Positions 1 to 64,000 of a DNA stretch of 64,000 nucleotides are shown piece by piece. The stretch lies in the NCBI GenBank assembly GCA_023265685.1, contig JAHFSP010000002.1, positions 5,713-69,712 of the forward strand, given 5' to 3'. The translations under genes were made by a program, and so were the position numbers. The stretch is from Candidatus Woesearchaeota archaeon. Lineage in GTDB: Archaea; Nanobdellota; Nanobdellia; Woesearchaeales; GW2011-AR9. The stretch's first letter is position 1. The number at the start of each line of letters is the position of its first letter. Under the pieces are notes generated by a model. That model saw only the letters and a list, made by a program, of their open reading frames with translations, was not told the origin of the DNA and ran no database searches.

Positions 1-501
1 ATAGTTTTCAGTAACTCCTAACCTAGATGCAAGATCTTTTCTACGTGTGCGTGCGGGAAGGTTTAATTCTTCACAAAGATCTTTTGCTTCGATTTCATAT
101 ACTTTAAGAACTTGGTTGGGTTGAAGAATATCATCTGGCTTTTGAGATAATTCATCTGCTAATTCTTCTAACAAAGAGCTTAGAGCAACTGGTTTGGCAC
201 CTTGGAGATCATATTTTATCCGAGCTAAAATGTTATTTCTATCAGAATTAAAAACGGTGTTTTCTGAGAAGCAGAGTGCTTGTGTATATTCTGGTGGTGC
301 TTCTACAACACGCATGGTAATATATTCACCTTCTTCATCGTCGTTGGTAATTCCAGAATCGAAAAGTTCAAACATCATTCCTTGAGAACGTAGAGTAACG
401 TCGTACATGCCATATAAACTAAAAAGTTCTTCATTGGTTGGAGCTTGGAATCGATAAAGACCGCCAATAATGATACGATTTCCGGAGAGTGTATCAGACA
501 T
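1..501 (-). CDS. hypothetical protein, partial (runs off the left window edge)
   Basis: My translation of the minus strand from the ATG at 499-501 (MSDTLSGNRIIIGGLYRFQAPTNEEL...) stays open to base 1 (167 codons). It is absent from the ORF track only because no stop lies in the window. The last visible residues (RRKDLASRLGVTENY) look like the start of a helix-turn-helix. Confidence 0.4.
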   Translation of the reverse strand, partial: MSDTLSGNRIIIGGLYRFQAPTNEELFSLYGMYDVTLRSQGMMFELFDSGITNDDEEGEYITMRVVEAPPEYTQALCFSENTVFNSDRNNILARIKYDLQGAKPVALSSLLEELADELSQKPDDILQPNQVLKVYEIEAKDLCEELNLPARTRRKDLASRLGVTENY

Positions 502-589
502 TTATGGGCAGGTTCTAGTCCATTTTATAAGATTAATTGAACTAAAGTATTACTAAAATATTAAAGAAAGAACTAGACAAAAAGAAAAA

Positions 590-1393
590 TTACTCATTAT
601 CTCCACCTAGAATTCCACCAAGAACGCCGCCGCCAATACCTGCAACTCCGCGTTTTTCTTCTCTGCTACCAGCGTTTTGAATTCTGTCGGCGAGACGTGC
701 CAAGGGAAGGCTTTGGAGAATGATTTTGCCAGGACCACTAAGGGTGGCAAGAAATATTCCTTCGCCGCCAAAGAGAGCGTTTTTGAAGCCGCCGATAAAT
801 TGGATGTCGTAGGAGACGCTGTCTTGGAAGGCGACAATACAGCCGGTATCGACGCGTAGGGTTTCTCCTGCTTTGAGAGTTCTCTCGAGCATATTGCCAC
901 CAGCATGGATGAACGCGTGGCCGGAACCTGAGAGTTTTTGTAAAATGAAGCCTTCGCCACCAAATAATCCGGCGCCAAGACGCTTGGTAAAAGCAATGTC
1001 AATGTCAACACTGGGAACAGCACAGAGGAATGAGTCTTTTTGACAAAGATAGGTTTCTTTGCCGATTTCAAGAGTTGTAATTTTACCAGGATAGGGAGCG
1101 GCTAAGGCAACTTTGCGTGTGCCGGTGCCTTGGTAAGAAAAAGAAGAGATGAAGAGTCGATCACCAGTGAGCATACGTTTGAACCCTTTCCATAAGCCAC
1201 CACCCGTTGTGGTTTCAAGTTCAATACCTTCTTCCATGTAGAGCATAGACCCTGGTTCGGCACGAATAGCTTGATCTTTAGCGAGAGTAATTTCGATGAA
1301 CTGCATGTTGTCACCTTGGATTTTGTAAGTGAGTTTTGATGGGAGAATTAGTTTTGTTTCAGATGCTTTGGAACTTGGGGTTTTTGTGGTCAT
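590..1393 (-). CDS. AIM24/TIGR00266 (DUF124) family protein
   Basis: 267-aa ORF. The N-terminal YKIQGDNMQFIEITL..AIRAEPGSMLYME pattern, a Gly-rich beta-rich body and a C-terminal GG-rich tail are typical of AIM24-family proteins. Confidence 0.65.
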   Translation of the reverse strand: MTTKTPSSKASETKLILPSKLTYKIQGDNMQFIEITLAKDQAIRAEPGSMLYMEEGIELETTTGGGLWKGFKRMLTGDRLFISSFSYQGTGTRKVALAAPYPGKITTLEIGKETYLCQKDSFLCAVPSVDIDIAFTKRLGAGLFGGEGFILQKLSGSGHAFIHAGGNMLERTLKAGETLRVDTGCIVAFQDSVSYDIQFIGGFKNALFGGEGIFLATLSGPGKIILQSLPLARLADRIQNAGSREEKRGVAGIGGGVLGGILGGDNE

Positions 1394-1453
1394 GGTAGTT
1401 GTTTGATTATTGCAATTATTATTGTTATTATAATGGTTATTATTAGGTTATTA

Positions 1454-1963
1454 TTATCGTCGTTGCCTGCGTTGTTGAGCTGGTTGGGTATAGGCAAACC
1501 AGTCTTCTCGAGTAATTTCATGGAAGTAATCTGCTTCTTCAATTAAGGTATGGGCGGCGGTTCTTTTGACAGCAGCGATTTCAACTCGTACACCTTCTGA
1601 TTTGAGATGTGTAACAAGGTCAACATAATCTGAATCCCCAGAAAGAATAATGATGGTATCAACTTTTGATGAAAGCTGGGTGGCTTTGATGGTGAGGGGA
1701 ATGTCAGCTGATTTATGACACGGAATAACGGAGCCATAATAATTAGTGTGCAAACGCTCGGCAAGTTTAGATGAAATTGCTTTGCCTTCACGGAAGTATA
1801 AGAGACGGTTAAGTCCTCTCCCATTAAGAAGTTTGGGAATTAATGAGTCGAAGTTCACCATGGTGTTGGTGTTGCCACTGTCTTCGTGGATGCTACGCTC
1901 GATGTTATTTCCGTCTACGAGAATTGCAACGCTTTGGGCTACATTAATATCCATTTTTTCCAC
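1454..1963 (-). CDS. NYN-domain (LabA-like) protein
   Basis: 169 aa. VAILVDGNNIE near the N-terminus and ILSGDSDYVDLV later match the acidic-residue pattern of the LabA/NYN nuclease fold. Confidence 0.6.
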   Translation of the reverse strand: MEKMDINVAQSVAILVDGNNIERSIHEDSGNTNTMVNFDSLIPKLLNGRGLNRLLYFREGKAISSKLAERLHTNYYGSVIPCHKSADIPLTIKATQLSSKVDTIIILSGDSDYVDLVTHLKSEGVRVEIAAVKRTAAHTLIEEADYFHEITREDWFAYTQPAQQRRQRR

Positions 1964-2063
1964 CTTGTGGTTCAGAGAGTTGCGGGGTTTAATAAACTTG
2001 TGTTAGAGCTTTGACTATCAGTAATAATAAACTCAGAAATCCTGAAACCAATAGAAGTCAAAG

Positions 2064-2852
2064 TTATATCAGTTGAACATCAACATAACCCAGTAACTGC
2101 GGATGTTGAATGTCCCCAGATTTGCTGATTGGTTTTAGTTGTAAATCAGAATATTTTCCTTTTTGTCTAAAATGTTCAAATAAAATGTTATCTAATTCCT
2201 GTTCATTCCAAGTTGTACTAACTTCATCAGTTTTACAACTGGTTATTGTCGCGTAGTCTTCTCGCTCAGGATGCACTTCTAAACCATTTTGAAAAGAGCC
2301 GCTGTGGCAAGCGTACATAAAAACCGCTTTTTTTCCTGCTATCGAGTCTAATTCTTTAAGAAGAGATTGATAGGACAACCAGGAATCCCCCATTTGGATT
2401 GATCCGTTTTCTCCATGAGAAAAGATAATTACGGTGGTTAAAGTATCACTGTTACTTAGACTGGAAAAACGTTTGACAGCGTCTTTGAATTCAGGTAATA
2501 CTTGAAGTGTTCCTGGCCATATTTTAGCAACTTCTTTGTACCCGCCATTAAGGTTAACTCCCTTGTTATATAATTCTATTTCTTCTTCCAATGTGTCGTG
2601 AATTGTTGTATGAATCAATTCTGGAGATAGAGTCATTTTGCTATTACTTATTCTAGGGTTAATTACATTCAGAGGCGATCTTTCTCCTAAATCTATAGTG
2701 CCTGTCATTAATAGCTCCCAATCATAGAGAGGGAGATTTCCTGAAATGAGCGGATGCCACCTTGGGAAGCTAGGAACTGCTGCAAATCCAGTATACAAAT
2801 TTCTTCCGGCTACGAGAAGTCCGTACTTATTCTTTGGTTGAAATTGAATCAT
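2064..2852 (-). CDS. clan CD cysteine peptidase, legumain (C13)-like
   Basis: 262 aa. YGLLVAGRNLY matches the C13 N-terminal strand. A His-Gly (IIFSHGENG) and Ala-Cys (FMYACHSGSF) dyad has the spacing of legumain (DHG ... EACESGSM). Confidence 0.5.
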   Translation of the reverse strand: MIQFQPKNKYGLLVAGRNLYTGFAAVPSFPRWHPLISGNLPLYDWELLMTGTIDLGERSPLNVINPRISNSKMTLSPELIHTTIHDTLEEEIELYNKGVNLNGGYKEVAKIWPGTLQVLPEFKDAVKRFSSLSNSDTLTTVIIFSHGENGSIQMGDSWLSYQSLLKELDSIAGKKAVFMYACHSGSFQNGLEVHPEREDYATITSCKTDEVSTTWNEQELDNILFEHFRQKGKYSDLQLKPISKSGDIQHPQLLGYVDVQLI

Positions 2853-2875
2853 TATGCAAAATTTAGCTAAAAAAC

Positions 2876-3008
2876 TGAGCCTGCCCGGACAGTCGAGCTT
2901 CGCTCTCGTTGGTTTCGTGAGCGAAACTATTCGAACCGGGGTCCTATGGTGTCATCTGGATTATTTCAGCCGAAGCCACATGTCCTATCCAGGCTAGACT
3001 ACAGGCCC
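2876..3008 (-). tRNA. tRNA, probably Arg(UCG), with two introns (anticodon loop 37/38 and T-loop)
   Basis: Reverse complement folds by hand. Acceptor GGGCCTG/CAGGCTC (one G-U) plus discriminator A. D-arm GTCT-AGCCTGGATA-GGAC. Anticodon stem TGTGG/CCATA with loop CTTCGG + 19-nt insert + A. T-arm CCCGG-TTCGAAT-[40-nt insert with GTTTCG/CGAAAC hairpin]-CCGGG. No encoded CCA; oligo-T follows. Confidence 0.7.
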
Positions 3009-3032
3009 ATTGGGGATCATTGCTCTAAGTGC

Positions 3033-3041
3033 TTTTAAAAA
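3033..3041 (-). promoter_or_regulatory. TATA-like box upstream of tRNA-Arg
   Basis: TTTTAAAAA lies about 24 nt upstream of the tRNA 5' end at 3008. Confidence 0.35.
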
Positions 3042-3069
3042 TCTTATGGTTAATAAGGTTGTAAACCAT

Positions 3070-3780
3070 TTACTTCGCTTTCGCCCAGACGCCATCAAAG
3101 TATTCTTGGAAGTGTTTGGCAATCTCCGCAGAATGGATTAAGACCGCAGTTGGGGTGTCAGACCAGGAGAGGATGAGAGTTTTATCTGCAATAACATCGA
3201 TGGTTCCGGGAACGGGAAATGAAACAGTACGAATTTTAATATGACTGGAGAGTTTGTTAGTAGGAGGTGTTGTTCCGATGCCACGCATTTCGATTTTAGC
3301 TTCTGCGAGTTTAGGGTATAGTCGTTGATAAAAGACAGCTGCTTTTTCGTCGTGAGGTGGATAGAAGAATCGTAAGATGAGATCTTTTTGTTCGAGTAAA
3401 ATTTCGTAGGCGGTTTTAAGACCTTCAAATCCAATAAAGACTTCAGCTCGAGAGCGCCCTTGATCTTTGGAGATTTGAAGTAGATCGGGAAGAAGAGAGG
3501 CAAGGATATTTTTTTGTTGCGTGACTTCGTGTTCACGCTTTGCAAGAAATTCTGAAAGACGATACGGCTCGACGGCACGATATTGTTTGGTACCGTTTAT
3601 CGTGATTTCACTGGCAAGACCTTTGGTTGTTAAGCGTTCAAGAACATCATAAACTTTTGAATACGATACGCCAGATTCTTTGACGACATCACCTACCTTA
3701 CTAGGACCACGTTTGAGTAGGGCGATGTAGACTTTACTTTCGCCTGGTGTGAGACCTAATTTTTCAAGTTGATCGTGCAT
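3070..3780 (-). CDS. TrmB-family transcriptional regulator
   Basis: MHDQLEKLGLTPGESKVYIALLKRGPSKVGDVVKESGVSYSKVYDVLERL is the canonical TrmB N-terminal wHTH. I place the start at the internal ATG 3778-3780; the ORF-track extension to 3909 is hydrophobic junk that would overlap the next gene. Confidence 0.75.
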   Translation of the reverse strand: MHDQLEKLGLTPGESKVYIALLKRGPSKVGDVVKESGVSYSKVYDVLERLTTKGLASEITINGTKQYRAVEPYRLSEFLAKREHEVTQQKNILASLLPDLLQISKDQGRSRAEVFIGFEGLKTAYEILLEQKDLILRFFYPPHDEKAAVFYQRLYPKLAEAKIEMRGIGTTPPTNKLSSHIKIRTVSFPVPGTIDVIADKTLILSWSDTPTAVLIHSAEIAKHFQEYFDGVWAKAK

Positions 3781-3853
3781 AGATTTGAGTAGGGGTTTGA
3801 GATATATAAACATTATGAGAGAAAAAGTTATGAAAAAATAGAGTGGGGGGAAA

Positions 3854-4183
3854 TTACTCGGGAAATTGAACTGGTTGGCTGACTTGATATTGCAATTCGC
3901 CTTCGCCACCTATTGCATGATATACATTTCGCCAGGTGTCAGTTCCTTGTGGTTTTGGAACACCATTCGCACTCATCACAGAGCCAAAATATTCGTGAAA
4001 CAATTCATCCGTGTACTCTCGCGGCTTATTTATTTCAGGAGCTGCAAACACTAAACGGGACTCTATCTTCCCTACACGGTCTACAAAAATAGGTTGTGTT
4101 GTTATTGTAAGTAAAGATGTTTTAACAGCATCTTCCAGAGGAGATCCTTTTATTGCAAATTGAATTCTATCAATAAATGTCAT
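3854..4183 (-). CDS. hypothetical protein
   Basis: 109-aa ORF in a co-directional gene string. No motif recognised. Confidence 0.4.
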   Translation of the reverse strand: MTFIDRIQFAIKGSPLEDAVKTSLLTITTQPIFVDRVGKIESRLVFAAPEINKPREYTDELFHEYFGSVMSANGVPKPQGTDTWRNVYHAIGGEGELQYQVSQPVQFPE

Positions 4184-4276
4184 TTAATACAAAAAATGAA
4201 CAGTAAATAAATAGTTTTCGCTTTTTGATACTTAAATGTAGTTATTTTTTTAGCTCACGTGTTAAAATAGAGTTGC

Positions 4277-4786
4277 TTACAATTTTTTCATGAACAGATC
4301 GCACTCAATTAGTTTTTCGGTTGGCGCAATCCAATGAATACTTCCTACTGGCCGATACTCATATGATCGCCAAAAATTAAAAACCCCATTTTCTTCAAAA
4401 GGATGGTCGGGTGGAAGAGGTACATAGATGCTATTACATCCATGTTTTTTCCCAAGTTGTTCTGCTGCTTGCAGAAGTTTTCTATCGTCACCTCGCTTTT
4501 TATAATTCGTTGCCGTTGTAAATGCGGCAATAAACATCCATTTTAGAGGGAGAGAAGAACGCACCTGAAGGTTACAAAAATCGAGAGGGATATCATTTTT
4601 CTCATATATTTCCACGACAATGAATCCAACCACTTTCTCTAGTTCTTGTACCACGAAGATACCTTGAGCAAACGAAGAAAATTTCTTCACAAAATATTCT
4701 TTTGAAGCACCGGTCTCTCCATACGCCTCTTTATCAACAGCAACAAGAGAAGAGATATCAGACAGAGTGGCATGACGAATTAACAT
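4277..4786 (-). CDS. GNAT-family N-acetyltransferase
   Basis: 169 aa with a GNAT-like layout: VVGFIVVE beta strands, then KKRGDDRKLLQAAEQLGKKHG in the acetyl-CoA motif A position. Confidence 0.55.
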   Translation of the reverse strand: MLIRHATLSDISSLVAVDKEAYGETGASKEYFVKKFSSFAQGIFVVQELEKVVGFIVVEIYEKNDIPLDFCNLQVRSSLPLKWMFIAAFTTATNYKKRGDDRKLLQAAEQLGKKHGCNSIYVPLPPDHPFEENGVFNFWRSYEYRPVGSIHWIAPTEKLIECDLFMKKL

Positions 4787-4846
4787 GGAATAAAGAGAAT
4801 AAGAGGGGATTTAAAGTTTACCCTATATATTTTAAATTTATTTTAT

Positions 4847-5653
4847 TTACTCTAAAAAGCCAATGGCGACCATCAAAGCGATTCCTGCAACAAGGGCAAT
4901 GAAATGCCAGATGGATTCTTCTGCTTCACCGTGTTTGTGTAATTCAGGGATGAGATTTGATCCAGCAATGTAGACAAATCCGCCTGCGGCGAATGGTAAG
5001 ATGTAGGTGCTAAATGATTGCGAGGTTGATGAAAAGAATAGTCCTACGATGGCGCCGGCAATGGCAACTGCTCCTGAAGCGAAATTAAGTAATAGTGCTT
5101 TACTTTTTGAAAAACCGGAATAGAGTAGTACTCCAAAGTCAGCTAGTTCTTGGGGAACTTCGTGGAGGATGACGGCAATGGTTGTAGCGATACCAAGCTG
5201 GATATCAACAAGATAACTTGCAGCGATTACTAGTCCATCTAGAAAATTATGTAGACCATCTCCGAGAAGGTTTAAAACGCCGATATGGGTTGGTTTGTGA
5301 TTGTGATTGTTTACGGTTCCGTGTTGGTCGTGCTTGGTGAATGAATGGTGATGGCAGTGGCGCCAGTGAATAAATTTTTCTAAGACAAAAAACACGACGA
5401 CTCCTGCTAAGAGAAGCAGAGAAATCTGTAAGGTGAATCCTTGCTTTTCTACCGCCTCAGGTAATAGATGAAGGAATGCTCCCCCAAATAATGTGCCTGC
5501 AGAAAGGCTTACAAGAATTAAAAGAATTTTTTTAGAATTGCCTCTTTGGAGAAAAAATGAGAACGCACCAACAAAGGAGACTAATGATACAATGATAACG
5601 CTAAGCAACGTGTAGATTATGGCTGAGTCCATAGGATAGGAAAAGCTCAACAT
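4847..5653 (-). CDS. ZIP-family divalent metal (zinc) transporter
   Basis: 268 aa, multi-pass membrane protein. It has a His-rich cytoplasmic loop (HWRHCHHHSFTKHDQHG..HNHKPTH) and the ZIP signature HEVPQELADFGVLL. Confidence 0.8.
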   Translation of the reverse strand: MLSFSYPMDSAIIYTLLSVIIVSLVSFVGAFSFFLQRGNSKKILLILVSLSAGTLFGGAFLHLLPEAVEKQGFTLQISLLLLAGVVVFFVLEKFIHWRHCHHHSFTKHDQHGTVNNHNHKPTHIGVLNLLGDGLHNFLDGLVIAASYLVDIQLGIATTIAVILHEVPQELADFGVLLYSGFSKSKALLLNFASGAVAIAGAIVGLFFSSTSQSFSTYILPFAAGGFVYIAGSNLIPELHKHGEAEESIWHFIALVAGIALMVAIGFLE

Positions 5654-5769
5654 ATATAAATAGGTTACTGATTTTTATTATCAATAAGAAAAATAGTTAG
5701 TTGATGGTAAAAAATGATCAGAAGATAGGTCATGTGTAAATGGATAATATTTTTTAGAAAGGTTGCATT

Positions 5770-6141
5770 ATGAAAAAAACTCGACAGACTAGGCAAAAAG
5801 AGATAATTGTGGCATCGCTGAGTCAGTTTTCTACTTTTTTTACGGCTGAAGAACTCACTTCACGTGTACAATTAAAGTCGCCAAAAATCGGGATTGCAAC
5901 GGTGTATCGCTTTCTTAAAGAGTCTGCAACACAGGGAACGTTGCATGCTTTTGGGTGTGGTAAGAAGACAGTGTATTCACGTAATCTCAAGAACCATTCT
6001 CATTTTATTTGTGAAAAATGTGGAAGTATAGAACATATCAACGTTGAGAAAATTGATTTTCTTAAAGAGCGTAATTTAGGAGAGATTTGCCATGTTCAGA
6101 TTAATGTGACAGGTGTGTGTAAGAAATGCTCTCATCCATAA
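5770..6141 (+). CDS. Fur-family metalloregulator (Zur-like)
   Basis: 123 aa with a wHTH (IATVYRFLKE) and a C-terminal HSHFICEKCG...CKKC metal site. It is divergent from the ZIP transporter. Confidence 0.7.
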   Translation: MKKTRQTRQKEIIVASLSQFSTFFTAEELTSRVQLKSPKIGIATVYRFLKESATQGTLHAFGCGKKTVYSRNLKNHSHFICEKCGSIEHINVEKIDFLKERNLGEICHVQINVTGVCKKCSHP

Positions 6142-7198
6142 ATAAGCGTCGCATAAACATGGTGGCATAACTGCCTTTGGGCAAAAAGAAACACACTTTT
6201 AGTTTATACTTGCCTTCAAAGCATTCATCTGAATCATACTCTCCAACTTTCAAATCTTCTACTCTTACAAAAACCGAGCGCATTTCTCCTTCAAGACTTA
6301 GGTTGGGAAGTTGCCTAATTACGAAGTCAGTTGCGGTGAGATTTTCTCTTTGAAGAATAGTACTTAGTGCGTGTTGGATTTGGGGATCTGGAGATTGGAG
6401 TGTTGCAAATCCTAGAAGAGGAAATTGAAGGTGGATGAATCGTTCTTGGTCTTTGATGAAGATAAGTGAGCCTGCTGAGTAGGGGCTGGTGTAGATTTCT
6501 TTACTGTGTTGTTGTAGATACATTCCTACGGTTTCATTCCACAAATAACTTTGATAGGCATTGAGATAGAGTCTTAGAAGACGATCTGGGAGGGTACGTA
6601 GTGCGGCAATGGGGTTGGTGGGGTGGGTCGTGATATACTCTTGGCAGGAGGCGTGGTCGATGATGGTTGCAGCTTTTTTGAAGTCTTTTTTTAGTAGGGC
6701 TCTTCCTACCTCAATATTATGTTGGGAAAAGCGTTGTTCGTCAAAGTAGTTTGGACTTAAAGAAAGGTGAGGAATGGAGAGATGAGGAAAGGAGACATTG
6801 GTGTTGAGATTTCGTAGAGTTATTTGGAAATGATTACCTTCTAAGTCGCCAAGAGAGAGGGGTGTTTGGCCGTATCCGATGATCTTGAGATCAACGTTGG
6901 AGATTTTTAGGTTGGTGAGTCGTTGAGATTTTATTTCTCGTAGAGAAAAATATTGCGTCGTTATCGCGTGGGTGTCTTTGGTTCCGGCATAGCCCACATC
7001 TTTTTCTTTAATGCCGAGAATTTTAGCAAGATAAGATGCAATTTCCATGGTGGAGCGTTCTTGTTTAGTGCATTGTATATAGAGATAGGAACCTTGGTCT
7101 AAGAGGTTGAGAGATGCACGTTCTATTACAATAAAATCTTGCGGAAGATGTTTAAGTGTGTATGAGGACAATGGATTGAGGTGCTGATTGGGGTGCAT
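6101..7198 (-). CDS. truD: tRNA pseudouridine synthase TruD/Pus7 family
   Basis: 365 aa. GYAGTKDTHAITTQYFS matches the TruD catalytic-Asp motif (GxKDxxAxTxQ). The 3' end overlaps the convergent fur-like gene by 41 bp. Confidence 0.7.
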   Translation of the reverse strand: MHPNQHLNPLSSYTLKHLPQDFIVIERASLNLLDQGSYLYIQCTKQERSTMEIASYLAKILGIKEKDVGYAGTKDTHAITTQYFSLREIKSQRLTNLKISNVDLKIIGYGQTPLSLGDLEGNHFQITLRNLNTNVSFPHLSIPHLSLSPNYFDEQRFSQHNIEVGRALLKKDFKKAATIIDHASCQEYITTHPTNPIAALRTLPDRLLRLYLNAYQSYLWNETVGMYLQQHSKEIYTSPYSAGSLIFIKDQERFIHLQFPLLGFATLQSPDPQIQHALSTILQRENLTATDFVIRQLPNLSLEGEMRSVFVRVEDLKVGEYDSDECFEGKYKLKVCFFLPKGSYATMFMRRLFMDESISYTHLSH

Positions 7199-7251
7199 TC
7201 GTTATTTAGAACAGAAGGCTTTTAAAAAAGATATGGAAAAAAGGGAGTGAA

Positions 7252-8604
7252 ATGAGATTATCTATTGCTGATGGGAGAAAAGGTTATTTTGAAGATTGGG
7301 GTCCAAGACGCATATTGCTGCAGTTTGTTGATAAAGAACCAAAAGATCCCACAACCATCTCTGATATTCGTGACCTTGCAAAGTTAGAAAAACTCGTTGT
7401 TGGTACTCCTAGCGGAGATCTTGAAGAATTACTTACAGGAGAAGCGCAGATTAATCCATTACATCTGGCAACACAAATCGCGATGTTACCAGAGGATAAA
7501 CTGCTTCTTGTTCCAGAACACTATCGGATTAACGCAGAAGGAGTACGTCAAGTCCTTTCATATAATGTAGAATCGTTAGTGCGTCTGGATAGTGCGAGGG
7601 TGCGAGAAAAATTAGGACTTCCTCGTGGGTCTAGTTCCATTCCTGCTAAGGTGCGCCGTGAATATGTTCTTACGCCGCAAAAACTCATTGGAGCAGCTTT
7701 TGATATTCTGCATGAACATAAAGAAGAGTTTGCGAATGAAGATTTTTCTTGTTATTCCTGGTTAGGGAAAGATCGACGACGGCGAGTGGTAAGTTTGTAT
7801 CGTGCTGTTCAAGGAGCGGAATTACGTGCCTATCAAAATTTTGCTGCCTATCATCTTTTGATTCCTCTGTGGCGAAAGCAAATGCGAACGGGAGTGAAAG
7901 GAAAAGACCAACAACCTCTTAGCGATGAAGAACGAGCAGATAAAAAAGAAAAAGTAGAGCGCTATGAGCGATGGGTCCATCATAATAAAATGGGGACAAT
8001 TATAAATTCATTAGAAGCGGAATGGACGGATTTAATTGAGCCTCATGCGCGAACTTTTGATTGGGCAACATCGCGATCCATGCGAGTTCCTTCACGTCTT
8101 AGTCCTCCTGCGACTTATATTACAGATATTCATCGTTTACCACGTGCTCAAGACGATACTGCATTTGCTGCGTCAGTTGTATGGGATATGGAAGGTTGTT
8201 GCCCTTGTGAAGATGCACGATTTCGCGATGATCGCAGAGCAGAAAAACCGTATGCAGGTAATTCTGAAGTCTATTTCTGCGCTCACCAGATAGCCACAGC
8301 ACATGTTTTGCGTAAAATGTATGAGAATAAAGAGCAGTCAGTGCCGTTCTTACCTTTTGTTTTGCCTACTAAGTTTATGATGGATTTTGTTGATCGATTA
8401 CGGTATCAAGCAATTATGATTACAACAGATCCGCAAACAAAACGACATTCCAAGAGAGCGTTGAATCATACGGAGATAGAAGGTTTGATGTGGAAAGCAG
8501 TAATAGAATTTGGTTATGAACGTTGTTTTACTGCTGATGTAGGTCGATTTCAAAATGAGCGGTATGATCCCCATTTAGATTTACTTAAACCTCGGTTGCG
8601 CTAA
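7252..8604 (+). CDS. hypothetical protein with SWIM-type zinc finger
   Basis: 450 aa with GGGAGTGA just upstream of the ATG. CCPCEDARF..(x)..YFCAHQIA fits the SWIM CxCxnCxH pattern. Confidence 0.5.
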   Translation: MRLSIADGRKGYFEDWGPRRILLQFVDKEPKDPTTISDIRDLAKLEKLVVGTPSGDLEELLTGEAQINPLHLATQIAMLPEDKLLLVPEHYRINAEGVRQVLSYNVESLVRLDSARVREKLGLPRGSSSIPAKVRREYVLTPQKLIGAAFDILHEHKEEFANEDFSCYSWLGKDRRRRVVSLYRAVQGAELRAYQNFAAYHLLIPLWRKQMRTGVKGKDQQPLSDEERADKKEKVERYERWVHHNKMGTIINSLEAEWTDLIEPHARTFDWATSRSMRVPSRLSPPATYITDIHRLPRAQDDTAFAASVVWDMEGCCPCEDARFRDDRRAEKPYAGNSEVYFCAHQIATAHVLRKMYENKEQSVPFLPFVLPTKFMMDFVDRLRYQAIMITTDPQTKRHSKRALNHTEIEGLMWKAVIEFGYERCFTADVGRFQNERYDPHLDLLKPRLR

Positions 8605-9090
8605 AAAATAGACCACTCTTGCATCTAGGGGGTTATCAAAGAAAATTTCTGCTTGGGAATTGCGGAAAAAATCGAACGCGGCGCCTTCATTTTCTTTAAG
8701 ACGCTTTTCATCGATCTTTTGAGCGTTGAAGCCTTGACCTTTCTGTTCTATTCCGATAATAAAACTTTTTTTGCCAAGCCAGAGATGAAATTTGGAAGGT
8801 ATTTTGTATTCAGAGTGACTCAGGGTATTGGAACCAACTTCGTTAAGAAAATACGCAACCTCGTCAGTGTTGTTGTGATTGATCCAATTGTAGAGGTCGT
8901 GTTTCGTGTGATATTGAGCGTTGATGAGGTCAACGATTGCCCATTTTGCTTGGCCATAGAGTTCAAGAATTTCATCTGAAGCGTAGATGGTTCGAGGCGT
9001 TTCATGAGGGTGGATGATGAACTCGTGGTGGTTTTGAGAATTGATTTTAATGAGAGCGTGGGTGAGAGTTTGGGAGTAGGAGATGGTCAT
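8581..9090 (-). CDS. hypothetical protein
   Basis: 169-aa ORF, convergent with the SWIM gene (24-bp overlap). No secure motif. Confidence 0.4.
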   Translation of the reverse strand: MTISYSQTLTHALIKINSQNHHEFIIHPHETPRTIYASDEILELYGQAKWAIVDLINAQYHTKHDLYNWINHNNTDEVAYFLNEVGSNTLSHSEYKIPSKFHLWLGKKSFIIGIEQKGQGFNAQKIDEKRLKENEGAAFDFFRNSQAEIFFDNPLDARVVYFLAQPRFK

Positions 9091-9165
9091 GGTTTTGGGT
9101 GAATGAGTGCCAAATTAAAAGTATTCCCCAAAAATTTTAAAAAATAGACTTGGAAATGGAGATTG

Positions 9166-10287
9166 ATGAAGTATAATACTATCTCATTTTATCGATATAC
9201 GTTGATTGAGAATCCAGAAGAGTTACGTGATCGTCTACGTGATTTTTGTGCTATTCGAGAGATCCAGGGTCGGATTCTGATTGCTCAAGAGGGGATTAAT
9301 GGTGCGGTAAGTGGCGTGGATGAGAAGGTTGAGGAATTAAAGAGCGAGTTACGGACTCTTTTTGCAGGTCTTACGTTTCGCGAGCAAGAGGCGGTTTCTA
9401 CTACGTATCATAAACTGGTGGTTAAGGTTCGTAAGGAAGTGTGTGCGTTTGATTATCCTATTGATGGACGAGAAAGTGCGCAGTATGTGACTCCTACTCA
9501 ATTAGAGTTGATGTATGAAAATAAGGAAGATTTTGTGATTATTGATGCACGTAATAATTATGAATATGAGGTGGGGCGTTTCAAGAATGCGTTGAAAATG
9601 CCGATCAAATCGTTTCGTGAGTTTCCGGAGAAAATCAACGATTTTGCTGAGTTCAAAGATAAGAAAGTAGTGATGTATTGTACGGGTGGAATTCGTTGTG
9701 AGAAAGCAACGGCGTATATGAAACACCAAGGCTTTGAGAACGTTTTTCACTTACAGGGCGGAATTATTAATTATATCAATCACGTGCAGCATACACCTAA
9801 TTTGAATGGTCATTGGGAAGGAGGATTATTCGTTTTTGATGATCGATTAGTTCATCATACTGATACTGCGGTGACACATTGTGTACACTGTGAGCAGGAT
9901 AGCCAGCAATATTACAATTGCCATAATTTAGATTGTGATCGATTGTTTATTTGTTGTAAAGATTGTGCTGTTGTGATGAAGAGGGCGTGTTCGCAAGCAT
10001 GTAAAGATGCGCCTCGACAACGTCGTGTGAAAGTTGTTGAGAAAGTAGTGGGGAGAGTAGAAAATTATTATGCAAAGAAGGGTGTTGCGTTTGCCAAAGT
10101 GTCTAGTCTTCTCAAAGTGGGGGATAGAGTTCGTGTGAAAGGCAAGACGACCGATACTATTCAAACAATTGTGGAGCTTTATGATGATTCTGGGAACTCT
10201 ATTGATGCAGCTAGTTCAGGGGAGTATGTAACGTTTCGAGTGAGTGAGAAAGTACGGTTGCATGATGTTATTTCTATACCTCAATAA
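9166..10287 (+). CDS. trhO: rhodanese-domain tRNA uridine(34) hydroxylase (UPF0176/YceA/TrhO family) with Cys-rich C-terminal extension
   Basis: ISFYRYT..ELRDRL..GRILIAQEGINGAVSG is the UPF0176 N-domain. The rhodanese active loop is YCTGGIRCEKA. C-terminal CxxC clusters are followed by a small beta-barrel-like tail. Confidence 0.7.
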   Translation: MKYNTISFYRYTLIENPEELRDRLRDFCAIREIQGRILIAQEGINGAVSGVDEKVEELKSELRTLFAGLTFREQEAVSTTYHKLVVKVRKEVCAFDYPIDGRESAQYVTPTQLELMYENKEDFVIIDARNNYEYEVGRFKNALKMPIKSFREFPEKINDFAEFKDKKVVMYCTGGIRCEKATAYMKHQGFENVFHLQGGIINYINHVQHTPNLNGHWEGGLFVFDDRLVHHTDTAVTHCVHCEQDSQQYYNCHNLDCDRLFICCKDCAVVMKRACSQACKDAPRQRRVKVVEKVVGRVENYYAKKGVAFAKVSSLLKVGDRVRVKGKTTDTIQTIVELYDDSGNSIDAASSGEYVTFRVSEKVRLHDVISIPQ

Positions 10288-10340
10288 CTCCTACAAAAAT
10301 CTCAACAAACCTTATATAAAATCGCTATTCTGGAGTAGCT

Positions 10341-11474
10341 ATGTTTCATTTTCAGATTACACACCGAGAAGCGCATACGCAGGCACGGTTGGGGACAATG
10401 AGTACTCCACATGGCAGTCTGTCTACTCCAGCGTTTATTCCTGTGGCAACCAAAGCAGCGATTAAAGCACTTTCGTTTCGAGAGTTGACGGAAATTGGTT
10501 TTGAAGCGACATTGTGTAATACGTATCATTTGTATCTTCAGCCAGGTCACGAGATCGTGGAACGATTTGGTGGGCTACACACGTTTAGTACGTGGAACAA
10601 GCCGATGTTTACTGATTCAGGTGGTTTTCAAGTATTTAGTCTTAATAAAAAGTTGTGTAAAGTTGAGGAGGACCAAGTTATTTTTCGTTCCCACATTGAT
10701 GCGTCGAAACATATTTTCACGCCGGAGAAATCAATGCAAATTCAGCGTGCACTTGGCGCCGATATGATTTTTGCGTTTGATCAGTGCTTGGAGATTGAGG
10801 CAGATTTTGAAAAGACACAAAAAGCGTTAGATCGGACACATCGTTGGGAAGAACGAAGTCTGGTTGAATTTCAGAAACTTAATGTTGATAAAAAGCAAGC
10901 TTTGTACGGGATTGTGCAGGGTGGTCGTTTCAAAGATCTTCGAGAAGAATCGGCCAAATTTGTTGCTGCTTTGCCTTTTGAAGGTATTGGGATTGGGAGT
11001 ATTTTTGGGGATCCTAAAAAGGAGAGTAAAGAGTTGGTAGAACATGCGTTGAAATTTTTGCCTGTTGATAAGCCGAAACATCTTTTGGGCATAGGAAGTG
11101 TTGATGATATTTTTATGTATGTGGCGTTGGGAATTGATACGTTTGATTGTGTGCTGCCGACACGTCTTGCTCGAGTAGGATATATTTTCATTCGACCAGA
11201 GAGCGGAGGTAGTGTTGAGAATCGATTTCGGTATAGACTGTTTAACGCAAAATGTAAAGAAAGTAAAGAACCGCTTGATGCAGCATGTGGTTGTTATGTT
11301 TGTACAACGTATACACAGGGGTATTTGCACCATTTGTATAAAGCAGATGAATTGTTATTTTATAATTTAGCGACCTATCACAATTTGGCTTTTTTTAATA
11401 GATTGATGAGAGAAATTCGAGAAGCTATTAAAGAGAATAGATTTGAAGAGATGAGGAAGATGTGGGTAGGTTGA
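10341..11474 (+). CDS. tgt: queuine tRNA-ribosyltransferase, bacterial type
   Basis: 377 aa. Motifs: TPAFIPVATK, FTDSGGFQVFSL (catalytic Asp), GIGSVDD, and the zinc site CGCYVC..(x)..HH. There is no PUA or archaeosine-type C-terminal extension. Confidence 0.85.
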   Translation: MFHFQITHREAHTQARLGTMSTPHGSLSTPAFIPVATKAAIKALSFRELTEIGFEATLCNTYHLYLQPGHEIVERFGGLHTFSTWNKPMFTDSGGFQVFSLNKKLCKVEEDQVIFRSHIDASKHIFTPEKSMQIQRALGADMIFAFDQCLEIEADFEKTQKALDRTHRWEERSLVEFQKLNVDKKQALYGIVQGGRFKDLREESAKFVAALPFEGIGIGSIFGDPKKESKELVEHALKFLPVDKPKHLLGIGSVDDIFMYVALGIDTFDCVLPTRLARVGYIFIRPESGGSVENRFRYRLFNAKCKESKEPLDAACGCYVCTTYTQGYLHHLYKADELLFYNLATYHNLAFFNRLMREIREAIKENRFEEMRKMWVG

Positions 11475-11562
11475 AAAGTTCAGCTATTTACCCATACACA
11501 TATAACTAGATCAAAATAGTTGAGAGATGAGAAGAGTGAGAGAGGATAGAAAGAGAGAAACC

Positions 11563-12558
11563 ATGCATACTAACAAACCCATAGATTTAGAATCTTATAC
11601 CTACACTCTACCTAAAGAGTTAATCGCACAAGAAGCCATGCATCCGCGAGATCATTGTAAGCTGTTAGTAGTTCACAAAGAGGGAGAAATTGAGGATAAG
11701 ACGTTTTACGATGTTTTAGATTATTTTCAAGAGGGTGATGTTCTGGTTCTTAATGAGACGAAAGTCGCACATTGCAAAATGATTGGAAAGAAAAAGACCG
11801 GTGGCATGGTTGATATTATTATCACGAAAAAAGTCGTTTCTCATACCTATGAGAGTCGTATTAGAGGAAGTAATTTACGCGCAGGAGTATCTATTGATTT
11901 TCAGCACAATAGAGCGTTAATCATTAAAAAAAAGGATGATGTTTTCACACTGCGTTTTGATAAAGAGCTTACTCATGATGATGTTTCGTTATTGACTCCC
12001 CATTATATTAGGAATAAAGTTCCTGAAGAGGATTATCAGACAGTGTTTGCAAAAAAAGAGGGATCGCTGGCAGCACCAACAGCAGGGTTACATTTTACAA
12101 ATGAGTTACTTGAGAAGATTGAGAAGAAAGGAGTTAAGATCGCTAAAGTGCGTTTAGATATTTCATTTGAAACTTTTCTTCCTGTTCGAAATATGTTGAC
12201 TCATAAAACAGGTAAAGAATATTTTTGCGTTGATGAGGAGAATGCGCAGATTATTAACTCAGGAAGAATCATTGCTGTGGGTACAACTGCTGTAAAATGT
12301 TTAGAGAGTTGTGAATGGGTTAATGAAAAAATATTACCTACAGTGGGTGATTCACAGATTTTTATTACGCCGGGGCATACTTTTAAAGCACCGTATAAGG
12401 CGATGATCACTAATTTTCATTTGCCGAAAACGTCTCTTCTTTTGTTGACGAGTGCGTTTATGGATTGGGAGAGACTTTTGCCTGCCTATGAACATGCAGT
12501 TAAAGAGAATTATCGATTTTATTCTTTGGGTGACGCGATGATGTTGTTTCGAGATTAG
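11563..12558 (+). CDS. queA: S-adenosylmethionine:tRNA ribosyltransferase-isomerase
   Basis: YTYTLPKELIAQEAMHPRDHCKLLV, AAPTAGLHFT and VGTTAVKCLES are QueA hallmarks. I prefer the start at ATG 11563; the ORF track begins at 11527. Confidence 0.8.
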   Translation: MHTNKPIDLESYTYTLPKELIAQEAMHPRDHCKLLVVHKEGEIEDKTFYDVLDYFQEGDVLVLNETKVAHCKMIGKKKTGGMVDIIITKKVVSHTYESRIRGSNLRAGVSIDFQHNRALIIKKKDDVFTLRFDKELTHDDVSLLTPHYIRNKVPEEDYQTVFAKKEGSLAAPTAGLHFTNELLEKIEKKGVKIAKVRLDISFETFLPVRNMLTHKTGKEYFCVDEENAQIINSGRIIAVGTTAVKCLESCEWVNEKILPTVGDSQIFITPGHTFKAPYKAMITNFHLPKTSLLLLTSAFMDWERLLPAYEHAVKENYRFYSLGDAMMLFRD

Positions 12559-12758
12559 ATTAATCCAATTTCATGTAAATACGCTCTGGATTCCGGTTCA
12601 TAATTTTTTGAGGAGAACATGTTCTGAAAGGTAGCTTTACTAGATTTAAGTTGAGAATTAATAAGCATCTTTTGTTGTTCAAAAAATTTAGGGTTATTGA
12701 GAAGTTGCTGCGCATAAAATTCAACATATTCAAGATCTGTTAATGGTATTTTTTTCAT
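12555..12758 (-). CDS. small hypothetical protein (67 aa)
   Basis: ORF whose ATG overlaps the stop of the upstream nucleotidyltransferase-like gene (ATGA at 12755-12758). Confidence 0.35.
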   Translation of the reverse strand: MKKIPLTDLEYVEFYAQQLLNNPKFFEQQKMLINSQLKSSKATFQNMFSSKNYEPESRAYLHEIGLI

Positions 12759-13360
12759 CCTTGTTCTATAATAGGTTTATACTTATTAAACCTCTCTGGG
12801 GAAATTATCTCTTTAAAGAAAACTCGTAAATGCCTAGCATCTTCAATGTCTTTTTTACTTCCTAAAATAATTTCTTTATAGAGTATCTCAAATTCGACAG
12901 GAGGTATGTTGAACTCAAAGTCTTCAATTTTTATTCTTTGAGGGTGATTTAGTTCGTAATATTTAGCAATTCTTTTTGGAGTTACAGGAATACATTCCAT
13001 ATTTGGAAATGTTTCGCCCTGACGGGCGAATCGGATACTGGCCATATCTTGTAAATACTCATAGGCTTCTGAAGCTGAGTTAGACTGATAGCACCAAAAG
13101 CCCCCCGCGATTAAGTCTTCAAATATTTTTTTGAATGTTTCTTGTCCAACCAAAGGGAGGAGAATGTCGACATCTTCTGTACCTCTTGTCCTACCGGTAG
13201 AAATACTTACATAGCCACTTACAATCAACGAATGAGTATGTTTGTTAAAAACTGTGAGAAATTGCTTGACAAAATGATCTAATTCGGTTAATGAGCGGTG
13301 CATTATAATTACATTGTTTTGAATCTCATAGGCAGCTGGCATATAATGAAAAATAGACAT
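12755..13360 (-). CDS. nucleotidyltransferase-fold protein
   Basis: 201 aa. VSGYVSISTGRTRGTEDVDILLP resembles the minimal NTase motif GS-x(n)-G-x(n)-[DE]-x-D. Confidence 0.45.
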   Translation of the reverse strand: MSIFHYMPAAYEIQNNVIIMHRSLTELDHFVKQFLTVFNKHTHSLIVSGYVSISTGRTRGTEDVDILLPLVGQETFKKIFEDLIAGGFWCYQSNSASEAYEYLQDMASIRFARQGETFPNMECIPVTPKRIAKYYELNHPQRIKIEDFEFNIPPVEFEILYKEIILGSKKDIEDARHLRVFFKEIISPERFNKYKPIIEQG

Positions 13361-13410
13361 TACCTTTTTAAAATATTCTTAGAATTGCAATGGCACCACC
13401 ATAATTTTTA

Positions 13411-13779
13411 ATGGGTGATGGAGATACCATGAATAATCTTATTGAACAATGCCAGCAACAATGTTTGAAAGAGAGAGTAGTGTATCTTCCGGGCGAGGGG
13501 TGTGTGTATGGTGAAGGACATTTCTTTAAAGAAAATTCTCTGGGTCCAGCTTTTCAAGTATACTATCACCGATTAACTGGATTTAGACCAGACTCGTTGT
13601 TAAAAACTACTCACGTTGTTCCTCCTGGGGCACAAAGAATTGAGTACCATTATAGGTATAGGAGCCCACAAGGCGAACTGATTATTATTCCTACAGTTGA
13701 GCAATTAGAACGAGCTCTTGAAGGGCCAGGGATAGATCCATTTCGAATTGATGTTGATGATAATAACGATGATGAATAA
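13411..13779 (+). CDS. hypothetical protein with acidic C-terminus
   Basis: 122-aa ORF. Its stop overlaps the start of the next gene. Confidence 0.4.
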   Translation: MGDGDTMNNLIEQCQQQCLKERVVYLPGEGCVYGEGHFFKENSLGPAFQVYYHRLTGFRPDSLLKTTHVVPPGAQRIEYHYRYRSPQGELIIIPTVEQLERALEGPGIDPFRIDVDDNNDDE

Positions 13780-14314
13780 TCTTAATTCTTTTCTTACCGT
13801 ACTTGAACAGGAAGCGATGCGTCGTGGTATTCCAATTATAGGGCCACAGAAAGGGGCGTGGCTGTTTGAGAAGGTTAGAGATTTGCGGCCTTGTGAGATT
13901 TTGGAGTTAGGTACCGCTGCAGGGTATAGTGGAATTATTCTTGGTTCAACTGGTGGTCATTTAACAACTGTGGACAAAAGTTTTCCGATTCAAGCAGAAG
14001 GAAAAGAGAATTTGGCTCGAGCAGGGATTAATGCGACAGTCATATTTGGAGATATTCCGACGTGGCTTAAGGAGATTACGAAGACAAGGAAAGAATTTTT
14101 TGATCTGATTTTTATTGATTTTGAAAAGAAAGAATATTGCGCTGCGTTGCCGTATTGTCTTGAGTTGGTGAAAGTTGGTGGTCATATAATTACTGATAAT
14201 GTGCTGATGGAAAAATCTAAAGATTTTCTGGAGCTGGTGATGAAGCATCCACAATTAAAGACGGAATTGATTGAGATTCAAGATGGAATGACGTGTAGTA
14301 AGAGGATTACTTAA
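13769..14314 (+). CDS. class I SAM-dependent O-methyltransferase (family 3-like)
   Basis: ILELGTAAGYSGIILG (SAM motif I) and IFIDFEKKEY..GGHIITDNVL fit the caffeoyl-CoA OMT-like layout. The start is set at ATG 13769/13772, overlapping the upstream stop. Confidence 0.65.
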   Translation: MMNNLNSFLTVLEQEAMRRGIPIIGPQKGAWLFEKVRDLRPCEILELGTAAGYSGIILGSTGGHLTTVDKSFPIQAEGKENLARAGINATVIFGDIPTWLKEITKTRKEFFDLIFIDFEKKEYCAALPYCLELVKVGGHIITDNVLMEKSKDFLELVMKHPQLKTELIEIQDGMTCSKRIT

Positions 14315-14394
14315 GTAGAATGATTATCCAATATTGATACCACTATCAAGAGGTAAATTTATAAATAACCTCGCTTTCTTAATAAGAGATTGAC

Positions 14395-14883
14395 ATGGAA
14401 TATTCACACGTTATACCATTAACATTGCTTTATGTTTCTCTTACTGCGTGTGGCCCTATTCCCTTGTATAATCAGCGAGATATTGTTCGAGATCAAGATA
14501 CAGTTGGGACAACTCTTTTTGTTATAGCACCACCCTCAGAACTCCCACGTGAAAAACCGGCAGAATCTATTTCCAGTAATCATCCGCTTGAGCAAAATGA
14601 ACTTCATTACATGCCTTTGGGGTATCATGTTGATAAGAGCCTAGAGGGTAGTGTTTTAACTTTGGTTGGGTTATATTCGGGGAGCTTACATTTACAAATA
14701 AAGAAAGCAGATGCAGTGTATATAAATGGAGAAGTAAGTCTTAGAAATAATTCTCAGTTTCTTGAGCAAGTCGTTCGTGACGCAGACATAAATGGAGATA
14801 AAGAGGTTACACACCAAGAGGTTTCAGATTTACTACAAAAAATTCTGAACAAACGTATTTCTAAACGACAAAAGAAAAAGTAA
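14395..14883 (+). CDS. putative lipoprotein with EF-hand/dockerin-like Ca-binding loop
   Basis: The N-terminal hydrophobic segment ends in LTAC (lipobox-like). DINGDKEVTHQE fits DxNxDxxVxxxE. Confidence 0.45.
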   Translation: MEYSHVIPLTLLYVSLTACGPIPLYNQRDIVRDQDTVGTTLFVIAPPSELPREKPAESISSNHPLEQNELHYMPLGYHVDKSLEGSVLTLVGLYSGSLHLQIKKADAVYINGEVSLRNNSQFLEQVVRDADINGDKEVTHQEVSDLLQKILNKRISKRQKKK

Positions 14884-14888
14884 AAGAA

Positions 14889-15635
14889 CTAGCTATCTGG
14901 ACAAAAGTCCCACATGAATTGGAAGAATTTTCGATAGCCATCGGCAAGTTGTTTATTTTTGAGAACGAATTGGATAGGTTCGCTGTCTAACTGACCAGGT
15001 TTTACGCCGATGAAAGTGACGACGTAATCGCCAAAAATATCAATACAGGTTGGACTGGAGTATTTTTTAGGAAGAAATTTGTAGGGTTTTCCAACCATTT
15101 TCAAGATTTCTGGTTTTTGTTCTTTTACATCATAATCAAAGAGGTGAAAGAATTTGATGCCGCGTTTTCTGCGTTCAACACCAAAATGGGTTAAATAATA
15201 TTGAAGACGGGGGTCAAGCCAAAATGCTTTGGCTCCAATGAAATAGACCGGCTGGTTTTGCTCTAGAATGAGATGTAGGTAGTTTTTGAAGCCTTCGATG
15301 CCGCGAAATAGATACGCTTCTGCCTGAGGCTCTACAAAATTGTAGAGTTTTTTCATCTCGGGAAGCTGTTTAATTAGGGAGAGTTCTTGCTCTTTGATCA
15401 TTTCAGCAAGACGTTGTGGATCGGCTGGTTTGAAAATTTTTTCTCCTTTGACGAAGGTTTCTGAAGCAAGACCCTTTTGTATGAGTTTATGGAGAGAATC
15501 GTAGACGTTACGGCGATGAACTTTTGATTTGACAGAGAGAGTGTTAACGTTGGTTTCGCCAACTTGTAAGAGTGCTTCGTAGACGCGAGATTCGTTGAGT
15601 GAGAGTCCGATCTTTTGAAGGAGTTCTTGAAACAT
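14889..15635 (-). CDS. TrmB-family transcriptional regulator
   Basis: MFQELLQKIGLSLNESRVYEALLQVGETNVNTLS... is a TrmB wHTH; 248 aa. Confidence 0.75.
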   Translation of the reverse strand: MFQELLQKIGLSLNESRVYEALLQVGETNVNTLSVKSKVHRRNVYDSLHKLIQKGLASETFVKGEKIFKPADPQRLAEMIKEQELSLIKQLPEMKKLYNFVEPQAEAYLFRGIEGFKNYLHLILEQNQPVYFIGAKAFWLDPRLQYYLTHFGVERRKRGIKFFHLFDYDVKEQKPEILKMVGKPYKFLPKKYSSPTCIDIFGDYVVTFIGVKPGQLDSEPIQFVLKNKQLADGYRKFFQFMWDFCPDS

Positions 15636-15755
15636 TTTCTTTTAAAAATGGGACTTTTAATATAAAGATTGTGTTGAGGATTGTGTTGTGAGGTGGTGTT
15701 TACCACCGCTTAGATTGATAACAGGAGTCATTCTTAATTCTATCAATTATTACTA

Positions 15756-15791
15756 ATTACACTAACTGATTACACTATTAACCAGATTACA
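15756..15791. promoter_or_regulatory. three direct ATTACA(C/A) repeats in the TrmB/symporter divergent intergenic region (candidate operator)
   Basis: ATTACA occurs at 15756, 15769 and 15786. A tandem GATTGTGTTG x2 lies at 15667-15692 and a GGTGG/CCACC hairpin at 15692-15707. Confidence 0.3.
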
Positions 15792-15823
15792 ATTAATTTT
15801 AATAATTTTTAATAATTTTAAAC

Positions 15824-17347
15824 ATGACATTCATTTCCTCTACGGCAGGATACCTGATCTTGGCACTTTATGGTATTTTTATGATACTTGTGACATATCT
15901 CTTTGCACGTTGGAAAAGATATCGTTCCATTTCTGGTTTTCTGGTTGCTGAGAGAAACGTGCATTGGTTGCTGGGTGCAACGAGTATTGCTGCGTCGTGG
16001 ATTTGGGCTCCAGCACTTTTTATATCTACACAGGTTGCTTATGAAATGGGATTACCAGGGATATTCTGGTTTACGTTTCCAAATATCATTGCGTTATTAA
16101 TTTATATTTTTCTTGCTCCAAAAATTAGAGAAAAATTGCCTTACGGATATACTTTACCACAATATATAAAGCATAGATTGCGCAGTGAGCGAGTTCATAC
16201 GATTTATCTTTTCCCGTACTTTTTTTATCAGCTTATGGCGGTAACGGTTCAGTTATATGCCGGGGGAAATTTGGTTTCGTTATTAACGGGCATTCCTTTG
16301 ATTAGTGCAATGATAATGATGGCTACGACAGTTTTAATTTATGCATTTATTTCTGGTTTAGAATCGTCATTTGTTACAGATTTTATTCAATTTATAATGA
16401 TTGTACTTGGTGTAGGAATCGTTGTACCTTGGGCAGTTATGAGAGCAGGAGGCTGGAGTGTTGTGGCACAAGGGTTAGGTGGAGTGTCTGGTCAATTTAC
16501 CCATATATTTGATCCGAGTGTTGCTTTTTCATTTGGGATTGTTACAGCTATTGGACTTATTTCAGGTGCTATTTCTGATCAGCAGTATTGGCAACGTGCA
16601 TTTGCAATTAAAAAAAATAATTTAGTACTCTCTTTTATATTTGGAGCAATTATGTTTGGAATTGTTCCGGTTGCACTTTCAATATTGGGTTTTATTGCGG
16701 CAAACGCAGAGGTAGGGGTGGTTCTACCGGTAGGAATTGATGCGTCGATGATTGGAGTACTTACGGTAAGTCATCTGCTTGGGGCAGGAGCAATGGTATT
16801 GTTTGTAATTATGTTATTAAGTGCATTATATTCCACATTGGATTCAGGAGTGGTAGCGACAAGTTCGTTGTATGTTACTGATGTGATACAATATTCTCTA
16901 AAAGAAAAAGAAATAATTCAAAAATTAGATGAAGAAGTTCCTCTTACATTGGAAGAAGAAAGTATAGGAAGGGTATTAGATGACAGAGGTGTACGAAACT
17001 CAAGGAAAGCAATGTTGGGTATAACTTTATTAGGATTTTTGGTGGCTTTGGGGGTTACGTATATCCCTGGCTTTGGTTTAAAACATCTGTGGTGGATTTT
17101 TAATACGTTTGCTGCGTGTGTGGTTGTTCCTACGGTTCTAAGTTTATTTTGGAAAAAACTTGATGAACGAGGGGTGTTCTGGGGCGTCCTTGTTTCTTTT
17201 GTTGTAGGAGTTCCGTGGTTTATTTATGGAAATGTCGTTGATAGATCAGCCTATATTGTTGGTGCATCATTGTTTATTATTGGTATATGTACAGCATTTT
17301 GTATTATTTTGAAAAGAAAGATACCTTGGACAGACACTTCACCCTAA
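15824..17347 (+). CDS. sodium:solute symporter (SSF) family transporter
   Basis: 507 aa, about 13 hydrophobic helices, SSF-like N-terminal region (RSISGFLVAERNVHWLLGATSIAASWIWAPALF). Confidence 0.7.
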   Translation: MTFISSTAGYLILALYGIFMILVTYLFARWKRYRSISGFLVAERNVHWLLGATSIAASWIWAPALFISTQVAYEMGLPGIFWFTFPNIIALLIYIFLAPKIREKLPYGYTLPQYIKHRLRSERVHTIYLFPYFFYQLMAVTVQLYAGGNLVSLLTGIPLISAMIMMATTVLIYAFISGLESSFVTDFIQFIMIVLGVGIVVPWAVMRAGGWSVVAQGLGGVSGQFTHIFDPSVAFSFGIVTAIGLISGAISDQQYWQRAFAIKKNNLVLSFIFGAIMFGIVPVALSILGFIAANAEVGVVLPVGIDASMIGVLTVSHLLGAGAMVLFVIMLLSALYSTLDSGVVATSSLYVTDVIQYSLKEKEIIQKLDEEVPLTLEEESIGRVLDDRGVRNSRKAMLGITLLGFLVALGVTYIPGFGLKHLWWIFNTFAACVVVPTVLSLFWKKLDERGVFWGVLVSFVVGVPWFIYGNVVDRSAYIVGASLFIIGICTAFCIILKRKIPWTDTSP

Positions 17348-17485
17348 AACGATTTCACTCTAAAACATACTAGGCTACTGCTTTAACAAGCTAATTCTTC
17401 ATAGAAAAACTGAGCCACAACAATGTTTAAATAGAAGATGGTCTCGCTGTGCGCCTTGATGGGTGCTGATATTGTTAAAGAGGGA

Positions 17486-19144
17486 ATGAGGAATAAATTA
17501 AAATATTATTTTCAGGTTTCGTTTTCTTCTGATCTTAAAGCAGGTTTTATTACAGCTGTTGTGGCATTGCCGTTAGCAATTGCATTTGCGATTGCATCGG
17601 GAGTGGATCCGATTATGGGCCTTTATACGGCAATCATTGCCGGATTTCTGGGTTCGTTGTTTGGGGGGTCAACATATTCTATTACGGGGCCAACGGGGGC
17701 TATGACAGTAATCATTCTTTCAGCGGTTAATAAGTTTGGGGTGGAAGGTCTTTTAGTTGCGGGATTTTTGGCAGGTGTGTTTCAATTGCTCTTTGGTTTT
17801 GCGAAGCTGGGACGCTTTGTGAAATTTATTCCACTTCCGGTGGTAACGGGATTTACGGCAGGAATTGGAGCAATTATATTTATTGGCCAAATTGCGAATT
17901 CGTTAGGTCTTTCGATTGCTTCTCATGAACACATTTGGCAAACAGTTATAGAAATTGTAAAGAATTTTTCTACGGTTAATATTGTTGCGATGGGGGTTAC
18001 AATTTTTACTGTTTTGTGTTTATTGTTTCTTCCTAAAATTTTACAACGAATTCCCTATTTGAAGAATCTTCCTGCTTCGTTATTTCCCCTTATTTTATCG
18101 ACTTTGGCGGTTATTATTTTTGCGTTGACTATCCCTCGAGTGGGAGTTATTCCCTCTGGACTGCCTACTGTTCATATGATCAACATAAACCTCGGTTTGA
18201 TCAGGAACGTGTTACCATCAGCATTTACAATAGCTTTGTTGGGAACTATCGAGGCATTACTGTGCGCCGTAGTTTGTGATGGTATGACTAACACCAAACA
18301 TGATAGTGATAAAGAATTGAAAGGTCAGGGCATTGCGAATATGGTATTGCCATTTTTTGGTGCGATTCCATCGACAGCTGCTGTGGCACGTAGTGCGGTG
18401 AACGTTCGTGAAGGAGCTAAGACTCGCTTTGCGGGAGTAATACATGCGTTGATTTTACTTCTAATTTTGCTTTTTTTTGCACCTGTTGCCCAGTATATTC
18501 CCAAAGCTTTTTTAGCAGGAATTTTGATGGTGGTATCAATTCGAATGATCAATTTTCACGAATTCATTACCGTCTTTAAAATTAGTCGTTTAGAAACCAT
18601 TGTTCTGATTACGACATTTATTTTAACGGTTCTTACGGATTTGGTTTTTGCGGTTGAGGTAGGAATGATTTTGGCGGCGGCGTCTGTTTTAATTAGACTG
18701 ATGGATATTATCGATATTACTCATATGAAAGATTTTGAGGAACCGACGGGTGCGGCATTTGAATTTCGTAACGAGAAACTTAAAGAAGTTACAAATGTGT
18801 ATACACTACATGGGCCATTTTTCTTTGGAGCAATGAGCGTCTTTGAGAAAAAGCTTGATGAACATATTGAAAACAAAAAACCAATCACCATTTTACGCTT
18901 TAAGTATGTCCCGTTTGTTGATAGTACTGCAATTATTCGTCTTGTTGATTTTATTAAACAAAAAAAGAAGAAAGGAGCCGTTGTGTATCTTGCGGATCTT
19001 CATCCAGGTGTCTATAAAGCACTCCATCATAATGAAGAGTTTCGTGAATTGGTAAAAAAAACAGAAATTTTTCCCAAGACTAAAGATGTATTAGCTCATA
19101 TTGAGAATAATCTTCATACTATTCTATTGGATGGAAAGAAGTGA
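17486..19144 (+). CDS. SulP-family anion permease with C-terminal STAS domain
   Basis: DLKAGFITAVVALPLAIAFAIASG and GLYTAIIAGFLGSLFGGS are SulP signatures. The STAS-like C-terminus contains VYTLHGPFFFGA. The start is placed at ATG 17486, preceded by AAAGAGGGA. Confidence 0.8.
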   Translation: MRNKLKYYFQVSFSSDLKAGFITAVVALPLAIAFAIASGVDPIMGLYTAIIAGFLGSLFGGSTYSITGPTGAMTVIILSAVNKFGVEGLLVAGFLAGVFQLLFGFAKLGRFVKFIPLPVVTGFTAGIGAIIFIGQIANSLGLSIASHEHIWQTVIEIVKNFSTVNIVAMGVTIFTVLCLLFLPKILQRIPYLKNLPASLFPLILSTLAVIIFALTIPRVGVIPSGLPTVHMININLGLIRNVLPSAFTIALLGTIEALLCAVVCDGMTNTKHDSDKELKGQGIANMVLPFFGAIPSTAAVARSAVNVREGAKTRFAGVIHALILLLILLFFAPVAQYIPKAFLAGILMVVSIRMINFHEFITVFKISRLETIVLITTFILTVLTDLVFAVEVGMILAAASVLIRLMDIIDITHMKDFEEPTGAAFEFRNEKLKEVTNVYTLHGPFFFGAMSVFEKKLDEHIENKKPITILRFKYVPFVDSTAIIRLVDFIKQKKKKGAVVYLADLHPGVYKALHHNEEFRELVKKTEIFPKTKDVLAHIENNLHTILLDGKK

Positions 19145-19213
19145 GTAGGGCAAAATAGCACTCTAGTATACACTTAAGTAACATTTATATAGAAATAAAG
19201 TTACGACTATGTC

Positions 19214-19627
19214 ATGGTAATCTTGTTTGACCAGTTTAATCTTCCAGACGATATCTATAAAGTTCTTTTTGCAACTGAACAACAAGAGATTGTTGCCAAG
19301 ATGTTGATTAAATATATGTGGGAAAATAGTGGAGAGATCACTAAAACTGAAATGAGTGTCTTTGCGACGATGCTTCATGAGGGTCGCGCGCAACTTAAAG
19401 AACGAGGTCGGTCTCCCTTGGAACGGGAAGAGTTTATTTCTTATAACAAGCGTCAATTTTATGATAGAATCTTGACACCGATGCGCGGGATGGGTTTAAT
19501 TGAATATGACCTGTATAAAAAAACGTACAAAGTCTCGGATAAATTCAATCGCTTGATGATTAAAGTTGGCTTGATGTGGCTTCGTGAAGTGGAGAACGGA
19601 AAAAGAAGCGTTGTTCCTAATAAGTAG
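19214..19627 (+). CDS. hypothetical protein
   Basis: 137-aa ORF. TATA octamer TTTATATA at 19184-19191 lies exactly 22 nt upstream of the ATG. Confidence 0.45.
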   Translation: MVILFDQFNLPDDIYKVLFATEQQEIVAKMLIKYMWENSGEITKTEMSVFATMLHEGRAQLKERGRSPLEREEFISYNKRQFYDRILTPMRGMGLIEYDLYKKTYKVSDKFNRLMIKVGLMWLREVENGKRSVVPNK

Positions 19628-19671
19628 TAATTTTAGAAAGATTTTTAAATGAGGGGAGTTCTGGAGAAAGT

Positions 19672-20103
19672 ATGATTAATGGAACAGATATTAGTGATTG
19701 TGTTCAGGCTGCTCAACCAGCATTAAGACAAATTGGAGAAGCTTCTCTGATCGGACTTGCTACTACTGGGGCTGCCATCGTGGCTCGAGCTTTACCCAAT
19801 GGAAGTAATATTCAGGCTCAGATAGGAGATAGATTAAATTATGTTGCAGGAGGCGCAGCAGCGGCTCTCATGTTAGTACCTCCATTAGACCCATTGGTTT
19901 CCATTATGCCTACGGGAACACTAGTTGCTGGCGTGGCTGCTGGAAGTTATCTTGCGGGGGGAATTTTAGGTAGTGTCGTGAACACGTTACGAGATGCACA
20001 TGAAGGGCCTTTAACACATCAACCTCACCGTTTGAACTACTATGGGTTGCGTGCAGGCACAGCATTGGCTTTAGGATACGCCGTTTTAAATAATTTATTT
20101 TAA
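19672..20103 (+). CDS. hypothetical Gly/Ala-rich membrane protein
   Basis: 143-aa ORF with several Gly/Ala-rich hydrophobic stretches. Confidence 0.4.
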   Translation: MINGTDISDCVQAAQPALRQIGEASLIGLATTGAAIVARALPNGSNIQAQIGDRLNYVAGGAAAALMLVPPLDPLVSIMPTGTLVAGVAAGSYLAGGILGSVVNTLRDAHEGPLTHQPHRLNYYGLRAGTALALGYAVLNNLF

Positions 20104-20145
20104 TCTTTTTACTTATTTTATGAGAGATTACGAGAGAATTCACAA

Positions 20146-20688
20146 ATGGGATTAGAGATACCGGAACAACCGTTCTATAAAACTCGATTTTTTCATCGAA
20201 TTGTTGGAGATTATAGGCTTGTTAAGGCCAAGGATTGGAGAGTAGATTTTGGTTGTTTAGTCTCTACTGATTTTTATTTTTGCAGAGCGTTGGTTTTAGC
20301 TGATGGTAACAAAGTAGGACTAGCACATATTCTTCCCAATGCGGATCCACAAACTTATTTAGCATCAATGCTAACTGCATTCCCACAAAGAGAGAATGTA
20401 CGAGTAGGGATCGTACAAGCCGATTGGCAATACCATTTTAATCTTGAATTATTGTGTCAAGAACAAGGGTTGCATGTTTTGACAACAGTACGTTCCCCTA
20501 TTTTTTACGATGATAAGTGGGAAATAAATAGATCCAATCCGCGAGATGTGCTTATACATTCAAATGGTACAATGAAAATTATTGAATGGTCAAATAGAGA
20601 GTACAACGAAAGAAATGAAAAGATACCAAAAATGATCTCGCCTCGTTTGTATACTATGTCTCTTTTTGATACACCTATAATTCTTTAG
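20146..20688 (+). CDS. hypothetical protein with CheD-like Cys/His motif
   Basis: 180 aa. FCRALVLADGNKVGLAHILP resembles the CheD deamidase core (GSCVAV..D....G..H..LP). Confidence 0.4.
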   Translation: MGLEIPEQPFYKTRFFHRIVGDYRLVKAKDWRVDFGCLVSTDFYFCRALVLADGNKVGLAHILPNADPQTYLASMLTAFPQRENVRVGIVQADWQYHFNLELLCQEQGLHVLTTVRSPIFYDDKWEINRSNPRDVLIHSNGTMKIIEWSNREYNERNEKIPKMISPRLYTMSLFDTPIIL

Positions 20689-20767
20689 GTTGGGGGGAAA
20701 GAGAGAGAGAGAAAATAATCAATGAGAATAATCCATAAAAATAATTAAGAAAAAATTAATACAAAAC

Positions 20768-21934
20768 TTACAATCCAGCTTCTCGTCGTAATACTTCTGC
20801 TTTGTCGGTTCTTTCCCAAGTAAAGTCGGGATCGTTACGACCAAAGTGACCATAAGCAGCGGTTTTGCGATAGATTGGGCGTCGAAGGTTTAATTGGTCG
20901 ATGATCGTTTTTGGTCGGAAGTCGAAGTGTTTGCGCATGAGTTCAGCAATTTTTTCTTCAGAGACTTTTCCGGTGCCAAAGGTTTCAACGTGAATACTTA
21001 CTGGTTGTGCTACACCAATGGCGTACGAGACTTGAATTTCACATTTTTCAGCAAGACCTGCAGCAACGATGTTTTTTGCGACGTAGCGACCATAATAGGC
21101 TGCGCTTCGATCAACTTTGGTAGGATCTTTTCCAGAGAAAGCTCCACCACCATGACGTCCGTGACCGCCGTAGCTATCGACAATAATTTTACGTCCGGTA
21201 ACGCCAGCGTCACCAACAGGGCCACCAATGACGAAGAGACCAGTGGGATTGATGAAATACTTTGTACGTTCGTCAACATAATTACCACAAATTGGTTTGA
21301 CGATTTTTTCAACAACATCTCGACGAATGGTTTCAAGATCAATGTCTGGGTGGTGTTGAGTTGAGACAACAACAGCATCAACGCGTTTGACTTTGCCATG
21401 TTCATATTCTATAGTGACTTGGGATTTTCCGTCAGGACGAAGATACCAAATTTCTCCTCGTTTACGAGCACTGGCAAGTCTTGCGGTAATTTTGTGGGCG
21501 AGCATTAATGATAATGGCATGAGTTCAGGAGTTTCATTGACAGCATAGCCAAACATAAGACCTTGATCTCCTGCTCCTTGTTCTTTGTGAAGACCTTCAC
21601 CTTCGTTAACGCCTTGGGCGATATCGGGTGATTGTTCTGAGAGTGCTGAGAGGACACCACAGGTACTTCCTTCAAAGCCAAATTCTGGTTTGTTATAGCC
21701 AATTTCAAGAATGGTATCTCGAACTACTTTTTGAATGTCAACGTAAGTTTTGGTGGTTACTTCTCCAGCAACGACAACAAATCCGGTTTTAGTAAGAGTT
21801 TCTACAGCCACACGAGACATAGGATCATCTTTGATCATAGCATCGAGAATGGCGTCTGAAATCTGATCACACATTTTATCGGGATGGCCTTCGGTCACGC
21901 TTTCCGATGTAAAAAAATAATTTCCGCTTGTCAT
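20768..21934 (-). CDS. metK: S-adenosylmethionine synthetase, bacterial/eukaryotic type
   Basis: 388 aa. Motifs: [76 protein letters not shown]-like AGGTGA lies upstream. Confidence 0.92.
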
Positions 21935-21980
21935 ATATTATTCACCTTTGTATTTTTCTTTTTATGATTATTTTTTATGA

Positions 21981-22268
21981 TTAGAATCCATTTATAGATT
22001 TGTACTCCTCTGGTTTAGATCTAATTTGATAACTATTAATTTCTTTGCCGGGAAAACATACAGGGTATTGGGTACGTAGATATTTTAATCCTTCATTAAT
22101 CACTGGGTCGCGAGGGTTTTTTCCTTGTGCATCTAAAGCAACACTCGCTATCTGATCAACTAACGTTAAACCGCTTAACCCCCGATCAATTCGAGGTCTA
22201 ACTTGGGGATGTGCTATTAGACTGAGAAGTGGTGTTTGAATTAAATTAGTCAGTTGTGTTTGTTCCAT
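21981..22268 (-). CDS. hypothetical protein
   Basis: 95-aa ORF directly upstream of metK on the same strand. Confidence 0.35.
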   Translation of the reverse strand: MEQTQLTNLIQTPLLSLIAHPQVRPRIDRGLSGLTLVDQIASVALDAQGKNPRDPVINEGLKYLRTQYPVCFPGKEINSYQIRSKPEEYKSINGF

Positions 22269-22361
22269 ATGCTTTTTTCAAAAAGAGAATTATATAAACA
22301 ATCCTGACATAATTATTCCCATATGAATATACCAACGAACATAAAGAGTTTGTTGTATATA

Positions 22362-22398
22362 CAATAAGCAGAATTCATTGACTTTACACTGCTTATTG
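22362..22398 (+). promoter_or_regulatory. perfect 10-bp inverted repeat (CAATAAGCAG-N17-CTGCTTATTG), candidate operator of the XRE-CBS regulator
   Basis: Read directly in the sequence, 55-90 nt upstream of ATG 22453. Confidence 0.3.
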
Positions 22399-22452
22399 GT
22401 ATATTCTGATAAGAATAAAAGCGGAAAGTATATATTCCAGTGCAATTGTGGA

Positions 22453-23010
22453 ATGGTTATGATTAAATCGCTTGCTGAAATTGTTAAACTGCGTAAGAAG
22501 TTTCGTCTTAATCAGAAGGAGCTTGCTCTCAAAGCAGGTGTTTCACAGAGTCTTATTGCTAAAATTGAAGCAGGTAAAGTAGATCCTACGTTTACGAAAG
22601 CACAGCAGATTTTTACAGCGCTTGAAGAGTTGCAAGAGCAACATGAACTTAAGGCAAAGGATTTGTTGAATTCTAAAGTCATTTTTGTTGATCAGAAAGA
22701 GCCGATTCGTGAAGTCATTAAGAAGATGAAAGCGAAGGGGATTTCTCAGGTCCCGGTTCTTGCAGGTGAGCGGATTTGTGGATTAGTGACGGAGAGTGTG
22801 TTGTTGAATACGTTGTTGGAGAAGGGGGAAAAGATTTCTGGATTGACTGCAAAAGACGTTATGGAAGATGCTCCACCGATTGTGACACTTAAAGCAGGGA
22901 TTCATAGTATTTCAGAACTGCTGGTGACGTATCCGATTGTGTTGGTTGCCGAGAAAGGAGAGATTAAAGGGATTATTTCTAAGGCAGATTTGTTAGGAAG
23001 AATGGAGTAA
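22453..23010 (+). CDS. XRE-type HTH plus CBS-pair domain regulator
   Basis: LRKKFRLNQKELALKAGVSQSLIAKIE is an XRE HTH. The C-terminal half has two CBS-like repeats (GISQVPVL ... GIISKADLL). The start is set at the internal ATG 22453. Confidence 0.7.
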   Translation: MVMIKSLAEIVKLRKKFRLNQKELALKAGVSQSLIAKIEAGKVDPTFTKAQQIFTALEELQEQHELKAKDLLNSKVIFVDQKEPIREVIKKMKAKGISQVPVLAGERICGLVTESVLLNTLLEKGEKISGLTAKDVMEDAPPIVTLKAGIHSISELLVTYPIVLVAEKGEIKGIISKADLLGRME

Positions 23011-23058
23011 GATTGATACAGAATAATTTTTAACTTGTTTTAAAACTAGAAGTGGACC

Positions 23059-23928
23059 TTACTCTTTCAATGCTTGAAATGCCAAAATATCCTCAGTGGT
23101 TAATTTCTTGCCTTTTTTCATTTTCTCTTTGACTTCGTCAGTCTTAACTTTAACTTGTTGGTCGAAGCGAGAGTGGCTTTCTTTTTCGAAGTCTTTGGAG
23201 AGTTTGCCAACTTCACCAGAAATCTCTTCAAGTTTTTTCTTGGATTGGTCATGTTGCCCTTTGAGTTCGAGATATTTAGCAACGAGAGGTTTTTCTTCTT
23301 CACGAAGTTTTTTCATTTCTTCGTAGAGGGTATTAAGCTGTTCGTGTTTTTCTTGAGATTCTTGCGCTTTTTGTTGAACTTGTTTGTGTGAGTCTTGAGC
23401 TTTTTTGCGATCCACAGAAAATTCAGAGGAGAATGAATTGACTTCTTTCCAGACGTCACCTAGTTCGGATAATTTTTTTACTTTTGTTTGTAAGCCTTTG
23501 AGGACTTTACGTAATTCTTGTTCTTTGTCAAATGGCATGACATCGGTTTCAAGTCGAGATTCGATTTGTTCGATTTGTTTTCGTAATTTAGAAGGGTCAT
23601 CATGATCTTGAACTTTATTCATCAGCTGTTGTTTGCGATCGTCGATGTCTTTACGGGCAACGGCTTTGCCTTTGACAACATCATTGAGTTTGTCGCGCTC
23701 TTGTTTGAGAGTTTTAACATCGAGAGTGAGAGCATCACGTTCTTGTTTGAGAGCGTTGACTCTATTTAATCGGTCGGTGATTTTATCACGAATAGAACGA
23801 AGCTGACGAAAGATTTCTTCTTTTTGCGTATTAAGCGTTGTTACTTCGTTACGCAGTGATGTTTGTTCTTTGCGCGCATCAGAAAATTGTTTTCGCGAAT
23901 CTATTTGACCAGAGTGCTCATCATCCAT
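23059..23928 (-). CDS. archaeal coiled-coil protein (COG1340-like)
   Basis: 289 aa, almost entirely heptad-like K/E/Q/L-rich sequence, downstream of the stalk operon. Confidence 0.5.
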   Translation of the reverse strand: MDDEHSGQIDSRKQFSDARKEQTSLRNEVTTLNTQKEEIFRQLRSIRDKITDRLNRVNALKQERDALTLDVKTLKQERDKLNDVVKGKAVARKDIDDRKQQLMNKVQDHDDPSKLRKQIEQIESRLETDVMPFDKEQELRKVLKGLQTKVKKLSELGDVWKEVNSFSSEFSVDRKKAQDSHKQVQQKAQESQEKHEQLNTLYEEMKKLREEEKPLVAKYLELKGQHDQSKKKLEEISGEVGKLSKDFEKESHSRFDQQVKVKTDEVKEKMKKGKKLTTEDILAFQALKE

Positions 23929-23954
23929 TCATATACACCATCCACATCTCAATA

Positions 23955-23970
23955 AGAAAAGAAAAAAAAG
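23955..23970 (-). terminator. oligo-T terminator after the stalk operon
   Basis: The minus strand reads GCTTTTTTTTCTTTTCTT about 15 nt after the P1 stop codon. Confidence 0.45.
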
Positions 23971-23983
23971 CGAAACTTTGGTT

Positions 23984-24298
23984 TTACCCAAAGAGTGCGC
24001 CAAGACCAGCTGCGGCAGCTTCTTCAGCTTTTTTAGATTCTTCTGCAGCTTTTTTACCGTCATCTTTCTTCTCTGCATGGCCGTGGCCAGCAGGGGCAGC
24101 AGCAACTGCAACAGGTGCAGCCATAGCGGCTTTCTTGATAGCTTCTTCGATATCGACGCCTTCAAGAGCAGCAACAAGAGCTTTCACACGACTTTCGTCA
24201 GCGTGAACGCCTGCAGCGTGCAAGACAGCTTTAACATCATGCTCGGTAATTTGTTTTCCTGCTTTATGAAGCAGCATTGCGGCATAAACGTATTCCAT
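23984..24298 (-). CDS. rpl12: 50S ribosomal stalk protein P1 (aL12)
   Basis: [19 protein letters not shown]..., an Ala-rich hinge and the conserved tail [13 protein letters not shown]. Confidence 0.88.
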
Positions 24299-24312
24299 TT
24301 TTCATCCTCCAA

Positions 24313-25155
24313 CTAATTTAAGTTCGCCTCGTGTTTTACACTATCGGCTTGTCGCTCACTGAGAGCTAAAATTTCATCGGTCGTTTCTGGTGTTAGGAAC
24401 GCAGCTTCAATCGCAGCAGCTTTCGCGTCGCGGAAGGCTTTTCCAATGAGTATATCGACAGCACCGTTAGCAGGATAGGCAATCTCAACTGTTAAGTTAA
24501 GAGCCCAGGTAGCTGCTTGAGTGAAGTCGCGGCTATACTGTGCTTCGTCAATATGGAGATATTTGGCATCAAAGACGAAACCGTTTTCACATGCAGCAAT
24601 CAGGTTTAAGCCGATCTCCATTGGTTTTATGTCTAAACGTTTTAAAGTTTCCGCAACTTTTTGTGAGATTACGGCACCTTCGTGTACGACAATGGTATCA
24701 TTAATGATTGCAAGTTTACCACCTTCTACTTTGGTTTTAATACCAACAGCAGCAAGTTCGGAAATGATAGGACCTGGAGCAAATGAAGTTGCACCAGCTT
24801 TTACCAAGACATCTTTAGGTGAGACTTGACCAGCTTTTGCCGGAGCCTCTGACTTGTTTCTATTTAGTAATGATGCAAGACTAAAAGGATTATCTTTTGT
24901 AAAGAGAAGTGCAGGCATGCCCCTGGCACGTTCTGAAAGGTCTTTCATTCCAGCTTTGCCAGATTGTTCAAGAGCAATTTGGAGAATGCGTTTACGTGCC
25001 ATAATCATTTTCACGCCTTTTGCATGAAGCATGGTACGCATTTTAGCAAGTTGTTGAGCAGGAAGATTTTCCATGTTCAACAAACCTACAATAGGGTGAT
25101 GATTGATGTCGGCAACCAATTGTGCTACGAGTTTTTTCTTGATGTCGCTTACCAT
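24313..25155 (-). CDS. rpl10: 50S ribosomal protein uL10 (acidic P0), short form
   Basis: The N-terminus (KKKLVAQLVADINHHPIVGLLNMENLPAQQLAKMR) is typical of archaeal P0. It sits between uL1 and P1. It is 280 aa and lacks the P1-like tail. Confidence 0.8.
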   Translation of the reverse strand: MVSDIKKKLVAQLVADINHHPIVGLLNMENLPAQQLAKMRTMLHAKGVKMIMARKRILQIALEQSGKAGMKDLSERARGMPALLFTKDNPFSLASLLNRNKSEAPAKAGQVSPKDVLVKAGATSFAPGPIISELAAVGIKTKVEGGKLAIINDTIVVHEGAVISQKVAETLKRLDIKPMEIGLNLIAACENGFVFDAKYLHIDEAQYSRDFTQAATWALNLTVEIAYPANGAVDILIGKAFRDAKAAAIEAAFLTPETTDEILALSERQADSVKHEANLN

Positions 25156-25157
25156 GG

Positions 25158-25796
25158 TTAGATCCTCACTGGTTTGCCCATGGTGAGTTTGAGAGTCACG
25201 TCTTTAATGTTTTGGGACTCGTTAGGCAATTGTTTAATTGTTTGTTGATAAATACTAAGAACGTTATCGATGATTTCTTCATCACTTTGGGTTTGTCTTC
25301 CGACCATACATTGAAGGTTAGTACCTTTTTTAGCACTTAGTTTAACTGTCTTACCAAGTTTTGCAACAAGAGGTTCTAGGTTGGCGTTAGGTGGAACGAC
25401 GCATCCTAATTTAGGATTAGGCATTTTACCTGATGTTCCAAGAGACTTTCCGAAGGCAGCTGCTACTTTGGGCATGATTGTTGCTTGAGCAATAAAATAA
25501 TCATATTCACGAGCGAGTTTTTTACCTACTTTTTTATCTGCGTATTTGATAAAATCAATTTCTCGAATGACAAGATCACAAGTTTTGGCGGCTTGATCAG
25601 CAAGTTGTTGATCAACAAAGGCAGCAACTTTGATTTTACGACCGCGGCCGTAATGTAAGAGAGCAAAGAAGTCAACGGGATTTTGCTTGATAGCAATGTT
25701 TTTGAGATTGATTACTAAGTCATAGGACTGCTTAAACTGGCGTTGTGGTTGTGCTTTAAGTTCTTGTAGTGCCTTTTGAACGTCTTGTTTTTCCAT
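25158..25796 (-). CDS. rpl1: 50S ribosomal protein uL1
   Basis: 212 aa. FKQSYDLVINLKNI... and GKTVKLSAKKGTNLQCMVG are typical uL1. GGAGG SD lies upstream. Confidence 0.85.
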   Translation of the reverse strand: MEKQDVQKALQELKAQPQRQFKQSYDLVINLKNIAIKQNPVDFFALLHYGRGRKIKVAAFVDQQLADQAAKTCDLVIREIDFIKYADKKVGKKLAREYDYFIAQATIMPKVAAAFGKSLGTSGKMPNPKLGCVVPPNANLEPLVAKLGKTVKLSAKKGTNLQCMVGRQTQSDEEIIDNVLSIYQQTIKQLPNESQNIKDVTLKLTMGKPVRI

Positions 25797-25868
25797 TTAA
25801 ACCTCCTACGAGCCTGACCGATAAGACTTCAGGGTAGTTCGCGGTTAGAGGCTGGGGATTGGGGGTTG

Positions 25869-25876
25869 TTTATAAA
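25869..25876 (-). promoter_or_regulatory. TATA box (TTTATAAA) of the uL1-P0-P1 operon
   Basis: The octamer lies 72 nt upstream of the uL1 ATG. The leader ends in GGAGGTTTAA-ATG. Confidence 0.4.
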
Positions 25877-25968
25877 GGTTTCTGAACGAAGCTTCTACTG
25901 TAGTATCCTGAAATTATTTCGCCAACGGTTAATACTAAACCCAAAATAGGACTTGATTCGAGAATTAA

Positions 25969-26280
25969 TTAATAAGGGGGTTTTAACTGTGATTGTTTCA
26001 CTTTGCCCCATATATAAACAATAATAAAACCCCAAATATTAAGCGAGCTTCCTATCAAAGTAGAAATAAAATAATGAGTCCCACTTTTTTTTGAATTAAA
26101 ATAACACAATGTACCAAATAAAAAACTAGAAATTACAAAGCGAATATCATCTCTTACAAAAGGTGTTTGAAAAAAGAAATAGATAAAAGAGTAATAGAGG
26201 ACCATGGAACTTACAATAGCAAAATAATAGTTTTTATCTTTAAGATAATATTTAAAATCTTCTCTCCTAATTTTTATCAA
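25969..26280 (-). CDS. small hypothetical membrane protein
   Basis: 103 aa with three hydrophobic helices. Overlaps the upstream small gene by 14 bp. Confidence 0.35.
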   Translation of the reverse strand: MIKIRREDFKYYLKDKNYYFAIVSSMVLYYSFIYFFFQTPFVRDDIRFVISSFLFGTLCYFNSKKSGTHYFISTLIGSSLNIWGFIIVYIWGKVKQSQLKPPY

Positions 26281-26491
26281 AATTATTTCCCTCCAATTTT
26301 AAGAGTTCATCTACTTCATGAACGGTTTTAAATCCTTCTTTAGATAAATTAGTGGCTTCACCTAAATCCTTAAACGCCCTTTGGTTAATAGGCTCATTAG
26401 TATGGCTCGAGGCATAATTAATGAACCCAAAAATAATCGAAGAAACTACAAAGACGATTATCGCTAAAGCTAAATATTCACGGCAGTTCAT
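26267..26491 (-). CDS. small hypothetical membrane protein
   Basis: 74 aa with a single N-terminal TM helix. Confidence 0.35.
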   Translation of the reverse strand: MNCREYLALAIIVFVVSSIIFGFINYASSHTNEPINQRAFKDLGEATNLSKEGFKTVHEVDELLKLEGNNFDKN

Positions 26492-26608
26492 TTTAACGAA
26501 ATGATTAATTAGCTTTATTAAGCCACCGATCTTTAGAGTTTACGGTTATTTAAACATAACTCATTATCTCAGCATACCTTTAAATATCTCTTTTTCTCAA
26601 TCCCACAA

Positions 26609-27886
26609 ATGCAAGACATCAAACTTATTCGGACTAATCCCGATCTTGTTAAACAAGACTTGAAGAAGCGTAAGGATGAACCTAAGTTGAAATTGTTACA
26701 GGAGACGATTAAACTTGATGGGGAATGGTTGGTGTTAAAGGGTGAGATTGATACGCTGCGGAGTCGACGTAATAAGTTGAGTTTGGAGATTTCTGAAGCG
26801 AAGAAGAAAGGGCATGATGTGAAGAAAGTTCTTGAGGAAGCGGCGAAGGTGCCTGCACAGATTGCACATAAAGAAGAGCGGATGAAAGAGATCGAGGGTG
26901 TGTTGCATAAAAATTTGTCCTCACTTCCAAACATATTACATGAGAGTGTTCCGTATGGTGTTGATGATACGCAGAATCAGACGGTTAGATTAGTTGGTAA
27001 GAAACCTGTGTTTAACTTTGCATTGAAAAGTCATGTTGATTTGCTTACTGAACTTGAGATTGCTGATTTAGAACGAGCAGCAAAGATTTCAGGTGCTCGG
27101 TTTTGGTTTTTGCAAAATGAAGGGGCATTATTAGATTTGGCATTGCAACGATATGCGGTTGATTTTATGCTTAAGAAAGGATATAAATTGGTGATTCCGC
27201 CTTATATGATTCGTCGTGAACCGTATGAGGGAGTTGCACCTCTGGGAGATTTTGAGGAAGTGTTGTATAAAGTTGAAGGCGAGGATTTGTATCCTATTGC
27301 CACTTCGGAACATCCTCTCACTGCGATGTATATGAATGAAGTATTAGATGAAAAGCAGTTGCCGATTAAGATGATTGGACTAAGCCCTTGTTTTCGCAAA
27401 GAAGCGGGTTCAAGTAGTAAAGATACAAAAGGAATTTTTCGGGGCCATCAGTTTACCAAAGTAGAACAAGTCATTATTAGTAAACCAGAAGATTCATGGA
27501 AGTTGCATGAGGAATTAATTGCAAATGCAACCGAGTTTTTTGCTTCGTTGGGATTACATTTTCGGCAAGTCAATATTTGTACGGGAGATATTGGTATTGT
27601 TGCAGCCAAAAAATATGATCTTGAGGTTTGGATGAGCGTTCAGGAACAGTTTCGTGAAGTGGTGTCGTGTTCGAATGTCACCGATTACCAAGCACGTGGA
27701 CTCAATATCAAATATAAGACGGCTGAGGGAAATAAATTAGTTCATACTCTCAATAGTACGGTGGTGGCAACGTCACGTGCAATGGTGGCGATTTTAGAGA
27801 ATTTTCAGACGTCGAAAGGAACGATAAAGATTCCTGACGTGCTTGTGCCGTACATGAATGGGATTAAGGAGATTAAGAAGAGGTAG
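26609..27886 (+). CDS. serS: seryl-tRNA synthetase
   Basis: 425 aa with an N-terminal coiled-coil arm. Class II motifs: FRKEAGS..GIFRGHQF and GLNIKY...HTLNSTVVATSRAMVAILE. TATA TTTAAATA at 26579-26586 lies 22 nt upstream of the ATG. Confidence 0.9.
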   Translation: MQDIKLIRTNPDLVKQDLKKRKDEPKLKLLQETIKLDGEWLVLKGEIDTLRSRRNKLSLEISEAKKKGHDVKKVLEEAAKVPAQIAHKEERMKEIEGVLHKNLSSLPNILHESVPYGVDDTQNQTVRLVGKKPVFNFALKSHVDLLTELEIADLERAAKISGARFWFLQNEGALLDLALQRYAVDFMLKKGYKLVIPPYMIRREPYEGVAPLGDFEEVLYKVEGEDLYPIATSEHPLTAMYMNEVLDEKQLPIKMIGLSPCFRKEAGSSSKDTKGIFRGHQFTKVEQVIISKPEDSWKLHEELIANATEFFASLGLHFRQVNICTGDIGIVAAKKYDLEVWMSVQEQFREVVSCSNVTDYQARGLNIKYKTAEGNKLVHTLNSTVVATSRAMVAILENFQTSKGTIKIPDVLVPYMNGIKEIKKR

Positions 27887-28490
27887 GATTTTGAGGGAAT
27901 CGGTTTGGTACTGTTTTGGGAAATGTTCTACCCCAATGTGCCCATTTGATCACGTTTCGAAAACTTTTGCCTTTGATTGGTCCGATTTTATCTTGAGGGT
28001 TATACTGACAAATAACAACCGCAACCGCTTCCCAGAGTTGTGTAAGAAGAGCTTCTGTGTGAACTATACGTTGAGGAGTTATTGCTTGCGTTTCGTTAAT
28101 ATCAGCATCGTATATAACTTGATAGTTTGGTTGTTCAATTCGAGAATAGGGGAGACATTTGTCTTCGTATGTTCTTACGTTATTAAAATAGAGGGAATTG
28201 CCTTCTTTGCCAACCACAATTGCTCGTAGACTTTGGTCAAATGCGTCACGTTGTTCTAGATGTTGAGGTTCGGGAGAATAGGCAATTTCGAGAGTTGCAC
28301 GATGAGGATAGCCACCAGTATTTTTTCCGCCGATGTAGAGTTTAGTATTTGTGGCAGTTATGTGTCCGCAGCAACTATAGCCTGTATCAACAACGAACTC
28401 TAGACCCCAGATTGCATTGACGATATCACGAATTGGTTCTTCAACTTCGCAGAGAAGACGTTGATATTGGGAACGTAACAGAGGATCCAT
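27873..28490 (-). CDS. hypothetical protein
   Basis: 205-aa ORF, convergent with serS (14-bp overlap). No motif recognised. Confidence 0.4.
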   Translation of the reverse strand: MDPLLRSQYQRLLCEVEEPIRDIVNAIWGLEFVVDTGYSCCGHITATNTKLYIGGKNTGGYPHRATLEIAYSPEPQHLEQRDAFDQSLRAIVVGKEGNSLYFNNVRTYEDKCLPYSRIEQPNYQVIYDADINETQAITPQRIVHTEALLTQLWEAVAVVICQYNPQDKIGPIKGKSFRNVIKWAHWGRTFPKTVPNRFPQNPTSS

Positions 28491-28571
28491 CTAATCTTGA
28501 ATTTGTTGTTTCTTTAAAAGAATTTATACAGAACTAGGAGAGAAATAGAGAGATTGAGTTGATAATGGAAC

Positions 28572-28985
28572 CTATTCTTCTTCTTTGGGCTTCTTTTTTG
28601 CAGCTTTTTTAGCTTTGGCGGCAAGACGTTTGGCACGCATGGAAATGTCGGTATCAATAGTGATCTCAACTGGTTTTTCTTCTTTCTTTTCTTTTTCAAC
28701 TTTAGGTGCTTTGAGATCTTCGACAGCTTTGAGAAACGCAGTTCGTTGGTTTTCGGTTAGAGAGCCAAAGCGAATGTAGGCTTCTTTGATGTTACGCAAG
28801 AATTGTGATTTTTCATATAGATCTGTAGGAATGTTGAAGAATTTTTTGAATACGGGATCGGTTATTTCTTGATTAATGCGCTTCATCTGGCAGGGGGAGC
28901 AGATGGGAAATTGACGCATGGAGTACATGAGGACTTGATTTTGTTTACAGATTGCACATTTTTGTTTAAATTTGGCGTAGGGCAC
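28572..28985 (-). CDS. zinc-ribbon protein with Lys-rich C-terminal tail
   Basis: 137 aa. CAICK..(x)..CSPC four-Cys ribbon near the N-terminus; KEKKEEK/AKKAAKKKPKEEE tail. Confidence 0.45.
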   Translation of the reverse strand: MPYAKFKQKCAICKQNQVLMYSMRQFPICSPCQMKRINQEITDPVFKKFFNIPTDLYEKSQFLRNIKEAYIRFGSLTENQRTAFLKAVEDLKAPKVEKEKKEEKPVEITIDTDISMRAKRLAAKAKKAAKKKPKEEE

Positions 28986-29345
28986 AGTTGTTTGAGAGTT
29001 GAGGGCTTTATTAAAGTTTGGGAGACTCTTTTTCGAATTTTATAAATATTTAGGGATTTAAATTTAATATTAAGAGATATTTTATATTTTTTTATGTTAT
29101 TTAGAAAATAAAAATAGATTAAATATTTTAAAACAAGAATATTTATAAACAAAAAAAGATTTGTTTAATTCTAATAGAACATACGCCGAGGATACGTGGG
29201 AATCAGCAGAAGATACGTAGGAGAAAATGACATATTAATGGATGTAGAATATATATTAATAGATAAAGATATTTTATCTTAAAAAGAGAATATTTAAATA
29301 TAAAAGTAGAAGTAGTGCTTTGTAGCGCTACTACATGATTACTGG

Positions 29346-29885
29346 ATGAAACAGCCACTTACCCAGAGCCCGATGGTGATAATCGAGGCAGGACACGAGA
29401 AAGAACTTTTTACACAGTTAATGGTGCGCCTTCGGAGTAAAAATACGCTTTCTTTGAATGAATTACTTTCGATTTATCATTCTACAACGCCTGAACCGAC
29501 AATTCCCGTTACAATTTTTAGCGGAAAGTTGAAGCCAGCAGAGGCATTGTGCAAATATCTTAAAGAGGAATTACGTCTTTCCAACAAAGAGATTGCAGAA
29601 ATATTGGGGCGTGAAACAAAAAGCATTTGGGCGACGTATGCACGGGCTGTAGAGAAACGGATTGTCAAAGGATCAAAAATAAATTTGGTAAATTTCAAAG
29701 AAGATTATGTCCTTCCACTTTCATTGTTTGCCAAAAGCAAATGTAGTATTCTTGAGAATGTAGTGTGGTACTTGAATACGATGTACCACCTTCATGTAAA
29801 GGTCATCGCGACTTTGTTAGGTAGTACAGCTAACTCGATTCGAATACTATTATTACGAGTAGAACGAAAACATGGCAAAAACTGA
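29346..29885 (+). CDS. small protein with two tandem HTH (sigma70-r4/LuxR-like) modules
   Basis: 179 aa with an internal duplication: IPVTIFSGKLKPAEALCKYLKEELRLSNKEIAEILGRETKSIWATYARAVEKR versus LPLSLFAKSKCSILENVVWYLNTMYHLHVKVIATLLGSTANSIRILLLRVERK. The 3' end overlaps the giant gene by 14 bp. Confidence 0.5.
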   Translation: MKQPLTQSPMVIIEAGHEKELFTQLMVRLRSKNTLSLNELLSIYHSTTPEPTIPVTIFSGKLKPAEALCKYLKEELRLSNKEIAEILGRETKSIWATYARAVEKRIVKGSKINLVNFKEDYVLPLSLFAKSKCSILENVVWYLNTMYHLHVKVIATLLGSTANSIRILLLRVERKHGKN

Positions 29886-32800
29886 CCTTTCCAAAAATGG
29901 TACCTGGGAGAAGAAAAGAGAACGAGTAGAACATACACTTGCGAAGATTGAGAAGGTGAATGGAATTTCACGGAAAAATCAACCGCGATACGAAGTTGAG
30001 GTTGGAAAATTAGATGTTGATATAAAGAGAGTTAAGTCAAGGGGGAGTAAAAGAAATCTGGAGGATACTACAAACAGACTTTTTACTTCTGGAACACATT
30101 GGAAAATTGCGTTGTTGTTATGTATTCTTTTTGCTTCAAGCTATGTTTTAATGACGACGCATGGTCCAATGGGCCATGAGAGTACTGGTAATGGAATTAC
30201 TGGGGCGGCGATTGGAAAAACAGATTATATTAACACAGATGTGACTGGTGAAACTGTACCTGGAGGAGCGATTACAGGTGCAGCCATAGGAATAATTAAT
30301 CCTCTTAAAATTAAGAGTAACGCATTTACTAACCCTAGTTTTGAAAATGCAATAGGGAGTGAATGGATGTATAATGAAACACTTAGTACTTGGGAAGGAA
30401 GTCGCCTTACTCCAACTTATTTTACGCCTACCCATGGAACATACACTTATTTGCTTGGATCGGATACCTCTAACGGATGTGGAACAGTTTTAAGCTCCTC
30501 TTCTTCCGATTACAATCAAGTTAAACAAACTGTGGATCTTACGGGAATAAATTCGTTCTATTTTGATACAAAGTATGAAGATTGTTATGGTTCTTCTTCC
30601 TATTTTAATATCAGCGTTCTCATTGATGATGGATATCCATTGTGGTCCAGATTAAGTAGTGATTATGTTAATAATCATACATTACTTAACACTTCAGGAT
30701 ATTCAGGAGTCCATAATATTACCTTTCGATTACGATCCGGTTTTGCTGGGCAAATTGCGCAACCAGCGTGGTATATTGATAATATATCTGATGGTAGTGA
30801 ATCTGCAACTTTAATATTAAACCATAATTTAACTCCAACGAACCCAGACTCTTCAACACCTATTACTGCACACGCAACCTATAATAATAACGCGACGGGT
30901 AATGTATCATTTTATTGGACTATTAATGGGGCAAACATTTACAACTTTACCAATCAGTCAGTTGCTGCGAATTCTTATGTCACCAACACATTGATGCCAG
31001 GTAATTTTACTCAAGGGGGCGCAGTTTCTCTTTCTATTACTGCACAAAATTCTAGTGAGAGTTATACTGCCCCTGTTCTTTCAATAAGTAATGTTGTGTA
31101 TGCGCCAACAACAAAAATTACTAACCCTAGTTTTGAGAGTACCCTTATTAATGAATGGTTGTATAATGAAACACTTAGTACTTGGGAAGGAAGTCGCCTT
31201 ACTCCAACTTATTTTACGCCTACCCATGGAACATACACTTATTTGCTTGGATCGGACACATCTAATGGATATGGAGTTATTTTGAGTGCTGCTTCAACTG
31301 ACTATTCTCAGATTAAACAAACTGTTGACCTTACTGGAGTATCGGCAATTTATTTTGATACTAAGTATGAAGATTATTACGGTCAATCTTCTTATTTTAA
31401 TATTAGTGTTCTGATCGATGATGGGTATCCATTGTGGTCAAGATTGAGCATTGATTACGTTAATAATCACACCTTACTCGACACCTCTGGATATTCAGGA
31501 GTCCATAATATTACGTTTCGATTACGATCCGGTTTTGATGGAGGTATTGCGCAACCGGCATGGTATTTTGATAATTTAAGTGTAATCTTTTTTCCTCTCT
31601 TGGCCAGCAATCAAAATCTAACGCCGACGTCTGCATATTTTAACACTACTCTCCTTGCGCAGGCAACATATAGTGGGCAGTCGGCGGGAAACGTGTCGTT
31701 TCGGTGGTCAGTGAATGGTGAAAATAGGTTTAATCTTACTAATCTTTCGGTTACGACAAATTCTTATGTAACAAGCACATTAATGCCGGGAAACTTCACA
31801 ACAGGAGATACTGTCTCTCTTTTGATTACAGGCCAGAATTCTACCGATACTCACACGGCTGAAGCTTTAACAATCTACATTTCTGATTTGCCTATTGCGA
31901 TTGCCAACCCCAGTTTTGAAATTCCAATTGGAAGTGAATGGATGTATAATGAAACACTTAGTGCTTGGGTAGGTGGTAGACTCCAACCAACTTTTTTTAC
32001 TCCAACTAAAGGAACCTACGCATACTTGCTTGGTTCAGACACGTCCAATGGAAATGGAGTTGTTTTGGGTGCTGCTTCAACTGATTATTCTCAGATTAAA
32101 CAAACTGTCAACCTTACTGGAGTGTCGGCAATTTATTTTGATACAAAGTATGAAGATTATTATGGTTCATCTTCCTATTTTAATATCAGTGTTCTCATTG
32201 ATGATGGATATCCGCTATGGTCCAGACTAAGTATTGATTATGTTAATAATCACACCTTACTCAACACCTCTGGATATTCTGGAATTCATAATATTACGTT
32301 TCGATTACGATCAGGTTTTGCTGGAGCAATTGCGCAACCGGCGTGGTATATTGATAACTTAAGTGTTACAACAATTTCACTTCCAACTCATTCGACGCCC
32401 CTTCTTAATTCTACAACCTATCAAAATTTGAGTACGGGAAATATCACATTATATAATGTTTCAACAAGTGATGCAGAAGGAGATCCGGTTAAGAATATTT
32501 ATGATTGGAGATTAAATGATACAGGTTATAGTTTATTAAATTGGCCTATGGAAGGAGGAAGTAACTCAACATTTACTAGAGATTATTCGAGAAATGCACT
32601 CAATGGGACTGTAGTAGGAGCCATCTACAACTCTACTGCAGGATCTGATGGAAAAGGTGCGTATCAGTTTGATGGTACTTACAAATATCTCTCTCTGACG
32701 GACACAACCAATAGCCCTTTGGATATAACAAATCAAATAACAGTCATGGCATGGATTAAACCGGCAGCTTCCATGGGCTCTTATACTCGCATAATTGAAA

Positions 32801-34944
32801 AGTATTATGCTTCTTCATGGTTTTTGGGGATGAGTTCGGCAGCAGACGGGTTAACAGTATGGCTTAATGGAGGAGAAAGAGTAACTACAACGGCAAATAT
32901 TCTCGCAACAAATCAATGGTATCAGGTCGCGTTTACCTATAATAAAGATGCCGGCGGTACTGATGAGGTAAAGATTTATGTTAATGGTCAGTTAAATGCG
33001 AGTGGGGACTATTCTACGGCAATCGGAACGGATAATCATGACCTTCTTGTGGGTGCATTTGAATCAACGGGGTATAATTTTAATGGTAATATTGATGGAA
33101 TTAATATTTACAACAGATCATTATCTGCCCAAGAGATACTAGCCCTATATCAAAACCAAACGAATACTATTGTTAGTCAAGAATTAGTTACTGGCGATAT
33201 CTGGCAGGGATGTATCACGCCTAATGATGGAACTGGGGATGGGATTACCAAGTGTTCTAATAATCTGACGATAATTTCAGCAGTAGCACCTGGCAACTCT
33301 GTTCCAACTCATTCTACACCTATTCTTAATTCTACAACCTATCAAAATTTGAGTACGGGAAATATCACATTATATAATGTTTCAACAAGTGATGCAGAAG
33401 GAGATCCGGTTAAGAATATTTATGATTGGAGATTAAATGATACAGGTTATAGTTTATTAAATTGGCCTATGGAAGGAGGAAGTAACTCAACATTTACTAG
33501 AGATTATTCGAGAAATGCACTCAATGGGACTGTAGTAGGAGCCATCTACAACTCTACTGCAGGATCTGATGGAAAAGGTGCGTATCAGTTTGATGGTACT
33601 TACAAATATCTCTCTCTGACGGACACAACCAATAGCCCTTTGGATATAACAAATCAAATAACAGTCATGGCATGGATTAAACCGGCAGCTTCCATGGGCT
33701 CTTATACTCGCATAATTGAAAAGTATTATGCTTCTTCATGGTTTTTGGGGATGAGTTCGGCAGCAGACGGGTTAACAGTATGGCTTAATGGAGGAGAAAG
33801 AGTAACTACAACGGCAAATATTCTCGCAACAAATCAATGGTATCAGGTCGCGTTTACCTATAATAAAGATGCCGGCGGTACTGATGAGGTAAAGATTTAT
33901 GTTAATGGTCAGTTAAATGCGAGTGGGGACTATTCTACGGCAATCGGAACGGATAATCATGACCTTCTTGTGGGTGCATTTGAATCAACGGGGTATAATT
34001 TTAATGGTAATATTGATGGAATTAATATTTACAACAGATCATTATCTGCCCAAGAGATACTAGCCCTATATCAAAACCAAACGAATACTATTGTTAGTCA
34101 AGAATTAGTTACTGGCGATATCTGGCAGGGATGTATCACGCCTAATGATGGAACTGGGGATGGGATTACCAAGTGTTCTAATAATCTGACGATACTTGCT
34201 GCTCCTGTTGGTGGTAATGCTGCTCCCAGCGCACCCCTTCTCGTTGCCCCTAGTAATCTTACCACCACTGTTGTGCGTACACCTCAATTTAATTGGAGTA
34301 CGTCAAATGATACAGATGGAAATCAGCTGACCTATAATCTTATTATTGATGATAGTCTTACGTTCAACAATCCAGAGATAAATATTACAGGTATTGGTAA
34401 TCTCACCTCAGGAAATGTGAGTTATAATATCTCTACTGAACTTGATGTTGATAAAACATATTTCTGGCGGGTACGTGCAGATGATGGAACTGATTTTGGA
34501 CCTTATTCAAATGTGAGTAATTTTACACTGAGTTCGTATCTGGCGATTAGTCTGACCCAGGATACGATCGGTTTTGGAAGTGTTTCTATTTTTACAGCGG
34601 CAAACACTACTTCAGGTACGCCTCGACCATTTAGGGCAGAAAATGTGGGAAATATTGCGGCGAATGTAACGTTGAGTGGTACGCCTTATTTTAGCTCGAT
34701 TTCCTTTCCTTCATCTAACTACCAATTTGCAATCAGAGTGAACGAAACAGGTGCGTTTAATCTGACAATGTCTAATACAAGCTGGATTAACATGGTTAAT
34801 GATAGTCTTTTACCGCATGTTGTTGGACTAGACTGGCATGATTTCAAAAATGATTTCCTTGCGGATATTCTGGTTCGAGTGCCGGTTGGTGAAGTCCCTG
34901 GAACTAAAAATTCAACGGTCACTTTTGCAATTTCACAACAATGA
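29872..34944 (+). CDS. giant (1690 aa) membrane-anchored surface protein: 3x CBM4_9-like modules, 2x LamG (laminin_G_3-like) modules, Fn3-like C-terminal region
   Basis: Uninterrupted ORF with an N-terminal TM (WKIALLLCILFASSYVLMTT). NPSFE..W.YNE modules occur three times. YQFDGT.YLSL...WYQVAFTY...IYVNGQL LamG pattern occurs twice. The Fn3-like segment reads PQFNWSTSNDTDGNQLTYNL..YFWRVRADDG. N-x-S/T sequons are very dense. Confidence 0.8.
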   Translation: MAKTDLSKNGTWEKKRERVEHTLAKIEKVNGISRKNQPRYEVEVGKLDVDIKRVKSRGSKRNLEDTTNRLFTSGTHWKIALLLCILFASSYVLMTTHGPMGHESTGNGITGAAIGKTDYINTDVTGETVPGGAITGAAIGIINPLKIKSNAFTNPSFENAIGSEWMYNETLSTWEGSRLTPTYFTPTHGTYTYLLGSDTSNGCGTVLSSSSSDYNQVKQTVDLTGINSFYFDTKYEDCYGSSSYFNISVLIDDGYPLWSRLSSDYVNNHTLLNTSGYSGVHNITFRLRSGFAGQIAQPAWYIDNISDGSESATLILNHNLTPTNPDSSTPITAHATYNNNATGNVSFYWTINGANIYNFTNQSVAANSYVTNTLMPGNFTQGGAVSLSITAQNSSESYTAPVLSISNVVYAPTTKITNPSFESTLINEWLYNETLSTWEGSRLTPTYFTPTHGTYTYLLGSDTSNGYGVILSAASTDYSQIKQTVDLTGVSAIYFDTKYEDYYGQSSYFNISVLIDDGYPLWSRLSIDYVNNHTLLDTSGYSGVHNITFRLRSGFDGGIAQPAWYFDNLSVIFFPLLASNQNLTPTSAYFNTTLLAQATYSGQSAGNVSFRWSVNGENRFNLTNLSVTTNSYVTSTLMPGNFTTGDTVSLLITGQNSTDTHTAEALTIYISDLPIAIANPSFEIPIGSEWMYNETLSAWVGGRLQPTFFTPTKGTYAYLLGSDTSNGNGVVLGAASTDYSQIKQTVNLTGVSAIYFDTKYEDYYGSSSYFNISVLIDDGYPLWSRLSIDYVNNHTLLNTSGYSGIHNITFRLRSGFAGAIAQPAWYIDNLSVTTISLPTHSTPLLNSTTYQNLSTGNITLYNVSTSDAEGDPVKNIYDWRLNDTGYSLLNWPMEGGSNSTFTRDYSRNALNGTVVGAIYNSTAGSDGKGAYQFDGTYKYLSLTDTTNSPLDITNQITVMAWIKPAASMGSYTRIIEKYYASSWFLGMSSAADGLTVWLNGGERVTTTANILATNQWYQVAFTYNKDAGGTDEVKIYVNGQLNASGDYSTAIGTDNHDLLVGAFESTGYNFNGNIDGINIYNRSLSAQEILALYQNQTNTIVSQELVTGDIWQGCITPNDGTGDGITKCSNNLTIISAVAPGNSVPTHSTPILNSTTYQNLSTGNITLYNVSTSDAEGDPVKNIYDWRLNDTGYSLLNWPMEGGSNSTFTRDYSRNALNGTVVGAIYNSTAGSDGKGAYQFDGTYKYLSLTDTTNSPLDITNQITVMAWIKPAASMGSYTRIIEKYYASSWFLGMSSAADGLTVWLNGGERVTTTANILATNQWYQVAFTYNKDAGGTDEVKIYVNGQLNASGDYSTAIGTDNHDLLVGAFESTGYNFNGNIDGINIYNRSLSAQEILALYQNQTNTIVSQELVTGDIWQGCITPNDGTGDGITKCSNNLTILAAPVGGNAAPSAPLLVAPSNLTTTVVRTPQFNWSTSNDTDGNQLTYNLIIDDSLTFNNPEINITGIGNLTSGNVSYNISTELDVDKTYFWRVRADDGTDFGPYSNVSNFTLSSYLAISLTQDTIGFGSVSIFTAANTTSGTPRPFRAENVGNIAANVTLSGTPYFSSISFPSSNYQFAIRVNETGAFNLTMSNTSWINMVNDSLLPHVVGLDWHDFKNDFLADILVRVPVGEVPGTKNSTVTFAISQQ
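30331..32380 (+). repeat. three diverged in-frame module copies (periods 792 and 783 bp) inside the giant gene
   Basis: Copies start at 30331, 31123 and 31906 (AACCC(T/C)AGTTTTGA...). About 97 nt are identical between copy 1 (about 30369-30465) and copy 2 (about 31161-31257). Confidence 0.8.
32381..34194 (+). repeat. in-frame tandem duplication, unit 921 bp (307 aa); 872 bp perfectly identical
   Basis: 32402-33273 equals 33323-34194 base for base on manual comparison. There are 4 mismatches in the 21 bp before the identical block. Confidence 0.9.
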
Positions 34945-35048
34945 GACCAAAAATGAGAACAGGAAGAAAAATATGAGCAGAGAGTAATTAATGAGTGTAA
35001 AAGACTGATAGAGAGAGAGAGAGAGATTAATGTGCGTGAGAGAGATTA

Positions 35049-36344
35049 ATGAGAGAAAAATTACACCCTAAAATTGAAAAAGAACGAAGAGTCGTGTTTC
35101 TATTAGCTATGGGTCTCTTTATTTTTCTTCTAAGCACTACTTGTTTGGGATTAGGAATTCGTCCCGCAAAAACAGAGATGGAGAGTGATACTCAGAAGTC
35201 TTTTGATGGTGAATTTTGGGTAGTCAATAATGATTATGTTGAAGGACGGGTGAAGATTTCGGTTGATGGTGAGATGGCAAAATATGTTACTCTTCAAGAC
35301 AAAGAGTTATTTTTTCGTAATGATGACGATGCAAAAACAGTGCATTTTTCAGTGAAGTTTCCAAATGTTGTTCCTGCTGGAATTTCGGCAGCAGAAATTA
35401 TTGTGGAGGGAAGTGCTGGTGGACAAGATGGGATGTCAGTCGCATCAAAAATTATTCTTAAACATAAAATTAGAATTATCGGACCTTATCCTGACAAATA
35501 TATTAAGACTAATCTTAATTTTCAAGAGCGAGAGGACGGAATTGATTTGATTACTGAGGTTAATAATTTGGGAAAAGAGAAAATTAATAATGTTTATACT
35601 ACATATTATATTAATGATAAAGAGCAGAAAACTCACGTTCTTACAACAAACCAGAAGAGCATGGATACTAAAGAAATAACTCTCTTGCAAACGAAGATTG
35701 ATAAAGATTTTTTTGAACAAGGAGAATATGAAGTATCGGCAGTTACATATTTTGATGACCAAACTATGGAAGTGACAAAAACCCTTGTCATGGGTAAGCC
35801 TGAAGTAGATATTACTCGTTTTGATAAATTCTTTAAAGAACACACAATTAATGAATATAATCTTGAACTGTTGAATAAATGGAATCAGAAAATAGAAAAT
35901 GTTTTTGTTGATTTTTTGCTTAAGAAAGATAACATCGTGGTTGATACGTTTAAAACTAATGAAGTTGAGATTGAAGGAAACCAACATAAGAGTCTCAAAG
36001 ATTTTTTTGATGCCAAAAATATTGACCATGGAGAGTATACTGCAGAGTTGCAGGTGAATTTCTGGAACACGTTTAAAATGAAAAGTAAAACCTATCCGAT
36101 AAAAATTCTTACGGCTGAGGAGATCGTACATATTTCACAGGATGATACACAAAAAGAGAGCAGGAATATATTTACGGGTAGAGCGATACAGAACGGTGAA
36201 GATGACAATAGTACGCCTACTTTCTCTTTAGAGTGGGCGATCATTGTGATTTTGGTGATTATTATCGTTCTACTTTCTGGATTTATCCTCTATCGTTATA
36301 AAAATAAAGATAAATATGATGGAGGGGATAGTGGTGCGTTTTAG
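35049..36344 (+). CDS. surface protein with N-terminal signal/anchor and C-terminal TM anchor
   Basis: 431 aa. N-terminal hydrophobic VVFLLAMGLFIFLLSTTCLG, a beta-rich body, and C-terminal WAIIVILVIIIVLLSGFILY followed by RYKNKDK. Confidence 0.55.
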   Translation: MREKLHPKIEKERRVVFLLAMGLFIFLLSTTCLGLGIRPAKTEMESDTQKSFDGEFWVVNNDYVEGRVKISVDGEMAKYVTLQDKELFFRNDDDAKTVHFSVKFPNVVPAGISAAEIIVEGSAGGQDGMSVASKIILKHKIRIIGPYPDKYIKTNLNFQEREDGIDLITEVNNLGKEKINNVYTTYYINDKEQKTHVLTTNQKSMDTKEITLLQTKIDKDFFEQGEYEVSAVTYFDDQTMEVTKTLVMGKPEVDITRFDKFFKEHTINEYNLELLNKWNQKIENVFVDFLLKKDNIVVDTFKTNEVEIEGNQHKSLKDFFDAKNIDHGEYTAELQVNFWNTFKMKSKTYPIKILTAEEIVHISQDDTQKESRNIFTGRAIQNGEDDNSTPTFSLEWAIIVILVIIIVLLSGFILYRYKNKDKYDGGDSGAF

Positions 36345-36511
36345 AATTTTCTTTTTGAGAGATTATTTTTAATGATAATTTAGGATTATAGTATTTGAGT
36401 TTGATCTTCCCTAGGAGGGAACGTGTGGATATAAGTTCTAGGTCTTGACTCTAGAAGATGACTCCGCGGGATATATAAGAAGCTGTTTGTTGAGGGAGTA
36501 TGAGGTGAAAT

Positions 36512-36619
36512 ATGTCAAGACAACGAAATAGTGTACCTAAAGAATACGATGATTTTTGGGAAGAGCTTCGCGATGAAGACAAAGAGTTTCTTCAATTCAT
36601 GTCTCGAAATAGGGACTGA
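36512..36619 (+). CDS. possible small protein (35 aa)
   Basis: GAGGTGA lies 4 nt upstream of ATG 36512. The product is MSRQRNSVPKEYDDFWEELRDEDKEFLQFMSRNRD, the stop is at 36617-36619, and a T-rich run follows immediately. It is too short for the ORF track. Confidence 0.25.
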   Translation: MSRQRNSVPKEYDDFWEELRDEDKEFLQFMSRNRD

Positions 36620-36704
36620 TTTTTTCTTTTCTTTTTGAGATAGAGGTTTGTCTGAAGAGGATTAATTAAGAAGATTAATTATGTGCATACTAATCTGGAA
36701 AATC

Positions 36705-37832
36705 TCATCCAAAAAATCGTTTCAAAAATCCAACACTGGCTTTTTCTTCGTTGAGTTCTTTAATTAATTCGCGTTGTTTCTTGGAGAGTTTTGAGGGAAC
36801 GGCAACACGCACTTTAACCATCTGATCTCCGCGACCACTACCCTGGAGATGAGGTAAACCTTTACCTTTCATGCGTAGCGTTGTTTCAGATTGCGTTCCT
36901 TCAGGAATGGTGAGAATTGCTCTTCCATCAATAGTAGGAACTTCGATATCATCGCCAAGAGCCGCTTGGGTGAATGAGATGGGGATGGTAATTTGAAGAT
37001 TGTCTGTATCTCTAGCGAAATGTTGATGTTCTTGAATGTGGACGCGAATGTATAAATCTCCTGCTCTTCCACCAGCACCTCCCACTTCGCCTTCTCCGCT
37101 TACACGTAGACGCATACCTTCTTCAATTCCTGCAGGAATGGTAACTTCAATTTCTTTGCGGTCGCGTACAACTCCTTCACCGCTACATTCTTTACAAACG
37201 TCATCGGCTTTCTCGCCACGGCCTTGACAGGTAGAACAGGGTGCGGTTTGTTGGAAAATTCCAAACGGCGTGCGTTGGGTTTTACGAACATATCCAGACC
37301 CGCTACAGGCAGAACAATTGGAAAATGAGTGAGCGCCTTTGCCTTTACATGAGGTACAATGGGCAAGTTTATTGAGTTTGATTGATTTGGTTGTTCCTTT
37401 AGCTACTTCTTCAAGAGTGATCTCTAAATCGTAGAGTAAGTCTGCGCCGCGCCGATTTCCACCTCGTCTGCCTTGTCCTGTTTGCCCACCAAAGAGTTGG
37501 TCGAAAATGTCACCGAAATCACTCATACCACCAAATTGAGACATGACATCAGAAAAGTCATAGCCTTCAAATCCACCAGCACCTGGACCTGTTGCGCCAC
37601 CATTGAATGCGCTTGAGCCGTATTGGTCGTATTGACTACGTTTTTTATCGTCAGCAAGAATTGATGCGGCTTCATTGATCTCTTTGAATTTTGCTTCGTA
37701 CTCGACTTTTTTGTCATCTGGTGCACGATCGGGATGATATTTCATGGCTAGTTTTTTGTAAGCTTTTTTGATTTCTTCTTTGTTAGCGCTTTTTTCAACA
37801 CCAAGTAATGAGTAGTAATTTTTATCTGCCAT
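36705..37832 (-). CDS. dnaJ: molecular chaperone DnaJ (type I)
   Basis: J domain (YYSLLGVEKSANKEEIKKAYKKLAMKYHPD), G/F region and four CxxCxGxG zinc motifs. The start is set at MADKNYY (ATG 37830-37832). Confidence 0.9.
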   Translation of the reverse strand: MADKNYYSLLGVEKSANKEEIKKAYKKLAMKYHPDRAPDDKKVEYEAKFKEINEAASILADDKKRSQYDQYGSSAFNGGATGPGAGGFEGYDFSDVMSQFGGMSDFGDIFDQLFGGQTGQGRRGGNRRGADLLYDLEITLEEVAKGTTKSIKLNKLAHCTSCKGKGAHSFSNCSACSGSGYVRKTQRTPFGIFQQTAPCSTCQGRGEKADDVCKECSGEGVVRDRKEIEVTIPAGIEEGMRLRVSGEGEVGGAGGRAGDLYIRVHIQEHQHFARDTDNLQITIPISFTQAALGDDIEVPTIDGRAILTIPEGTQSETTLRMKGKGLPHLQGSGRGDQMVKVRVAVPSKLSKKQRELIKELNEEKASVGFLKRFFG

Positions 37833-38544
37833 GGGTAACCTCGGTTTTTGATTGATTATGTTCTTGAGTTTGAATGTGCCTCTTAGCTTGAATGTGCGTC
37901 TCAAATTCTGGTTTTAAATCTTGTGGAGCGAAGGGAAGATGAGAAAAAATTTCTGTTTCAAATTGGATCATTTCTTGTTCTTCTTCATGTCTGAGTTTTG
38001 CTGTGGGATACATTTCGCGTAGGTAGACAAGACGGTCTTTGAGAGGAATGATGTCAGTTTTGAATACACGCCAGTCAACGTAATGAACGAGATTTTCTTC
38101 GAATGTTTTTTCATTGACGTGGATGCCTGGTGCACTGGCTTTGTGTAACGAGGCTGCAAGTTGAGGAAATTCTTTATGGAATATCTCATAGGCGATTTCG
38201 CCTTCGTATTTTCCGGTAAAGCGTTCTCGCAATGTTCTCCACATAGCGATTTCTTGATCGTTGTAGGGATACGGATGATATTTATGATGAGGATTTAATT
38301 CTTTAAGCGTTACTGCTTTGAATAAGTCGTGGAGGATAGAGAGAGCACGAACGAATTCGATGTTGGGAGGGGGATGGGGTTTCTTTTGAAGTTTTTGAAG
38401 TTTTTGAGATTTTTGAATTTCTTGTGCCATGAATACACTTACTTCTTGAACCGCTTTACAGTGTGCGAGGATGTTTTTAGGAACTTTATATTGGTCGAAG
38501 TAGGAAAGACATTGGGATTGAGTGGGGAGCTGAGGCTTTACCAT
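37822..38544 (-). CDS. HD-superfamily phosphohydrolase-like protein
   Basis: 240 aa. H..(x)..HD pattern (LAHCKAV ... ILHDLFK). It lies between dnaK and dnaJ and overlaps the dnaJ start by 11 bp. Confidence 0.5.
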   Translation of the reverse strand: MVKPQLPTQSQCLSYFDQYKVPKNILAHCKAVQEVSVFMAQEIQKSQKLQKLQKKPHPPPNIEFVRALSILHDLFKAVTLKELNPHHKYHPYPYNDQEIAMWRTLRERFTGKYEGEIAYEIFHKEFPQLAASLHKASAPGIHVNEKTFEENLVHYVDWRVFKTDIIPLKDRLVYLREMYPTAKLRHEEEQEMIQFETEIFSHLPFAPQDLKPEFETHIQAKRHIQTQEHNQSKTEVTHGR

Positions 38545-38610
38545 AGATCATGAGTGTTGTGAGTGGATGAAAATTATAAAAAAATAAAAAAACAAGACCG
38601 ATTGGTCTGC

Positions 38611-40539
38611 CTATTGGTCTTTGCCTTTTTTCTTGCTGGATTTCTCAGATCCTGCTTTCTCTTTGAACTCGGCGTCAACAACTTTCTCGCCATGAGCATG
38701 GCCTGAGTGGTCGTCACCATCAGCATGTCCATGAGCTCCATGGCCAGCATGACCAGCTTGAGCACCACCAGTTGCTTGTTGAGCGGCAGCAGCATCTTGG
38801 TAGATTTTTGCACCAATTTCGCCAATGACTTTGTTTAAGTCTTCAATGGCTGAGTTGATTGCTGCAGGGTCTTCGCCGTGGCGTAGTTTTTCAACGTGAG
38901 CGATTTTTTCTTCAATGCGTTTGCGAGTACCATCATCAACTTTGTCTTTGAATTCGTCAAGGACTTTCTTGGTTTGGTAGACAACGGAGTCAGCGTTGAT
39001 TTGTGCTTCGATGATTTCGCGCTTGCGTTCGTCTTCGGCAGCATGTTTCTCAGCTTCTTCACGCATCTGTTTGACTTCTGCTTCACTAAGCGCACTTGAG
39101 CCAGTTATTTTGATTTTTTGTTCTTTGCCAGTTCCGAGATCTTTCGCACTTACGTGAACAATTCCGTTGGCGTCAATGTCGAAGGTAACTTCAACTTGGG
39201 GAATACCACGAGGTGCAGGCGGAATACCCATCAAATCAAATTGACCAAGGGTTTTGTTGTCGTGAAACATGGGGCGTTCGCCTTGTCCAACTTTGATTGT
39301 TACTGCAGTTTGGTTATCGGCTGCGGTGGAAAAAATCTGTGATTTTTTGGTTGGAACAGTGGTGTTACGCTCAATGAGACGAGTGAAAACGCCGCCGAGA
39401 GTTTCAATTCCCAGTGAGAGAGGGGTAACGTCAAGTAAGAGAACGTCTTTAATGTCTCCAGTAAGAACACCTGCTTGAACAGCAGCACCTAAGGCCACAG
39501 CTTCATCTGGGTTAACGGATTTGTCTCCATCTTTTCCAGCAATTTTACGTACGAGATCTTGGACACAAGGAATACGGGTTGATCCTCCTACGAAAATTAC
39601 TTTGTGAATATCGTTTTGAGTCATAGACGCATCGCGCAGAGCTTGTTTTACGGGACCTTCTAGTCGACGCAAAATGTCGTGAATCAATGATTCAAATTGA
39701 GCACGAGTAAATTCTTCTTTGAGATGTTTAGGTCCATGTTGGTCAGCAGTAATAAACGGAATGTTAATCTCGACTTTCATTTTAGAGGAGAGTTCGATTT
39801 TGGCTTTTTCTGCTGCTTCTTTGAGACGTTGCATGGCAGTTGGGTCGTGATGAAGATCGATTCCGGTGGATTTTTTGAATGTGTCCATGAGATGATTCAT
39901 CAAGAGTTCATCAATGTCGTCGCCACCAAGGAAGTTGTCTCCACTGGTAGATTTAACTTCAAAGATTCCATCGCCAAGTTCAAGAATAGATACATCAAAT
40001 GTTCCTCCACCAAAATCAAAGACGAGAATAGTATGATCTTTTTCTTGCTTGTCGAGGCCATAGGCAAGAGCTGCGGCGGTTGGTTCGTTGATAATACGAA
40101 GAACGTTAAGGCCAGCAATTTCTCCGGCATTTTTAGTTGCTTGACGTTGGGAGTCGTTAAAATAGGCAGGTACAGTAATAACTGCATTCTTTACATCTTG
40201 ACCGAGATAGGCTTCTGCATCACGTTTGAGCTTTTGTAAGATCATTGCAGAAATTTGTTCTGGTGTATATTGTTTGGAATCAATTTTTACTTTCTCGTTG
40301 GTTCCCATTTTACGTTTGATAGAACGAATCGTATTGTGGGGGTCAGTAATAGCTTGGTTACGTGCTACTTGTCCTACTACTACTTCGTCATCTTTGATGT
40401 TCAAAACACTAGGCGTGGTTCTGTTCCCTTCTGAGTTGGGAATAATAACTGGTTTACCGCCTTCGAGAATTGCGACGGCAGAAAAAGTTGTTCCGAGATC
40501 AATGCCAATGGTGGCTCCGTTTATGGTTTTTGTTGTCAT
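38611..40539 (-). CDS. dnaK: molecular chaperone DnaK (Hsp70)
   Basis: 642 aa. Motifs: [46 protein letters not shown] precedes the ATG. Confidence 0.95.
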
Positions 40540-40655
40540 GTTTTCCTCCGATTAATGGTATTTTTTGTTTATTTTTTAGTTGTTATTTTTCGGTTTTTGT
40601 TTTTTTGATTAGTAGTTAATGAATTCATTTTTGATTTTTGATTCATTCACTTTTA

Positions 40656-41222
40656 CTATTCCTTCTTATTTTCTGATTTCTTATCAGGCCCACTGCTAAT
40701 TTTAACACGCGCAGGGCGCAAAACTCTGCCATGAAGGAGATAGCCTTTCTGAAATTCTTCGATAACTGTTTCAGCTGCTCGTAGATCGGGAACTTTAGCG
40801 AGTGCTTGATGCATCACTGGGTCAAATCTATTTCCGACTGTGGCAATTGTTGCGACACCTTGTTTTTCAAGTAGGCTCAAGATTTGTGAATAGACCATAT
40901 CAAGACCTTCTTGAAGAACGGCAGCATCATGGTTGGAATTTTTAAGTGCTAAGTGTAAGGTGTCTACGATGAGGAGAAAGTCACCTAAGAATTTCTTGAG
41001 CGCCATTTGTTCTGATTCGGTGATACGCTGTTGCACTTGCTTGCGATAGTTTTCGAAGCTAGCTTGATTGCGTTGGAGTAAGTCGGTTAGTTCTTCGATT
41101 GTGGGTCCTTGGCTAGGAAGGGTTGTGGCAGGTTTAGGAGTTTGAGCAGCGTCTTCAACGCTCTGAGTGGGTTGAGTAGATTCGTGCTGTTTTTCCTTTT
41201 TTTGTTGATCTGAGTTCGACAT
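40656..41222 (-). CDS. grpE: nucleotide exchange factor GrpE
   Basis: 188 aa. Coiled-coil N-terminal half, then FDPVMHQAL...V.EEFQKGYLLHGRVLRPARV in the C-terminal beta domain. Confidence 0.85.
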   Translation of the reverse strand: MSNSDQQKKEKQHESTQPTQSVEDAAQTPKPATTLPSQGPTIEELTDLLQRNQASFENYRKQVQQRITESEQMALKKFLGDFLLIVDTLHLALKNSNHDAAVLQEGLDMVYSQILSLLEKQGVATIATVGNRFDPVMHQALAKVPDLRAAETVIEEFQKGYLLHGRVLRPARVKISSGPDKKSENKKE

Positions 41223-41244
41223 GGTAGGCTTGGAATCAAATTTA

Positions 41245-41252
41245 TTTATAAA
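41245..41252 (-). promoter_or_regulatory. TATA box (TTTATAAA) of the grpE-dnaK-HD-dnaJ operon
   Basis: 22 nt separate the octamer from the grpE ATG (41222). Confidence 0.45.
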
Positions 41253-41272
41253 GATTTCGGAACCACGCTACA

Positions 41273-41280
41273 TTTAAATA
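41273..41280 (+). promoter_or_regulatory. TATA box (TTTAAATA) of the divergent wHTH gene
   Basis: 22 nt separate the octamer from ATG 41303. Confidence 0.45.
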
Positions 41281-41302
41281 GAAAAACGCTTCTCTTCTAT
41301 CC

Positions 41303-41704
41303 ATGGCCCACAAAGTAACAGTTCTTAAAATCCGACGTGGTCCCCCTGATAATATCAACCAAGATCTCCAATGGGTGGGGTCCTCGTTAGGACTCTTTAA
41401 TCAACGCGATAAGGACAGTAGTTGTTTTCGTGTGTTTATTACTCTGCTTAAAAAAACACGGAGTGCAGATGCAGTTACATCAGATGATATTGCGTTGAAA
41501 TTAGATCTGAGTCGAGGAACCGTCGTACATCATTTGAGTAAGTTAATGGACGCAGGTATCGTGGTTCATCTCAAAGGAGGGTATTCTCTTCGGGAAGCGA
41601 ACTTGCAGAAGGTCATCCGGAGTCTTCAAAAGGATATGGATACCATTTTTGGTGAGATTCAAGATGTGGCAAAAGAGATTGATTCGCAGTTGGGAAATTT
41701 TTGA
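41303..41704 (+). CDS. winged-HTH (ArsR-like) transcriptional regulator
   Basis: 133 aa. VTSDDIALKLDLSRGTVVHHLSKLMDAGIV is an HTH. It is divergent from the chaperone operon. Confidence 0.55.
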   Translation: MAHKVTVLKIRRGPPDNINQDLQWVGSSLGLFNQRDKDSSCFRVFITLLKKTRSADAVTSDDIALKLDLSRGTVVHHLSKLMDAGIVVHLKGGYSLREANLQKVIRSLQKDMDTIFGEIQDVAKEIDSQLGNF

Positions 41705-41814
41705 TTGATTTGTATGTTGATTGAGATGGTTAAACCAGTTTTCTGAGTGGCTTGAGAGTGTTTACAAGAGACAAAAAAGATAGCTATTTATAGAGAAAAA
41801 GTAACCTTCTGGTT

Positions 41815-43263
41815 ATGCGTACGATAAAAGAGGCCGTAGTACTTCTTAGTTTGTTGCTTATCTTAATACAAGTGATACAGCTAGGTATCGTTTTTTCGCT
41901 GACTGGGGCGGCATCTACAGGGACAGTAGGACTCTGTTATAATCATGCCCCTACATTCCTTAATCTGAGTAACCACACCGTAGCACACAATTTTGAATAT
42001 GTTCGTACCATTACATTTAACGACACAAATGGAGATGCAGTAGCTATTTTTGATAATACTTCGCTCTTTTCCATAATAAATACAACAGGAGTTATCAATT
42101 TCACACCCACGATATCCCAGGTGGCAAATTATTCTATTCTGGTTACACTTCGAGATTATAACAGTTCTTGTCCACTCGAGGCATCAGAGGTATTTGTTCT
42201 TTCAATCAATAATAGTATCCCTCAGTTAAGCACGATCATTCCAAACCAAACTTGGGAAGAGGATGTTTCACTTAGTGGGTTAGATTTAGACAATTATTTT
42301 ACAGATTATGAAACAGATAGTGTCATTTATACGGTACGTTATGGTTCCAATGTACGTGTCTCCATAGCATCACCAAGCAATCTGGTAACTATTCGCCCAG
42401 ACCGGGATTTTTCGGGAACGAGTTGGATGCTCTTTACCGCGAATGACACTTTAGGATCAGTCACATCAAATAATGTTTCACTTAACATCACCGCCGTCGC
42501 TAATTATTGTGGGGATAGTGCTTGTAATGCAGATGAAAGCTGTACAAGCTGTTCCACAGATTGTGGGACTTGCCCAGCATCAAGTAGTAGCAGTAGTGGA
42601 GGTGGAGGTGGGGGCACAAGAATCATTGAGAAAATAATAAATAACACTGGAGGATGCGCGGATTCTTACCAGTGTTATGAGTGGTCACCTCAATCATGTG
42701 ATGTTGGAAACCAAGAAAGACGATGTATTTGGGTAGAAAAAAGTTGTACCGTTACTAAAACAATCGAAACAAGACCTTGTAAATGTATCCCTAACATTGT
42801 TTGTTCAGTTTGGGACCCTGAAGTGTGCTCTCCAGATCAAACTCAAATACGTACTTGTAACGATATCCATAATTGTGGAGCACCCGTTAGACTTTCTACT
42901 CAAAAGGAATGTTTGTTTGATGCCCTCAACCAAAGCAGCGGAATCTTCTCCAACGCTAATTCCCCACTGCCGGGAATCGTTGGTGCTGCTTATGCCAACC
43001 TCATTCCTCGTTTGTGGAGCGAATATAAGTCACAGGGTAGTTACCTAGTTCTCGTGCTTCTGCTCTGTGCAGTAATAGTCTGGTGGTTTTATCACAAGAG
43101 ATACTGTCTCACAATAGAAAGAATACCCCTCCCAATAGAAGAATACACTCTTGAGATAGAAACAATTGTGCAAACAGCATCGCTGCATCGGCTCAGAATT
43201 AGAACGCAATTTCGTTGTTCACTCAATAGCACGAAAGGAAAATATAGAAAAGTAATCAGGTGA
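41815..43263 (+). CDS. secreted Cys-rich surface protein with C-terminal TM anchor
   Basis: 482 aa with a signal-like N-terminus, Ig/cadherin-like sequon-rich repeats, the Cys knot YCGDSACNADESCTSCSTDCGTCP, an SSSSSSGGGGGG linker, further Cys modules and a TM helix (YLVLVLLLCAVIVWWFY). Confidence 0.55.
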   Translation: MRTIKEAVVLLSLLLILIQVIQLGIVFSLTGAASTGTVGLCYNHAPTFLNLSNHTVAHNFEYVRTITFNDTNGDAVAIFDNTSLFSIINTTGVINFTPTISQVANYSILVTLRDYNSSCPLEASEVFVLSINNSIPQLSTIIPNQTWEEDVSLSGLDLDNYFTDYETDSVIYTVRYGSNVRVSIASPSNLVTIRPDRDFSGTSWMLFTANDTLGSVTSNNVSLNITAVANYCGDSACNADESCTSCSTDCGTCPASSSSSSGGGGGGTRIIEKIINNTGGCADSYQCYEWSPQSCDVGNQERRCIWVEKSCTVTKTIETRPCKCIPNIVCSVWDPEVCSPDQTQIRTCNDIHNCGAPVRLSTQKECLFDALNQSSGIFSNANSPLPGIVGAAYANLIPRLWSEYKSQGSYLVLVLLLCAVIVWWFYHKRYCLTIERIPLPIEEYTLEIETIVQTASLHRLRIRTQFRCSLNSTKGKYRKVIR

Positions 43264-43823
43264 GATGAAAAGCGGACAAGAGAAGCGTAGTCAAATCGAT
43301 GAGTATATGCCGGAGTCTGCGAGAACGTAGAATGGGTATGTTTTGTTTCTTTCGTTTTATTCAGATATTGAAGGATTGTGCTGATCCAAAGGATAGAAAC
43401 TGATCTTGAGGTTTAGAAAAGAGATGTGTTAATGTAGAGCGCGGTGTGTACAAAAAGAGAAAACATCCGTTTGGTTGTTGAGGACTGTTTATGGATTGCC
43501 ACTCTTACAAGGTTACTTGTTCTTTACAATAATGGCACCGCACAGAACAAATTCCGGAAAACCGAAATGACGTAAATGTTTGCTTACACCTAGGACAACT
43601 GGTTGTCTGATGCTGCATGAGGAATAGAGAGTATATGTTATTTATAAGTGTTATGGAATGGTGGACTCTGCCCTAAATCTCGTCTGCGACTACATCACTA
43701 TTCTATAGTCATCCAACTTGAAAACCCGGTGCCAAGTTGGACTCGTTACAAAAAATGAGATAATTCTCATTTTTGTACAGAAAATCGATAGTCTTCGATT
43801 TTCTTGTATGGTCAAACAAGTGG

Positions 43824-43848
43824 CGAAACCCCTTCGGGTTTTCTTTCT
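43824..43848 (+). terminator. hairpin plus T-run (terminator-like) at the end of a four-hairpin series
   Basis: GAAACCC-CTTC-GGGTTT followed by TCTTTCTT. Preceding hairpins lie at 43712-43739, 43746-43776 and 43779-43802. Confidence 0.3.
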
Positions 43849-43855
43849 TGGTTGA

Positions 43856-44302
43856 CTATAATTTAGCTGGTCTTTTGTACCCTATTTTTTCTAGGTAGAA
43901 GATTGTTGCGTCTGAGAGGTACTGGAGGGTTTTGATTTTTTCAAGAGAGAGAAATTTTTGTTGATGATGTTTATGGGGTTCTTTGTTTTCGAGGTCGCCA
44001 GAGTAGGAGAATATTTCATAAAGATGGAGAGTCAGATGTACATCTTTTCCGTCTCGGACATAATAATATTTTTTAGTGCCAATTTTTTGAAATTTTTTTA
44101 GGTGAAGGTTACATTCTTCGAAAATTTCTTGTTTGATGGCTGTGCGAGGAGATTGATTAGGATGGGCTTTACCGATAGGGATTGTCCAGAAGCCAAACTT
44201 AACGTGATCTTGCATGAGAATGTTGCCGTTTTTGTCTTTGATGATGGCGGCGACGGCGTTGTGGTCAACAAGATCTTCTGGAGTGTAGTTAATTTTGGAC
44301 AT
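43856..44302 (-). CDS. NUDIX-fold protein with degenerate Nudix box
   Basis: 148 aa. GKAHPNQSPRTAIKQEIFEECNL aligns to Gx5Ex7REUxEExGU, but Gln replaces the first Glu and the Arg. Confidence 0.5.
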   Translation of the reverse strand: MSKINYTPEDLVDHNAVAAIIKDKNGNILMQDHVKFGFWTIPIGKAHPNQSPRTAIKQEIFEECNLHLKKFQKIGTKKYYYVRDGKDVHLTLHLYEIFSYSGDLENKEPHKHHQQKFLSLEKIKTLQYLSDATIFYLEKIGYKRPAKL

Positions 44303-44437
44303 GTGATAAATGGAGGAACATAAAAGGACATAAAAAGGTATGTGAGTATTCTTGGACTGAAAAATGGAGATTACAAGTAATAAAAGTAAGAAGAAGGTAA
44401 GAAGTAAGAATAAAAAATTAATCGCTTAAAAATAAAA

Positions 44438-44842
44438 TTAATCGCTTGCTAATCGCCAGATGGTTTTCATGCCTACAATTATTGCACCAGGGACAACGAA
44501 CACCACGATGTTACTTAAAACGGTTCTCAAGAATTGACCCAGAGCAGGGAAAAGTCCAAAAAACGTGAACAAGCCTAGATTGACAATGCCTGCAAGCATG
44601 AGTGCAATCGCTGCGATTAAAAAGGGCGTTGTTTCTTTGGCTGCAAGATTAAATAGACCAACTATGAATCCTAAAATAACTAATGTTGAGACGAGTGCTT
44701 CTGCTGATAGATAGGATCTTAAAAATGCGGCAATAATACATACTAATAAACCTGCGAAAAAAGCATAGTGAGCAAGACGATGAAGTTCTACGCCCCCAAG
44801 CATATGAGAGGAAGATTCACCTGACCTCTTTTTTGTAACCAT
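44438..44842 (-). CDS. hypothetical membrane protein
   Basis: 134 aa with four hydrophobic helices. Confidence 0.45.
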   Translation of the reverse strand: MVTKKRSGESSSHMLGGVELHRLAHYAFFAGLLVCIIAAFLRSYLSAEALVSTLVILGFIVGLFNLAAKETTPFLIAAIALMLAGIVNLGLFTFFGLFPALGQFLRTVLSNIVVFVVPGAIIVGMKTIWRLASD

Positions 44843-44858
44843 TACTAATCACCTCTTA

Positions 44859-45251
44859 ATGTTTGGAATGATGATGTTTTGGTATATAAATCATTCGGTA
44901 GGGCTATTTGGGATAAAAGAGGAGAATGGAGGTTTGACAAGAAAGAGAGGGAAATCATTTAAAGAGGAGAAGTTAAAACTGAGTGTGGAACTTGAATTTA
45001 TTCTTGCAAAATGTAAAACGAAAGCGACGTTTTCTGCTACGTTGAAAAAAGTTCGGCAGCTGGATTTGAAGGCTATTGAGAAACAGTTTGAAGTAGTGTT
45101 GGATACACCTTTGTTACTTGTAGTGAAGGTTGATGGTGTTGAGATTATCATTCATGGTTATGGGGAATTGTTGTTTAAGAGCGGTGAAGATATGGTATGG
45201 ATGGAAAAAGTGGCAAAAAAAATTTATGAACAGGGGTTGAAGAGATCATGA
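44859..45251 (+). CDS. hypothetical protein
   Basis: 130-aa ORF coupled by an ATGA overlap to the downstream NUDIX gene. The true start is uncertain. Confidence 0.35.
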   Translation: MFGMMMFWYINHSVGLFGIKEENGGLTRKRGKSFKEEKLKLSVELEFILAKCKTKATFSATLKKVRQLDLKAIEKQFEVVLDTPLLLVVKVDGVEIIIHGYGELLFKSGEDMVWMEKVAKKIYEQGLKRS

Positions 45252-45652
45252 GAGTCGTTGGATGTTTTATTGAGTTTGAAGGAAAGTTTCTGCTTTTGCA
45301 ACGTAGCGAGTTTGTAGATCAGCCTTTAACGTGGGCTTTGCCAGCTGGAAAGGTTGAGTCTGGTGAGACGGATCTTGCGGCGATGATGCGAGAGTTACGT
45401 GAAGAAACAGGATATATTGCTCGTAAAGAGGAGTTGGAATTCTTGGGGGTTATTGAACAGGATTTAGCTTGGGGACATTTGACATTTCCGACGTTTCGGA
45501 TTAGACTTGTTGCTCCTATTGAGGTTAGGGTTAATTTGCGAGAGCATTGTGGTTTTCGTTGGGTGAATGCACATAAATGTTATGCAGAGAAGAATGTGGT
45601 GACGGGACTCCACGAGTTATTGGTAAGAGTGGGATACGTGAAGAAGAAATAG
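45248..45652 (+). CDS. NUDIX hydrolase
   Basis: 134 aa with an intact Nudix box: GKVESGETDLAAMMRELREETGY. Confidence 0.75.
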   Translation: MRVVGCFIEFEGKFLLLQRSEFVDQPLTWALPAGKVESGETDLAAMMRELREETGYIARKEELEFLGVIEQDLAWGHLTFPTFRIRLVAPIEVRVNLREHCGFRWVNAHKCYAEKNVVTGLHELLVRVGYVKKK

Positions 45653-45675
45653 ATTTCTTTGATATTAAAAAAAAG

Positions 45676-45772
45676 CGTCCCGGACGTGATTTGAACACGT
45701 GACCTGACGGTATCTTTTCACAGATACTGTGAGTAACAGCCGTCCGCTCTAACCGGGCTGAGCCACCGGGAC
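45676..45772 (-). tRNA. tRNA-Asn(GUU) with canonical 22-nt intron after position 37
   Basis: Hand fold: GTCCCGG/CCGGGAC acceptor plus discriminator G; D-arm GCTC-AGCCCGGTTA-GAGC; anticodon stem GACGG/CCGTC with loop CTGTTA-[CTCACAGTATCTGTGAAAAGAT]-A; T-arm ACGTG-TTCAAAT-CACGT. Oligo-T follows and there is no encoded CCA. Confidence 0.85.
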
Positions 45773-45798
45773 ACTGAGGTTGAAAGTGCGATGGTTGA

Positions 45799-45806
45799 TT
45801 TATAAA
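45799..45806 (-). promoter_or_regulatory. TATA box (TTTATAAA) of tRNA-Asn
   Basis: 26 nt upstream of the tRNA 5' end (45772). Confidence 0.45.
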
Positions 45807-45812
45807 GATTTC

Positions 45813-45971
45813 TGCGATCGGGGCTTTGTAGAAAGTCTCGTTCGGACCCTCGCAGGAAGTCATATTTTTGAATAAAAGTTTTATTTTTTCGATTGCGAGG
45901 GTATGGTGGAGTGACTAACTGTTGTCCTCACTGGTGCAGGGCACGACTTTTTCTACAGAGCCTGCGATCGG
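45813..45971. mobile_element. candidate MITE-like element (141 bp) with imperfect terminal inverted repeats and 9-bp flanking direct repeats
   Basis: TGCGATCGG occurs at 45813-45821 and 45963-45971. Terminal arms GGCTTTGTAGAAAGTC (45822-45837) and GACTTTTTCTACAGAGCC (45945-45962) pair over 16 bp (one G-U wobble) with a 2-nt bulge. An internal 9-bp inverted repeat is ACCCTCGCA/TGCGAGGGT. Confidence 0.3.
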
Positions 45972-46049
45972 CGGGTGGAAAAATGATCTGGCTGAAATGG
46001 GAGGTTTTCTTGCAATATTCTTTTAAAAAAGATAGTGTTTTAGTAGAAT

Positions 46050-46352
46050 ATGGTAATATCTACTCTTACACCTAGACTTGAAGAAGCACAAAAGACAATA
46101 GAGGCCACGTTGATGTGGGCTGGGATGTTAGAGTCGAGTCCAGGAAGGAGTTTGCTTTTTGTTGATATTGGAACGGATATTTGTGATAAATATACTCTTG
46201 ATGAATTTTTGTTGGTTGCGAAAGGTGTTGGAGATTCTTTGGTATACGTAGCAGATACAGATCCTGTAAAGTATGAAGCCCTACGACAAACACCCATCGC
46301 AGAAGGTTATCTACGGGTTTTAAATGAATATAAACGACGAGAATCTGGGTAA
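46050..46352 (+). CDS. hypothetical protein
   Basis: 100-aa ORF. No motif recognised. Confidence 0.35.
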   Translation: MVISTLTPRLEEAQKTIEATLMWAGMLESSPGRSLLFVDIGTDICDKYTLDEFLLVAKGVGDSLVYVADTDPVKYEALRQTPIAEGYLRVLNEYKRRESG

Positions 46353-46362
46353 TATTAGTAGA

Positions 46363-46617
46363 TTATTTTGCTCTGGCTTTTTCGTTGTACTCTTTTTGTT
46401 TTTGTTGATGGTAGGTACAGAAGACGATTCCGTGGATAGCTTTGTTTGAACAGCGAACGCAAAAACCTGATTTTTGTTTTTGATGATAGGTTGATTTTCG
46501 TTCTTTTTTGAGCCTTGAGGCGTTTTCATGATAGAATTTGAGGAAGCGGTTTTTGTATTCTGGCCGGGATGTTCTGGTTATGGTTGATTTTATTTTGTGG
46601 AAGAGTTTTCGTAACAT
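46363..46617 (-). CDS. small basic zinc-knuckle protein
   Basis: 84 aa, Lys/Arg-rich, with CVRC..(x)..CTYH. It lies downstream of fpg on the same strand. Confidence 0.4.
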   Translation of the reverse strand: MLRKLFHKIKSTITRTSRPEYKNRFLKFYHENASRLKKERKSTYHQKQKSGFCVRCSNKAIHGIVFCTYHQQKQKEYNEKARAK

Positions 46618-46650
46618 GGTTTTACCTCTGTTGATTTTTATATGACTTTT

Positions 46651-47457
46651 TTATTTTTGGCAGGTGGAGCAATACCAGGTACCACGTCCTGCGATTTTTT
46701 TTGATTTTAATTCATGGCCTTTGGGGCAAGCCTCTTTTTGATAGACAGCGAGATATTGTGCAAAATCGCCTTTGCCATCAAGATGTTTGAAGTTGGAAAC
46801 GGTTGTGCCGTTTTTTTTGATTGCTTGTGTGAGGAGGTGGAGGAGTTCATGGTGGAGTTGGTGGAGTTTTTGTTTGGAGATGGTTTGAATCTTTTTTGTG
46901 GGGAGGATTTTGGCGTGGTAGAGGGCTTCTTGAGCATAAATGTTGCCAATGCCCGCAATACAGGCTTGGTCGAGTAATTTAGATTTGATGTTGGCTTTTG
47001 GATAGGATTTGATTTTGGTGGTGAAATCGTTTGGTGTGATGTCAAAGGGATCTGGACCAATTCTCTTGAGGAGATCTTGATATTGTTCTTTTGTTAAAGG
47101 TTCAATACGACCAAAGCGGCGAATTTCGTTGAATGTGAGTGCTGTTTTGTCGTTGAATGTGAAGAGGGCTGAGCGGTATTCATGCGAGGGGTGATTTTGT
47201 TGGTTGATTTCTTGTGGTGTGTTAAGGTAGTGAAAATGGCCAGTCATACGTAGATGGACCATGATCGTGCTTTTGTTGGTGTTGAGGAAAATGTATTTTC
47301 CTCGACGAGTGATTTGAGTTATTTTGAATGGGATGAGGGAGAGGAGTTTTTTGGAGACAACTTTTGCGTCAGTGATAGTGATGTGGGTGATGGTTTTATT
47401 GAGGATCTTGGGTCGCAGTTTTCGTACAACGGTTTCAACTTCGGGGAGTTCTGGCAT
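46651..47457 (-). CDS. mutM: formamidopyrimidine-DNA glycosylase (Fpg/Nei family)
   Basis: MPELPEVETV N-terminus (catalytic Pro2/Glu3), an H2TH region and a C-terminal zinc finger (C..(x)..YCSTCQ). It starts 8 bp after the stop of the upstream 917-aa gene. Confidence 0.85.
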   Translation of the reverse strand: MPELPEVETVVRKLRPKILNKTITHITITDAKVVSKKLLSLIPFKITQITRRGKYIFLNTNKSTIMVHLRMTGHFHYLNTPQEINQQNHPSHEYRSALFTFNDKTALTFNEIRRFGRIEPLTKEQYQDLLKRIGPDPFDITPNDFTTKIKSYPKANIKSKLLDQACIAGIGNIYAQEALYHAKILPTKKIQTISKQKLHQLHHELLHLLTQAIKKNGTTVSNFKHLDGKGDFAQYLAVYQKEACPKGHELKSKKIAGRGTWYCSTCQK

Positions 47458-47465
47458 GTGGAGAC

Positions 47466-50219
47466 TCAGGGAGATTTTGGTTGATATTTTTGATATGCTT
47501 CGAAAATACGTTCGACGTAGGGGTTCACATAATTTCCTTCAGCTACGGATTGTCCATTTTGTCCTTTGAACAGGTTTCTGTTCATCATTTGTTTAACATT
47601 CTCCCACGTTACAGGTTGTCCAGCTTGTTTTACTAAGTTGACATTGGCGAAAATTTTGCCTGATCCTCGGTTATGAGAAGCAATCGTTAATTTGACACGG
47701 TCATTGGGGGTTGCTGCATCAGGAAATCTCGCAAAGCTTTGTTTGGTAAGTCTGGCCATAGCATGAATATTTCTTTCAGAATCAAAACGGTCATCATATA
47801 GTGGATCTCCTTTTATAGGGCTGCATTGATACACGCCAGGTACCCAGATGTCTTTTCCTGCCTGAGCTCTTTCATTTTTGCAATGGTATTTCCCTTCGTT
47901 GGCGTCTACAACCGTACAGCATTGATGTACATTTGGAAAAATGTCTTTAAATGAATTATCGTTCGCCGTACTGAATATGAATTGTCCTAATCCTGCTGCT
48001 CCTGCCGTACTAATTTTCCACGGATTAAACGCAGATTCTTGTGAGCCTATTGCTTTCACTAACGCAGGGGAGACTTGTTCTTCTTGCGCATACTGATTGA
48101 ACCATCGATCATACTTCTCGTTTTCGATTATTGGATACAAGCTATACGAAGAGCCACTATCTTCTTGCGTTGCGCCTGGTGCTGCGGGCGGAGGATATAA
48201 TAGATCCCATGAGACAAATCCTGTTGTTGGATCGTACACGTATTCACCACCTTTAATGTAGGGAGAGACTTTTCTCCAGGCTTGATCGATTTGTGTGAGA
48301 CGAACAGAATATGACTTAGAGATGGACTCTGGCGGACCTGAAGGATCGGCTCTTCCACTTTCCGACATGTATCCTAATTCTGGGGAGCTGTAGTCTGGAG
48401 ATATTGACTCTGGTGAAAGAGGAAATTGAGGATTTTGGTTACCTGCCAATTTTTGTAATTCATAGTATACTTTCTTAGCCCATGACTTTCCCCCATCGTT
48501 ATCGAAATGAACAGCAGAGGGTGGAATAAGATGTTCGCGATCTTCTTGTGTTAACGCTTCGGCATCTATCAATGAACATTGAGTATTGATTATTTGTTTG
48601 AGTGCTGAATTTATTTCGTCTGGGTGTACTTTAGCACTACCGGTGACGGGGGCGCCAACCCAAATACATTTTGCATTATTAGTTGTAATTTTATTGATTA
48701 AAGAGAGAATATTGGCTCTTTGACCATTGACACCTTCCGTATTTAGGAAATTGGTCCCTAATGAAATGATAACGAGTTGCGGCCTTAATGAGGAGAGTTG
48801 CGTTTCAAAGTTGAAATCTCTCATGATTAGATTACTTGGAGATTGCTTATTTATTAGAACGAGAGAACCTGCAGGATTTGGTCCGGTAGATTTGCCATTA
48901 TTATCCCTTAACTCGTTACACACTTTATAGTTAACCTTATCAAAATTACTTGCTGCTGCTCCCCCACAGGCATAGGTTTGAACTTGAGAATTTTCTGAGA
49001 TTAATCGGTGTAATTCTTTACCATATGCTCCCACCGAATGAGAATCTCCGATGAGGAGGATGGGAGAAAGAAAAGTTTGAGTTGCATCACCACATTCAAA
49101 ATCAGCTGCGTCAATGTTGCCGTCTCCGTCGTCATCAACACTGTTGTTGCAGATTTCGTTTTCTAAACAGATTTGACCTTCGGGACCAAGTTGATATTCA
49201 CATTCTAAGTCTGCACAGTCGATGAGTCCGTCGTTGTTGTCATCTTCTTGGTTATTGCATATCTCTTTCTGATTACAATATGTTTTTTCATTACATTGAA
49301 AATCATCGCAATCAACGTGACCATCTTCATTATTGTCGAGACCATCATAGCAGGTTTCAGGGATATCTTGGGAGTTAATGCTAACAGGGATAGGGCATAT
49401 TGTGACTTCAGGTCCGCGTTGTCCTGCGCAGGATTCATCTTCACAATCAACTGTTCCATCACCGTTGTTATCTATACCATCTGCACAAGGAAATGTCAAA
49501 CCAGATTGATCAATAGCACTAAATTCAGGAAGATTATTTTTTGGTTGGGGAATTGCGGCAGGTTGGCCATCAACTTCTGATTCCACAGGTTCCGCCGCAA
49601 TAGGTACTACAGCTGGAGAGCTAGCCAGAGTACATATCTTTTCCCAGCCAGTGTTATCGAAAAAAAGTTTATTATCTTTTAATTCAGGTGTGTCGGTAAG
49701 GGTAATACCTGAGAATGTTCTTCCTTTAGAATCGCCAGTAGGTAAAATACAATTAAGCTTCAGGTGAGGATCAGTATATGACGACTCCCCATTATCAACG
49801 CGAGATATAACTCTTTCAGTCGTTATAACTCCATCTTTTATGAAGAACTTGTACGTGTGGTAATTGTAATCTTCTTGGCCAATCTTACATGTCACCCGGA
49901 GATCATAGATTTTGTAAATAGATCCCTCTTCATTTAGTTTATTACGCACGAAAGATATTCCTATTACCTCACCTGATGGGCATATAAAATTTACGTTACT
50001 ATAATCTTTTTTGCCAATTGATGAGCTGGTAGAAAAAATACCGTTAGTACTTGAGCACATAAAATTTAAACCATTAACATAATTTCCTGATTCTAATGAA
50101 ACCCGTACACCTACCAGGGGCTCTCCTTCTTCACAAGATACCCTTATTTGATCATCAGCAATAACTATTGACATTAAAAACAGAATTACAATGAGTACAA
50201 TAAGGTTGGTTTTTCTCAT
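47466..50219 (-). CDS. secreted multidomain protein: N-terminal beta-rich domain, 4x Cys/Asp (CxDGxDNxxDGxxDCxDxxC) repeats, SGNH esterase, SLT lytic transglycosylase
   Basis: 917 aa with signal peptide MRKTNLIVLIVILFLMSIVIADD. Repeats span residues about 245-376 (nt 49092-49487). SGNH blocks: LLIGDSHSVG, ACGG, SLGTN, DREH (nt 48450-49064). SLT motif GSQESAFNPWKISTAGAAGLGQF (nt 47640-48122; Glu codon at 48036-48038). Confidence 0.75.
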   Translation of the reverse strand: MRKTNLIVLIVILFLMSIVIADDQIRVSCEEGEPLVGVRVSLESGNYVNGLNFMCSSTNGIFSTSSSIGKKDYSNVNFICPSGEVIGISFVRNKLNEEGSIYKIYDLRVTCKIGQEDYNYHTYKFFIKDGVITTERVISRVDNGESSYTDPHLKLNCILPTGDSKGRTFSGITLTDTPELKDNKLFFDNTGWEKICTLASSPAVVPIAAEPVESEVDGQPAAIPQPKNNLPEFSAIDQSGLTFPCADGIDNNGDGTVDCEDESCAGQRGPEVTICPIPVSINSQDIPETCYDGLDNNEDGHVDCDDFQCNEKTYCNQKEICNNQEDDNNDGLIDCADLECEYQLGPEGQICLENEICNNSVDDDGDGNIDAADFECGDATQTFLSPILLIGDSHSVGAYGKELHRLISENSQVQTYACGGAAASNFDKVNYKVCNELRDNNGKSTGPNPAGSLVLINKQSPSNLIMRDFNFETQLSSLRPQLVIISLGTNFLNTEGVNGQRANILSLINKITTNNAKCIWVGAPVTGSAKVHPDEINSALKQIINTQCSLIDAEALTQEDREHLIPPSAVHFDNDGGKSWAKKVYYELQKLAGNQNPQFPLSPESISPDYSSPELGYMSESGRADPSGPPESISKSYSVRLTQIDQAWRKVSPYIKGGEYVYDPTTGFVSWDLLYPPPAAPGATQEDSGSSYSLYPIIENEKYDRWFNQYAQEEQVSPALVKAIGSQESAFNPWKISTAGAAGLGQFIFSTANDNSFKDIFPNVHQCCTVVDANEGKYHCKNERAQAGKDIWVPGVYQCSPIKGDPLYDDRFDSERNIHAMARLTKQSFARFPDAATPNDRVKLTIASHNRGSGKIFANVNLVKQAGQPVTWENVKQMMNRNLFKGQNGQSVAEGNYVNPYVERIFEAYQKYQPKSP

Positions 50220-50770
50220 CCGACATCAAACCTCTTGATGATAGTGACTTTTTTGTTGAGGAGTGGGTTTTCAACAATGATCTCGATTTGATATTGACCG
50301 ATTTGAGGATTGTTGCCGAGGGTGAAGTAATCAGCAAAGGCAACAGCTTGAGATTCTTTAGGGGATTCTTGGTGAAATGTGTAGGAGTTCTGCTGTTCTA
50401 AGTCGAGGATGATGTTACCTTCGGGATTGATGACACGATAATTACGTGCGATCATGATCTCGCCTTGGTAGACGCTGCTTTCTACTAAGAAGCGTAGATA
50501 GATGTTGTCGTCGCGTTGGAATAATTCTGTTTTGTTGTAGCAGTTAAATTTAGTGTCGACGTAATTACAAAGATCTACTTGTCGTATTTGAAGATCGCCG
50601 GTTCTCTCTAATGGAATAAATTCTGCATTGAGTACGTTGACTTGTTGTTCTTGCGCTTGGGGTGAAAGGACATCAAAATGGATGAGGAGGAGCATGATCG
50701 CTGTGGTGAGTGCGGCGACTCCTACGATGACGATTACTTGTAGCCAGACGGAACCTTTGGAATTGATCAT
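50216..50770 (-). CDS. small single-pass membrane protein
   Basis: 184 aa from MINSKGSVWLQVIVIVGVAALTTAIMLLLI. The ATG overlaps the upstream stop (ATGA 50767-50770) and its own stop overlaps the next ATG (ATGA 50216-50219). Confidence 0.5.
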   Translation of the reverse strand: MINSKGSVWLQVIVIVGVAALTTAIMLLLIHFDVLSPQAQEQQVNVLNAEFIPLERTGDLQIRQVDLCNYVDTKFNCYNKTELFQRDDNIYLRFLVESSVYQGEIMIARNYRVINPEGNIILDLEQQNSYTFHQESPKESQAVAFADYFTLGNNPQIGQYQIEIIVENPLLNKKVTIIKRFDVG

Positions 50771-53700
50771 GGGGAAGGGGTTGGAGTTGAAGCACATTTA
50801 GTGATAAGTTCATTACCAGATGGAATTATAAATGATGGATTCTGAATAACATTTGTTGCGATAGTACAACTTGAAGCAGTAGTAGTTGTAAGACATTTGT
50901 ATGCCCAGGTAGTATCTCCACTTATTCTTTTATCGAAACCTTGACTTGTACAATCACCTGAAGGGGGCGATGCTGGAGAAGGAGCTGTTGGGGAGGTAGA
51001 TGTATTACAAAGAACGAAAAGAGCATGATTAGCGGGGATAACGAAAACAGGGTTAGTTCTTCCTGTTTTAGTATTACACGCAGCGGCTTTATTGTCTACT
51101 TTACATTGATATATGTAATCATCATTAAGAATGCTTTTGTCATAGATTGTACTATCACATTTTCCTGCTAGTTCCCTCTTGGCACTTGCAAGAGTTCCAG
51201 CATTACAGTATAACCCTTTACCATCTGTAGTATCGCCATTAATCTTTTTATCGACTTCGCACAGATAGATAGATATTTTTTTGTAGTCAGTGGTGTCGGT
51301 GACGTCTGGGCCATACGCGGGAGCAGGTTGACCGGCGTAGTTACGTTGGCCTGCTTCTCCAAAGAAATATTTGAGCAGATTATTTAATTCTGTTTTATAG
51401 GCAGCGACATCATTCTTCTCGGTTTTGCCTTTCATGACAAAGGCAAGAGTGTCGTAATAGAGGGCGAGAGCGTTGGTCATATCATTGCCAAGCTCTTTGA
51501 AGACGCCTATGGCAATTTGATGAACGCGATTATAATTATCTTGCATGAAGACGTCATGAAGGCCGCCTACTTCAGCTACAGCAGTTGCGGTTTTTTGAAT
51601 ACGGACTTGTTGAACGTGACGATTTTTTCCGATCGCAGGGGGTTTGGCGATTTGAGTCGGAGTTGTACAGCCTCCCCCTTCATCATGTTCGTATAATTCA
51701 TAGACTACTTGGATTTCTTTACTATTAGCCTCATTCGCATACACACTTTTTTTGGCGACACGATAGGTACATTGTAATGGTTGTGTTCCTAATTCAGGAC
51801 GACCGATAGCATTAGATAGAGTGAATCCGTCGACGTTGAATGAGGCTTGGTTGGCTTGATCTACGGTTAATTCTTTGACATTGCTAAGAGCAAGGGATCC
51901 TGCGGAAACACTATAGCCTGCTTGAGTTGATTGAGGGGTGAGTGTTGCATCAGCAGGTACAGAGACAGTTACTTTGCCTGCACCGTTAGTGACAGGAGTG
52001 TAGCCAAAGAGGAATTCTGTTCCATCATGGACATCATCTGGAGTACCACTATAGGTGGGAGAGTTCGGACAGCCGTTATTACTTTGAGTTGTGCCTTTTC
52101 CTACGGTTTGAAGCAGATTTGAAACACCGCCAAACATCTCACTTCGTACGATTGCAATACTGTCTTCTTTTTTGAATGTGCCTTGGACATTATCAGGAAT
52201 AGGAAAGATTGCATCTTGGGAAACACCAGGAAGATTACGAATCGTGCGTTTAAGACACATGCCTTTGCCATTGAGAGCGAGATTGAGACGAACGCGAACA
52301 TCATCACCGAGGATAAATAGGTTAGGTGTTTGACAATTAACCCAGCGATCAGTTCTGGCGTCGTGACATTCCATGTAGGGTGATTCGATGGCTGCTTGAC
52401 CTGCACCAAATAAGTTGGAGAGTTCAGGACAATTATATCGCCCCGATACAGCATCAACACTACATGTGCCGACGAGTTCGGGAGTTGTGTCAGTGATAGG
52501 GAAATACCATACGCCTTTGCGACCTTGGGCTACTTCTTTATCAAAACATAACTCAGGGTTTTCGGCTGGATCTATTTCTACTTCAACTTTAACGTGATCG
52601 TAGCGGAAATGAGAATCGATACGTTGTGGCGTATCAATGGGTACACTAAACATACGACCGCTGGCGATACTCATGTCTGAGTGGATTATTTTCTCACGTT
52701 CGCCTGCGAATTCAGATTTGGGGTCAGCAAGTAAGCAATCACAGCCTTTGCCGTTACAAGATAAATCAACGCCATAAAATCCACGATCCTCTGGACCTAT
52801 ACATTTAAGCGAGGTTACGGCTCGGGTAATTTTACAGCCCGGCATAATGACTGCACCTATTTCGTAATTGTGAATGGCGGTTTGTCGAGCAGGATTAAAC
52901 GTACTTAACTCACGAAATGCTGGGGCAACAACAACTGAAGTGTGTGTTGGAAAAGCGTAGGCAGCATCAAGTAAAAAGTCTTTGGAGAAGAGCGGAAAAT
53001 CAAACCCAAATGCAGCCATACACATGGATTGCGCAAAACCTTGTGCACCACCCTGGAAATAGTTGTTAAGTTCGGCGTTACCATAATCTGCTTTGATATC
53101 ACTGACGCTTGATTGTAATGCATCCGTCATGCCCCGGGTCCCTTCTTTTACAATAACTCCAACATCCTCGAAGGCGCCACCTTTTCCAACGTCATCAAAG
53201 TTGGAAGGGGTACAACTATTCGAGAGCATTGACGCAATACCCTTGTAAACAAGGCCACAGACATTTTGCGTAAACCAGGTTTTACAGGCACCAGCGTCAT
53301 AGAGACCAGTATATTTAGCTTCGACTAAACAATTACGTAGACCGACGAGAATACTTTCAAGCATGACCATGTGTTTAAGAATGCCTGAGGTACACATTGT
53401 TTGAACAGACTCGATAAACCCGGCATGAGGATCAACTTTGGCAACTTTCTTTTCACCAGGCAGGTAATCTGTAACATAATCTTGACCGAAGGCTCCTGAG
53501 AGATCACGTCCACTGTAATAGCGAATCTCGGGGTAATAGGTTCCTACACGACCTTTGTTCTCTTTGTAGATACGTTCTTCACGATAGGACCATTTTTCTT
53601 CTACACCTTGTTTGAATTTGTTGGCTTCAACAGCTGTACGTAGGCTGCGATCGTCGTTGGAGTGGGTTTGTTTTGTGGGAGGAGTTCCCGTACAGACACA

Positions 53701-56700
53701 TTGATAAAATTCTGGTTCTCGGGTATCAGTATAACTTTGAATGAAACAATCTTTAGTATATCCGGCTGCATAACGGGGAGTCTCGTCCGTAGAACCTAAG
53801 ATTTTATCACTCTGATCGTAGAGTTGAGGAATTCCTTTATCATCGTTTTTTTCTTTGTAACAACCTTTACTAAAGTATCCTTTCTGTTTATCAAATTTGT
53901 ATTGGTCTGTAAATGCACCTTTGTAGGGGTCACTACATACTTCTTGACAGGTTACGTCTCTTCCAGCAATTAAGCCTTCTGAATCAGGGGGTTGATACAC
54001 TATTAGTGTGTCTTCTTGTGCTACAAGTCCACCCAATAGTTTGTTGGCAGGTCGTAAGTGAAAGATACCTCTTTTTGAATCGGCATTGAAATCAGGATTT
54101 GGATCCTTGTAATAGATGACATCACTTCCATCACCTTTCGTCCAACAGTTGCCTACATCTTTTGCATCAACAACAAGATGAGTAGCATCAGCTTTCAAAT
54201 GATCTTGACAGTTTTCTAATGGCTTGAGTGGCACACCTCGTCCGGTCACAGCACAAGAACTTTCAGCTTGAATGATTTTGGTAATGGCTTCTTCAGTCTT
54301 ATCTTCGGTCCAGCCGGCAGGAACAGCACGACAAAAAGCGCGATCACAGGTCCAGCGGTAGGCTTGATCTAGTGCAGCTTCGAATTTCCAGGCAGTTGCA
54401 GTGGAGTCGCATAGTTCATCGAGAGTGATGTCTTTTGTTTTGTCACCTTCAAGACCACCCGCATTAAATGCGTCAACAACTTTGCCTGGAAGCCAGGCCC
54501 CATATTGTGCAGGATCGGCCGTATACATTTCGTACCAATTTTCTAACGTGGAACGTAGATAGAGATTGTTTTGATTGATGGGACATTTGCCTGTTTCATC
54601 GAATGAGCCACCTTTTTGTTTTGCTTGATTCTGGGGTTTGGCAAATTCAAAATACGATTCAAGACGTGATGTTGCGACACGAATACCACGACTGACCCAG
54701 CGTCCTAAAAATGAGGCAATACAACTTACCCCGGTAATAATATAGGCAGTTTCAACATAGCCGCGTGCGGTTTGGAGCATGTCAATGGTTTTGTTGAGGG
54801 CAGCGACACCGTCGTTGGCAATGAAATCAGGAATGAGATCTTTACTTTCGAGGGGAATGTCAACAAAATAGCCAATATCTTGACACGAGGTTTGAGTTTT
54901 GGTTTGGCTCCATTGTTCTTCATTGGTATCAGGATTTTTGTTGCCACTTTTTTCTTGATATTCAATAGTTACTTTGAGAGGAAACACGATTTGACGTTTT
55001 TTAAAGTCATTCCAGAATTTGTCTTCTTTTTTACTGAATTTTGAGGCACCAATTAATGTCCACGTTGCGTAGACGGCATCGGGGCCTAAAATCGGACGAG
55101 TGGATCCCGGAAGAAGTTGACAACCGATGCCAAAGCGAGTGTCATCTTTCATGGCTTGAGTACAGGCAGGTTCAATACGTACATTGGTAATTTTGTAATT
55201 GCGATCATATTGGTTTCCAGATGCGTCAAGCGTTGGTGTACCTTGCCCGAGATAATTAAATTTGAAAACGGTTTGAATTTCCTGACGGCCGTCGTCAAGT
55301 AGAGTAGGGTTAAGACGATATGGCTGTTGAAACTTCGCCATGTTCTCAAGACCAAATGCAAGATCACCTGAGGAACAGGAATTAACATTGACGGTGCGTT
55401 GCCAACCAACACTTTTGCCGCTACTGTCTTCAGCGATGATGTAGACAAAATAGGTTACTTGTTGTTGCGCGGCAAGTTGTTCTTGAATTGGAAAAATGGA
55501 GACTTGGGCAAGTTCAGAAGGCACTTGACGCGGGGTTAATTTTTTCGTAGTGAGTTGAGAACGTAGTGATAATGAGAAGTCTACATCTTTAAAGCGAAAT
55601 GATCCATTCTGATCTGCGGTGACAACAGTCACAGCACGACTAAAGTCCGGTGTGTATTGTTGGCCTTCGGGACGGTAAATGTACAAATAGACTTTGGCAC
55701 CGCTTTCTGTTTCTCCGGAGATGGATGATTCGGCTCTGGTTTCATAATATTGATAGCCTTTTTCAATTTCAGCACGTAGGGTGGGTACTTGGATATCGGC
55801 TTTGAGGTTGAGGATTTTTTCTGTGACCCACCCAGCACGATCGGTTGCACGTATGATTAAAGCGTTTTGACCTTCTTGAAGATCAACTGACAGGGAGAAT
55901 GGTTGTGCGGCGTCAAGGTTTTCTTGTTGTTCTACAGAGCGATTATTGACGAAGACTTCGATGCTCGAATTTTCACTTAGAGACCCATTAAGAATGAGTT
56001 GTTTGTCCCCGATTAATTCTGGAACTGGAAGGAGAGTAATTTGCGGTTTGTGAGAATCAGCATAGACGATACTTGTCGTGTTGGCAGTATTGCCGAAAGA
56101 ATCAGTTGCTTGGACGAAAATGAGGTTGTCTTTTTCTTCATCGAGATGAACATTGGTTACGACGAATGTACCATCGGCAGTTTGAGGAGTTGGTCCTTTG
56201 GCTTGAGCGTTGGCGCCAAGATGCCCATTGACGAGGACTTTGATGGCAGCACCATTTTCAGCTGTGCCATTAAATGATAAGGAAGTGCCTTGGATAATTG
56301 CAGGAATGGTAAGAGTTACTGATGAGGTTGCGATGTCGGGGGCAAGAGTTTGAAATGAATAGAATGAACCTTGGGCGTCATCGATAATAGGACCGCTTTG
56401 AACTTTGAATTGATACGTGGTTTGGGGATCGAGATTAGGAAGAATGAGTTGATGTGTGGTGACGGCGTCAGCGTCTCCTTTTCGGATGAATTGAGGTTGG
56501 TTTGTGGGAGGGGTGGGATTTTGAGGTGAATTTGCAAGAGGGTTCGTCGTGTCGGTTTGTGAAGATGCCGCTGGAGCATATTCAATAAAGCTATCAGCAG
56601 GAGTATCAGTTTGCCAAGTTACCGTTGCACTGTTTTGAGTCACGTCTTGAGTGGTAACACCTGATATTTCAAGAGCAGTAACAACTGAAGTATTAATGAG

Positions 56701-56844
56701 AATTGCAAGCATACACACAGCGATAATTTTCCAGAGTAGGCCGTGTTGGGAGTTATGTTGAGAGTTAGATTGTGAGGGATCAGGCCGAGTAGTGTTATGT
56801 TGTGTGCGTTTATTTTGTGCTTTATTGGGAGTTGTTGGAATCAT
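50767..56844 (-). CDS. giant (2025 aa) Cys-rich membrane/surface protein, orphan
   Basis: Uninterrupted 6-kb ORF. N-terminal TM/signal (LLWKIIAVCMLAILINTSVVTA), an Fn3-like domain (ATVTWQTDTPADSFIEYA...TTYQFKVQS) and Ig-like repeats. More than 1500 aa of Cys-rich sequence follow without a motif I recognise. One internal hydrophobic segment (AYIITGVSCIASFLGRWVS). Two C-terminal 4-Cys modules. Confidence 0.75.
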   Translation of the reverse strand: MIPTTPNKAQNKRTQHNTTRPDPSQSNSQHNSQHGLLWKIIAVCMLAILINTSVVTALEISGVTTQDVTQNSATVTWQTDTPADSFIEYAPAASSQTDTTNPLANSPQNPTPPTNQPQFIRKGDADAVTTHQLILPNLDPQTTYQFKVQSGPIIDDAQGSFYSFQTLAPDIATSSVTLTIPAIIQGTSLSFNGTAENGAAIKVLVNGHLGANAQAKGPTPQTADGTFVVTNVHLDEEKDNLIFVQATDSFGNTANTTSIVYADSHKPQITLLPVPELIGDKQLILNGSLSENSSIEVFVNNRSVEQQENLDAAQPFSLSVDLQEGQNALIIRATDRAGWVTEKILNLKADIQVPTLRAEIEKGYQYYETRAESSISGETESGAKVYLYIYRPEGQQYTPDFSRAVTVVTADQNGSFRFKDVDFSLSLRSQLTTKKLTPRQVPSELAQVSIFPIQEQLAAQQQVTYFVYIIAEDSSGKSVGWQRTVNVNSCSSGDLAFGLENMAKFQQPYRLNPTLLDDGRQEIQTVFKFNYLGQGTPTLDASGNQYDRNYKITNVRIEPACTQAMKDDTRFGIGCQLLPGSTRPILGPDAVYATWTLIGASKFSKKEDKFWNDFKKRQIVFPLKVTIEYQEKSGNKNPDTNEEQWSQTKTQTSCQDIGYFVDIPLESKDLIPDFIANDGVAALNKTIDMLQTARGYVETAYIITGVSCIASFLGRWVSRGIRVATSRLESYFEFAKPQNQAKQKGGSFDETGKCPINQNNLYLRSTLENWYEMYTADPAQYGAWLPGKVVDAFNAGGLEGDKTKDITLDELCDSTATAWKFEAALDQAYRWTCDRAFCRAVPAGWTEDKTEEAITKIIQAESSCAVTGRGVPLKPLENCQDHLKADATHLVVDAKDVGNCWTKGDGSDVIYYKDPNPDFNADSKRGIFHLRPANKLLGGLVAQEDTLIVYQPPDSEGLIAGRDVTCQEVCSDPYKGAFTDQYKFDKQKGYFSKGCYKEKNDDKGIPQLYDQSDKILGSTDETPRYAAGYTKDCFIQSYTDTREPEFYQCVCTGTPPTKQTHSNDDRSLRTAVEANKFKQGVEEKWSYREERIYKENKGRVGTYYPEIRYYSGRDLSGAFGQDYVTDYLPGEKKVAKVDPHAGFIESVQTMCTSGILKHMVMLESILVGLRNCLVEAKYTGLYDAGACKTWFTQNVCGLVYKGIASMLSNSCTPSNFDDVGKGGAFEDVGVIVKEGTRGMTDALQSSVSDIKADYGNAELNNYFQGGAQGFAQSMCMAAFGFDFPLFSKDFLLDAAYAFPTHTSVVVAPAFRELSTFNPARQTAIHNYEIGAVIMPGCKITRAVTSLKCIGPEDRGFYGVDLSCNGKGCDCLLADPKSEFAGEREKIIHSDMSIASGRMFSVPIDTPQRIDSHFRYDHVKVEVEIDPAENPELCFDKEVAQGRKGVWYFPITDTTPELVGTCSVDAVSGRYNCPELSNLFGAGQAAIESPYMECHDARTDRWVNCQTPNLFILGDDVRVRLNLALNGKGMCLKRTIRNLPGVSQDAIFPIPDNVQGTFKKEDSIAIVRSEMFGGVSNLLQTVGKGTTQSNNGCPNSPTYSGTPDDVHDGTEFLFGYTPVTNGAGKVTVSVPADATLTPQSTQAGYSVSAGSLALSNVKELTVDQANQASFNVDGFTLSNAIGRPELGTQPLQCTYRVAKKSVYANEANSKEIQVVYELYEHDEGGGCTTPTQIAKPPAIGKNRHVQQVRIQKTATAVAEVGGLHDVFMQDNYNRVHQIAIGVFKELGNDMTNALALYYDTLAFVMKGKTEKNDVAAYKTELNNLLKYFFGEAGQRNYAGQPAPAYGPDVTDTTDYKKISIYLCEVDKKINGDTTDGKGLYCNAGTLASAKRELAGKCDSTIYDKSILNDDYIYQCKVDNKAAACNTKTGRTNPVFVIPANHALFVLCNTSTSPTAPSPASPPSGDCTSQGFDKRISGDTTWAYKCLTTTTASSCTIATNVIQNPSFIIPSGNELITKCASTPTPSP

Positions 56845-58931
56845 GAGATCAACTCCGGAGCTGGAATGGCGAGACTATCTTGATCAAGCTTGGTCATCAG
56901 ATTAATAACTCCTGTATTGGAAGTGTCAGTAGGAACTAATGTGTGAATCACAATTTTGTGTGTGTTTTCGAGCTGATTCCAGACAACTGTCCAGTTGCCT
57001 TTGTAGCCGCCGATGACTTCTCCTCCCCCCTCATCACTGATACCGCCTTTGAGCAAGAGAACTTCTAGTGGATAGGTAAAGTCAGCTTGAGCGAGAAATT
57101 GGAGTTCTTGTTTTTGGCTGATTTCAGGGTCAAGGCTTGATGAGATGATTGTTTTTACGTCATGGAAATGGGATGAGAATGGATCGCGAGAGGTCATGTT
57201 ACCATCATAATAAAATGAGATAAATGCAGTAACATCGTCAGAGAGTTTTTGAGCAGGCCCAATTTGGGAAGAGGAGGTGAATTGGTGTGTTACTATTTCA
57301 ACATTGGATAGGGGGAATGCCTCAAGAGGGATTAATTCTAATTCTACCTCACCGTCGGGGTTGCTGACGACGCGTTTCCAGTCTTCTTTGTAGCCGTCTT
57401 TACTTGCGCGAACAATGGCACCTCCACAGAGTGGAACGTTGGTACGAGTTGCTGCAACATCACCCATGCCGGCAAAATCATATTGGGTTTGCGCGATTGC
57501 ATCACATTGATATTGTAAACAATTGTAGGAAATATCTGCACCCTCTAGAGGAGTACGGGAATAGACACCTTCATTGTTATTGACTAATTGATAGGTTTTG
57601 AATGTAAATGGAACTGTTCCTGCTTGACAGAATTGATCATTATCGTAGGTGCCAAATACAACCGCTGTTCCTTGATGAGGCGTGTCTTTGCGATTGGGGA
57701 TGTTATGGTGTAGATGAACCGTAAATGAACTTTTGAAGTCGTATCCAGTTGTTTCATCATGAACTCGTACCACGACGGGAAAGCTTACATCGTAGGTAAA
57801 TTTCCACGACTGCATACAGAAGAAAGAGAGTAGAGAATTGTGCTGTCCAAAAGAATTACTGCGTAACGCATTACCACTACGTGGGCTCACATCAAACGTA
57901 AATGGATAATTGTCATCAAATGTGAAGACAACGGAGAGTTCATCGCCATACGATACATCATCGCCAAGGTTCCAGAAATAATGATTTTGATAATAAGGGA
58001 GATCTGCAGGGTATTGGTTGATGTTGGTGCCTTTCACTTTCAGTTGTGCAAGATTAACGCGCAAAAGGTCTTTGAGGGTTTGTTTGACTTTGTCAAGCGG
58101 CCAGCGTTTGGGAGCACAACTGACTTCAAATCCGGCAACAGGTAAATCTTTATGCTCTAATGCGATGAGATCTTGGGTAAGATCTTCTAGTTTGAGGTCA
58201 CGTAGTTCAACATCGAGAATTCGACGAGAGAGGTCGTAGGCATGTTTGAGTTTGATGTCTGATTCAGCAACATGATTTGCAACTTCGGTTACAATCTCGC
58301 CGTTTTTGTCTTTAACGAGAAGATCCCAATGGACATTGAAAATGATTTTACTTTCGACGATTTCAGTGTTGCCAGTAATGGGACTGCGTTCTTCGACATC
58401 GTAGGAATCTAGTTTTCCTAATTCAAAGACGCAATTATGTAATTTTTGTTCAAGTTCATGATCCAGTTGGGTTTTGATGTCTTCAAGGCTGGGGTAAAGA
58501 GTGTTTTCACCATACGCCCAATAGGGAAGATCTGAAACGGGAGAGGTTTGTAAGTATAGATTAGCGTTATCTGCAATCTGGGAAGGAATGGTGAGATAAC
58601 CTCCTTGTTGACCAAGGGTGCGTACAGCATTTTCTCCGACGTTAGTAATACAAGAAGTGATAAGTTGTTCGATACGATTTTTTTCGGTGGGGATGATTTC
58701 TCCAGGTTTGAATGTGACCACTTGGGTTTTGATAGCGATAATAAGAATGATGGAGAGTAACGCAACAATTCCTAAGATGATGAAAATGGTGACTTGACCA
58801 CGGCGAGTGGGTATTGTGGTGAGAGAGGGTATTGTGGGAGGTATTGGAGAATGCGAGTTGGGATTAGAGTGAGCTGATAATTGAACAGAGGACGGACTAC
58901 TACGGACACGATCAAACCTCTTTTGTAACAT
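56841..58931 (-). CDS. 696-aa protein with archaeal class III (type IV pilin-like) signal motif
   Basis: TRRG-QVTIFIILGIVALLSIILIIAI (residues 42-67) fits [KR]-G-[Q]-hydrophobic. No motif was recognised in the rest. Its stop overlaps the ATG of the giant gene (ATGA 56841-56844). Confidence 0.65.
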   Translation of the reverse strand: MLQKRFDRVRSSPSSVQLSAHSNPNSHSPIPPTIPSLTTIPTRRGQVTIFIILGIVALLSIILIIAIKTQVVTFKPGEIIPTEKNRIEQLITSCITNVGENAVRTLGQQGGYLTIPSQIADNANLYLQTSPVSDLPYWAYGENTLYPSLEDIKTQLDHELEQKLHNCVFELGKLDSYDVEERSPITGNTEIVESKIIFNVHWDLLVKDKNGEIVTEVANHVAESDIKLKHAYDLSRRILDVELRDLKLEDLTQDLIALEHKDLPVAGFEVSCAPKRWPLDKVKQTLKDLLRVNLAQLKVKGTNINQYPADLPYYQNHYFWNLGDDVSYGDELSVVFTFDDNYPFTFDVSPRSGNALRSNSFGQHNSLLSFFCMQSWKFTYDVSFPVVVRVHDETTGYDFKSSFTVHLHHNIPNRKDTPHQGTAVVFGTYDNDQFCQAGTVPFTFKTYQLVNNNEGVYSRTPLEGADISYNCLQYQCDAIAQTQYDFAGMGDVAATRTNVPLCGGAIVRASKDGYKEDWKRVVSNPDGEVELELIPLEAFPLSNVEIVTHQFTSSSQIGPAQKLSDDVTAFISFYYDGNMTSRDPFSSHFHDVKTIISSSLDPEISQKQELQFLAQADFTYPLEVLLLKGGISDEGGGEVIGGYKGNWTVVWNQLENTHKIVIHTLVPTDTSNTGVINLMTKLDQDSLAIPAPELIS

Positions 58932-58953
58932 CGAGATTATGATAGCAAGATGA

Positions 58954-58961
58954 TTTATAAA
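58954..58961 (-). promoter_or_regulatory. TATA box (TTTATAAA) of the four-gene surface operon
   Basis: 22 nt separate the octamer from ATG 58931, the same spacing as at grpE, serS, 19214 and 41303. This implies a leaderless transcript. Confidence 0.45.
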
Positions 58962-59148
58962 GCTTATGCTCTTTCACCGACTGTAAAAGTAGGTGTGGTT
59001 TAGGGCATTTGACGATTGCGTTTCACGCCACCTAAGAATATGAGGAAAAATTGCATTTAACGAGATAGTCTTAGTGATTTAGGAGAGGTTTAATGGTAAA
59101 AATAGATAGAAATAATAGAGATTTTGTTAAACTAGACATTTTGTTAAA

Positions 59149-59961
59149 TTATCCAATATAACGAGAATCGTCTTCTCTGCCTTGGGTGCCGGGCATGGAG
59201 TTGGAATGCATCTCTGCAGTCCATTCTTGAGTTCGATTCAGATTTTCTTTTTCTAATTCTATGACGTCTTTGGTGAGCTTAGCAAGATTTAGATTATACT
59301 TGTATTTTAAGTTGATGAGACGGATAAGTTCACGGGCTCCGGTTACGCCCATATACAAAGGGTCGACATTTGTTTCAGCTAATAGTGCAACAGTATTAAT
59401 TCCACGACGCACACCTAGGCCTAAGAGTACCCCTGAAACACCAATGATAGGGCCAACTGCACCATAAATGGTTTTTTCGACCCCTAGGCTTTTTGAAGTA
59501 TATTCTTTGAGTAATGATGAGGTGTTGCTAGTACAATATACTTTGGGGTGTTGAGGAGCGGAATGGAGGCCTATGCCGCCTAAGGCCACGATATGTGGGC
59601 AGTCGAAGCGTTTGGCTATTTTGATAACTTCCTCACAAAAAGTATAGCAGCCTTCTTCATCAATCGGTTGGATGTCACCAGCGAGAATTAAGAGGTCTCT
59701 TTTTTTTGATTGAGGAGGAAATTTTTTGTAGTATAATTCAATTTTTGGGGAGTCGACAAGGTTTTGTTCATTCACGAAGACGGAATGAGGAAATTTATGT
59801 GAGAAGAAAGAGTATAGTTTGATTGCTTTACACTCTTCAATGAGAAAGTCAGCAGTGATTTTGCCTACACAACCAATACCCGGTAAGCCTTCGATAAGAA
59901 GGGGTTTATTGAGAGAGGGTAGAGTTTTCACTTCCGGTACTACTTCCCATATTGCCGACAT
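59149..59961 (-). CDS. PAC2-family proteasome assembly chaperone
   Basis: 270 aa. LLIEGLPGIGCVGKITADFLIE and the overall size match archaeal PAC2/PbaA-like proteins. Confidence 0.6.
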   Translation of the reverse strand: MSAIWEVVPEVKTLPSLNKPLLIEGLPGIGCVGKITADFLIEECKAIKLYSFFSHKFPHSVFVNEQNLVDSPKIELYYKKFPPQSKKRDLLILAGDIQPIDEEGCYTFCEEVIKIAKRFDCPHIVALGGIGLHSAPQHPKVYCTSNTSSLLKEYTSKSLGVEKTIYGAVGPIIGVSGVLLGLGVRRGINTVALLAETNVDPLYMGVTGARELIRLINLKYKYNLNLAKLTKDVIELEKENLNRTQEWTAEMHSNSMPGTQGREDDSRYIG

Positions 59962-60120
59962 GGTTTTAGAGAGAAGAAATGAGGTTTATATACGTTTGGA
60001 TTAAAAAATTATTTTTAAGATATATTTCTACATGATTATGACCTCGTTATTCACAACTACATTTTTACCTAAGCTGATTCAGGCATAATCTTTAAAAGAG
60101 TGATGAATTTGAGAAGAGAT

Positions 60121-61521
60121 ATGGAATTGACGTTGTTTAATACTCTTACTCGAAGTAAAGAGAGATTTAATTCACTCACTCCATTGCATGTGGGAATGTA
60201 TACCTGCGGCCCCACTGTGTATAATTTCATGCATATTGGAAATTTGAGATCATTTCTTTTTGAGGATGTTCTTCGTCGTACATTGATGTTGAATGATTAC
60301 AAAGTTGAACACGTTATGAATATTACCGATGTTGGCCATCTTACGTCTGACGCTGATGATGGTGAAGACAAGATGCTTAAAGGAGCAAAGCGTGAGCAAA
60401 AAACGGTCTGGGAAATTGCTGAGTTTTATACGCATGCGTTTGTGGCTGATTGTCAGAGATTGAATTTACTTGCACCAACTGTTTTGTGTAAAGCAACAGA
60501 CCATATCACTGAACAGATAAATATGATTCGGGCGTTGGAAAAGAAAGGATTTACCTATGTTCATGGGGGAAACGTGTATTTTGATACGTCAAAGCTGCCT
60601 GACTATGGAAAATTAGCTCGACTGCAATTGAACGCGGAGACAAAAGCTCGTGTTGATCAAGACGAGAATAAGAAACACCCTCACGATTTTGTGTTGTGGT
60701 TTACGAAGTCTAAATTTCAAGACCAGGAGATGAAATGGCCTTCGCCATGGGGCGTAGGATATCCTGGGTGGCACATTGAGTGTTCAGCAATGGCGACAAA
60801 ATATCTAGGTGAGCAGTTCGATATTCATTGTGGGGGCATTGACCATATCCCTGTGCACCATACCAACGAAATTGCACAAACAGAAGGAGTTACCGGTAAA
60901 AAGCCATGGGTGAAATATTGGATGCATGGTGAATTTCTCGTCATTTCGTCGGGTGAGAAGATGGCCAAATCTGGAGAAAACTTTGTGATTTTACAGACGT
61001 TGATTGATAGAGGTATTGATCCGCTTGATTATCGTTATTTCTGTTTGGGTACTCATTATCGTAACCCATTAATGTTTTCCTTTGAAGCGTTGGAGGGTGC
61101 AAAGAATGCGCGTCGACGATTGAATGAGAAAGTACTTGAATTTAAAAAAGAAGGAGCTCAAATAATTGATAGATTAGAGAGAAAAGCGTTTGGATATTTA
61201 GACAACTTTACTAGTGATGTCAATGATGATCTTAATACTCCTAAAGCGTTGGCAATTGTTTGGGATGTTGTTAAAGATGATGAATTAACTGTTTCTGAAA
61301 AGTATAGCTTGCTTTTGAAAATGGATGCTGTTTTAGGTTTGAAACTTGATCACGTGATGGAAGAGAAAGTACCGGCTGCTGTTGTTAGGTTAGCGCATGA
61401 GAGATTGAAAGCTCGTGTGGCAAGGGATTGGATCAAATCTGATGAATTGCGTGCCGAGATTGATGCGATGGGCTGGATTGTGGGCGATACAAAAGAAGGT
61501 TTTGAGTTGAAGAAGAAGTAA
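60121..61521 (+). CDS. cysS: cysteinyl-tRNA synthetase
   Basis: MELTLFNTLTRSKERF start. HIGN motif (FMHIGNLRSF), GWHIECS zinc site and KMAKS (the KMSKS motif). The ORF track starts at GTG 60100; ATG 60121 fits CysS N-termini better. Confidence 0.9.
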   Translation: MELTLFNTLTRSKERFNSLTPLHVGMYTCGPTVYNFMHIGNLRSFLFEDVLRRTLMLNDYKVEHVMNITDVGHLTSDADDGEDKMLKGAKREQKTVWEIAEFYTHAFVADCQRLNLLAPTVLCKATDHITEQINMIRALEKKGFTYVHGGNVYFDTSKLPDYGKLARLQLNAETKARVDQDENKKHPHDFVLWFTKSKFQDQEMKWPSPWGVGYPGWHIECSAMATKYLGEQFDIHCGGIDHIPVHHTNEIAQTEGVTGKKPWVKYWMHGEFLVISSGEKMAKSGENFVILQTLIDRGIDPLDYRYFCLGTHYRNPLMFSFEALEGAKNARRRLNEKVLEFKKEGAQIIDRLERKAFGYLDNFTSDVNDDLNTPKALAIVWDVVKDDELTVSEKYSLLLKMDAVLGLKLDHVMEEKVPAAVVRLAHERLKARVARDWIKSDELRAEIDAMGWIVGDTKEGFELKKK

Positions 61522-61531
61522 AAAATATTTA

Positions 61532-61918
61532 TCACAGTGGATGCTTTGCCACTCTTTGTTCTAATTGGGTTTGTGTGAGGTAAAGTCCTTGCTTTCGTGC
61601 TTGATCTACTTCTGTTTGTTTGGCTCGAAGAACTCCTTGCAAGCTAATTTCTAAACCGCTGTCACGTACACGTTCTTCAATCTTTTTTTCTGCTTTGCTC
61701 ATACCACCGTAATGACGAATGGGCTTGCCTAAGATTCTTTGTTCTATAAAATAAGGTGCTGATTCTAACGGCATGGCAACATATCCAATACATACTGAAA
61801 TATCTATGGCTGTTTCGCTTTGTGGAGTTGTGATCGCCCAATAGAGATGGGGTTTGCGTTTTTCATTTACTTCTTGCATGCGTTTAAGATGAGACCATTC
61901 TTTAAAAATGATTGTCAA
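61532..61918 (-). CDS. hypothetical protein
   Basis: 128-aa ORF downstream of the TPP enzyme on the same strand. Confidence 0.4.
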   Translation of the reverse strand: MTIIFKEWSHLKRMQEVNEKRKPHLYWAITTPQSETAIDISVCIGYVAMPLESAPYFIEQRILGKPIRHYGGMSKAEKKIEERVRDSGLEISLQGVLRAKQTEVDQARKQGLYLTQTQLEQRVAKHPL

Positions 61919-61945
61919 AGAATAAGTGAGAGAAGAGGTACAGTT

Positions 61946-63598
61946 CTACAATGGACACAACAAATTTCCTAATTCTTCACCCCAGACTTTGGTGTTTTCA
62001 CTGTAGTCGATAGGGCATTCGATGATCACGGGGCCTTTTTGTTTGAATGCTTTTTCTAAGAGCGGTGTGAGATCGGTTGCTTTCTCTACTTTGTATCCTA
62101 CTGCGCCGTAGGCTTGGGCATATTTGACGAAATCGGGATTGCCGTAATCAAGTGCGAAGTCTTTGAAGCCAGCTGTTTGTTGTTTCCATTTGATGAAGCC
62201 ATAGGCGTTATCGTTGACAATGAGTATGACAACATTAAGACCAAGACGTACAGCTGTCTCAAGTTCTTGGGAGTTCATCATAAATCCACCATCGCCACAA
62301 ACGGCAAGCACACGTTTTTGAGGATAGAGTAATTTTGCGGCCATGGCACTTGGGAGGCCTGCGCCCATTGTGGCAAGAGCGTTGTCAAGAAGGAATGTCC
62401 CAATATTGTAGGTAGGGTAATGACGAGAGAACCAAAGTTTGTAGATGCCGTTGTCAAGGCATACGATGTCTTCTTTACCAAGAGCTGTACGACACTCTTT
62501 GACGATGCGTCGAGGTCTGAGAGGAAACGCAGGGTCATTGGCACCTTCTTCTAGGAGTTTTTTGGTAAGTTCTGTTTTGATTTTTTTCTCGTAGATCCCA
62601 TTGTTATGATATCCTTTTAACTCTTGTGTAAGAGCAGTAAGACTTTGTCCGATGTCTCCAATTATTTCCCACGTTGGATTGTAATAAATATCAACTTCGG
62701 CAGGGGTAAAATCTATATGGAGAATTTTTTTGTCCATTTCTTTATTCCAGACACTGGGAGGATGTTCTCCAACAGAATAACCGATAGTGATGAGGAGATC
62801 GGCACGTTCAACAACGCAATTAACGTAATCTTTTTTGTGTAGACCAAATGAGTAGAGGGATTGGGGATGGTCGTCACCGAGTACTCCTTTTCCAAGTTGG
62901 GTATGGACTGCATAGAGACCAGTTACACTGCAGAGTTGTTTGATTGCAGCACTCACACTTCGACGTTGGGCACGGCTTGAGACGATAAGAAGAGGATTTT
63001 TCGCTGCACGAATCATTTCAGCAGCAGTAGTAATAGTTTTTTGATCAGCAATAGGACGACGCATCTGAGTGGCGTGGTATGAACTGAATTTTTCATCGAC
63101 TTGTTCATGGGCAATATCCTCAGGAAGTTCGATGTGGCAGACACCGTGACGTTCGGTCGTTGCGAGTTTGAATGCAGTACGAATTTCTTTGGGAATTGAT
63201 TTAGGGCCTTGAATCTGTACGGCACGTTTAGTGAGTGGACGTAGAATATTGACGACGTCGAGGACTTGAAAACTGGCTTGAACATTTTCTCTTATCCCTT
63301 TTTGGCCTGTGAGAGCAATCATGGGCATGCCGCCAAGATGGGCATGAGCAATCCCCGTGACGAGGTTTGTGGCACCTGGTCCGAGTGTTGAGAGACATAC
63401 TCCGGGCTTTCCAGTAAGACGACCATAGGTTGCAGCCATGAATGCGGAACATTGTTCATGACGATTCACAATAACTTTAATTTTAGAGGGACGTAATGAT
63501 TCGAGAAGATCAAGATTTTCTTCTCCTGGTACCGCAAAGACATACTCTACTCCTTCTTGTTCAAGACATCGGACAAATAAATCGCTGGCTTTGATCAT
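61946..63598 (-). CDS. thiamine-pyrophosphate enzyme, acetolactate synthase large subunit-like (AlsS/IlvB family)
   Basis: 550 aa. N-terminus GVEYVFAVPGEENLDLL and TPP motif GDGGFMMNSQELETAVRLGLNVVILIVNDNAYG. Confidence 0.8.
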   Translation of the reverse strand: MIKASDLFVRCLEQEGVEYVFAVPGEENLDLLESLRPSKIKVIVNRHEQCSAFMAATYGRLTGKPGVCLSTLGPGATNLVTGIAHAHLGGMPMIALTGQKGIRENVQASFQVLDVVNILRPLTKRAVQIQGPKSIPKEIRTAFKLATTERHGVCHIELPEDIAHEQVDEKFSSYHATQMRRPIADQKTITTAAEMIRAAKNPLLIVSSRAQRRSVSAAIKQLCSVTGLYAVHTQLGKGVLGDDHPQSLYSFGLHKKDYVNCVVERADLLITIGYSVGEHPPSVWNKEMDKKILHIDFTPAEVDIYYNPTWEIIGDIGQSLTALTQELKGYHNNGIYEKKIKTELTKKLLEEGANDPAFPLRPRRIVKECRTALGKEDIVCLDNGIYKLWFSRHYPTYNIGTFLLDNALATMGAGLPSAMAAKLLYPQKRVLAVCGDGGFMMNSQELETAVRLGLNVVILIVNDNAYGFIKWKQQTAGFKDFALDYGNPDFVKYAQAYGAVGYKVEKATDLTPLLEKAFKQKGPVIIECPIDYSENTKVWGEELGNLLCPL

Positions 63599-63680
63599 AG
63601 TGGCACCTTGTTGATTTTGAATTTTGAATTTTTTTAGTTTTATAATTTTTTATGATTTTGTTGAAATGTCCTTTGGATAA

Positions 63681-64000
63681 TTACGGTTCATACACGTTAA
63701 TTGTTTTTATATTGACGAATTCTTTAATTCCGTAGTGGGATAACTCTCGACCATACCCACTCTTTTTAATTCCTCCGATGGGAAGAAGGGGATGGCTTTT
63801 GGAAATGGAATTGATGAAGATGGCGCCAGCGTTGATTTTGTGGGCAAGATGTTTTGCTTTTTTGAGATCTTGTGTCCAGAGAGAGGCGCTTAGACCAAAT
63901 TCTGTTTGATTGGCAATTTGAATTGCTTCGTCATCATTTTCAACGACGATAATTGGTGCAATAGGCCCAAATGTTTCGGTACACACTGCGTTCATTTGAG
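63681..64000 (-). CDS. aldehyde dehydrogenase family protein, partial (5' part beyond the right window edge)
   Basis: ETFGPIAPIIVVENDDEAIQIANQTEFGLSASLWT...NAGAIFIN... and GGIKKSGYGRELS are the conserved ALDH C-terminal motifs. The reading frame is open to base 64000. Confidence 0.8.
   Translation of the reverse strand, partial: QMNAVCTETFGPIAPIIVVENDDEAIQIANQTEFGLSASLWTQDLKKAKHLAHKINAGAIFINSISKSHPLLPIGGIKKSGYGRELSHYGIKEFVNIKTINVYEP

What the first reader, a model, noticed from the sequence alone, without database searches (positions are those of the whole stretch)
47466..58961. Four ATGA-coupled genes (pilin-signal protein, 2025-aa Cys-rich giant, small TM protein, secreted SGNH+SLT enzyme): candidate undescribed archaeal surface system for attachment and cell-wall breaching
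Seen in the sequence: four minus-strand ORFs occupy 11.5 kb. Every junction is a 4-nt ATGA stop/start overlap (56841-56844, 50767-50770, 50216-50219). A single TATA octamer sits 22 nt upstream of the first ATG, so I read this as one translationally coupled unit. All four products begin with a hydrophobic export or anchor segment. Gene 1 has an archaeal class III signal-like RRG-QVTIF motif. Gene 2 is a 2025-aa Cys-rich protein with Fn3/Ig-like N-terminal domains. Gene 4 ends in a clear SLT lytic-transglycosylase motif preceded by SGNH esterase blocks. Established: SLT family 1 enzymes cleave the MurNAc-GlcNAc bond of bacterial murein, and archaea do not make murein. Inference: the locus builds an extracellular structure that contacts and locally opens the wall of a bacterial partner or prey, or serves another non-self polymer. 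No secretion ATPase, platform protein, prepilin peptidase or T4SS/T6SS component is in the window, so it does not match any system I know. fpg and an 84-aa zinc-knuckle gene follow at 8-bp and 33-bp spacing and may be co-transcribed passengers.
Basis: partly seen in the sequence, partly recalled or inferred. Interest (0 to 1): 0.85.

Follow-up and report, generated by a model that had tools for sequence, protein, structure and literature searches.

The report
Archaeal surface operon with swappable wall-cutters
A tightly packed four-gene operon, conserved across hundreds of Woesearchaeota (tiny DPANN archaea), encodes two pilin-like anchored proteins, a giant cysteine-rich secreted protein of unknown fold, and an exchangeable enzyme that cuts bacterial cell wall, and so is a concrete candidate for the machinery these archaea use on bacteria.

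Summary
Four minus-strand genes (696, 2025, 184 and 917 aa) are joined by ATGA overlaps behind one canonical archaeal promoter. The contig is an ordinary Woesearchaeal chromosome.

- Gene 1 is followed by gene 2 in 76 of 76 related loci. At least 372 species-level genomes encode a gene 1 relative.
- Gene 3 follows in 50 of 63 loci. Its N-terminus looks like a type IV pilin: G/A at -1 in 53/53 and Glu at +5 in 35/53.
- The fourth position is hypervariable. It holds SLT, amidase, M15, M23, M74, glucosaminidase, SleB-like, phage-tail lysozyme, DUF2272 and SGNH domains in different genomes.
- Nearly all fourth-position proteins share a newly noticed ~55-aa module, "EIDxVW".
- In a divergent clade the giant protein itself carries SLT or NlpC/P60 at its C-terminus.
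- Genes 1, 2 and 3 match no Pfam family. The gene 1 model and the gene 2 core model match no solved or viral structure convincingly.

Only the SLT proteins had been reported before (Castelle 2021).

Best reading: a pilin-anchored surface complex that displays an exchangeable murein hydrolase against bacterial walls. Function is inferred, not shown.

The parts
58954..58962 (-). Promoter: TATA box CTTTATAAA preceded by a GCATAAG BRE-like stretch. It starts about 30 nt before the g1 ATG, which implies a leaderless or very short-leader mRNA.
   Evidence: only copy within the operon; the box is at exactly -30 in about 55 homologous loci.
56841..58931 (-). g1: 696-aa membrane-anchored ectoprotein. 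Leader aa 1-45 ends in RRG. It is followed by the invariant Q46-V-T-I-F-I-I-L-G and a hydrophobic helix (aa 46-70), which together look like a class III signal. The ectodomain has an alpha/beta part (aa 83-330), several beta-sandwich domains (aa 332-696) and 8 invariant Cys.
58722..58796 (-). g1 conserved QVTIFIILG motif plus hydrophobic helix (aa 46-70), lying directly after the putative prepilin-peptidase site G45|Q46.
   Evidence: Q46, T48, F50, I51, I52 and G54 invariant in 35 sequences; the divergent clade has a short leader, M-x-KKRG|QIT-FII.
50767..56844 (-). g2: 2025-aa secreted giant. It has a Sec-type signal (probable cleavage after A57) and Fn3 plus Ig-like domains (aa 58-480). A Cys-rich core of unknown fold spans aa 481 to about 1900, with about 40 invariant Cys and long helices. 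There is no C-terminal anchor.
53236..53433 (-). The most conserved segment of g2 (aa 1138-1203): DPH..C.SGI...LESIL.GLRNCL.EAK.TG..DAG.CKT.FTQ.VCGLVYK. The ~1000-aa g2-like paralogues of the divergent clade share it.
   Evidence: conservation profile. (hhalign E 1.2e-4, probability 55%).
50216..50770 (-). g3: 184-aa type IV pilin-like protein. Short leader MINSKG, then SVWLQ and a hydrophobic helix of about 20 residues, then a beta-rich domain of about 140 aa with one conserved Cys pair. The family has Glu at +5; the window has Gln.
47466..50219 (-). g4: 917-aa secreted multi-domain murein hydrolase, the occupant of the variable fourth position.
49080..49490 (-). g4 aa 244-380: four acidic double-disulfide repeats (DNNGDG..DC.D..C) that look like Ca-binding sites.
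   Evidence: NF033662, E 8.6e-22, 4 stretches. (EF-hand-like alignment); found only in the window's version among the loci.
48420..49073 (-). g4 aa 383-600: SGNH/GDSL esterase-like domain (GDSH at 391, GTNF at 488, VHF at 570).
   Evidence: weak hit, below cut-off. (12 fourth-position homologues match, best E 2.6e-18)..
48156..48326 (-). g4 aa 632-688: the "EIDxVW" module (..QIDQAW..(~20)..VYD...G.VSW..LYP). Fourth-position proteins share it whatever their catalytic domains. It is a candidate docking or glycan-binding module.
47469..48122 (-). g4 aa 700-917: SLT (GH23) lytic transglycosylase domain. The catalytic Glu is E728 (nt 48036-48038), within QESAF. Further motifs are GAAGLGQ, DDRFDSERNI and ASHNRG.

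Best explanation
The operon encodes a cell-surface complex of Woesearchaeales archaea that presents an exchangeable murein (peptidoglycan) hydrolase to bacterial cell walls.

Proposed mechanism:
1. One strong, canonical, leaderless-type promoter drives g1-g4, and the genes are translationally coupled. This is shown by sequence and its conservation.
2. g1 and g3 insert in the membrane through class III (type IV pilin-like) N-termini. A prepilin peptidase encoded elsewhere probably processes them. They form the anchor, stalk or short pilus-like base (inferred).
3. g2 is exported by Sec and has no anchor of its own, so g1 and/or g3 hold it. Its Fn3/Ig array and its disulfide-rich core of unknown fold form the distal, target-contacting body (inferred).
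4. The fourth-position enzyme is exported by Sec and joins the complex through its conserved ~55-aa EIDxVW module. In lineages without a separate fourth gene, the hydrolase is fused to the C-terminus of g2 instead. The fusions are shown; the docking role of the module is inferred.
5. In this window the SGNH esterase would remove O-acetyl groups from MurNAc. These groups block lytic transglycosylases. The SLT domain would then cleave the glycan strands and open the sacculus locally. This step rests on established enzymology of the Ape/LT families and was not tested here.

The rapid swapping of hydrolase classes between close relatives fits adaptation to different bacterial wall chemistries, that is, to different partners or prey.
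For: Conservation. At least 372 species-level genomes, all labelled Woesearchaeota or Nanoarchaeota (or, implausibly, 'uncultured Methanosarcinales'), encode a g1 relative. g1 is followed by g2 in 76/76 loci, g3 follows in 50/63, and a module-bearing enzyme follows g3 in 42/46. The g2 family has 422 clusters at 50% identity. The promoter box sits at -30 in about 55 loci. A 4-nt overlap is the commonest junction.

Export and anchoring. Each product has a single N-terminal hydrophobic segment. g1 carries the invariant [KR][GA]|Q-x-T-x-F-I-I-x-G, with short canonical leaders in the divergent clade. g3 has G/A at -1 in 53/53 and Glu at +5 in 35/53.

Murein as target. SLT matches above the Pfam cut-off and its catalytic motifs are conserved. 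Among 46 fourth-position proteins, Pfam finds SLT in 10, Amidase_2 in 6, DUF2272 in 6, Peptidase_M15_4 in 3, Phage_lysozyme2 in 3, Polysacc_deac_1 in 2, M23 in 2, Glucosaminidase in 2, Hydrolase_2 in 2, M74 in 1 and SGNH in 12.

Physical link between g2 and the hydrolase. g2 homologues are fused to SLT (L079; 2 of 22 long homologues) and to NlpC/P60 (L083).

Cassette behaviour. Pairs of loci with g1 identity of 0.8 or more have a median fourth-position identity of 0.24. For example, L018 against L062 gives g1 0.94, g2 0.94 and fourth position 0.13.

Shared module. It occurs only in fourth-position proteins, at variable positions within them, and in no other ORF of the flanks.

Not mobile or viral. 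The chromosomal neighbourhood is conserved and no relative was found in IMG/VR.

Literature. SLT proteins of these lineages have already been proposed to bind or degrade bacterial walls (PMC8204110, PMC9723730).
Against: - No experiment, expression data or imaging supports any step.
- No prepilin peptidase, pilus ATPase or platform protein was found among the window ORFs scanned.
- No pilin HMM matches g1 or g3.
- In the window, the g1 leader is 45 aa, which is long for a class III signal. g3 has Gln rather than Glu at +5 and often Lys or Arg at +1.
- The g2 core model is only moderately confident (pLDDT 68). No interaction between the four proteins was modelled.
- The docking role of the EIDxVW module rests on its distribution alone. 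It could equally be a glycan-binding module.
- 3 of the 20 fourth-position proteins scanned individually have no recognisable domain. Some carry only esterase or phosphoesterase domains.
- Nothing here separates attack on living bacteria from feeding on wall debris.
Confidence: 0.6

Rival explanations
1. Necromass feeding. The same surface complex is a "murein-osome", analogous to a cellulosome. It digests free peptidoglycan debris so the archaeon can take up amino sugars and amino acids. No living host is contacted.
For: The complex displays only wall-degrading enzymes. Some fourth-position proteins combine two or three murein-active domains, as expected for digestion. Published speculation holds that DPANN use peptidoglycan of dead cells as an amino acid source (PMC11537232).
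Against: Each genome carries only one, rarely two, fourth-position proteins next to g1-g3, rather than a battery. No muropeptide transporter or downstream catabolic gene is linked. Swapping of enzyme classes between close relatives resembles host-range or arms-race loci more than a nutritional pathway. No cohesin or dockerin families were found.
Confidence: 0.2
2. g1 and g2 form the main two-component envelope (S-layer) of Woesearchaeales, with a membrane anchor and a large canopy as in SlaB/SlaA of Sulfolobales. The hydrolase is only an accessory enzyme hung on it.
For: The best Foldseek match of the g1 model is SlaB (8qox_B, E 5.6e-5, probability 0.98). An anchor gene lies next to a very large secreted protein gene. 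The operon is near-universal, sits at one conserved chromosomal position and has a very strong canonical promoter.
Against: The TM-scores to SlaB are only 0.12-0.17, and the other hits are generic Ig or cadherin folds. The g1 anchor is N-terminal and pilin-like, whereas SlaB has a C-terminal anchor. The g2 core matches no solved structure. g2 is Cys-rich and far better conserved (36-66% identity) than is usual for S-layer proteins. A pilin-like g3 and a hypervariable hydrolase coupled to S-layer genes have no precedent. Some lineages have a second g1'-g2' pair in tandem.
Confidence: 0.15
3. The enzymes act on the archaeon's own wall (autolysins for growth or division), and g1-g3 are their regulators or scaffold.
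For: Lytic transglycosylases and amidases serve this role in bacteria. The operon behaves like a core housekeeping locus.
Against: Archaea do not make murein (established knowledge). Enzymes that remodel the cell's own wall should match one wall chemistry and be conserved. Here glycosidases, amidases and several endopeptidase classes replace one another between close relatives. Phage-tail lysozyme-type domains also occur.
Confidence: 0.03

Closest known systems
Bacterial type IV pilus tip complexes (minor pilins plus the large non-pilin PilY1/PilC), and the type IV pili that Saccharibacteria use to bind host bacteria (PMC9894109, PMC12206443)
   Same: Small and large proteins with pilin-type N-termini are encoded together with a large Sec-exported non-pilin protein in one tight operon. 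The presumed role is contact with another cell's surface, carried out by an ultrasmall episymbiont.
   Different: No sequence or fold similarity to PilY1 or to known pilins. No assembly ATPase, platform or peptidase nearby. A murein hydrolase is an integral, exchangeable component. The organism is an archaeon.
Large extracellular SLT-domain proteins of Woesearchaeota and Pacearchaeota (fam00969, Castelle et al. 2021, PMC8204110; GH23 genes in Vigneron et al. 2022, PMC9723730)
   Same: g4 and the g2-SLT fusions very probably belong to this reported family. The proposed role, binding or degrading bacterial walls, is the same.
   Different: Those papers describe single proteins. They do not describe the conserved g1-g2-g3 partners, the pilin-like signals, the exchange of SLT for other murein hydrolase classes, the shared EIDxVW module or the fusions.
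Polymorphic toxin/effector loci (conserved delivery part plus variable enzymatic cargo)
   Same: The apparatus genes are conserved and sit beside a hypervariable enzyme cassette that carries a conserved short module. Cassettes are replaced between close relatives.
   Different: No known trafficking domain, no immunity gene and no T6SS, T7SS or CDI machinery. The shared module lies at variable positions, not at a fixed terminus. An archaeon without murein needs no immunity to these enzymes.
SlaA/SlaB two-component S-layer of Sulfolobales
   Same: A membrane anchor gene and a giant secreted protein gene are adjacent. The beta-sandwich stalk domains of g1 resemble SlaB locally.
   Different: Anchor topology, Cys content, conservation level and the extra pilin-like and hydrolase genes all differ. 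The g2 core matches no solved structure.
Cell-wall-opening hydrolases of envelope-spanning machines (VirB1/PrgK/TcpG of type IV secretion, phage tail-tip lysins)
   Same: A lytic transglycosylase or other lysin is coupled to a structure that must pass or touch peptidoglycan. Phage_lysozyme2, a phage tail lysozyme domain, occurs among the fourth-position proteins.
   Different: No T4SS ATPases or channel proteins, and no phage genes. No relatives in viral contigs and no BFVD match.

Membership tests
Type IV pilin-like proteins (class III signal peptide) | Short basic leader ending in G/A, followed at once by a hydrophobic helix of about 20 residues | tested here: met
   g3: K/R/Q at -2 and G/A at -1 in 53/53, with a 4-7 aa leader from the family start. 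g1: invariant [KR][GA]|QVT-FIILG. The leader is 4-8 aa in the divergent clade, but 18-57 aa in Woesearchaeales and 45 aa in the window.
Type IV pilin-like proteins (class III signal peptide) | Glu at +5 of the mature protein (bacterial-type pilins) | tested here: inconclusive
   g3 family: Glu in 35/53 and Gln in 8/53. The window has Gln. g1 has Phe at +5. Archaeal pilins do not require Glu at +5 (own knowledge).
Type IV pilin-like proteins (class III signal peptide) | Match to a curated pilin or class III signal profile | tested here: not met
   No Pfam or NCBIfam pilin family matched g1, g3 or eight g3 homologues, even at E up to 5.
Type IV pilus / archaeal pilus operon | Prepilin peptidase, assembly ATPase and membrane platform encoded with the pilins | tested here: not met
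   None found among 34 window ORFs scanned with Pfam, nor in the +/-10 kb flanks of related loci. The rest of the genome could not be searched.
SLT / GH23 family 1 lytic transglycosylase | Profile match above the curated threshold | tested here: met
   PF01464, 44 bits against a cut-off of 21.3, E 1.9e-11, g4 aa 707-756. Partial matches to MltF, MltC and Slt70 models.
SLT / GH23 family 1 lytic transglycosylase | Catalytic Glu in the E-S motif, plus motifs II (G..GLMQ), III and IV (AYNxG) | tested here: met
   E728-S in QESAF, GAAGLGQ, DDRFDSERNI and ASHNRG (Tyr replaced by His). The motifs are conserved across fourth-position SLT homologues.
SLT / GH23 family 1 lytic transglycosylase | Cleavage of the MurNAc-GlcNAc bond with 1,6-anhydro product | not testable with these tools
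   Needs an enzyme assay on sacculi.
SGNH/GDSL esterase (O-acetyl-peptidoglycan esterase-like) | Profile match and blocks I (GDS), III (GxN) and V (His) | tested here: inconclusive
   Window: PF13472 at 21.4 bits, below the cut-off of 32.9. GDSH 391, GTNF 488 and VHF 570 are present, but there is no Asp at -3 of the His. 12 fourth-position homologues match, best E 2.6e-18. Substrate unknown.
SlaA/SlaB-type two-component S-layer | SlaB-like stalk (beta-sandwiches, coiled coil, C-terminal anchor) and a SlaA-like canopy fold | tested here: not met
   Only local beta-sandwich similarity (8qox_B, TM 0.12-0.17). The g1 anchor is N-terminal. The g2 core has no PDB match below E 0.1.
Polymorphic toxin systems | Known trafficking domain, variable toxin, adjacent immunity gene and a dedicated secretion system | tested here: not met
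   A variable enzyme with a shared module is present. No known trafficking domain, immunity gene or secretion system was found.
Cellulosome-type enzyme display | Cohesin and dockerin modules | tested here: not met
   No cohesin or dockerin Pfam hits in g2 or in 46 fourth-position proteins. The EIDxVW module matches nothing in the PDB. The acidic Ca-type repeats occur only in the window's g4.
Type IV secretion / conjugation with VirB1-like hydrolase | VirB4/VirD4 ATPases and channel components in the locus | tested here: not met
   Absent from the window ORFs scanned and from related loci.

The most novel reading that the evidence does not exclude
g1-g2-g3 form a previously unseen host-contact organelle. 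It would be the lineage-defining device by which Woesearchaeales, and with fused variants related Nanoarchaeota, attach to living bacteria and locally open their sacculus. The exchangeable fourth-position hydrolase, docked through the EIDxVW module, would set which bacterial wall chemotypes, and therefore which hosts, can be used. This would be the first molecular machinery for a cross-domain association of an archaeon on a bacterium.
Probability: 0.35. Interest if true: 0.9.

Novelty: categorically new. Interest (0 to 1): 0.8.

Why it matters
Woesearchaeales are among the most abundant and diverse uncultured archaea. Their hosts and way of life are an open question. The only molecular hint so far was that some genomes encode SLT-domain proteins.

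This analysis turns that hint into a defined locus. It has conserved partners, a recognisable promoter, a marker module for its cargo, and cargo diversity that should track the wall chemistry of the target.

That makes several things directly testable:
- localisation of g1-g3 by cryo-ET, immunogold or proteomics;
- enzyme specificity of the fourth-position cassettes;
- prediction of host range from the cassette type;
- whether archaea in general have evolved dedicated weaponry or tools against bacterial peptidoglycan.

g1 and the g2 core are also large protein families with no informative match to a solved or viral structure. g1 has relatives in at least 372 species, and g2 has 422 clusters at 50% identity.

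Tried and rejected
**Family and structure searches that found nothing useful**
- Pfam and NCBIfam on g1 and g3 gave nothing.
- PDB sequence-profile searches with g1, g2 and the EIDxVW module gave nothing significant.
- Foldseek of the g1 model against the PDB returned only generic beta-sandwich hits. The SlaB hit was rejected as evidence of homology because the TM-scores are 0.12-0.17.
- Foldseek of the g2 core against the PDB and BFVD gave no hit below E 0.04.

**Hypotheses rejected**
- A viral or mobile origin. There are no relatives in IMG/VR and the locus sits in a fixed chromosomal neighbourhood.
- A chimeric or bacterial contig. The flanking genes are archaeal and the synteny is conserved.
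- The acidic double-disulfide repeats as the general docking device. They occur only in the window's g4.
- g3 co-varying with the fourth-position protein. One pair suggested it, but others did not.

**Searches that did not work as planned**
- The sigma-70 promoter and terminator scan gave no more sites than shuffled sequence and is not applicable to archaea.
- The second and third homologue searches with g2 returned few sequences because of the word prefilter.
- A profile search of the representative library failed because the profile was too long. It was rerun with a single sequence.
- One literature search with badly chosen terms was uninformative.
- Searches for any description of the operon found only the SLT reports.

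Full report
**1. Observation**

| Gene | Coordinates | Length |
|---|---|---|
| g1 | 56841-58931 | 696 aa |
| g2 | 50767-56844 | 2025 aa |
| g3 | 50216-50770 | 184 aa |
| g4 | 47466-50219 | 917 aa |

All three junctions are ATGA overlaps. A CTTTATAAA box lies at 58954-58962 and is the only copy in the 11.5 kb. Three of the other four matches to CTTTATAWA in the window lie within about 80 nt upstream of a minus-strand gene: an intron-containing tRNA, the 188-aa ORF upstream of dnaK, and the ribosomal L1 operon. It is therefore this organism's canonical promoter.

Each product has a single N-terminal hydrophobic segment. g2 has 49 Cys and g4 has 28.

Pfam results:
- g2: Fn3/Pur_ac_phosph_N and Big_13/Big_6 in the N-terminal quarter.
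- g4: SLT, E 1.9e-11, above the curated cut-off.
- g4: a weak SGNH hit. The GDSH, GTNF and VHF blocks are visible in the sequence.

NCBIfam adds four acidic double-disulfide repeats in g4. fpg follows g4 after 8 nt and an 84-aa ORF follows fpg after 33 nt.

**2. Organism and contig integrity**

Homologues of g1 come only from Woesearchaeota and Nanoarchaeota MAGs. The window also encodes ribosomal L1 and L10/P0 with the archaeal insert, PAC2, TrmB, TruD, DnaK/DnaJ, SerRS, CysRS and MetK. It also has the bacterial-type TGT and QueA already noted in these archaea (PMC8204110). A tRNA found by Rfam but not by ARAGORN probably carries an intron.

The neighbourhood PAC2-g1-g2-g3-g4-fpg recurs in independent assemblies. 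One is a 1.47-Mb contig of the nearest relative. The contig is not chimeric. No relative occurs in IMG/VR viral contigs.

**3. Conservation of the unit**

A scan of one genome per GTDB species found at least 372 genomes with a g1 relative, and 80 loci were fetched. I called ORFs and used HMMs built from my own alignments:
- g2 follows g1 in 76 of 76 loci that have downstream DNA.
- g3 follows g2 in 50 of 63.
- A further plus-strand gene follows g3, most often with a 4-nt overlap.

A near-invariant promoter (CATAAsCTTTATAwA) starts exactly 30 nt before the g1 ATG in about 55 loci. This validates the start codon and implies a leaderless or short-leader transcript. A phmmer scan of 1.84 billion cluster representatives found 422 g2-like clusters, 182 of them at E of 1e-30 or below.

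**4. The four proteins**

*g1.* The family has 8 invariant Cys and an invariant N-terminal motif, [KR][GA]|Q-V-T-x-F-I-I-x-G. In a divergent clade the leader is a canonical 4-8 residues, M-x-KKRG|QIT-FII. In Woesearchaeales it is 18-57 residues. The motif fits the archaeal class III (prepilin-like) signal pattern and resembles haloarchaeal archaellin N-termini; this comparison is from my own knowledge.

AlphaFold2 gave a confident model (pLDDT 82). It shows an N-terminal helix, an alpha/beta region and several beta-sandwiches. Foldseek against the PDB returned SlaB of Sulfolobus first (E 5.6e-5), but with TM-scores of 0.12-0.17. The remaining hits were cadherins, cytokine receptors and teneurins, which are generic beta-sandwich similarity.

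*g3.* Its family shows G/A at -1 in 53/53, K/R/Q at -2 and Glu at +5 in 35/53 (Gln in 8, including the window). A hydrophobic helix of about 20 residues and a small beta-rich domain follow. This is the hallmark of a type IV pilin, although no curated pilin profile matches.

*g2.* It has a Sec-type signal (...VVTA|LEIS) followed by Fn3 and Ig-like domains. A core of about 1400 aa has about 40 invariant Cys. The core model is moderately confident (pLDDT 68) and contains very long helices. It matches nothing in the PDB or BFVD.

*g4.* It has a Sec signal, an unknown N-terminal domain, four acidic Ca-type repeats, an SGNH-like esterase, a short conserved module and a C-terminal SLT domain. The SLT domain has the catalytic Glu (E728) and family motifs II-IV.

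**5. The fourth position is a variable murein-hydrolase cassette**

Pfam on 46 proteins taken from the position after g3 found the families below. The protein-by-protein scan of 20 of them is.

| Pfam family | Proteins (of 46) |
|---|---|
| Lipase_GDSL_2 (SGNH) | 12 |
| FGE-sulfatase-like | 12 |
| SLT | 10 |
| Amidase_2 | 6 |
| DUF2272 | 6 |
| Peptidase_M15_4 | 3 |
| Phage_lysozyme2 | 3 |
| Exo_endo_phos | 3 |
| Metallophos | 3 |
| Polysacc_deac_1 | 2 |
| Peptidase_M23 | 2 |
| Glucosaminidase | 2 |
| Hydrolase_2 (SleB-like) | 2 |
| Peptidase_M74 | 1 |

These enzymes attack the glycan strand, the amide link and the peptide cross-links of bacterial murein. The common denominator of the cassette is therefore true peptidoglycan.

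Pairs of loci with g1 identity of 0.8 or more have a median fourth-position identity of only 0.24. For example, L018 against L062 gives g1 0.94, g2 0.94 and fourth position 0.13. The cassette is evidently replaced between close relatives.

**6. A shared module marks the cargo**

The fourth-position proteins share a ~55-aa module, C..QRC.EID.VW..(~20)..VWD...G.W....YP. It sits at variable positions, near the N-terminus, in the middle or late in the protein, and is independent of the catalytic domains present. An HMM of the module hits a downstream ORF in 42 of 46 loci with enough sequence, and no other ORF in any flank. In the window it lies at g4 aa 632-688, between the SGNH and SLT domains. 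It matches nothing in the PDB. I read it as a docking or targeting module. A glycan-binding role is equally open.

**7. Natural fusions**

In a divergent clade that lacks a detectable g3 or a separate enzyme gene, the g2 homologue itself ends in a murein hydrolase domain:
- SLT in L079 (E 3.4e-9).
- NlpC/P60 in L083 (E 2.6e-15).
- SLT in 2 of 22 other long g2 homologues.

This is Rosetta-stone evidence that g2 and the hydrolase act as one physical unit.

The same clade often has a second pair in tandem: a g1 paralogue followed by a ~1000-aa secreted Cys-rich protein. That protein shares with g2 its most conserved Cys-helix segment (hhalign E 1.2e-4). The basic unit is therefore a g1-like anchor plus a g2-like giant.

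**8. Mechanism**

*Shown:* co-transcription signals, tight coupling, conservation of gene order, export signals, catalytic motifs, cassette variability and fusions.

*Inferred:*
- g1 and g3 are processed like prepilins and form the membrane-bound base.
- g2 is held by them and forms the distal body.
- The enzyme docks through the module.
- The complex acts on bacterial sacculi.

In the window's g4, pairing an SGNH esterase with SLT makes biochemical sense. O-acetylation of MurNAc C6 blocks lytic transglycosylases, and Ape-type SGNH esterases remove it. This is established enzymology and was not tested here.

Whether the target is a living partner or prey, or wall debris, is unresolved. Cassette swapping and the single enzyme per locus favour the former.

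**9. Comparison with known systems and the literature**

Castelle et al. 2021 reported a family of large SLT-domain proteins (fam00969). They placed it in a module of 51 mostly unknown families specific to Woesearchaeota and Pacearchaeota. Vigneron et al. 2022 noted GH23 genes in Woesearchaeotal MAGs. Strock et al. 2025 surveyed archaeal peptidoglycan hydrolases. None of them describes the operon, the pilin-like partners, the cassette behaviour, the module or the fusions. Further searches found nothing else.

The locus works somewhat like a type IV pilus tip-adhesin operon, a polymorphic effector locus or a cellulosome. It fails the defining features of each, and of SlaA/SlaB S-layers and T4SS (see the membership table).

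**10. Verdict**

The apparatus (g1-g3 plus the cargo module) appears to be undescribed and lies outside known system types. Its function remains an inference. Interest is 0.8.

Noticed in passing
window 45676-45772 (-): A 97-nt tRNA found by Rfam (53 bits) but missed by ARAGORN, so it probably contains an archaeal intron. A canonical CTTTATAAA box lies just upstream at 45799-45807.
   Followed up: partly
window 29872-34944 (+), with 29346-29885 (+) overlapping its start: A second giant ORF (1690 aa) with two Laminin_G_3/ConA-like lectin domains and an Ig-like domain. It has low Cys content (0.4%) and no obvious N-terminal signal at the called start. A 179-aa ORF with a weak HTH hit overlaps its start. 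It is possibly another surface adhesin.
   Followed up: partly
window 41815-43263 (+): A 482-aa secreted protein with 4.8% Cys and a weak Big_9 Ig-like hit. This is another Cys-rich extracellular protein in the same genome.
   Followed up: no
window 10341-11474 (+) and 11527-12558 (+): Bacterial-type queuosine genes (TGT E 2e-129, QueA E 1e-92) lie side by side in an archaeal chromosome. This agrees with the report of queuosine synthesis in DPANN (PMC8204110).
   Followed up: partly
window 25869-25877, 41245-41253, 45799-45807, 58954-58962 (all -): The same 9-mer, CTTTATAAA, precedes the L1 ribosomal operon, the 188-aa ORF upstream of dnaK, a tRNA and g1. The distance to the start is about 30 nt for the 188-aa ORF and for g1, which suggests leaderless transcripts.
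   Followed up: partly
window 49080-49490 (-), g4 aa 244-380: Four acidic double-disulfide repeats (NF033662, E 8.6e-22) that align with EF-hand Ca sites. Among about 80 related loci they occur only in this window's g4.
   Followed up: partly
L068, L070, L074, L078, L080, L081, L082 (about 2-10 kb upstream of g1): The divergent clade has a tandem second set: a g1 paralogue, a ~1000-aa Cys-rich secreted protein, a 400-860-aa protein and a ~260-aa membrane protein. The g1-g2 pair follows, in some loci followed by another ~270-aa membrane protein. None of these proteins has a Pfam match.
   Followed up: partly
L075 4904-9271 (+): A 1455-aa protein with a Peptidase_M23 domain lies just upstream of g1 in a locus that lacks g3 and a fourth-position gene. 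The murein hydrolase may sit at a different position in this lineage.
   Followed up: no
L002 5417-8632 (+): An extra 1071-aa g1 paralogue (MYKRG|QVTVFVIVG) lies upstream of PAC2. In the same locus the fourth-position protein is only 367 aa, has no Pfam domain, and is followed directly by enolase.
   Followed up: no
fourth-position proteins of L009-L012, L018, L019, L021, L022, L025, L027: An FGE-sulfatase-like (C-type-lectin-like) domain occurs in 12 of 46 fourth-position proteins, usually next to a murein hydrolase domain. Exo_endo_phos, Metallophos, DUF218 and Lipase_3 domains also occur. The cargo may therefore also target teichoic acids or lipids.
   Followed up: no
L018 vs L062/L051: g1 and g2 are 91-94% identical, but g3 drops to 57-58% and the fourth-position protein to 13%. 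This suggests a recombination breakpoint within or before g3.
   Followed up: partly
record titles of many loci: Many MAGs that carry this Woesearchaeal operon are deposited as "uncultured Methanosarcinales archaeon" (binchicken/SPIRE-type assemblies). This looks like a placeholder or a mislabel.
   Followed up: no

Follow-up and report, generated by a model that had tools for sequence, protein, structure and literature searches.

A putative SGNH esterase fused to a lytic transglycosylase in the variable slot of a Woesearchaeal surface-protein cassette

Introduction

O-acetylation of peptidoglycan blocks lytic transglycosylases, and the esterase Ape1 relieves this block. In Neisseria, Ape1 binds the lytic transglycosylase LtgA with mutual stimulation, and the transglycosylase cleaves only after de-O-acetylation. 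SLT (lytic transglycosylase) genes have also been reported from the Woesearchaeota lineage since 2013–2015, and the Nanoarchaeota are noted as rich in archaeal antibacterial peptidoglycan hydrolase genes. A murein-degrading enzyme in an organism that lacks murein, which a sequence-only reading of the DNA studied here had called unexpected, already has published precedent in the Woesearchaeota and Pacearchaeota. As far as their accessible text goes, these prior publications note only the presence of SLT/GH23 genes in some genomes, and no report of an SGNH–SLT fusion, or of a cassette with a variable fourth-slot enzyme, was found in the literature. Such enzymes bear on the question of whether any Woesearchaeota or other DPANN archaea take bacteria, and not other archaea, as hosts or prey.

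Here, we describe a gene from a 64,000-nt stretch of DNA (the window) whose product combines an SGNH hydrolase domain with an SLT domain. On balance, we consider it probable that this protein is a bifunctional, secreted or surface-anchored peptidoglycan-degrading enzyme of a Woesearchaeal archaeon.

Results and discussion

Source organism and domain architecture

The archaeal origin claimed for the window is borne out by a tRNA whose gene carries a 23-nt intron on the 3' side of the anticodon, a P0-type ribosomal protein L10 with the RL10P insert, PAC2 and TrmB. The source organism is a Woesearchaeal (DPANN) archaeon, and the window shares more than 20 kb of synteny with a Candidatus Woesearchaeota MAG. 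The SGNH–SLT gene is an ORF on the minus strand (47466..50219) with an ATG start, encoding 917 aa, and its product comprises, from N to C terminus, a hydrophobic leader, four acidic Cys repeats, the SGNH domain and the SLT lytic-transglycosylase domain. Each peptide quoted in the sequence-only reading occurs exactly once in this protein (leader, aa 1–23; the four repeats, 245–264, 290–309, 321–340 and 357–376; GDSHS, 391–395; ACGG, 417–420; GTN, 488–490; DREH, 560–563; QESAF...GLGQF, 727–747), and the codons it assigned to two key residues are exact (E728 at nt 48036–48038; S393 at nt 49041–49043). Given the SLT Pfam score, the score of the NF033662 repeats and the conservation of the SGNH–linker–SLT module in other genomes, this architecture is not a chance arrangement. 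Its features are:

50157..50219, minus strand: N-terminal hydrophobic leader (aa 1–21), MRK followed by a 17-residue hydrophobic core and ...VIA/DD
49605..50156, minus strand: N-terminal Cys-containing domain (aa 22–205), held in common, weakly, with P0002 only
49083..49490, minus strand: four acidic double-disulfide repeats (aa 244–379), by NCBIfam NF033662
48441..49064, minus strand: SGNH hydrolase domain (aa 386–593), by invariant residues, AlphaFold, Foldseek and profile search against PDB
48168..48320, minus strand: conserved ~45-aa module in the linker (aa 634–684; ...IDQAWRKVSPYIKGGEYVYDPTTGFVSWDLLYPPP), by HMM, of no named family
47469..48131, minus strand: SLT/family-1 lytic transglycosylase (GH23) domain (aa 697–917), by Pfam SLT, the MltF NCBIfam model and profile search against PDB

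A Kyte–Doolittle scan found a single hydrophobic segment (aa 1–19), and the leader is predicted to act as either a Sec-type signal peptide or a signal anchor. The protein has 28 Cys, which fits an extracellular location, and we infer that it is secreted. The domain at aa 22–205 may be a beta-prism or lectin-like binding domain; its sole hint in Pfam, VOMI (E = 0.069), is not significant.

NCBIfam NF033662 matches the protein at E = 8.6e-22 (76.6 bits; cutoff 41) over four stretches, in keeping with the acidic D/N-x-D-G core of the repeats. The four Cys/Asp repeats described previously are present, but not with three Cys each, as repeats 1–3 have four (245/259/264/275, 290/304/309/315 and 321/335/340/351, respectively) and the degenerate repeat 4 only two. 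The region at aa 244–379 contains 38 Asp/Glu versus 3 Lys/Arg and gives weak matches to a Cys-rich segment of teneurin-4 (7plp) and to the EF-hand loops of SCaMC-1, while repeats of the NF033662 type also occur in many secreted bacterial proteases and adhesins. The repeats probably form a Ca2+-binding extracellular stalk or binding module. Together with the N-terminal domain, they are confined to the window protein and its closest homologue, and both are probably accessory parts that would serve as Ca2+-stabilised spacer or binding modules.

The SGNH domain

The SGNH domain is real, with full-length homologues down to E = 1e-33. Ser393 (GDSHS), Gly420 (ACGG) and Asn490 (GTN) supply the Ser, Gly and GxN required of blocks I, II and III, and these residues are invariant in alignments of 5 and of 26 sequences, with GDSH and N490 unchanged across all 26. 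Block V had been assigned to DREH, but H563 of this motif is not conserved, and alignments of 5 and of 26 homologues both identify the invariant His as H571 in SAVHF, where the homologues read GDG[IV]H[YF]. In the window protein, Ser568 stands where block V canonically has Asp, a residue kept by just two of the five fusion proteins, so catalysis would need a Ser–His dyad or another acid such as D560 of DREH, which is invariant in all five. SGNH enzymes with a Ser–His dyad exist (the CE2 family), and the missing Asp is therefore compatible with activity.

The AlphaFold model of the domain (pLDDT 85.7, pTM 0.86) predicts a flavodoxin-like alpha/beta/alpha SGNH fold, the His loop (pLDDT ~65–78) being the least confident part of its C-terminal half; a model of the entire module reached only pLDDT 48, too low to place the two active sites relative to each other. 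Foldseek matched the domain model to TesA, EstA and NgPatB (E 1e-5 to 1e-4, probability 1.00, TM 0.56–0.66), placing generic thioesterases/esterases level with PatB, and Ape1 was not among the top 50 fold matches. When a 26-sequence profile was compared with PDB, the best match was Ape1 of N. meningitidis (4k3u/4k40, E = 2.9e-7), which aligned over blocks I and III only, followed by CjPatB (2.5e-4), with PatB/DUF459 structures also scoring. Ape1 and PatB represent the two types of enzyme acting on the O-acetyl groups of peptidoglycan. In Pfam, the isolated domain fell below threshold for both Lipase_GDSL_2 (25.7; cutoff 32.9) and DUF459 (25.4; cutoff 27.2), and represents a divergent subfamily. 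DUF459, which is the PatB peptidoglycan O-acetyltransferase family, was the best or second-best Pfam match of all five fusion proteins, and the block-V GDGIHF motif aligns with PatB-type proteins. Neither sequence nor fold separates an Ape1-like esterase from a PatB-like transferase here. An inserted carbohydrate-binding module of the Ape1 type (CBM35 in CjApe1) was not found by Pfam in the SGNH domain, whose sole insertion (aa ~426–475) is short and has low model confidence.

These data bear on a serious though fairly unlikely alternative, in which the SLT domain degrades murein and the SGNH domain does something else, acting as a lipase or lysophospholipase, as an esterase of teichoic acid, capsule or EPS, or as a PatB-like transferase. 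Consistent with such a role, TesA and EstA are thioesterase/lipase-type enzymes, the PatB/DUF459 relatives are transferases, and the triad Asp is absent; an attack on lipids would suit an arsenal in which M74 and M23 proteins of related cassettes bear a separate lipase-like alpha/beta-hydrolase domain, and a polysaccharide esterase would be in keeping with the phage tail esterases, which act on surface polysaccharides, among the BFVD matches. However, Ape1 is the best match among solved structures, ahead of the PatB proteins, and catalytic domains specific for murein recur as fusion partners of the SGNH domain. A transferase would, moreover, need an acetyl donor system (PatA/MBOAT), and is disfavoured because the cassette, the scanned ORFs of the window and the surroundings of stand-alone relatives yielded no PatA-like MBOAT, while its O-acetylated product would inhibit the fused lytic transglycosylase. 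Since the Pfam scores are below threshold and the Foldseek matches generic, substrate specificity is judged here from weak profile similarity and from the association with other wall-active domains.

The linker module and the SLT domain

The Pro-rich segment noted previously does lead to the SLT domain but is not a mere linker, as it contains a conserved module of ~45 aa (aa ~634–684). An HMM of this module, built from five SGNH–SLT proteins and searched against 9451 ORF fragments, found the adjoining M74 protein (E = 2.4e-11), an M23-like protein (E = 9e-8) and no other fragment. The module has no Pfam match, occurs in about 65 family representatives and in half (24/48) of the proteins encoded in the variable slot described below, and is a candidate docking, targeting or wall-binding module.

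The family-1 lytic transglycosylase core recognised in the sequence-only reading is genuine, with Pfam SLT (PF01464) matching well above threshold (E = 1.9e-11, 44 bits; cutoff 21.3) and Glu728 in the catalytic position. A family profile searched against PDB matched MltC (4.8e-12), as well as EmtA, MltF, T7 gp16 and Slt70. E728–S729 is invariant in five homologues and aligns with ESSFNP of MltC (Gln at the Glu position in the 4cfo structure) and with residues 453–505 of Slt70, the stretch that contains E478. Further motifs include GLGQF (743–747), of which G743 and Q746 are invariant, and ASHNRGSG (847–854), the AYNxG equivalent, which aligns with AYNGGAG of MltC. The MltF NCBIfam model matches the second half of the domain, and a Cys-containing insertion of ~50 aa (aa 757–808) splits the fold between GLGQF and DDRFD (809–813). 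The domain is thus predicted to adopt a lysozyme-like SLT fold with a complete set of motifs.

A cassette with a variable fourth slot

The SGNH–SLT gene takes the last, variable position of a four-gene cassette that is widely conserved among Woesearchaeota, after genes for surface proteins of ~690, ~2000 and ~190 aa:

56841..58931, minus strand: cassette gene 1, 696 aa with an N-terminal TM segment, the best-conserved cassette member
50767..56844, minus strand: cassette gene 2, a giant surface protein of 2025 aa with 49 Cys, an N-terminal TM segment and fn3/Ig-like domains, by ORF and domain scan
50216..50797, minus strand: cassette gene 3, 193 aa with a single TM segment at its N terminus; sibling cassettes keep both its place and its sequence

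All four proteins carry N-terminal hydrophobic segments. A TATA-like TTTATAAA box lies ~30 nt upstream of the gene 1 start, and the stop of gene 3 overlaps the start of the SGNH–SLT gene (ATGA). At least 321 GTDB species genomes contain relatives of gene 1, with archaeal titles for 80 of 80 among the matches listed. Most of the 80 loci examined have an orthologue of gene 2 at the corresponding place, and gene 3 had no match in Pfam, PHROG, PADLOC or PDB. Housekeeping genes (PAC2 ... Fpg, NUDIX, GrpE-DnaK-DnaJ) flank the locus, an arrangement that several divergent genomes share.

Across 48 species, slot 4 encoded SLT (11), GDSL (7), M15_4 (4), M23 (3), Amidase_2 (3), Phage_lysozyme2 (3), CE4 (2), Hydrolase_2 (2) and Glucosaminidase (1) domains, along with domains not evidently linked to murein, such as FGE-sulfatase-like (13), DUF2272 (8) and nuclease/phosphatase domains. 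Fusions of the SGNH(-SLT) module to CE4, Amidase_2, Hydrolase_2 and 3D domains are also recurrent, and sibling cassettes encode an additional protein of the M74 (E = 1.8e-19) or M23-like type. This variability suggests that these archaea attack or feed on bacteria. For the two-step enzyme proposed in the sequence-only reading, a peptidoglycan target is strongly supported by the association with Amidase_2, M23, M74, M15, CE4, Hydrolase_2 and 3D domains, but the esterase step shares its signature with the PatB-like transferases.

That the gene is a viral or mobile-element remnant (an endolysin or virion-associated lysin), instead of having an archaeal cellular function, appears extremely improbable. 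Its SLT part matches PHROG families of endolysins, lytic tail proteins and internal virion proteins, and the closest SLT-only relatives outside the family are located in phage-like gene arrays, but no other cassette protein matches PHROGs, the locus is syntenic across divergent genomes within a cassette of at least 321 species, and a murein hydrolase would be useless to an archaeal virus. Equally, we think it very unlikely that the target is an archaeal polymer, either the pseudomurein of a methanogen host or the cell's own envelope during assembly of surface structures. Woesearchaeota have been proposed as partners of methanogens, and SLT domains help to assemble envelope-spanning machines in bacteria (the domain here matches an NCBIfam flagellar lytic transglycosylase), but pseudomurein, with its beta-1,3-linked N-acetyltalosaminuronic acid, offers no MurNAc C6-OH from which the 1,6-anhydro bond could form, and the MepA-type M74, M15 D-Ala-D-Ala carboxypeptidase and Amidase_2 MurNAc-L-Ala amidase are murein-specific. 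In addition, a 2025 survey found that archaeal peptidoglycan hydrolases lie largely outside the pseudomurein-making classes.

The protein could also be a scavenging enzyme, neither weapon nor attachment tool, that releases amino sugars and amino acids for a reduced archaeon from the peptidoglycan debris of dead bacteria. The same biochemistry would be expected, and the leader peptide would allow secretion in soluble form. DPANN archaea are limited in biosynthesis, and Pacearchaeota have been proposed to use the peptidoglycan of dead cells. However, translational coupling through the ATGA overlap to membrane-anchored and giant surface proteins suggests a cell-associated apparatus and not a freely diffusing enzyme, the rapid turnover of slot-4 enzymes looks more like an arms race, and no genes for muropeptide uptake or catabolism were seen in the cassette, making this explanation unlikely.

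Proposed mechanism and significance

In the bifunctional enzyme that we favour, the SLT domain would use Glu728 to cleave the MurNAc-beta-1,4-GlcNAc bond of bacterial murein, yielding 1,6-anhydroMurNAc, a reaction for which the C6-OH of MurNAc must be free. The SGNH domain, with Ser393 as nucleophile, Gly420 and Asn490 as oxyanion hole and His571 as base, would most likely strip the 6-O-acetyl groups that block this hydroxyl, such that the two domains would work in sequence on O-acetylated glycan strands. The role of the enzyme is probably to breach or digest bacterial walls during attachment, predation or scavenging by the archaeon.

More tentatively, the three-gene cassette and slot 4 may constitute a Woesearchaeal surface apparatus for docking onto bacteria and breaching their walls, although we hold this broader model to be possible and not yet likely. 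The 'IDxAW' module would be the handle that loads interchangeable enzymes, which could include SGNH–SLT, M74–lipase, M23–lipase, amidase, CE4 and others, and slot-4 diversity would follow differences in wall chemistry between bacterial partners, with SGNH–SLT, for instance, matched to O-acetylated murein. The cycling of this slot through nearly every class of murein hydrolase is the pattern expected of an inter-domain arms race, and the shared, unnamed module may explain how enzymes are recruited. If the proposed mechanism is true, the fusion should be selectively effective on O-acetylated murein, pointing to the kind of bacteria targeted, and a single-chain enzyme resembling Ape1–LtgA could serve as an enzybiotic against lysozyme-resistant bacteria with O-acetylated walls.

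Comparison with known systems

Archaeal enzymes that are secreted and aimed at bacterial murein have been demonstrated experimentally, namely Woldo/Danwoldo of Halogranum salarium and the GH25 lysozyme of Aciduliprofundum. In contrast to the protein described here, these belong to other catalytic families (zoocin-like M23, glucosaminidase or GH25) and carry classical peptidoglycan-binding domains, without an esterase partner or cassette. Within the same lineage, Woesearchaeota and Pacearchaeota encode large extracellular SLT proteins (fam00969, Castelle et al. 2021; GH23, Vigneron et al. 2022) for which a role in binding or degrading bacterial walls has been proposed, although the accessible text of these reports notes SLT/GH23 presence only and makes no mention of an SGNH partner, the ~45-aa module or a cassette. 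The window family also resembles the modular lysins of phages and bacteria (endolysins, T7 gp16-type virion lysins and polymorphic wall-degrading toxins) in shuffling SLT, amidase, M23, CE4 and SGNH domains on a common scaffold, and its SLT domain is similar to those of phage virion lysins. Unlike these, the window gene is chromosomal, lineage-wide and syntenic, and its coupled partners are giant surface proteins in place of a virion, holin or secretion-system effector locus.

For the SGNH domain, NgPatB and CjPatB are among the top fold and sequence matches, with alignment of the block-V GDGIHF motif. However, the domain differs from PatB/DUF459 proteins in scoring below the Pfam cutoff, in having no PatA MBOAT partner, in its predicted extracellular location in an archaeon, and in its fusion to an enzyme that O-acetylation would inhibit. 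The closest parallel may be the Ape1–LtgA complex of N. meningitidis, of which the SGNH–SLT fusion could be regarded as a covalent analogue, since both systems pair the same two chemistries, an Ape1-related SGNH domain and a family-1 SLT lytic transglycosylase (Slt70-type in LtgA). The inserted CBM of Ape1 was not detected by Pfam in the window protein, which also lacks the triad Asp. Whereas Ape1 and LtgA form a complex, the archaeal enzymes are fused in one polypeptide, SGNH then SLT, joined by an additional conserved module, and as their producer is an archaeon without murein, the target would be foreign and not its own wall.

A surface cassette with a variable fourth gene

The window's 917-aa SGNH-SLT protein is one of the variants that fill a hypervariable murein-hydrolase slot in a surface cassette found across the lineage, since the domains found in the fourth position differ among loci in which the order of the three preceding genes is constant.

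47466-50219, reverse strand: open reading frame with an ATG start, encoding the 917-aa protein
50216-58931, reverse strand: three-gene part of the cassette (membrane or surface proteins of 696, 2025 and 193 aa), with relatives at loci L054-L133
50767-51015, reverse strand: Cys-containing repeat in the C-terminal ~80 aa of the 2025-aa giant, resembling the N-termini of the SLT-family representatives P0175 (E=9e-6) and P0180 (E=8e-4)
46651-47457, reverse strand: Fpg/Nei DNA glycosylase gene, oriented like the SGNH-SLT gene and beginning only 8 nt after its stop

Each of the four cassette proteins in the window has one N-terminal hydrophobic segment, ATGA overlaps occur at two junctions (696/2025 and 193/917), the genes for the 2025-aa and 193-aa proteins share 31 nt, and a TATA-like box lies upstream of the first gene. 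The same three genes precede the SGNH-SLT gene in all sibling loci, where the Fpg/Nei gene also comes after the cassette, with which it may be co-transcribed. More widely, the order of a 690-aa protein, a giant and a 190-aa protein was kept in all 54 loci with a readable 190-aa gene (80 loci fetched). Relatives of the 696-aa protein occur in at least 321 GTDB species genomes, and all 80 listed records are archaeal by title (Woesearchaeota, Nanoarchaeota, Nanoarchaeia, 'archaeon' and 'Methanosarcinales' MAGs). Many MAGs with this cassette, which is specific to Woesearchaeota (L012, L063, L068, L070 and others), carry the TPA title 'uncultured Methanosarcinales archaeon', an automatic label that is probably a systematic taxonomic error.

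Searches of the 193-, 696- and 2025-aa proteins against Pfam, PHROGs, PADLOC and PDB sequence profiles returned nothing informative except fn3/Ig domains in the giant. A Rosetta-stone test, in which the giant was compared by BLAST with family representatives of >2300 aa and with the SLT-bearing giant of locus L131, was negative; only its C-terminal segment of ~80 aa matched two short SLT proteins. The fourth-position protein of locus L101 also matches the giant. The Cys repeat may represent a shared binding domain. A second giant protein of 1690 aa, with Laminin_G_3/ConA-like lectin and Ig-like domains, is encoded at 29872-34944 (forward strand) and is a candidate for another adhesin.

Domains in the fourth cassette position (Pfam, E<=1e-4), readable in 48 of the 80 fetched loci
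FGE-sulfatase-like: 13 loci
SLT: 11 loci
DUF2272: 8 loci
GDSL/SGNH (Lipase_GDSL_2): 7 loci
Peptidase_M15_4: 4 loci
Enolase: 4 loci (no enzyme in the slot; next housekeeping gene instead)
Peptidase_M23: 3 loci
Amidase_2: 3 loci
Phage_lysozyme2: 3 loci
Exo_endo_phos (nuclease/phosphatase): 3 loci
Polysacc_deac_1 (CE4): 2 loci
Hydrolase_2: 2 loci
Metallophos: 2 loci
Glucosaminidase: 1 locus

The cassettes of two lineages include an additional murein hydrolase, either a Peptidase_M74 of the MepA type (E=1.8e-19; L004:12209-14290) or an M23-like protein (L008:7800-9980). Both end in a lipase-like alpha/beta-hydrolase domain with a GHSAGGA nucleophile elbow, a domain combination that suggests joint attack on wall and lipid. 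Word-index searches returned only five SGNH-SLT fusion proteins, which proved to be a sensitivity artefact, as an exhaustive HMMER search yielded 73 cluster representatives at E<=1e-30, many spanning SGNH, linker and SLT. All named members are labelled Woesearchaeota or 'archaeon', and the longer ones carry extra wall-active domains (CE4 polysaccharide deacetylase, Amidase_2, Hydrolase_2, 3D) or, in some cases, nuclease or phosphatase domains.

Archaeal origin of the window

The window is archaeal, because it encodes an intron-type tRNA, a P0-type L10 (in an L1-L10 gene pair, the L10 bearing the P0-type insert) and PAC2 and TrmB regulators, and because a Woesearchaeota homologue shares its gene order.

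45676-45772, reverse strand: tRNA gene of 97 nt that Rfam detected but ARAGORN did not; immediately 3' of its anticodon lies a 23-nt insertion, an archaeal-type intron

That homologue, P0002, is the best match to the 917-aa protein (40% identity) and comes from a Candidatus Woesearchaeota MAG in which the order is likewise PAC2, 680 aa, 1916 aa, 185 aa, SLT protein, Fpg, NUDIX ... GrpE-DnaK-DnaJ. A prophage origin, for which the phage-like relatives of the SLT domain might speak, is contradicted by this shared order of housekeeping genes and by the presence of the cassette across the lineage. Bacterial-type genes for queuosine, Tgt and then QueA, lie at 10341-12558 (forward strand) in this archaeal genome, in agreement with a report that some DPANN synthesise queuosine (PMC8204110). 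The S-adenosylmethionine synthetase at 20768-21934 (reverse strand) belongs to the bacterial/eukaryotic MetK type (S-AdoMet_synt N/M/C domains) rather than the archaeal type, and is likely to have been horizontally acquired.

Domain architecture of the SGNH-SLT protein

The peptide strings picked out in the sequence-only reading each occur once at the positions it gave, and its codon coordinates are exact (E728 at nt 48036-48038, S393 at nt 49041-49043). One hydrophobic segment at the N-terminus forms the leader, and the 28 Cys residues fit a putative extracellular location. Four Cys/Asp repeats are present as had been described, although repeats 1-3 contain four Cys each rather than three and repeat 4 is degenerate. 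All four stretches match the NCBIfam 'acidic double-disulfide repeat' NF033662 above its cutoff (E=8.6e-22), with weak matches to a Cys-rich segment of teneurin-4 and to EF-hand loops, and the region holds 38 acidic against 3 basic residues over 136 aa. The linker, previously read simply as Pro-rich, houses a conserved module.

48168-48320, reverse strand: conserved module of ~45 aa (aa 634-684, IDQAWRKVSPYIKGGEYVYDPTTGFVSW...) within the Pro-rich linker

The module has the pattern IDxAW...V[WYF]xPxxG[FW] and corresponds to no Pfam family. An HMM trained on the five fusion proteins alone detects the M74 protein (2.4e-11) as well as the M23-like one (9e-8), and nothing else in a set of 9451 ORF fragments drawn from the window and from 53 loci. 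The module recurs in about 65 family representatives and in 24 of the 48 fourth-position proteins, and docking to the cassette surface proteins or wall binding are obvious candidates for its role.

On the sequence evidence the C-terminal domain is a member of the SLT, or family-1 lytic transglycosylase, group, as indicated by its Pfam score (44 bits against a threshold of 21.3), its profile matches to solved structures and the alignment of its motifs. A five-homologue profile matched MltC (4.8e-12), EmtA, MltF, T7 gp16 and Slt70. E728-S729, which is invariant, lines up with ESSFNP of MltC, which places the Glu in the catalytic position as first proposed; in the MltC entry 4cfo this very site is occupied by Gln, marking the catalytic residue, and ASHNRGSG aligns with AYNGGAG. 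Only the first half of the Pfam SLT profile aligns while an MltF model covers the second (aa 809-880), so that the domain is split by an insertion of ~50 aa, in which four Cys are conserved.

Pfam gave only a weak, sub-threshold match to the SGNH sequence on its own. Nevertheless, the proposed SGNH domain is borne out by homologue profiles, invariant residues and structure prediction. A five-sequence profile found full-length stand-alone relatives, down to E=1e-33, that carry DUF459 and Lipase_GDSL_2; GDSH, Asn490 and His571 are invariant in a 26-sequence alignment; and the AlphaFold model built from it (pLDDT 85.7, pTM 0.86) had only SGNH enzymes as top Foldseek matches (TesA, EstA, NgPatB and a DUF4886 protein). 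The assignment of block V to DREH did not survive alignment, which puts the invariant His at H571 in SAVHF (GDG[IV]H[YF] in homologues). The canonical block-V Asp is replaced by Ser568; no more than two of the five fusions retain it, while D560, the Asp of DREH, is invariant across all five. Modelling of the whole SGNH-linker-SLT module with three aligned sequences gave a pLDDT of 48, too low for use.

Against the PDB, the five-sequence profile ranked NgPatB and then NmApe1 best, and the 26-sequence profile ranked NmApe1 (2.9e-7), generic esterases, CjPatB/DUF459 (2.5e-4) and NgPatB in that order. With 4K40 confirmed as Ape1 and DUF459 as the PatB family, the nearest characterised relatives by profile ranking are two enzyme types that work on the MurNAc 6-O-acetyl group. 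Similarity at this level is too weak to tell esterase from transferase, and the fold comparison likewise does not discriminate. The main caveats are the missing Asp, the low confidence of the His loop in the AlphaFold model and the weak subfamily signal. The closest stand-alone relatives (L014-L053) are concentrated in Sericytochromatia, Riflebacteria/Ozemobacter and Bdellovibrionota (Bdellovibrio, Bacteriovoracaceae, Halobacteriovoraceae), the last a phylum known for bacterial predators. This distribution is a hint that the domain may serve to modify walls during predation, and that these groups may include donors.

Putative function in archaeal-bacterial interactions

Taken together, the protein is probably a secreted or surface enzyme that degrades bacterial murein after de-O-acetylation. 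Murein as the substrate is the safer part of this reading, while the chances of de-O-acetylation specifically are about evenly balanced. The SGNH domain would act as an esterase rather than as a PatB-like transferase, because acetylation would inhibit the fused SLT partner and no MBOAT donor system was found in the cassette, in the scanned window ORFs or beside the stand-alone bacterial relatives, whose neighbours also include no murein genes. A transferase role or a different substrate for this domain is unlikely but deserves consideration. Pseudomurein or the cell's own envelope is rejected as the target, as the chemistry is unsuitable and the accompanying peptidases and amidases are murein-specific.

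SLT/GH23 proteins with proposed bacterial-wall targets have already been published for Woesearchaeota and Pacearchaeota, and Nanoarchaeota have been noted as rich in peptidoglycan hydrolases; that a murein enzyme is surprising in an archaeon, as the sequence-only reading held, is not a new observation. The literature searched, whose coverage was incomplete, described neither the SGNH-SLT fusion nor the shared module nor the variable-slot cassette. Scavenging of murein from dead cells, as previously proposed for relatives, would require the same biochemistry as attack. However, the gene is coupled to those for membrane and giant surface proteins, and the fourth position turns over; both points favour a contact-dependent apparatus, making scavenging rather unlikely. 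The locus makes DPANN-bacteria interactions approachable by experiment.

Lytic transglycosylases require a free MurNAc C6-OH and are blocked by 6-O-acetylation, a block that Ape1 lifts, and in N. meningitidis Ape1 forms a complex with the SLT-family LtgA in which each stimulates the other. The SGNH-SLT fusion is best understood as a single-chain version of the Ape1-LtgA pair, one that would act outside the archaeal cell on bacterial walls.
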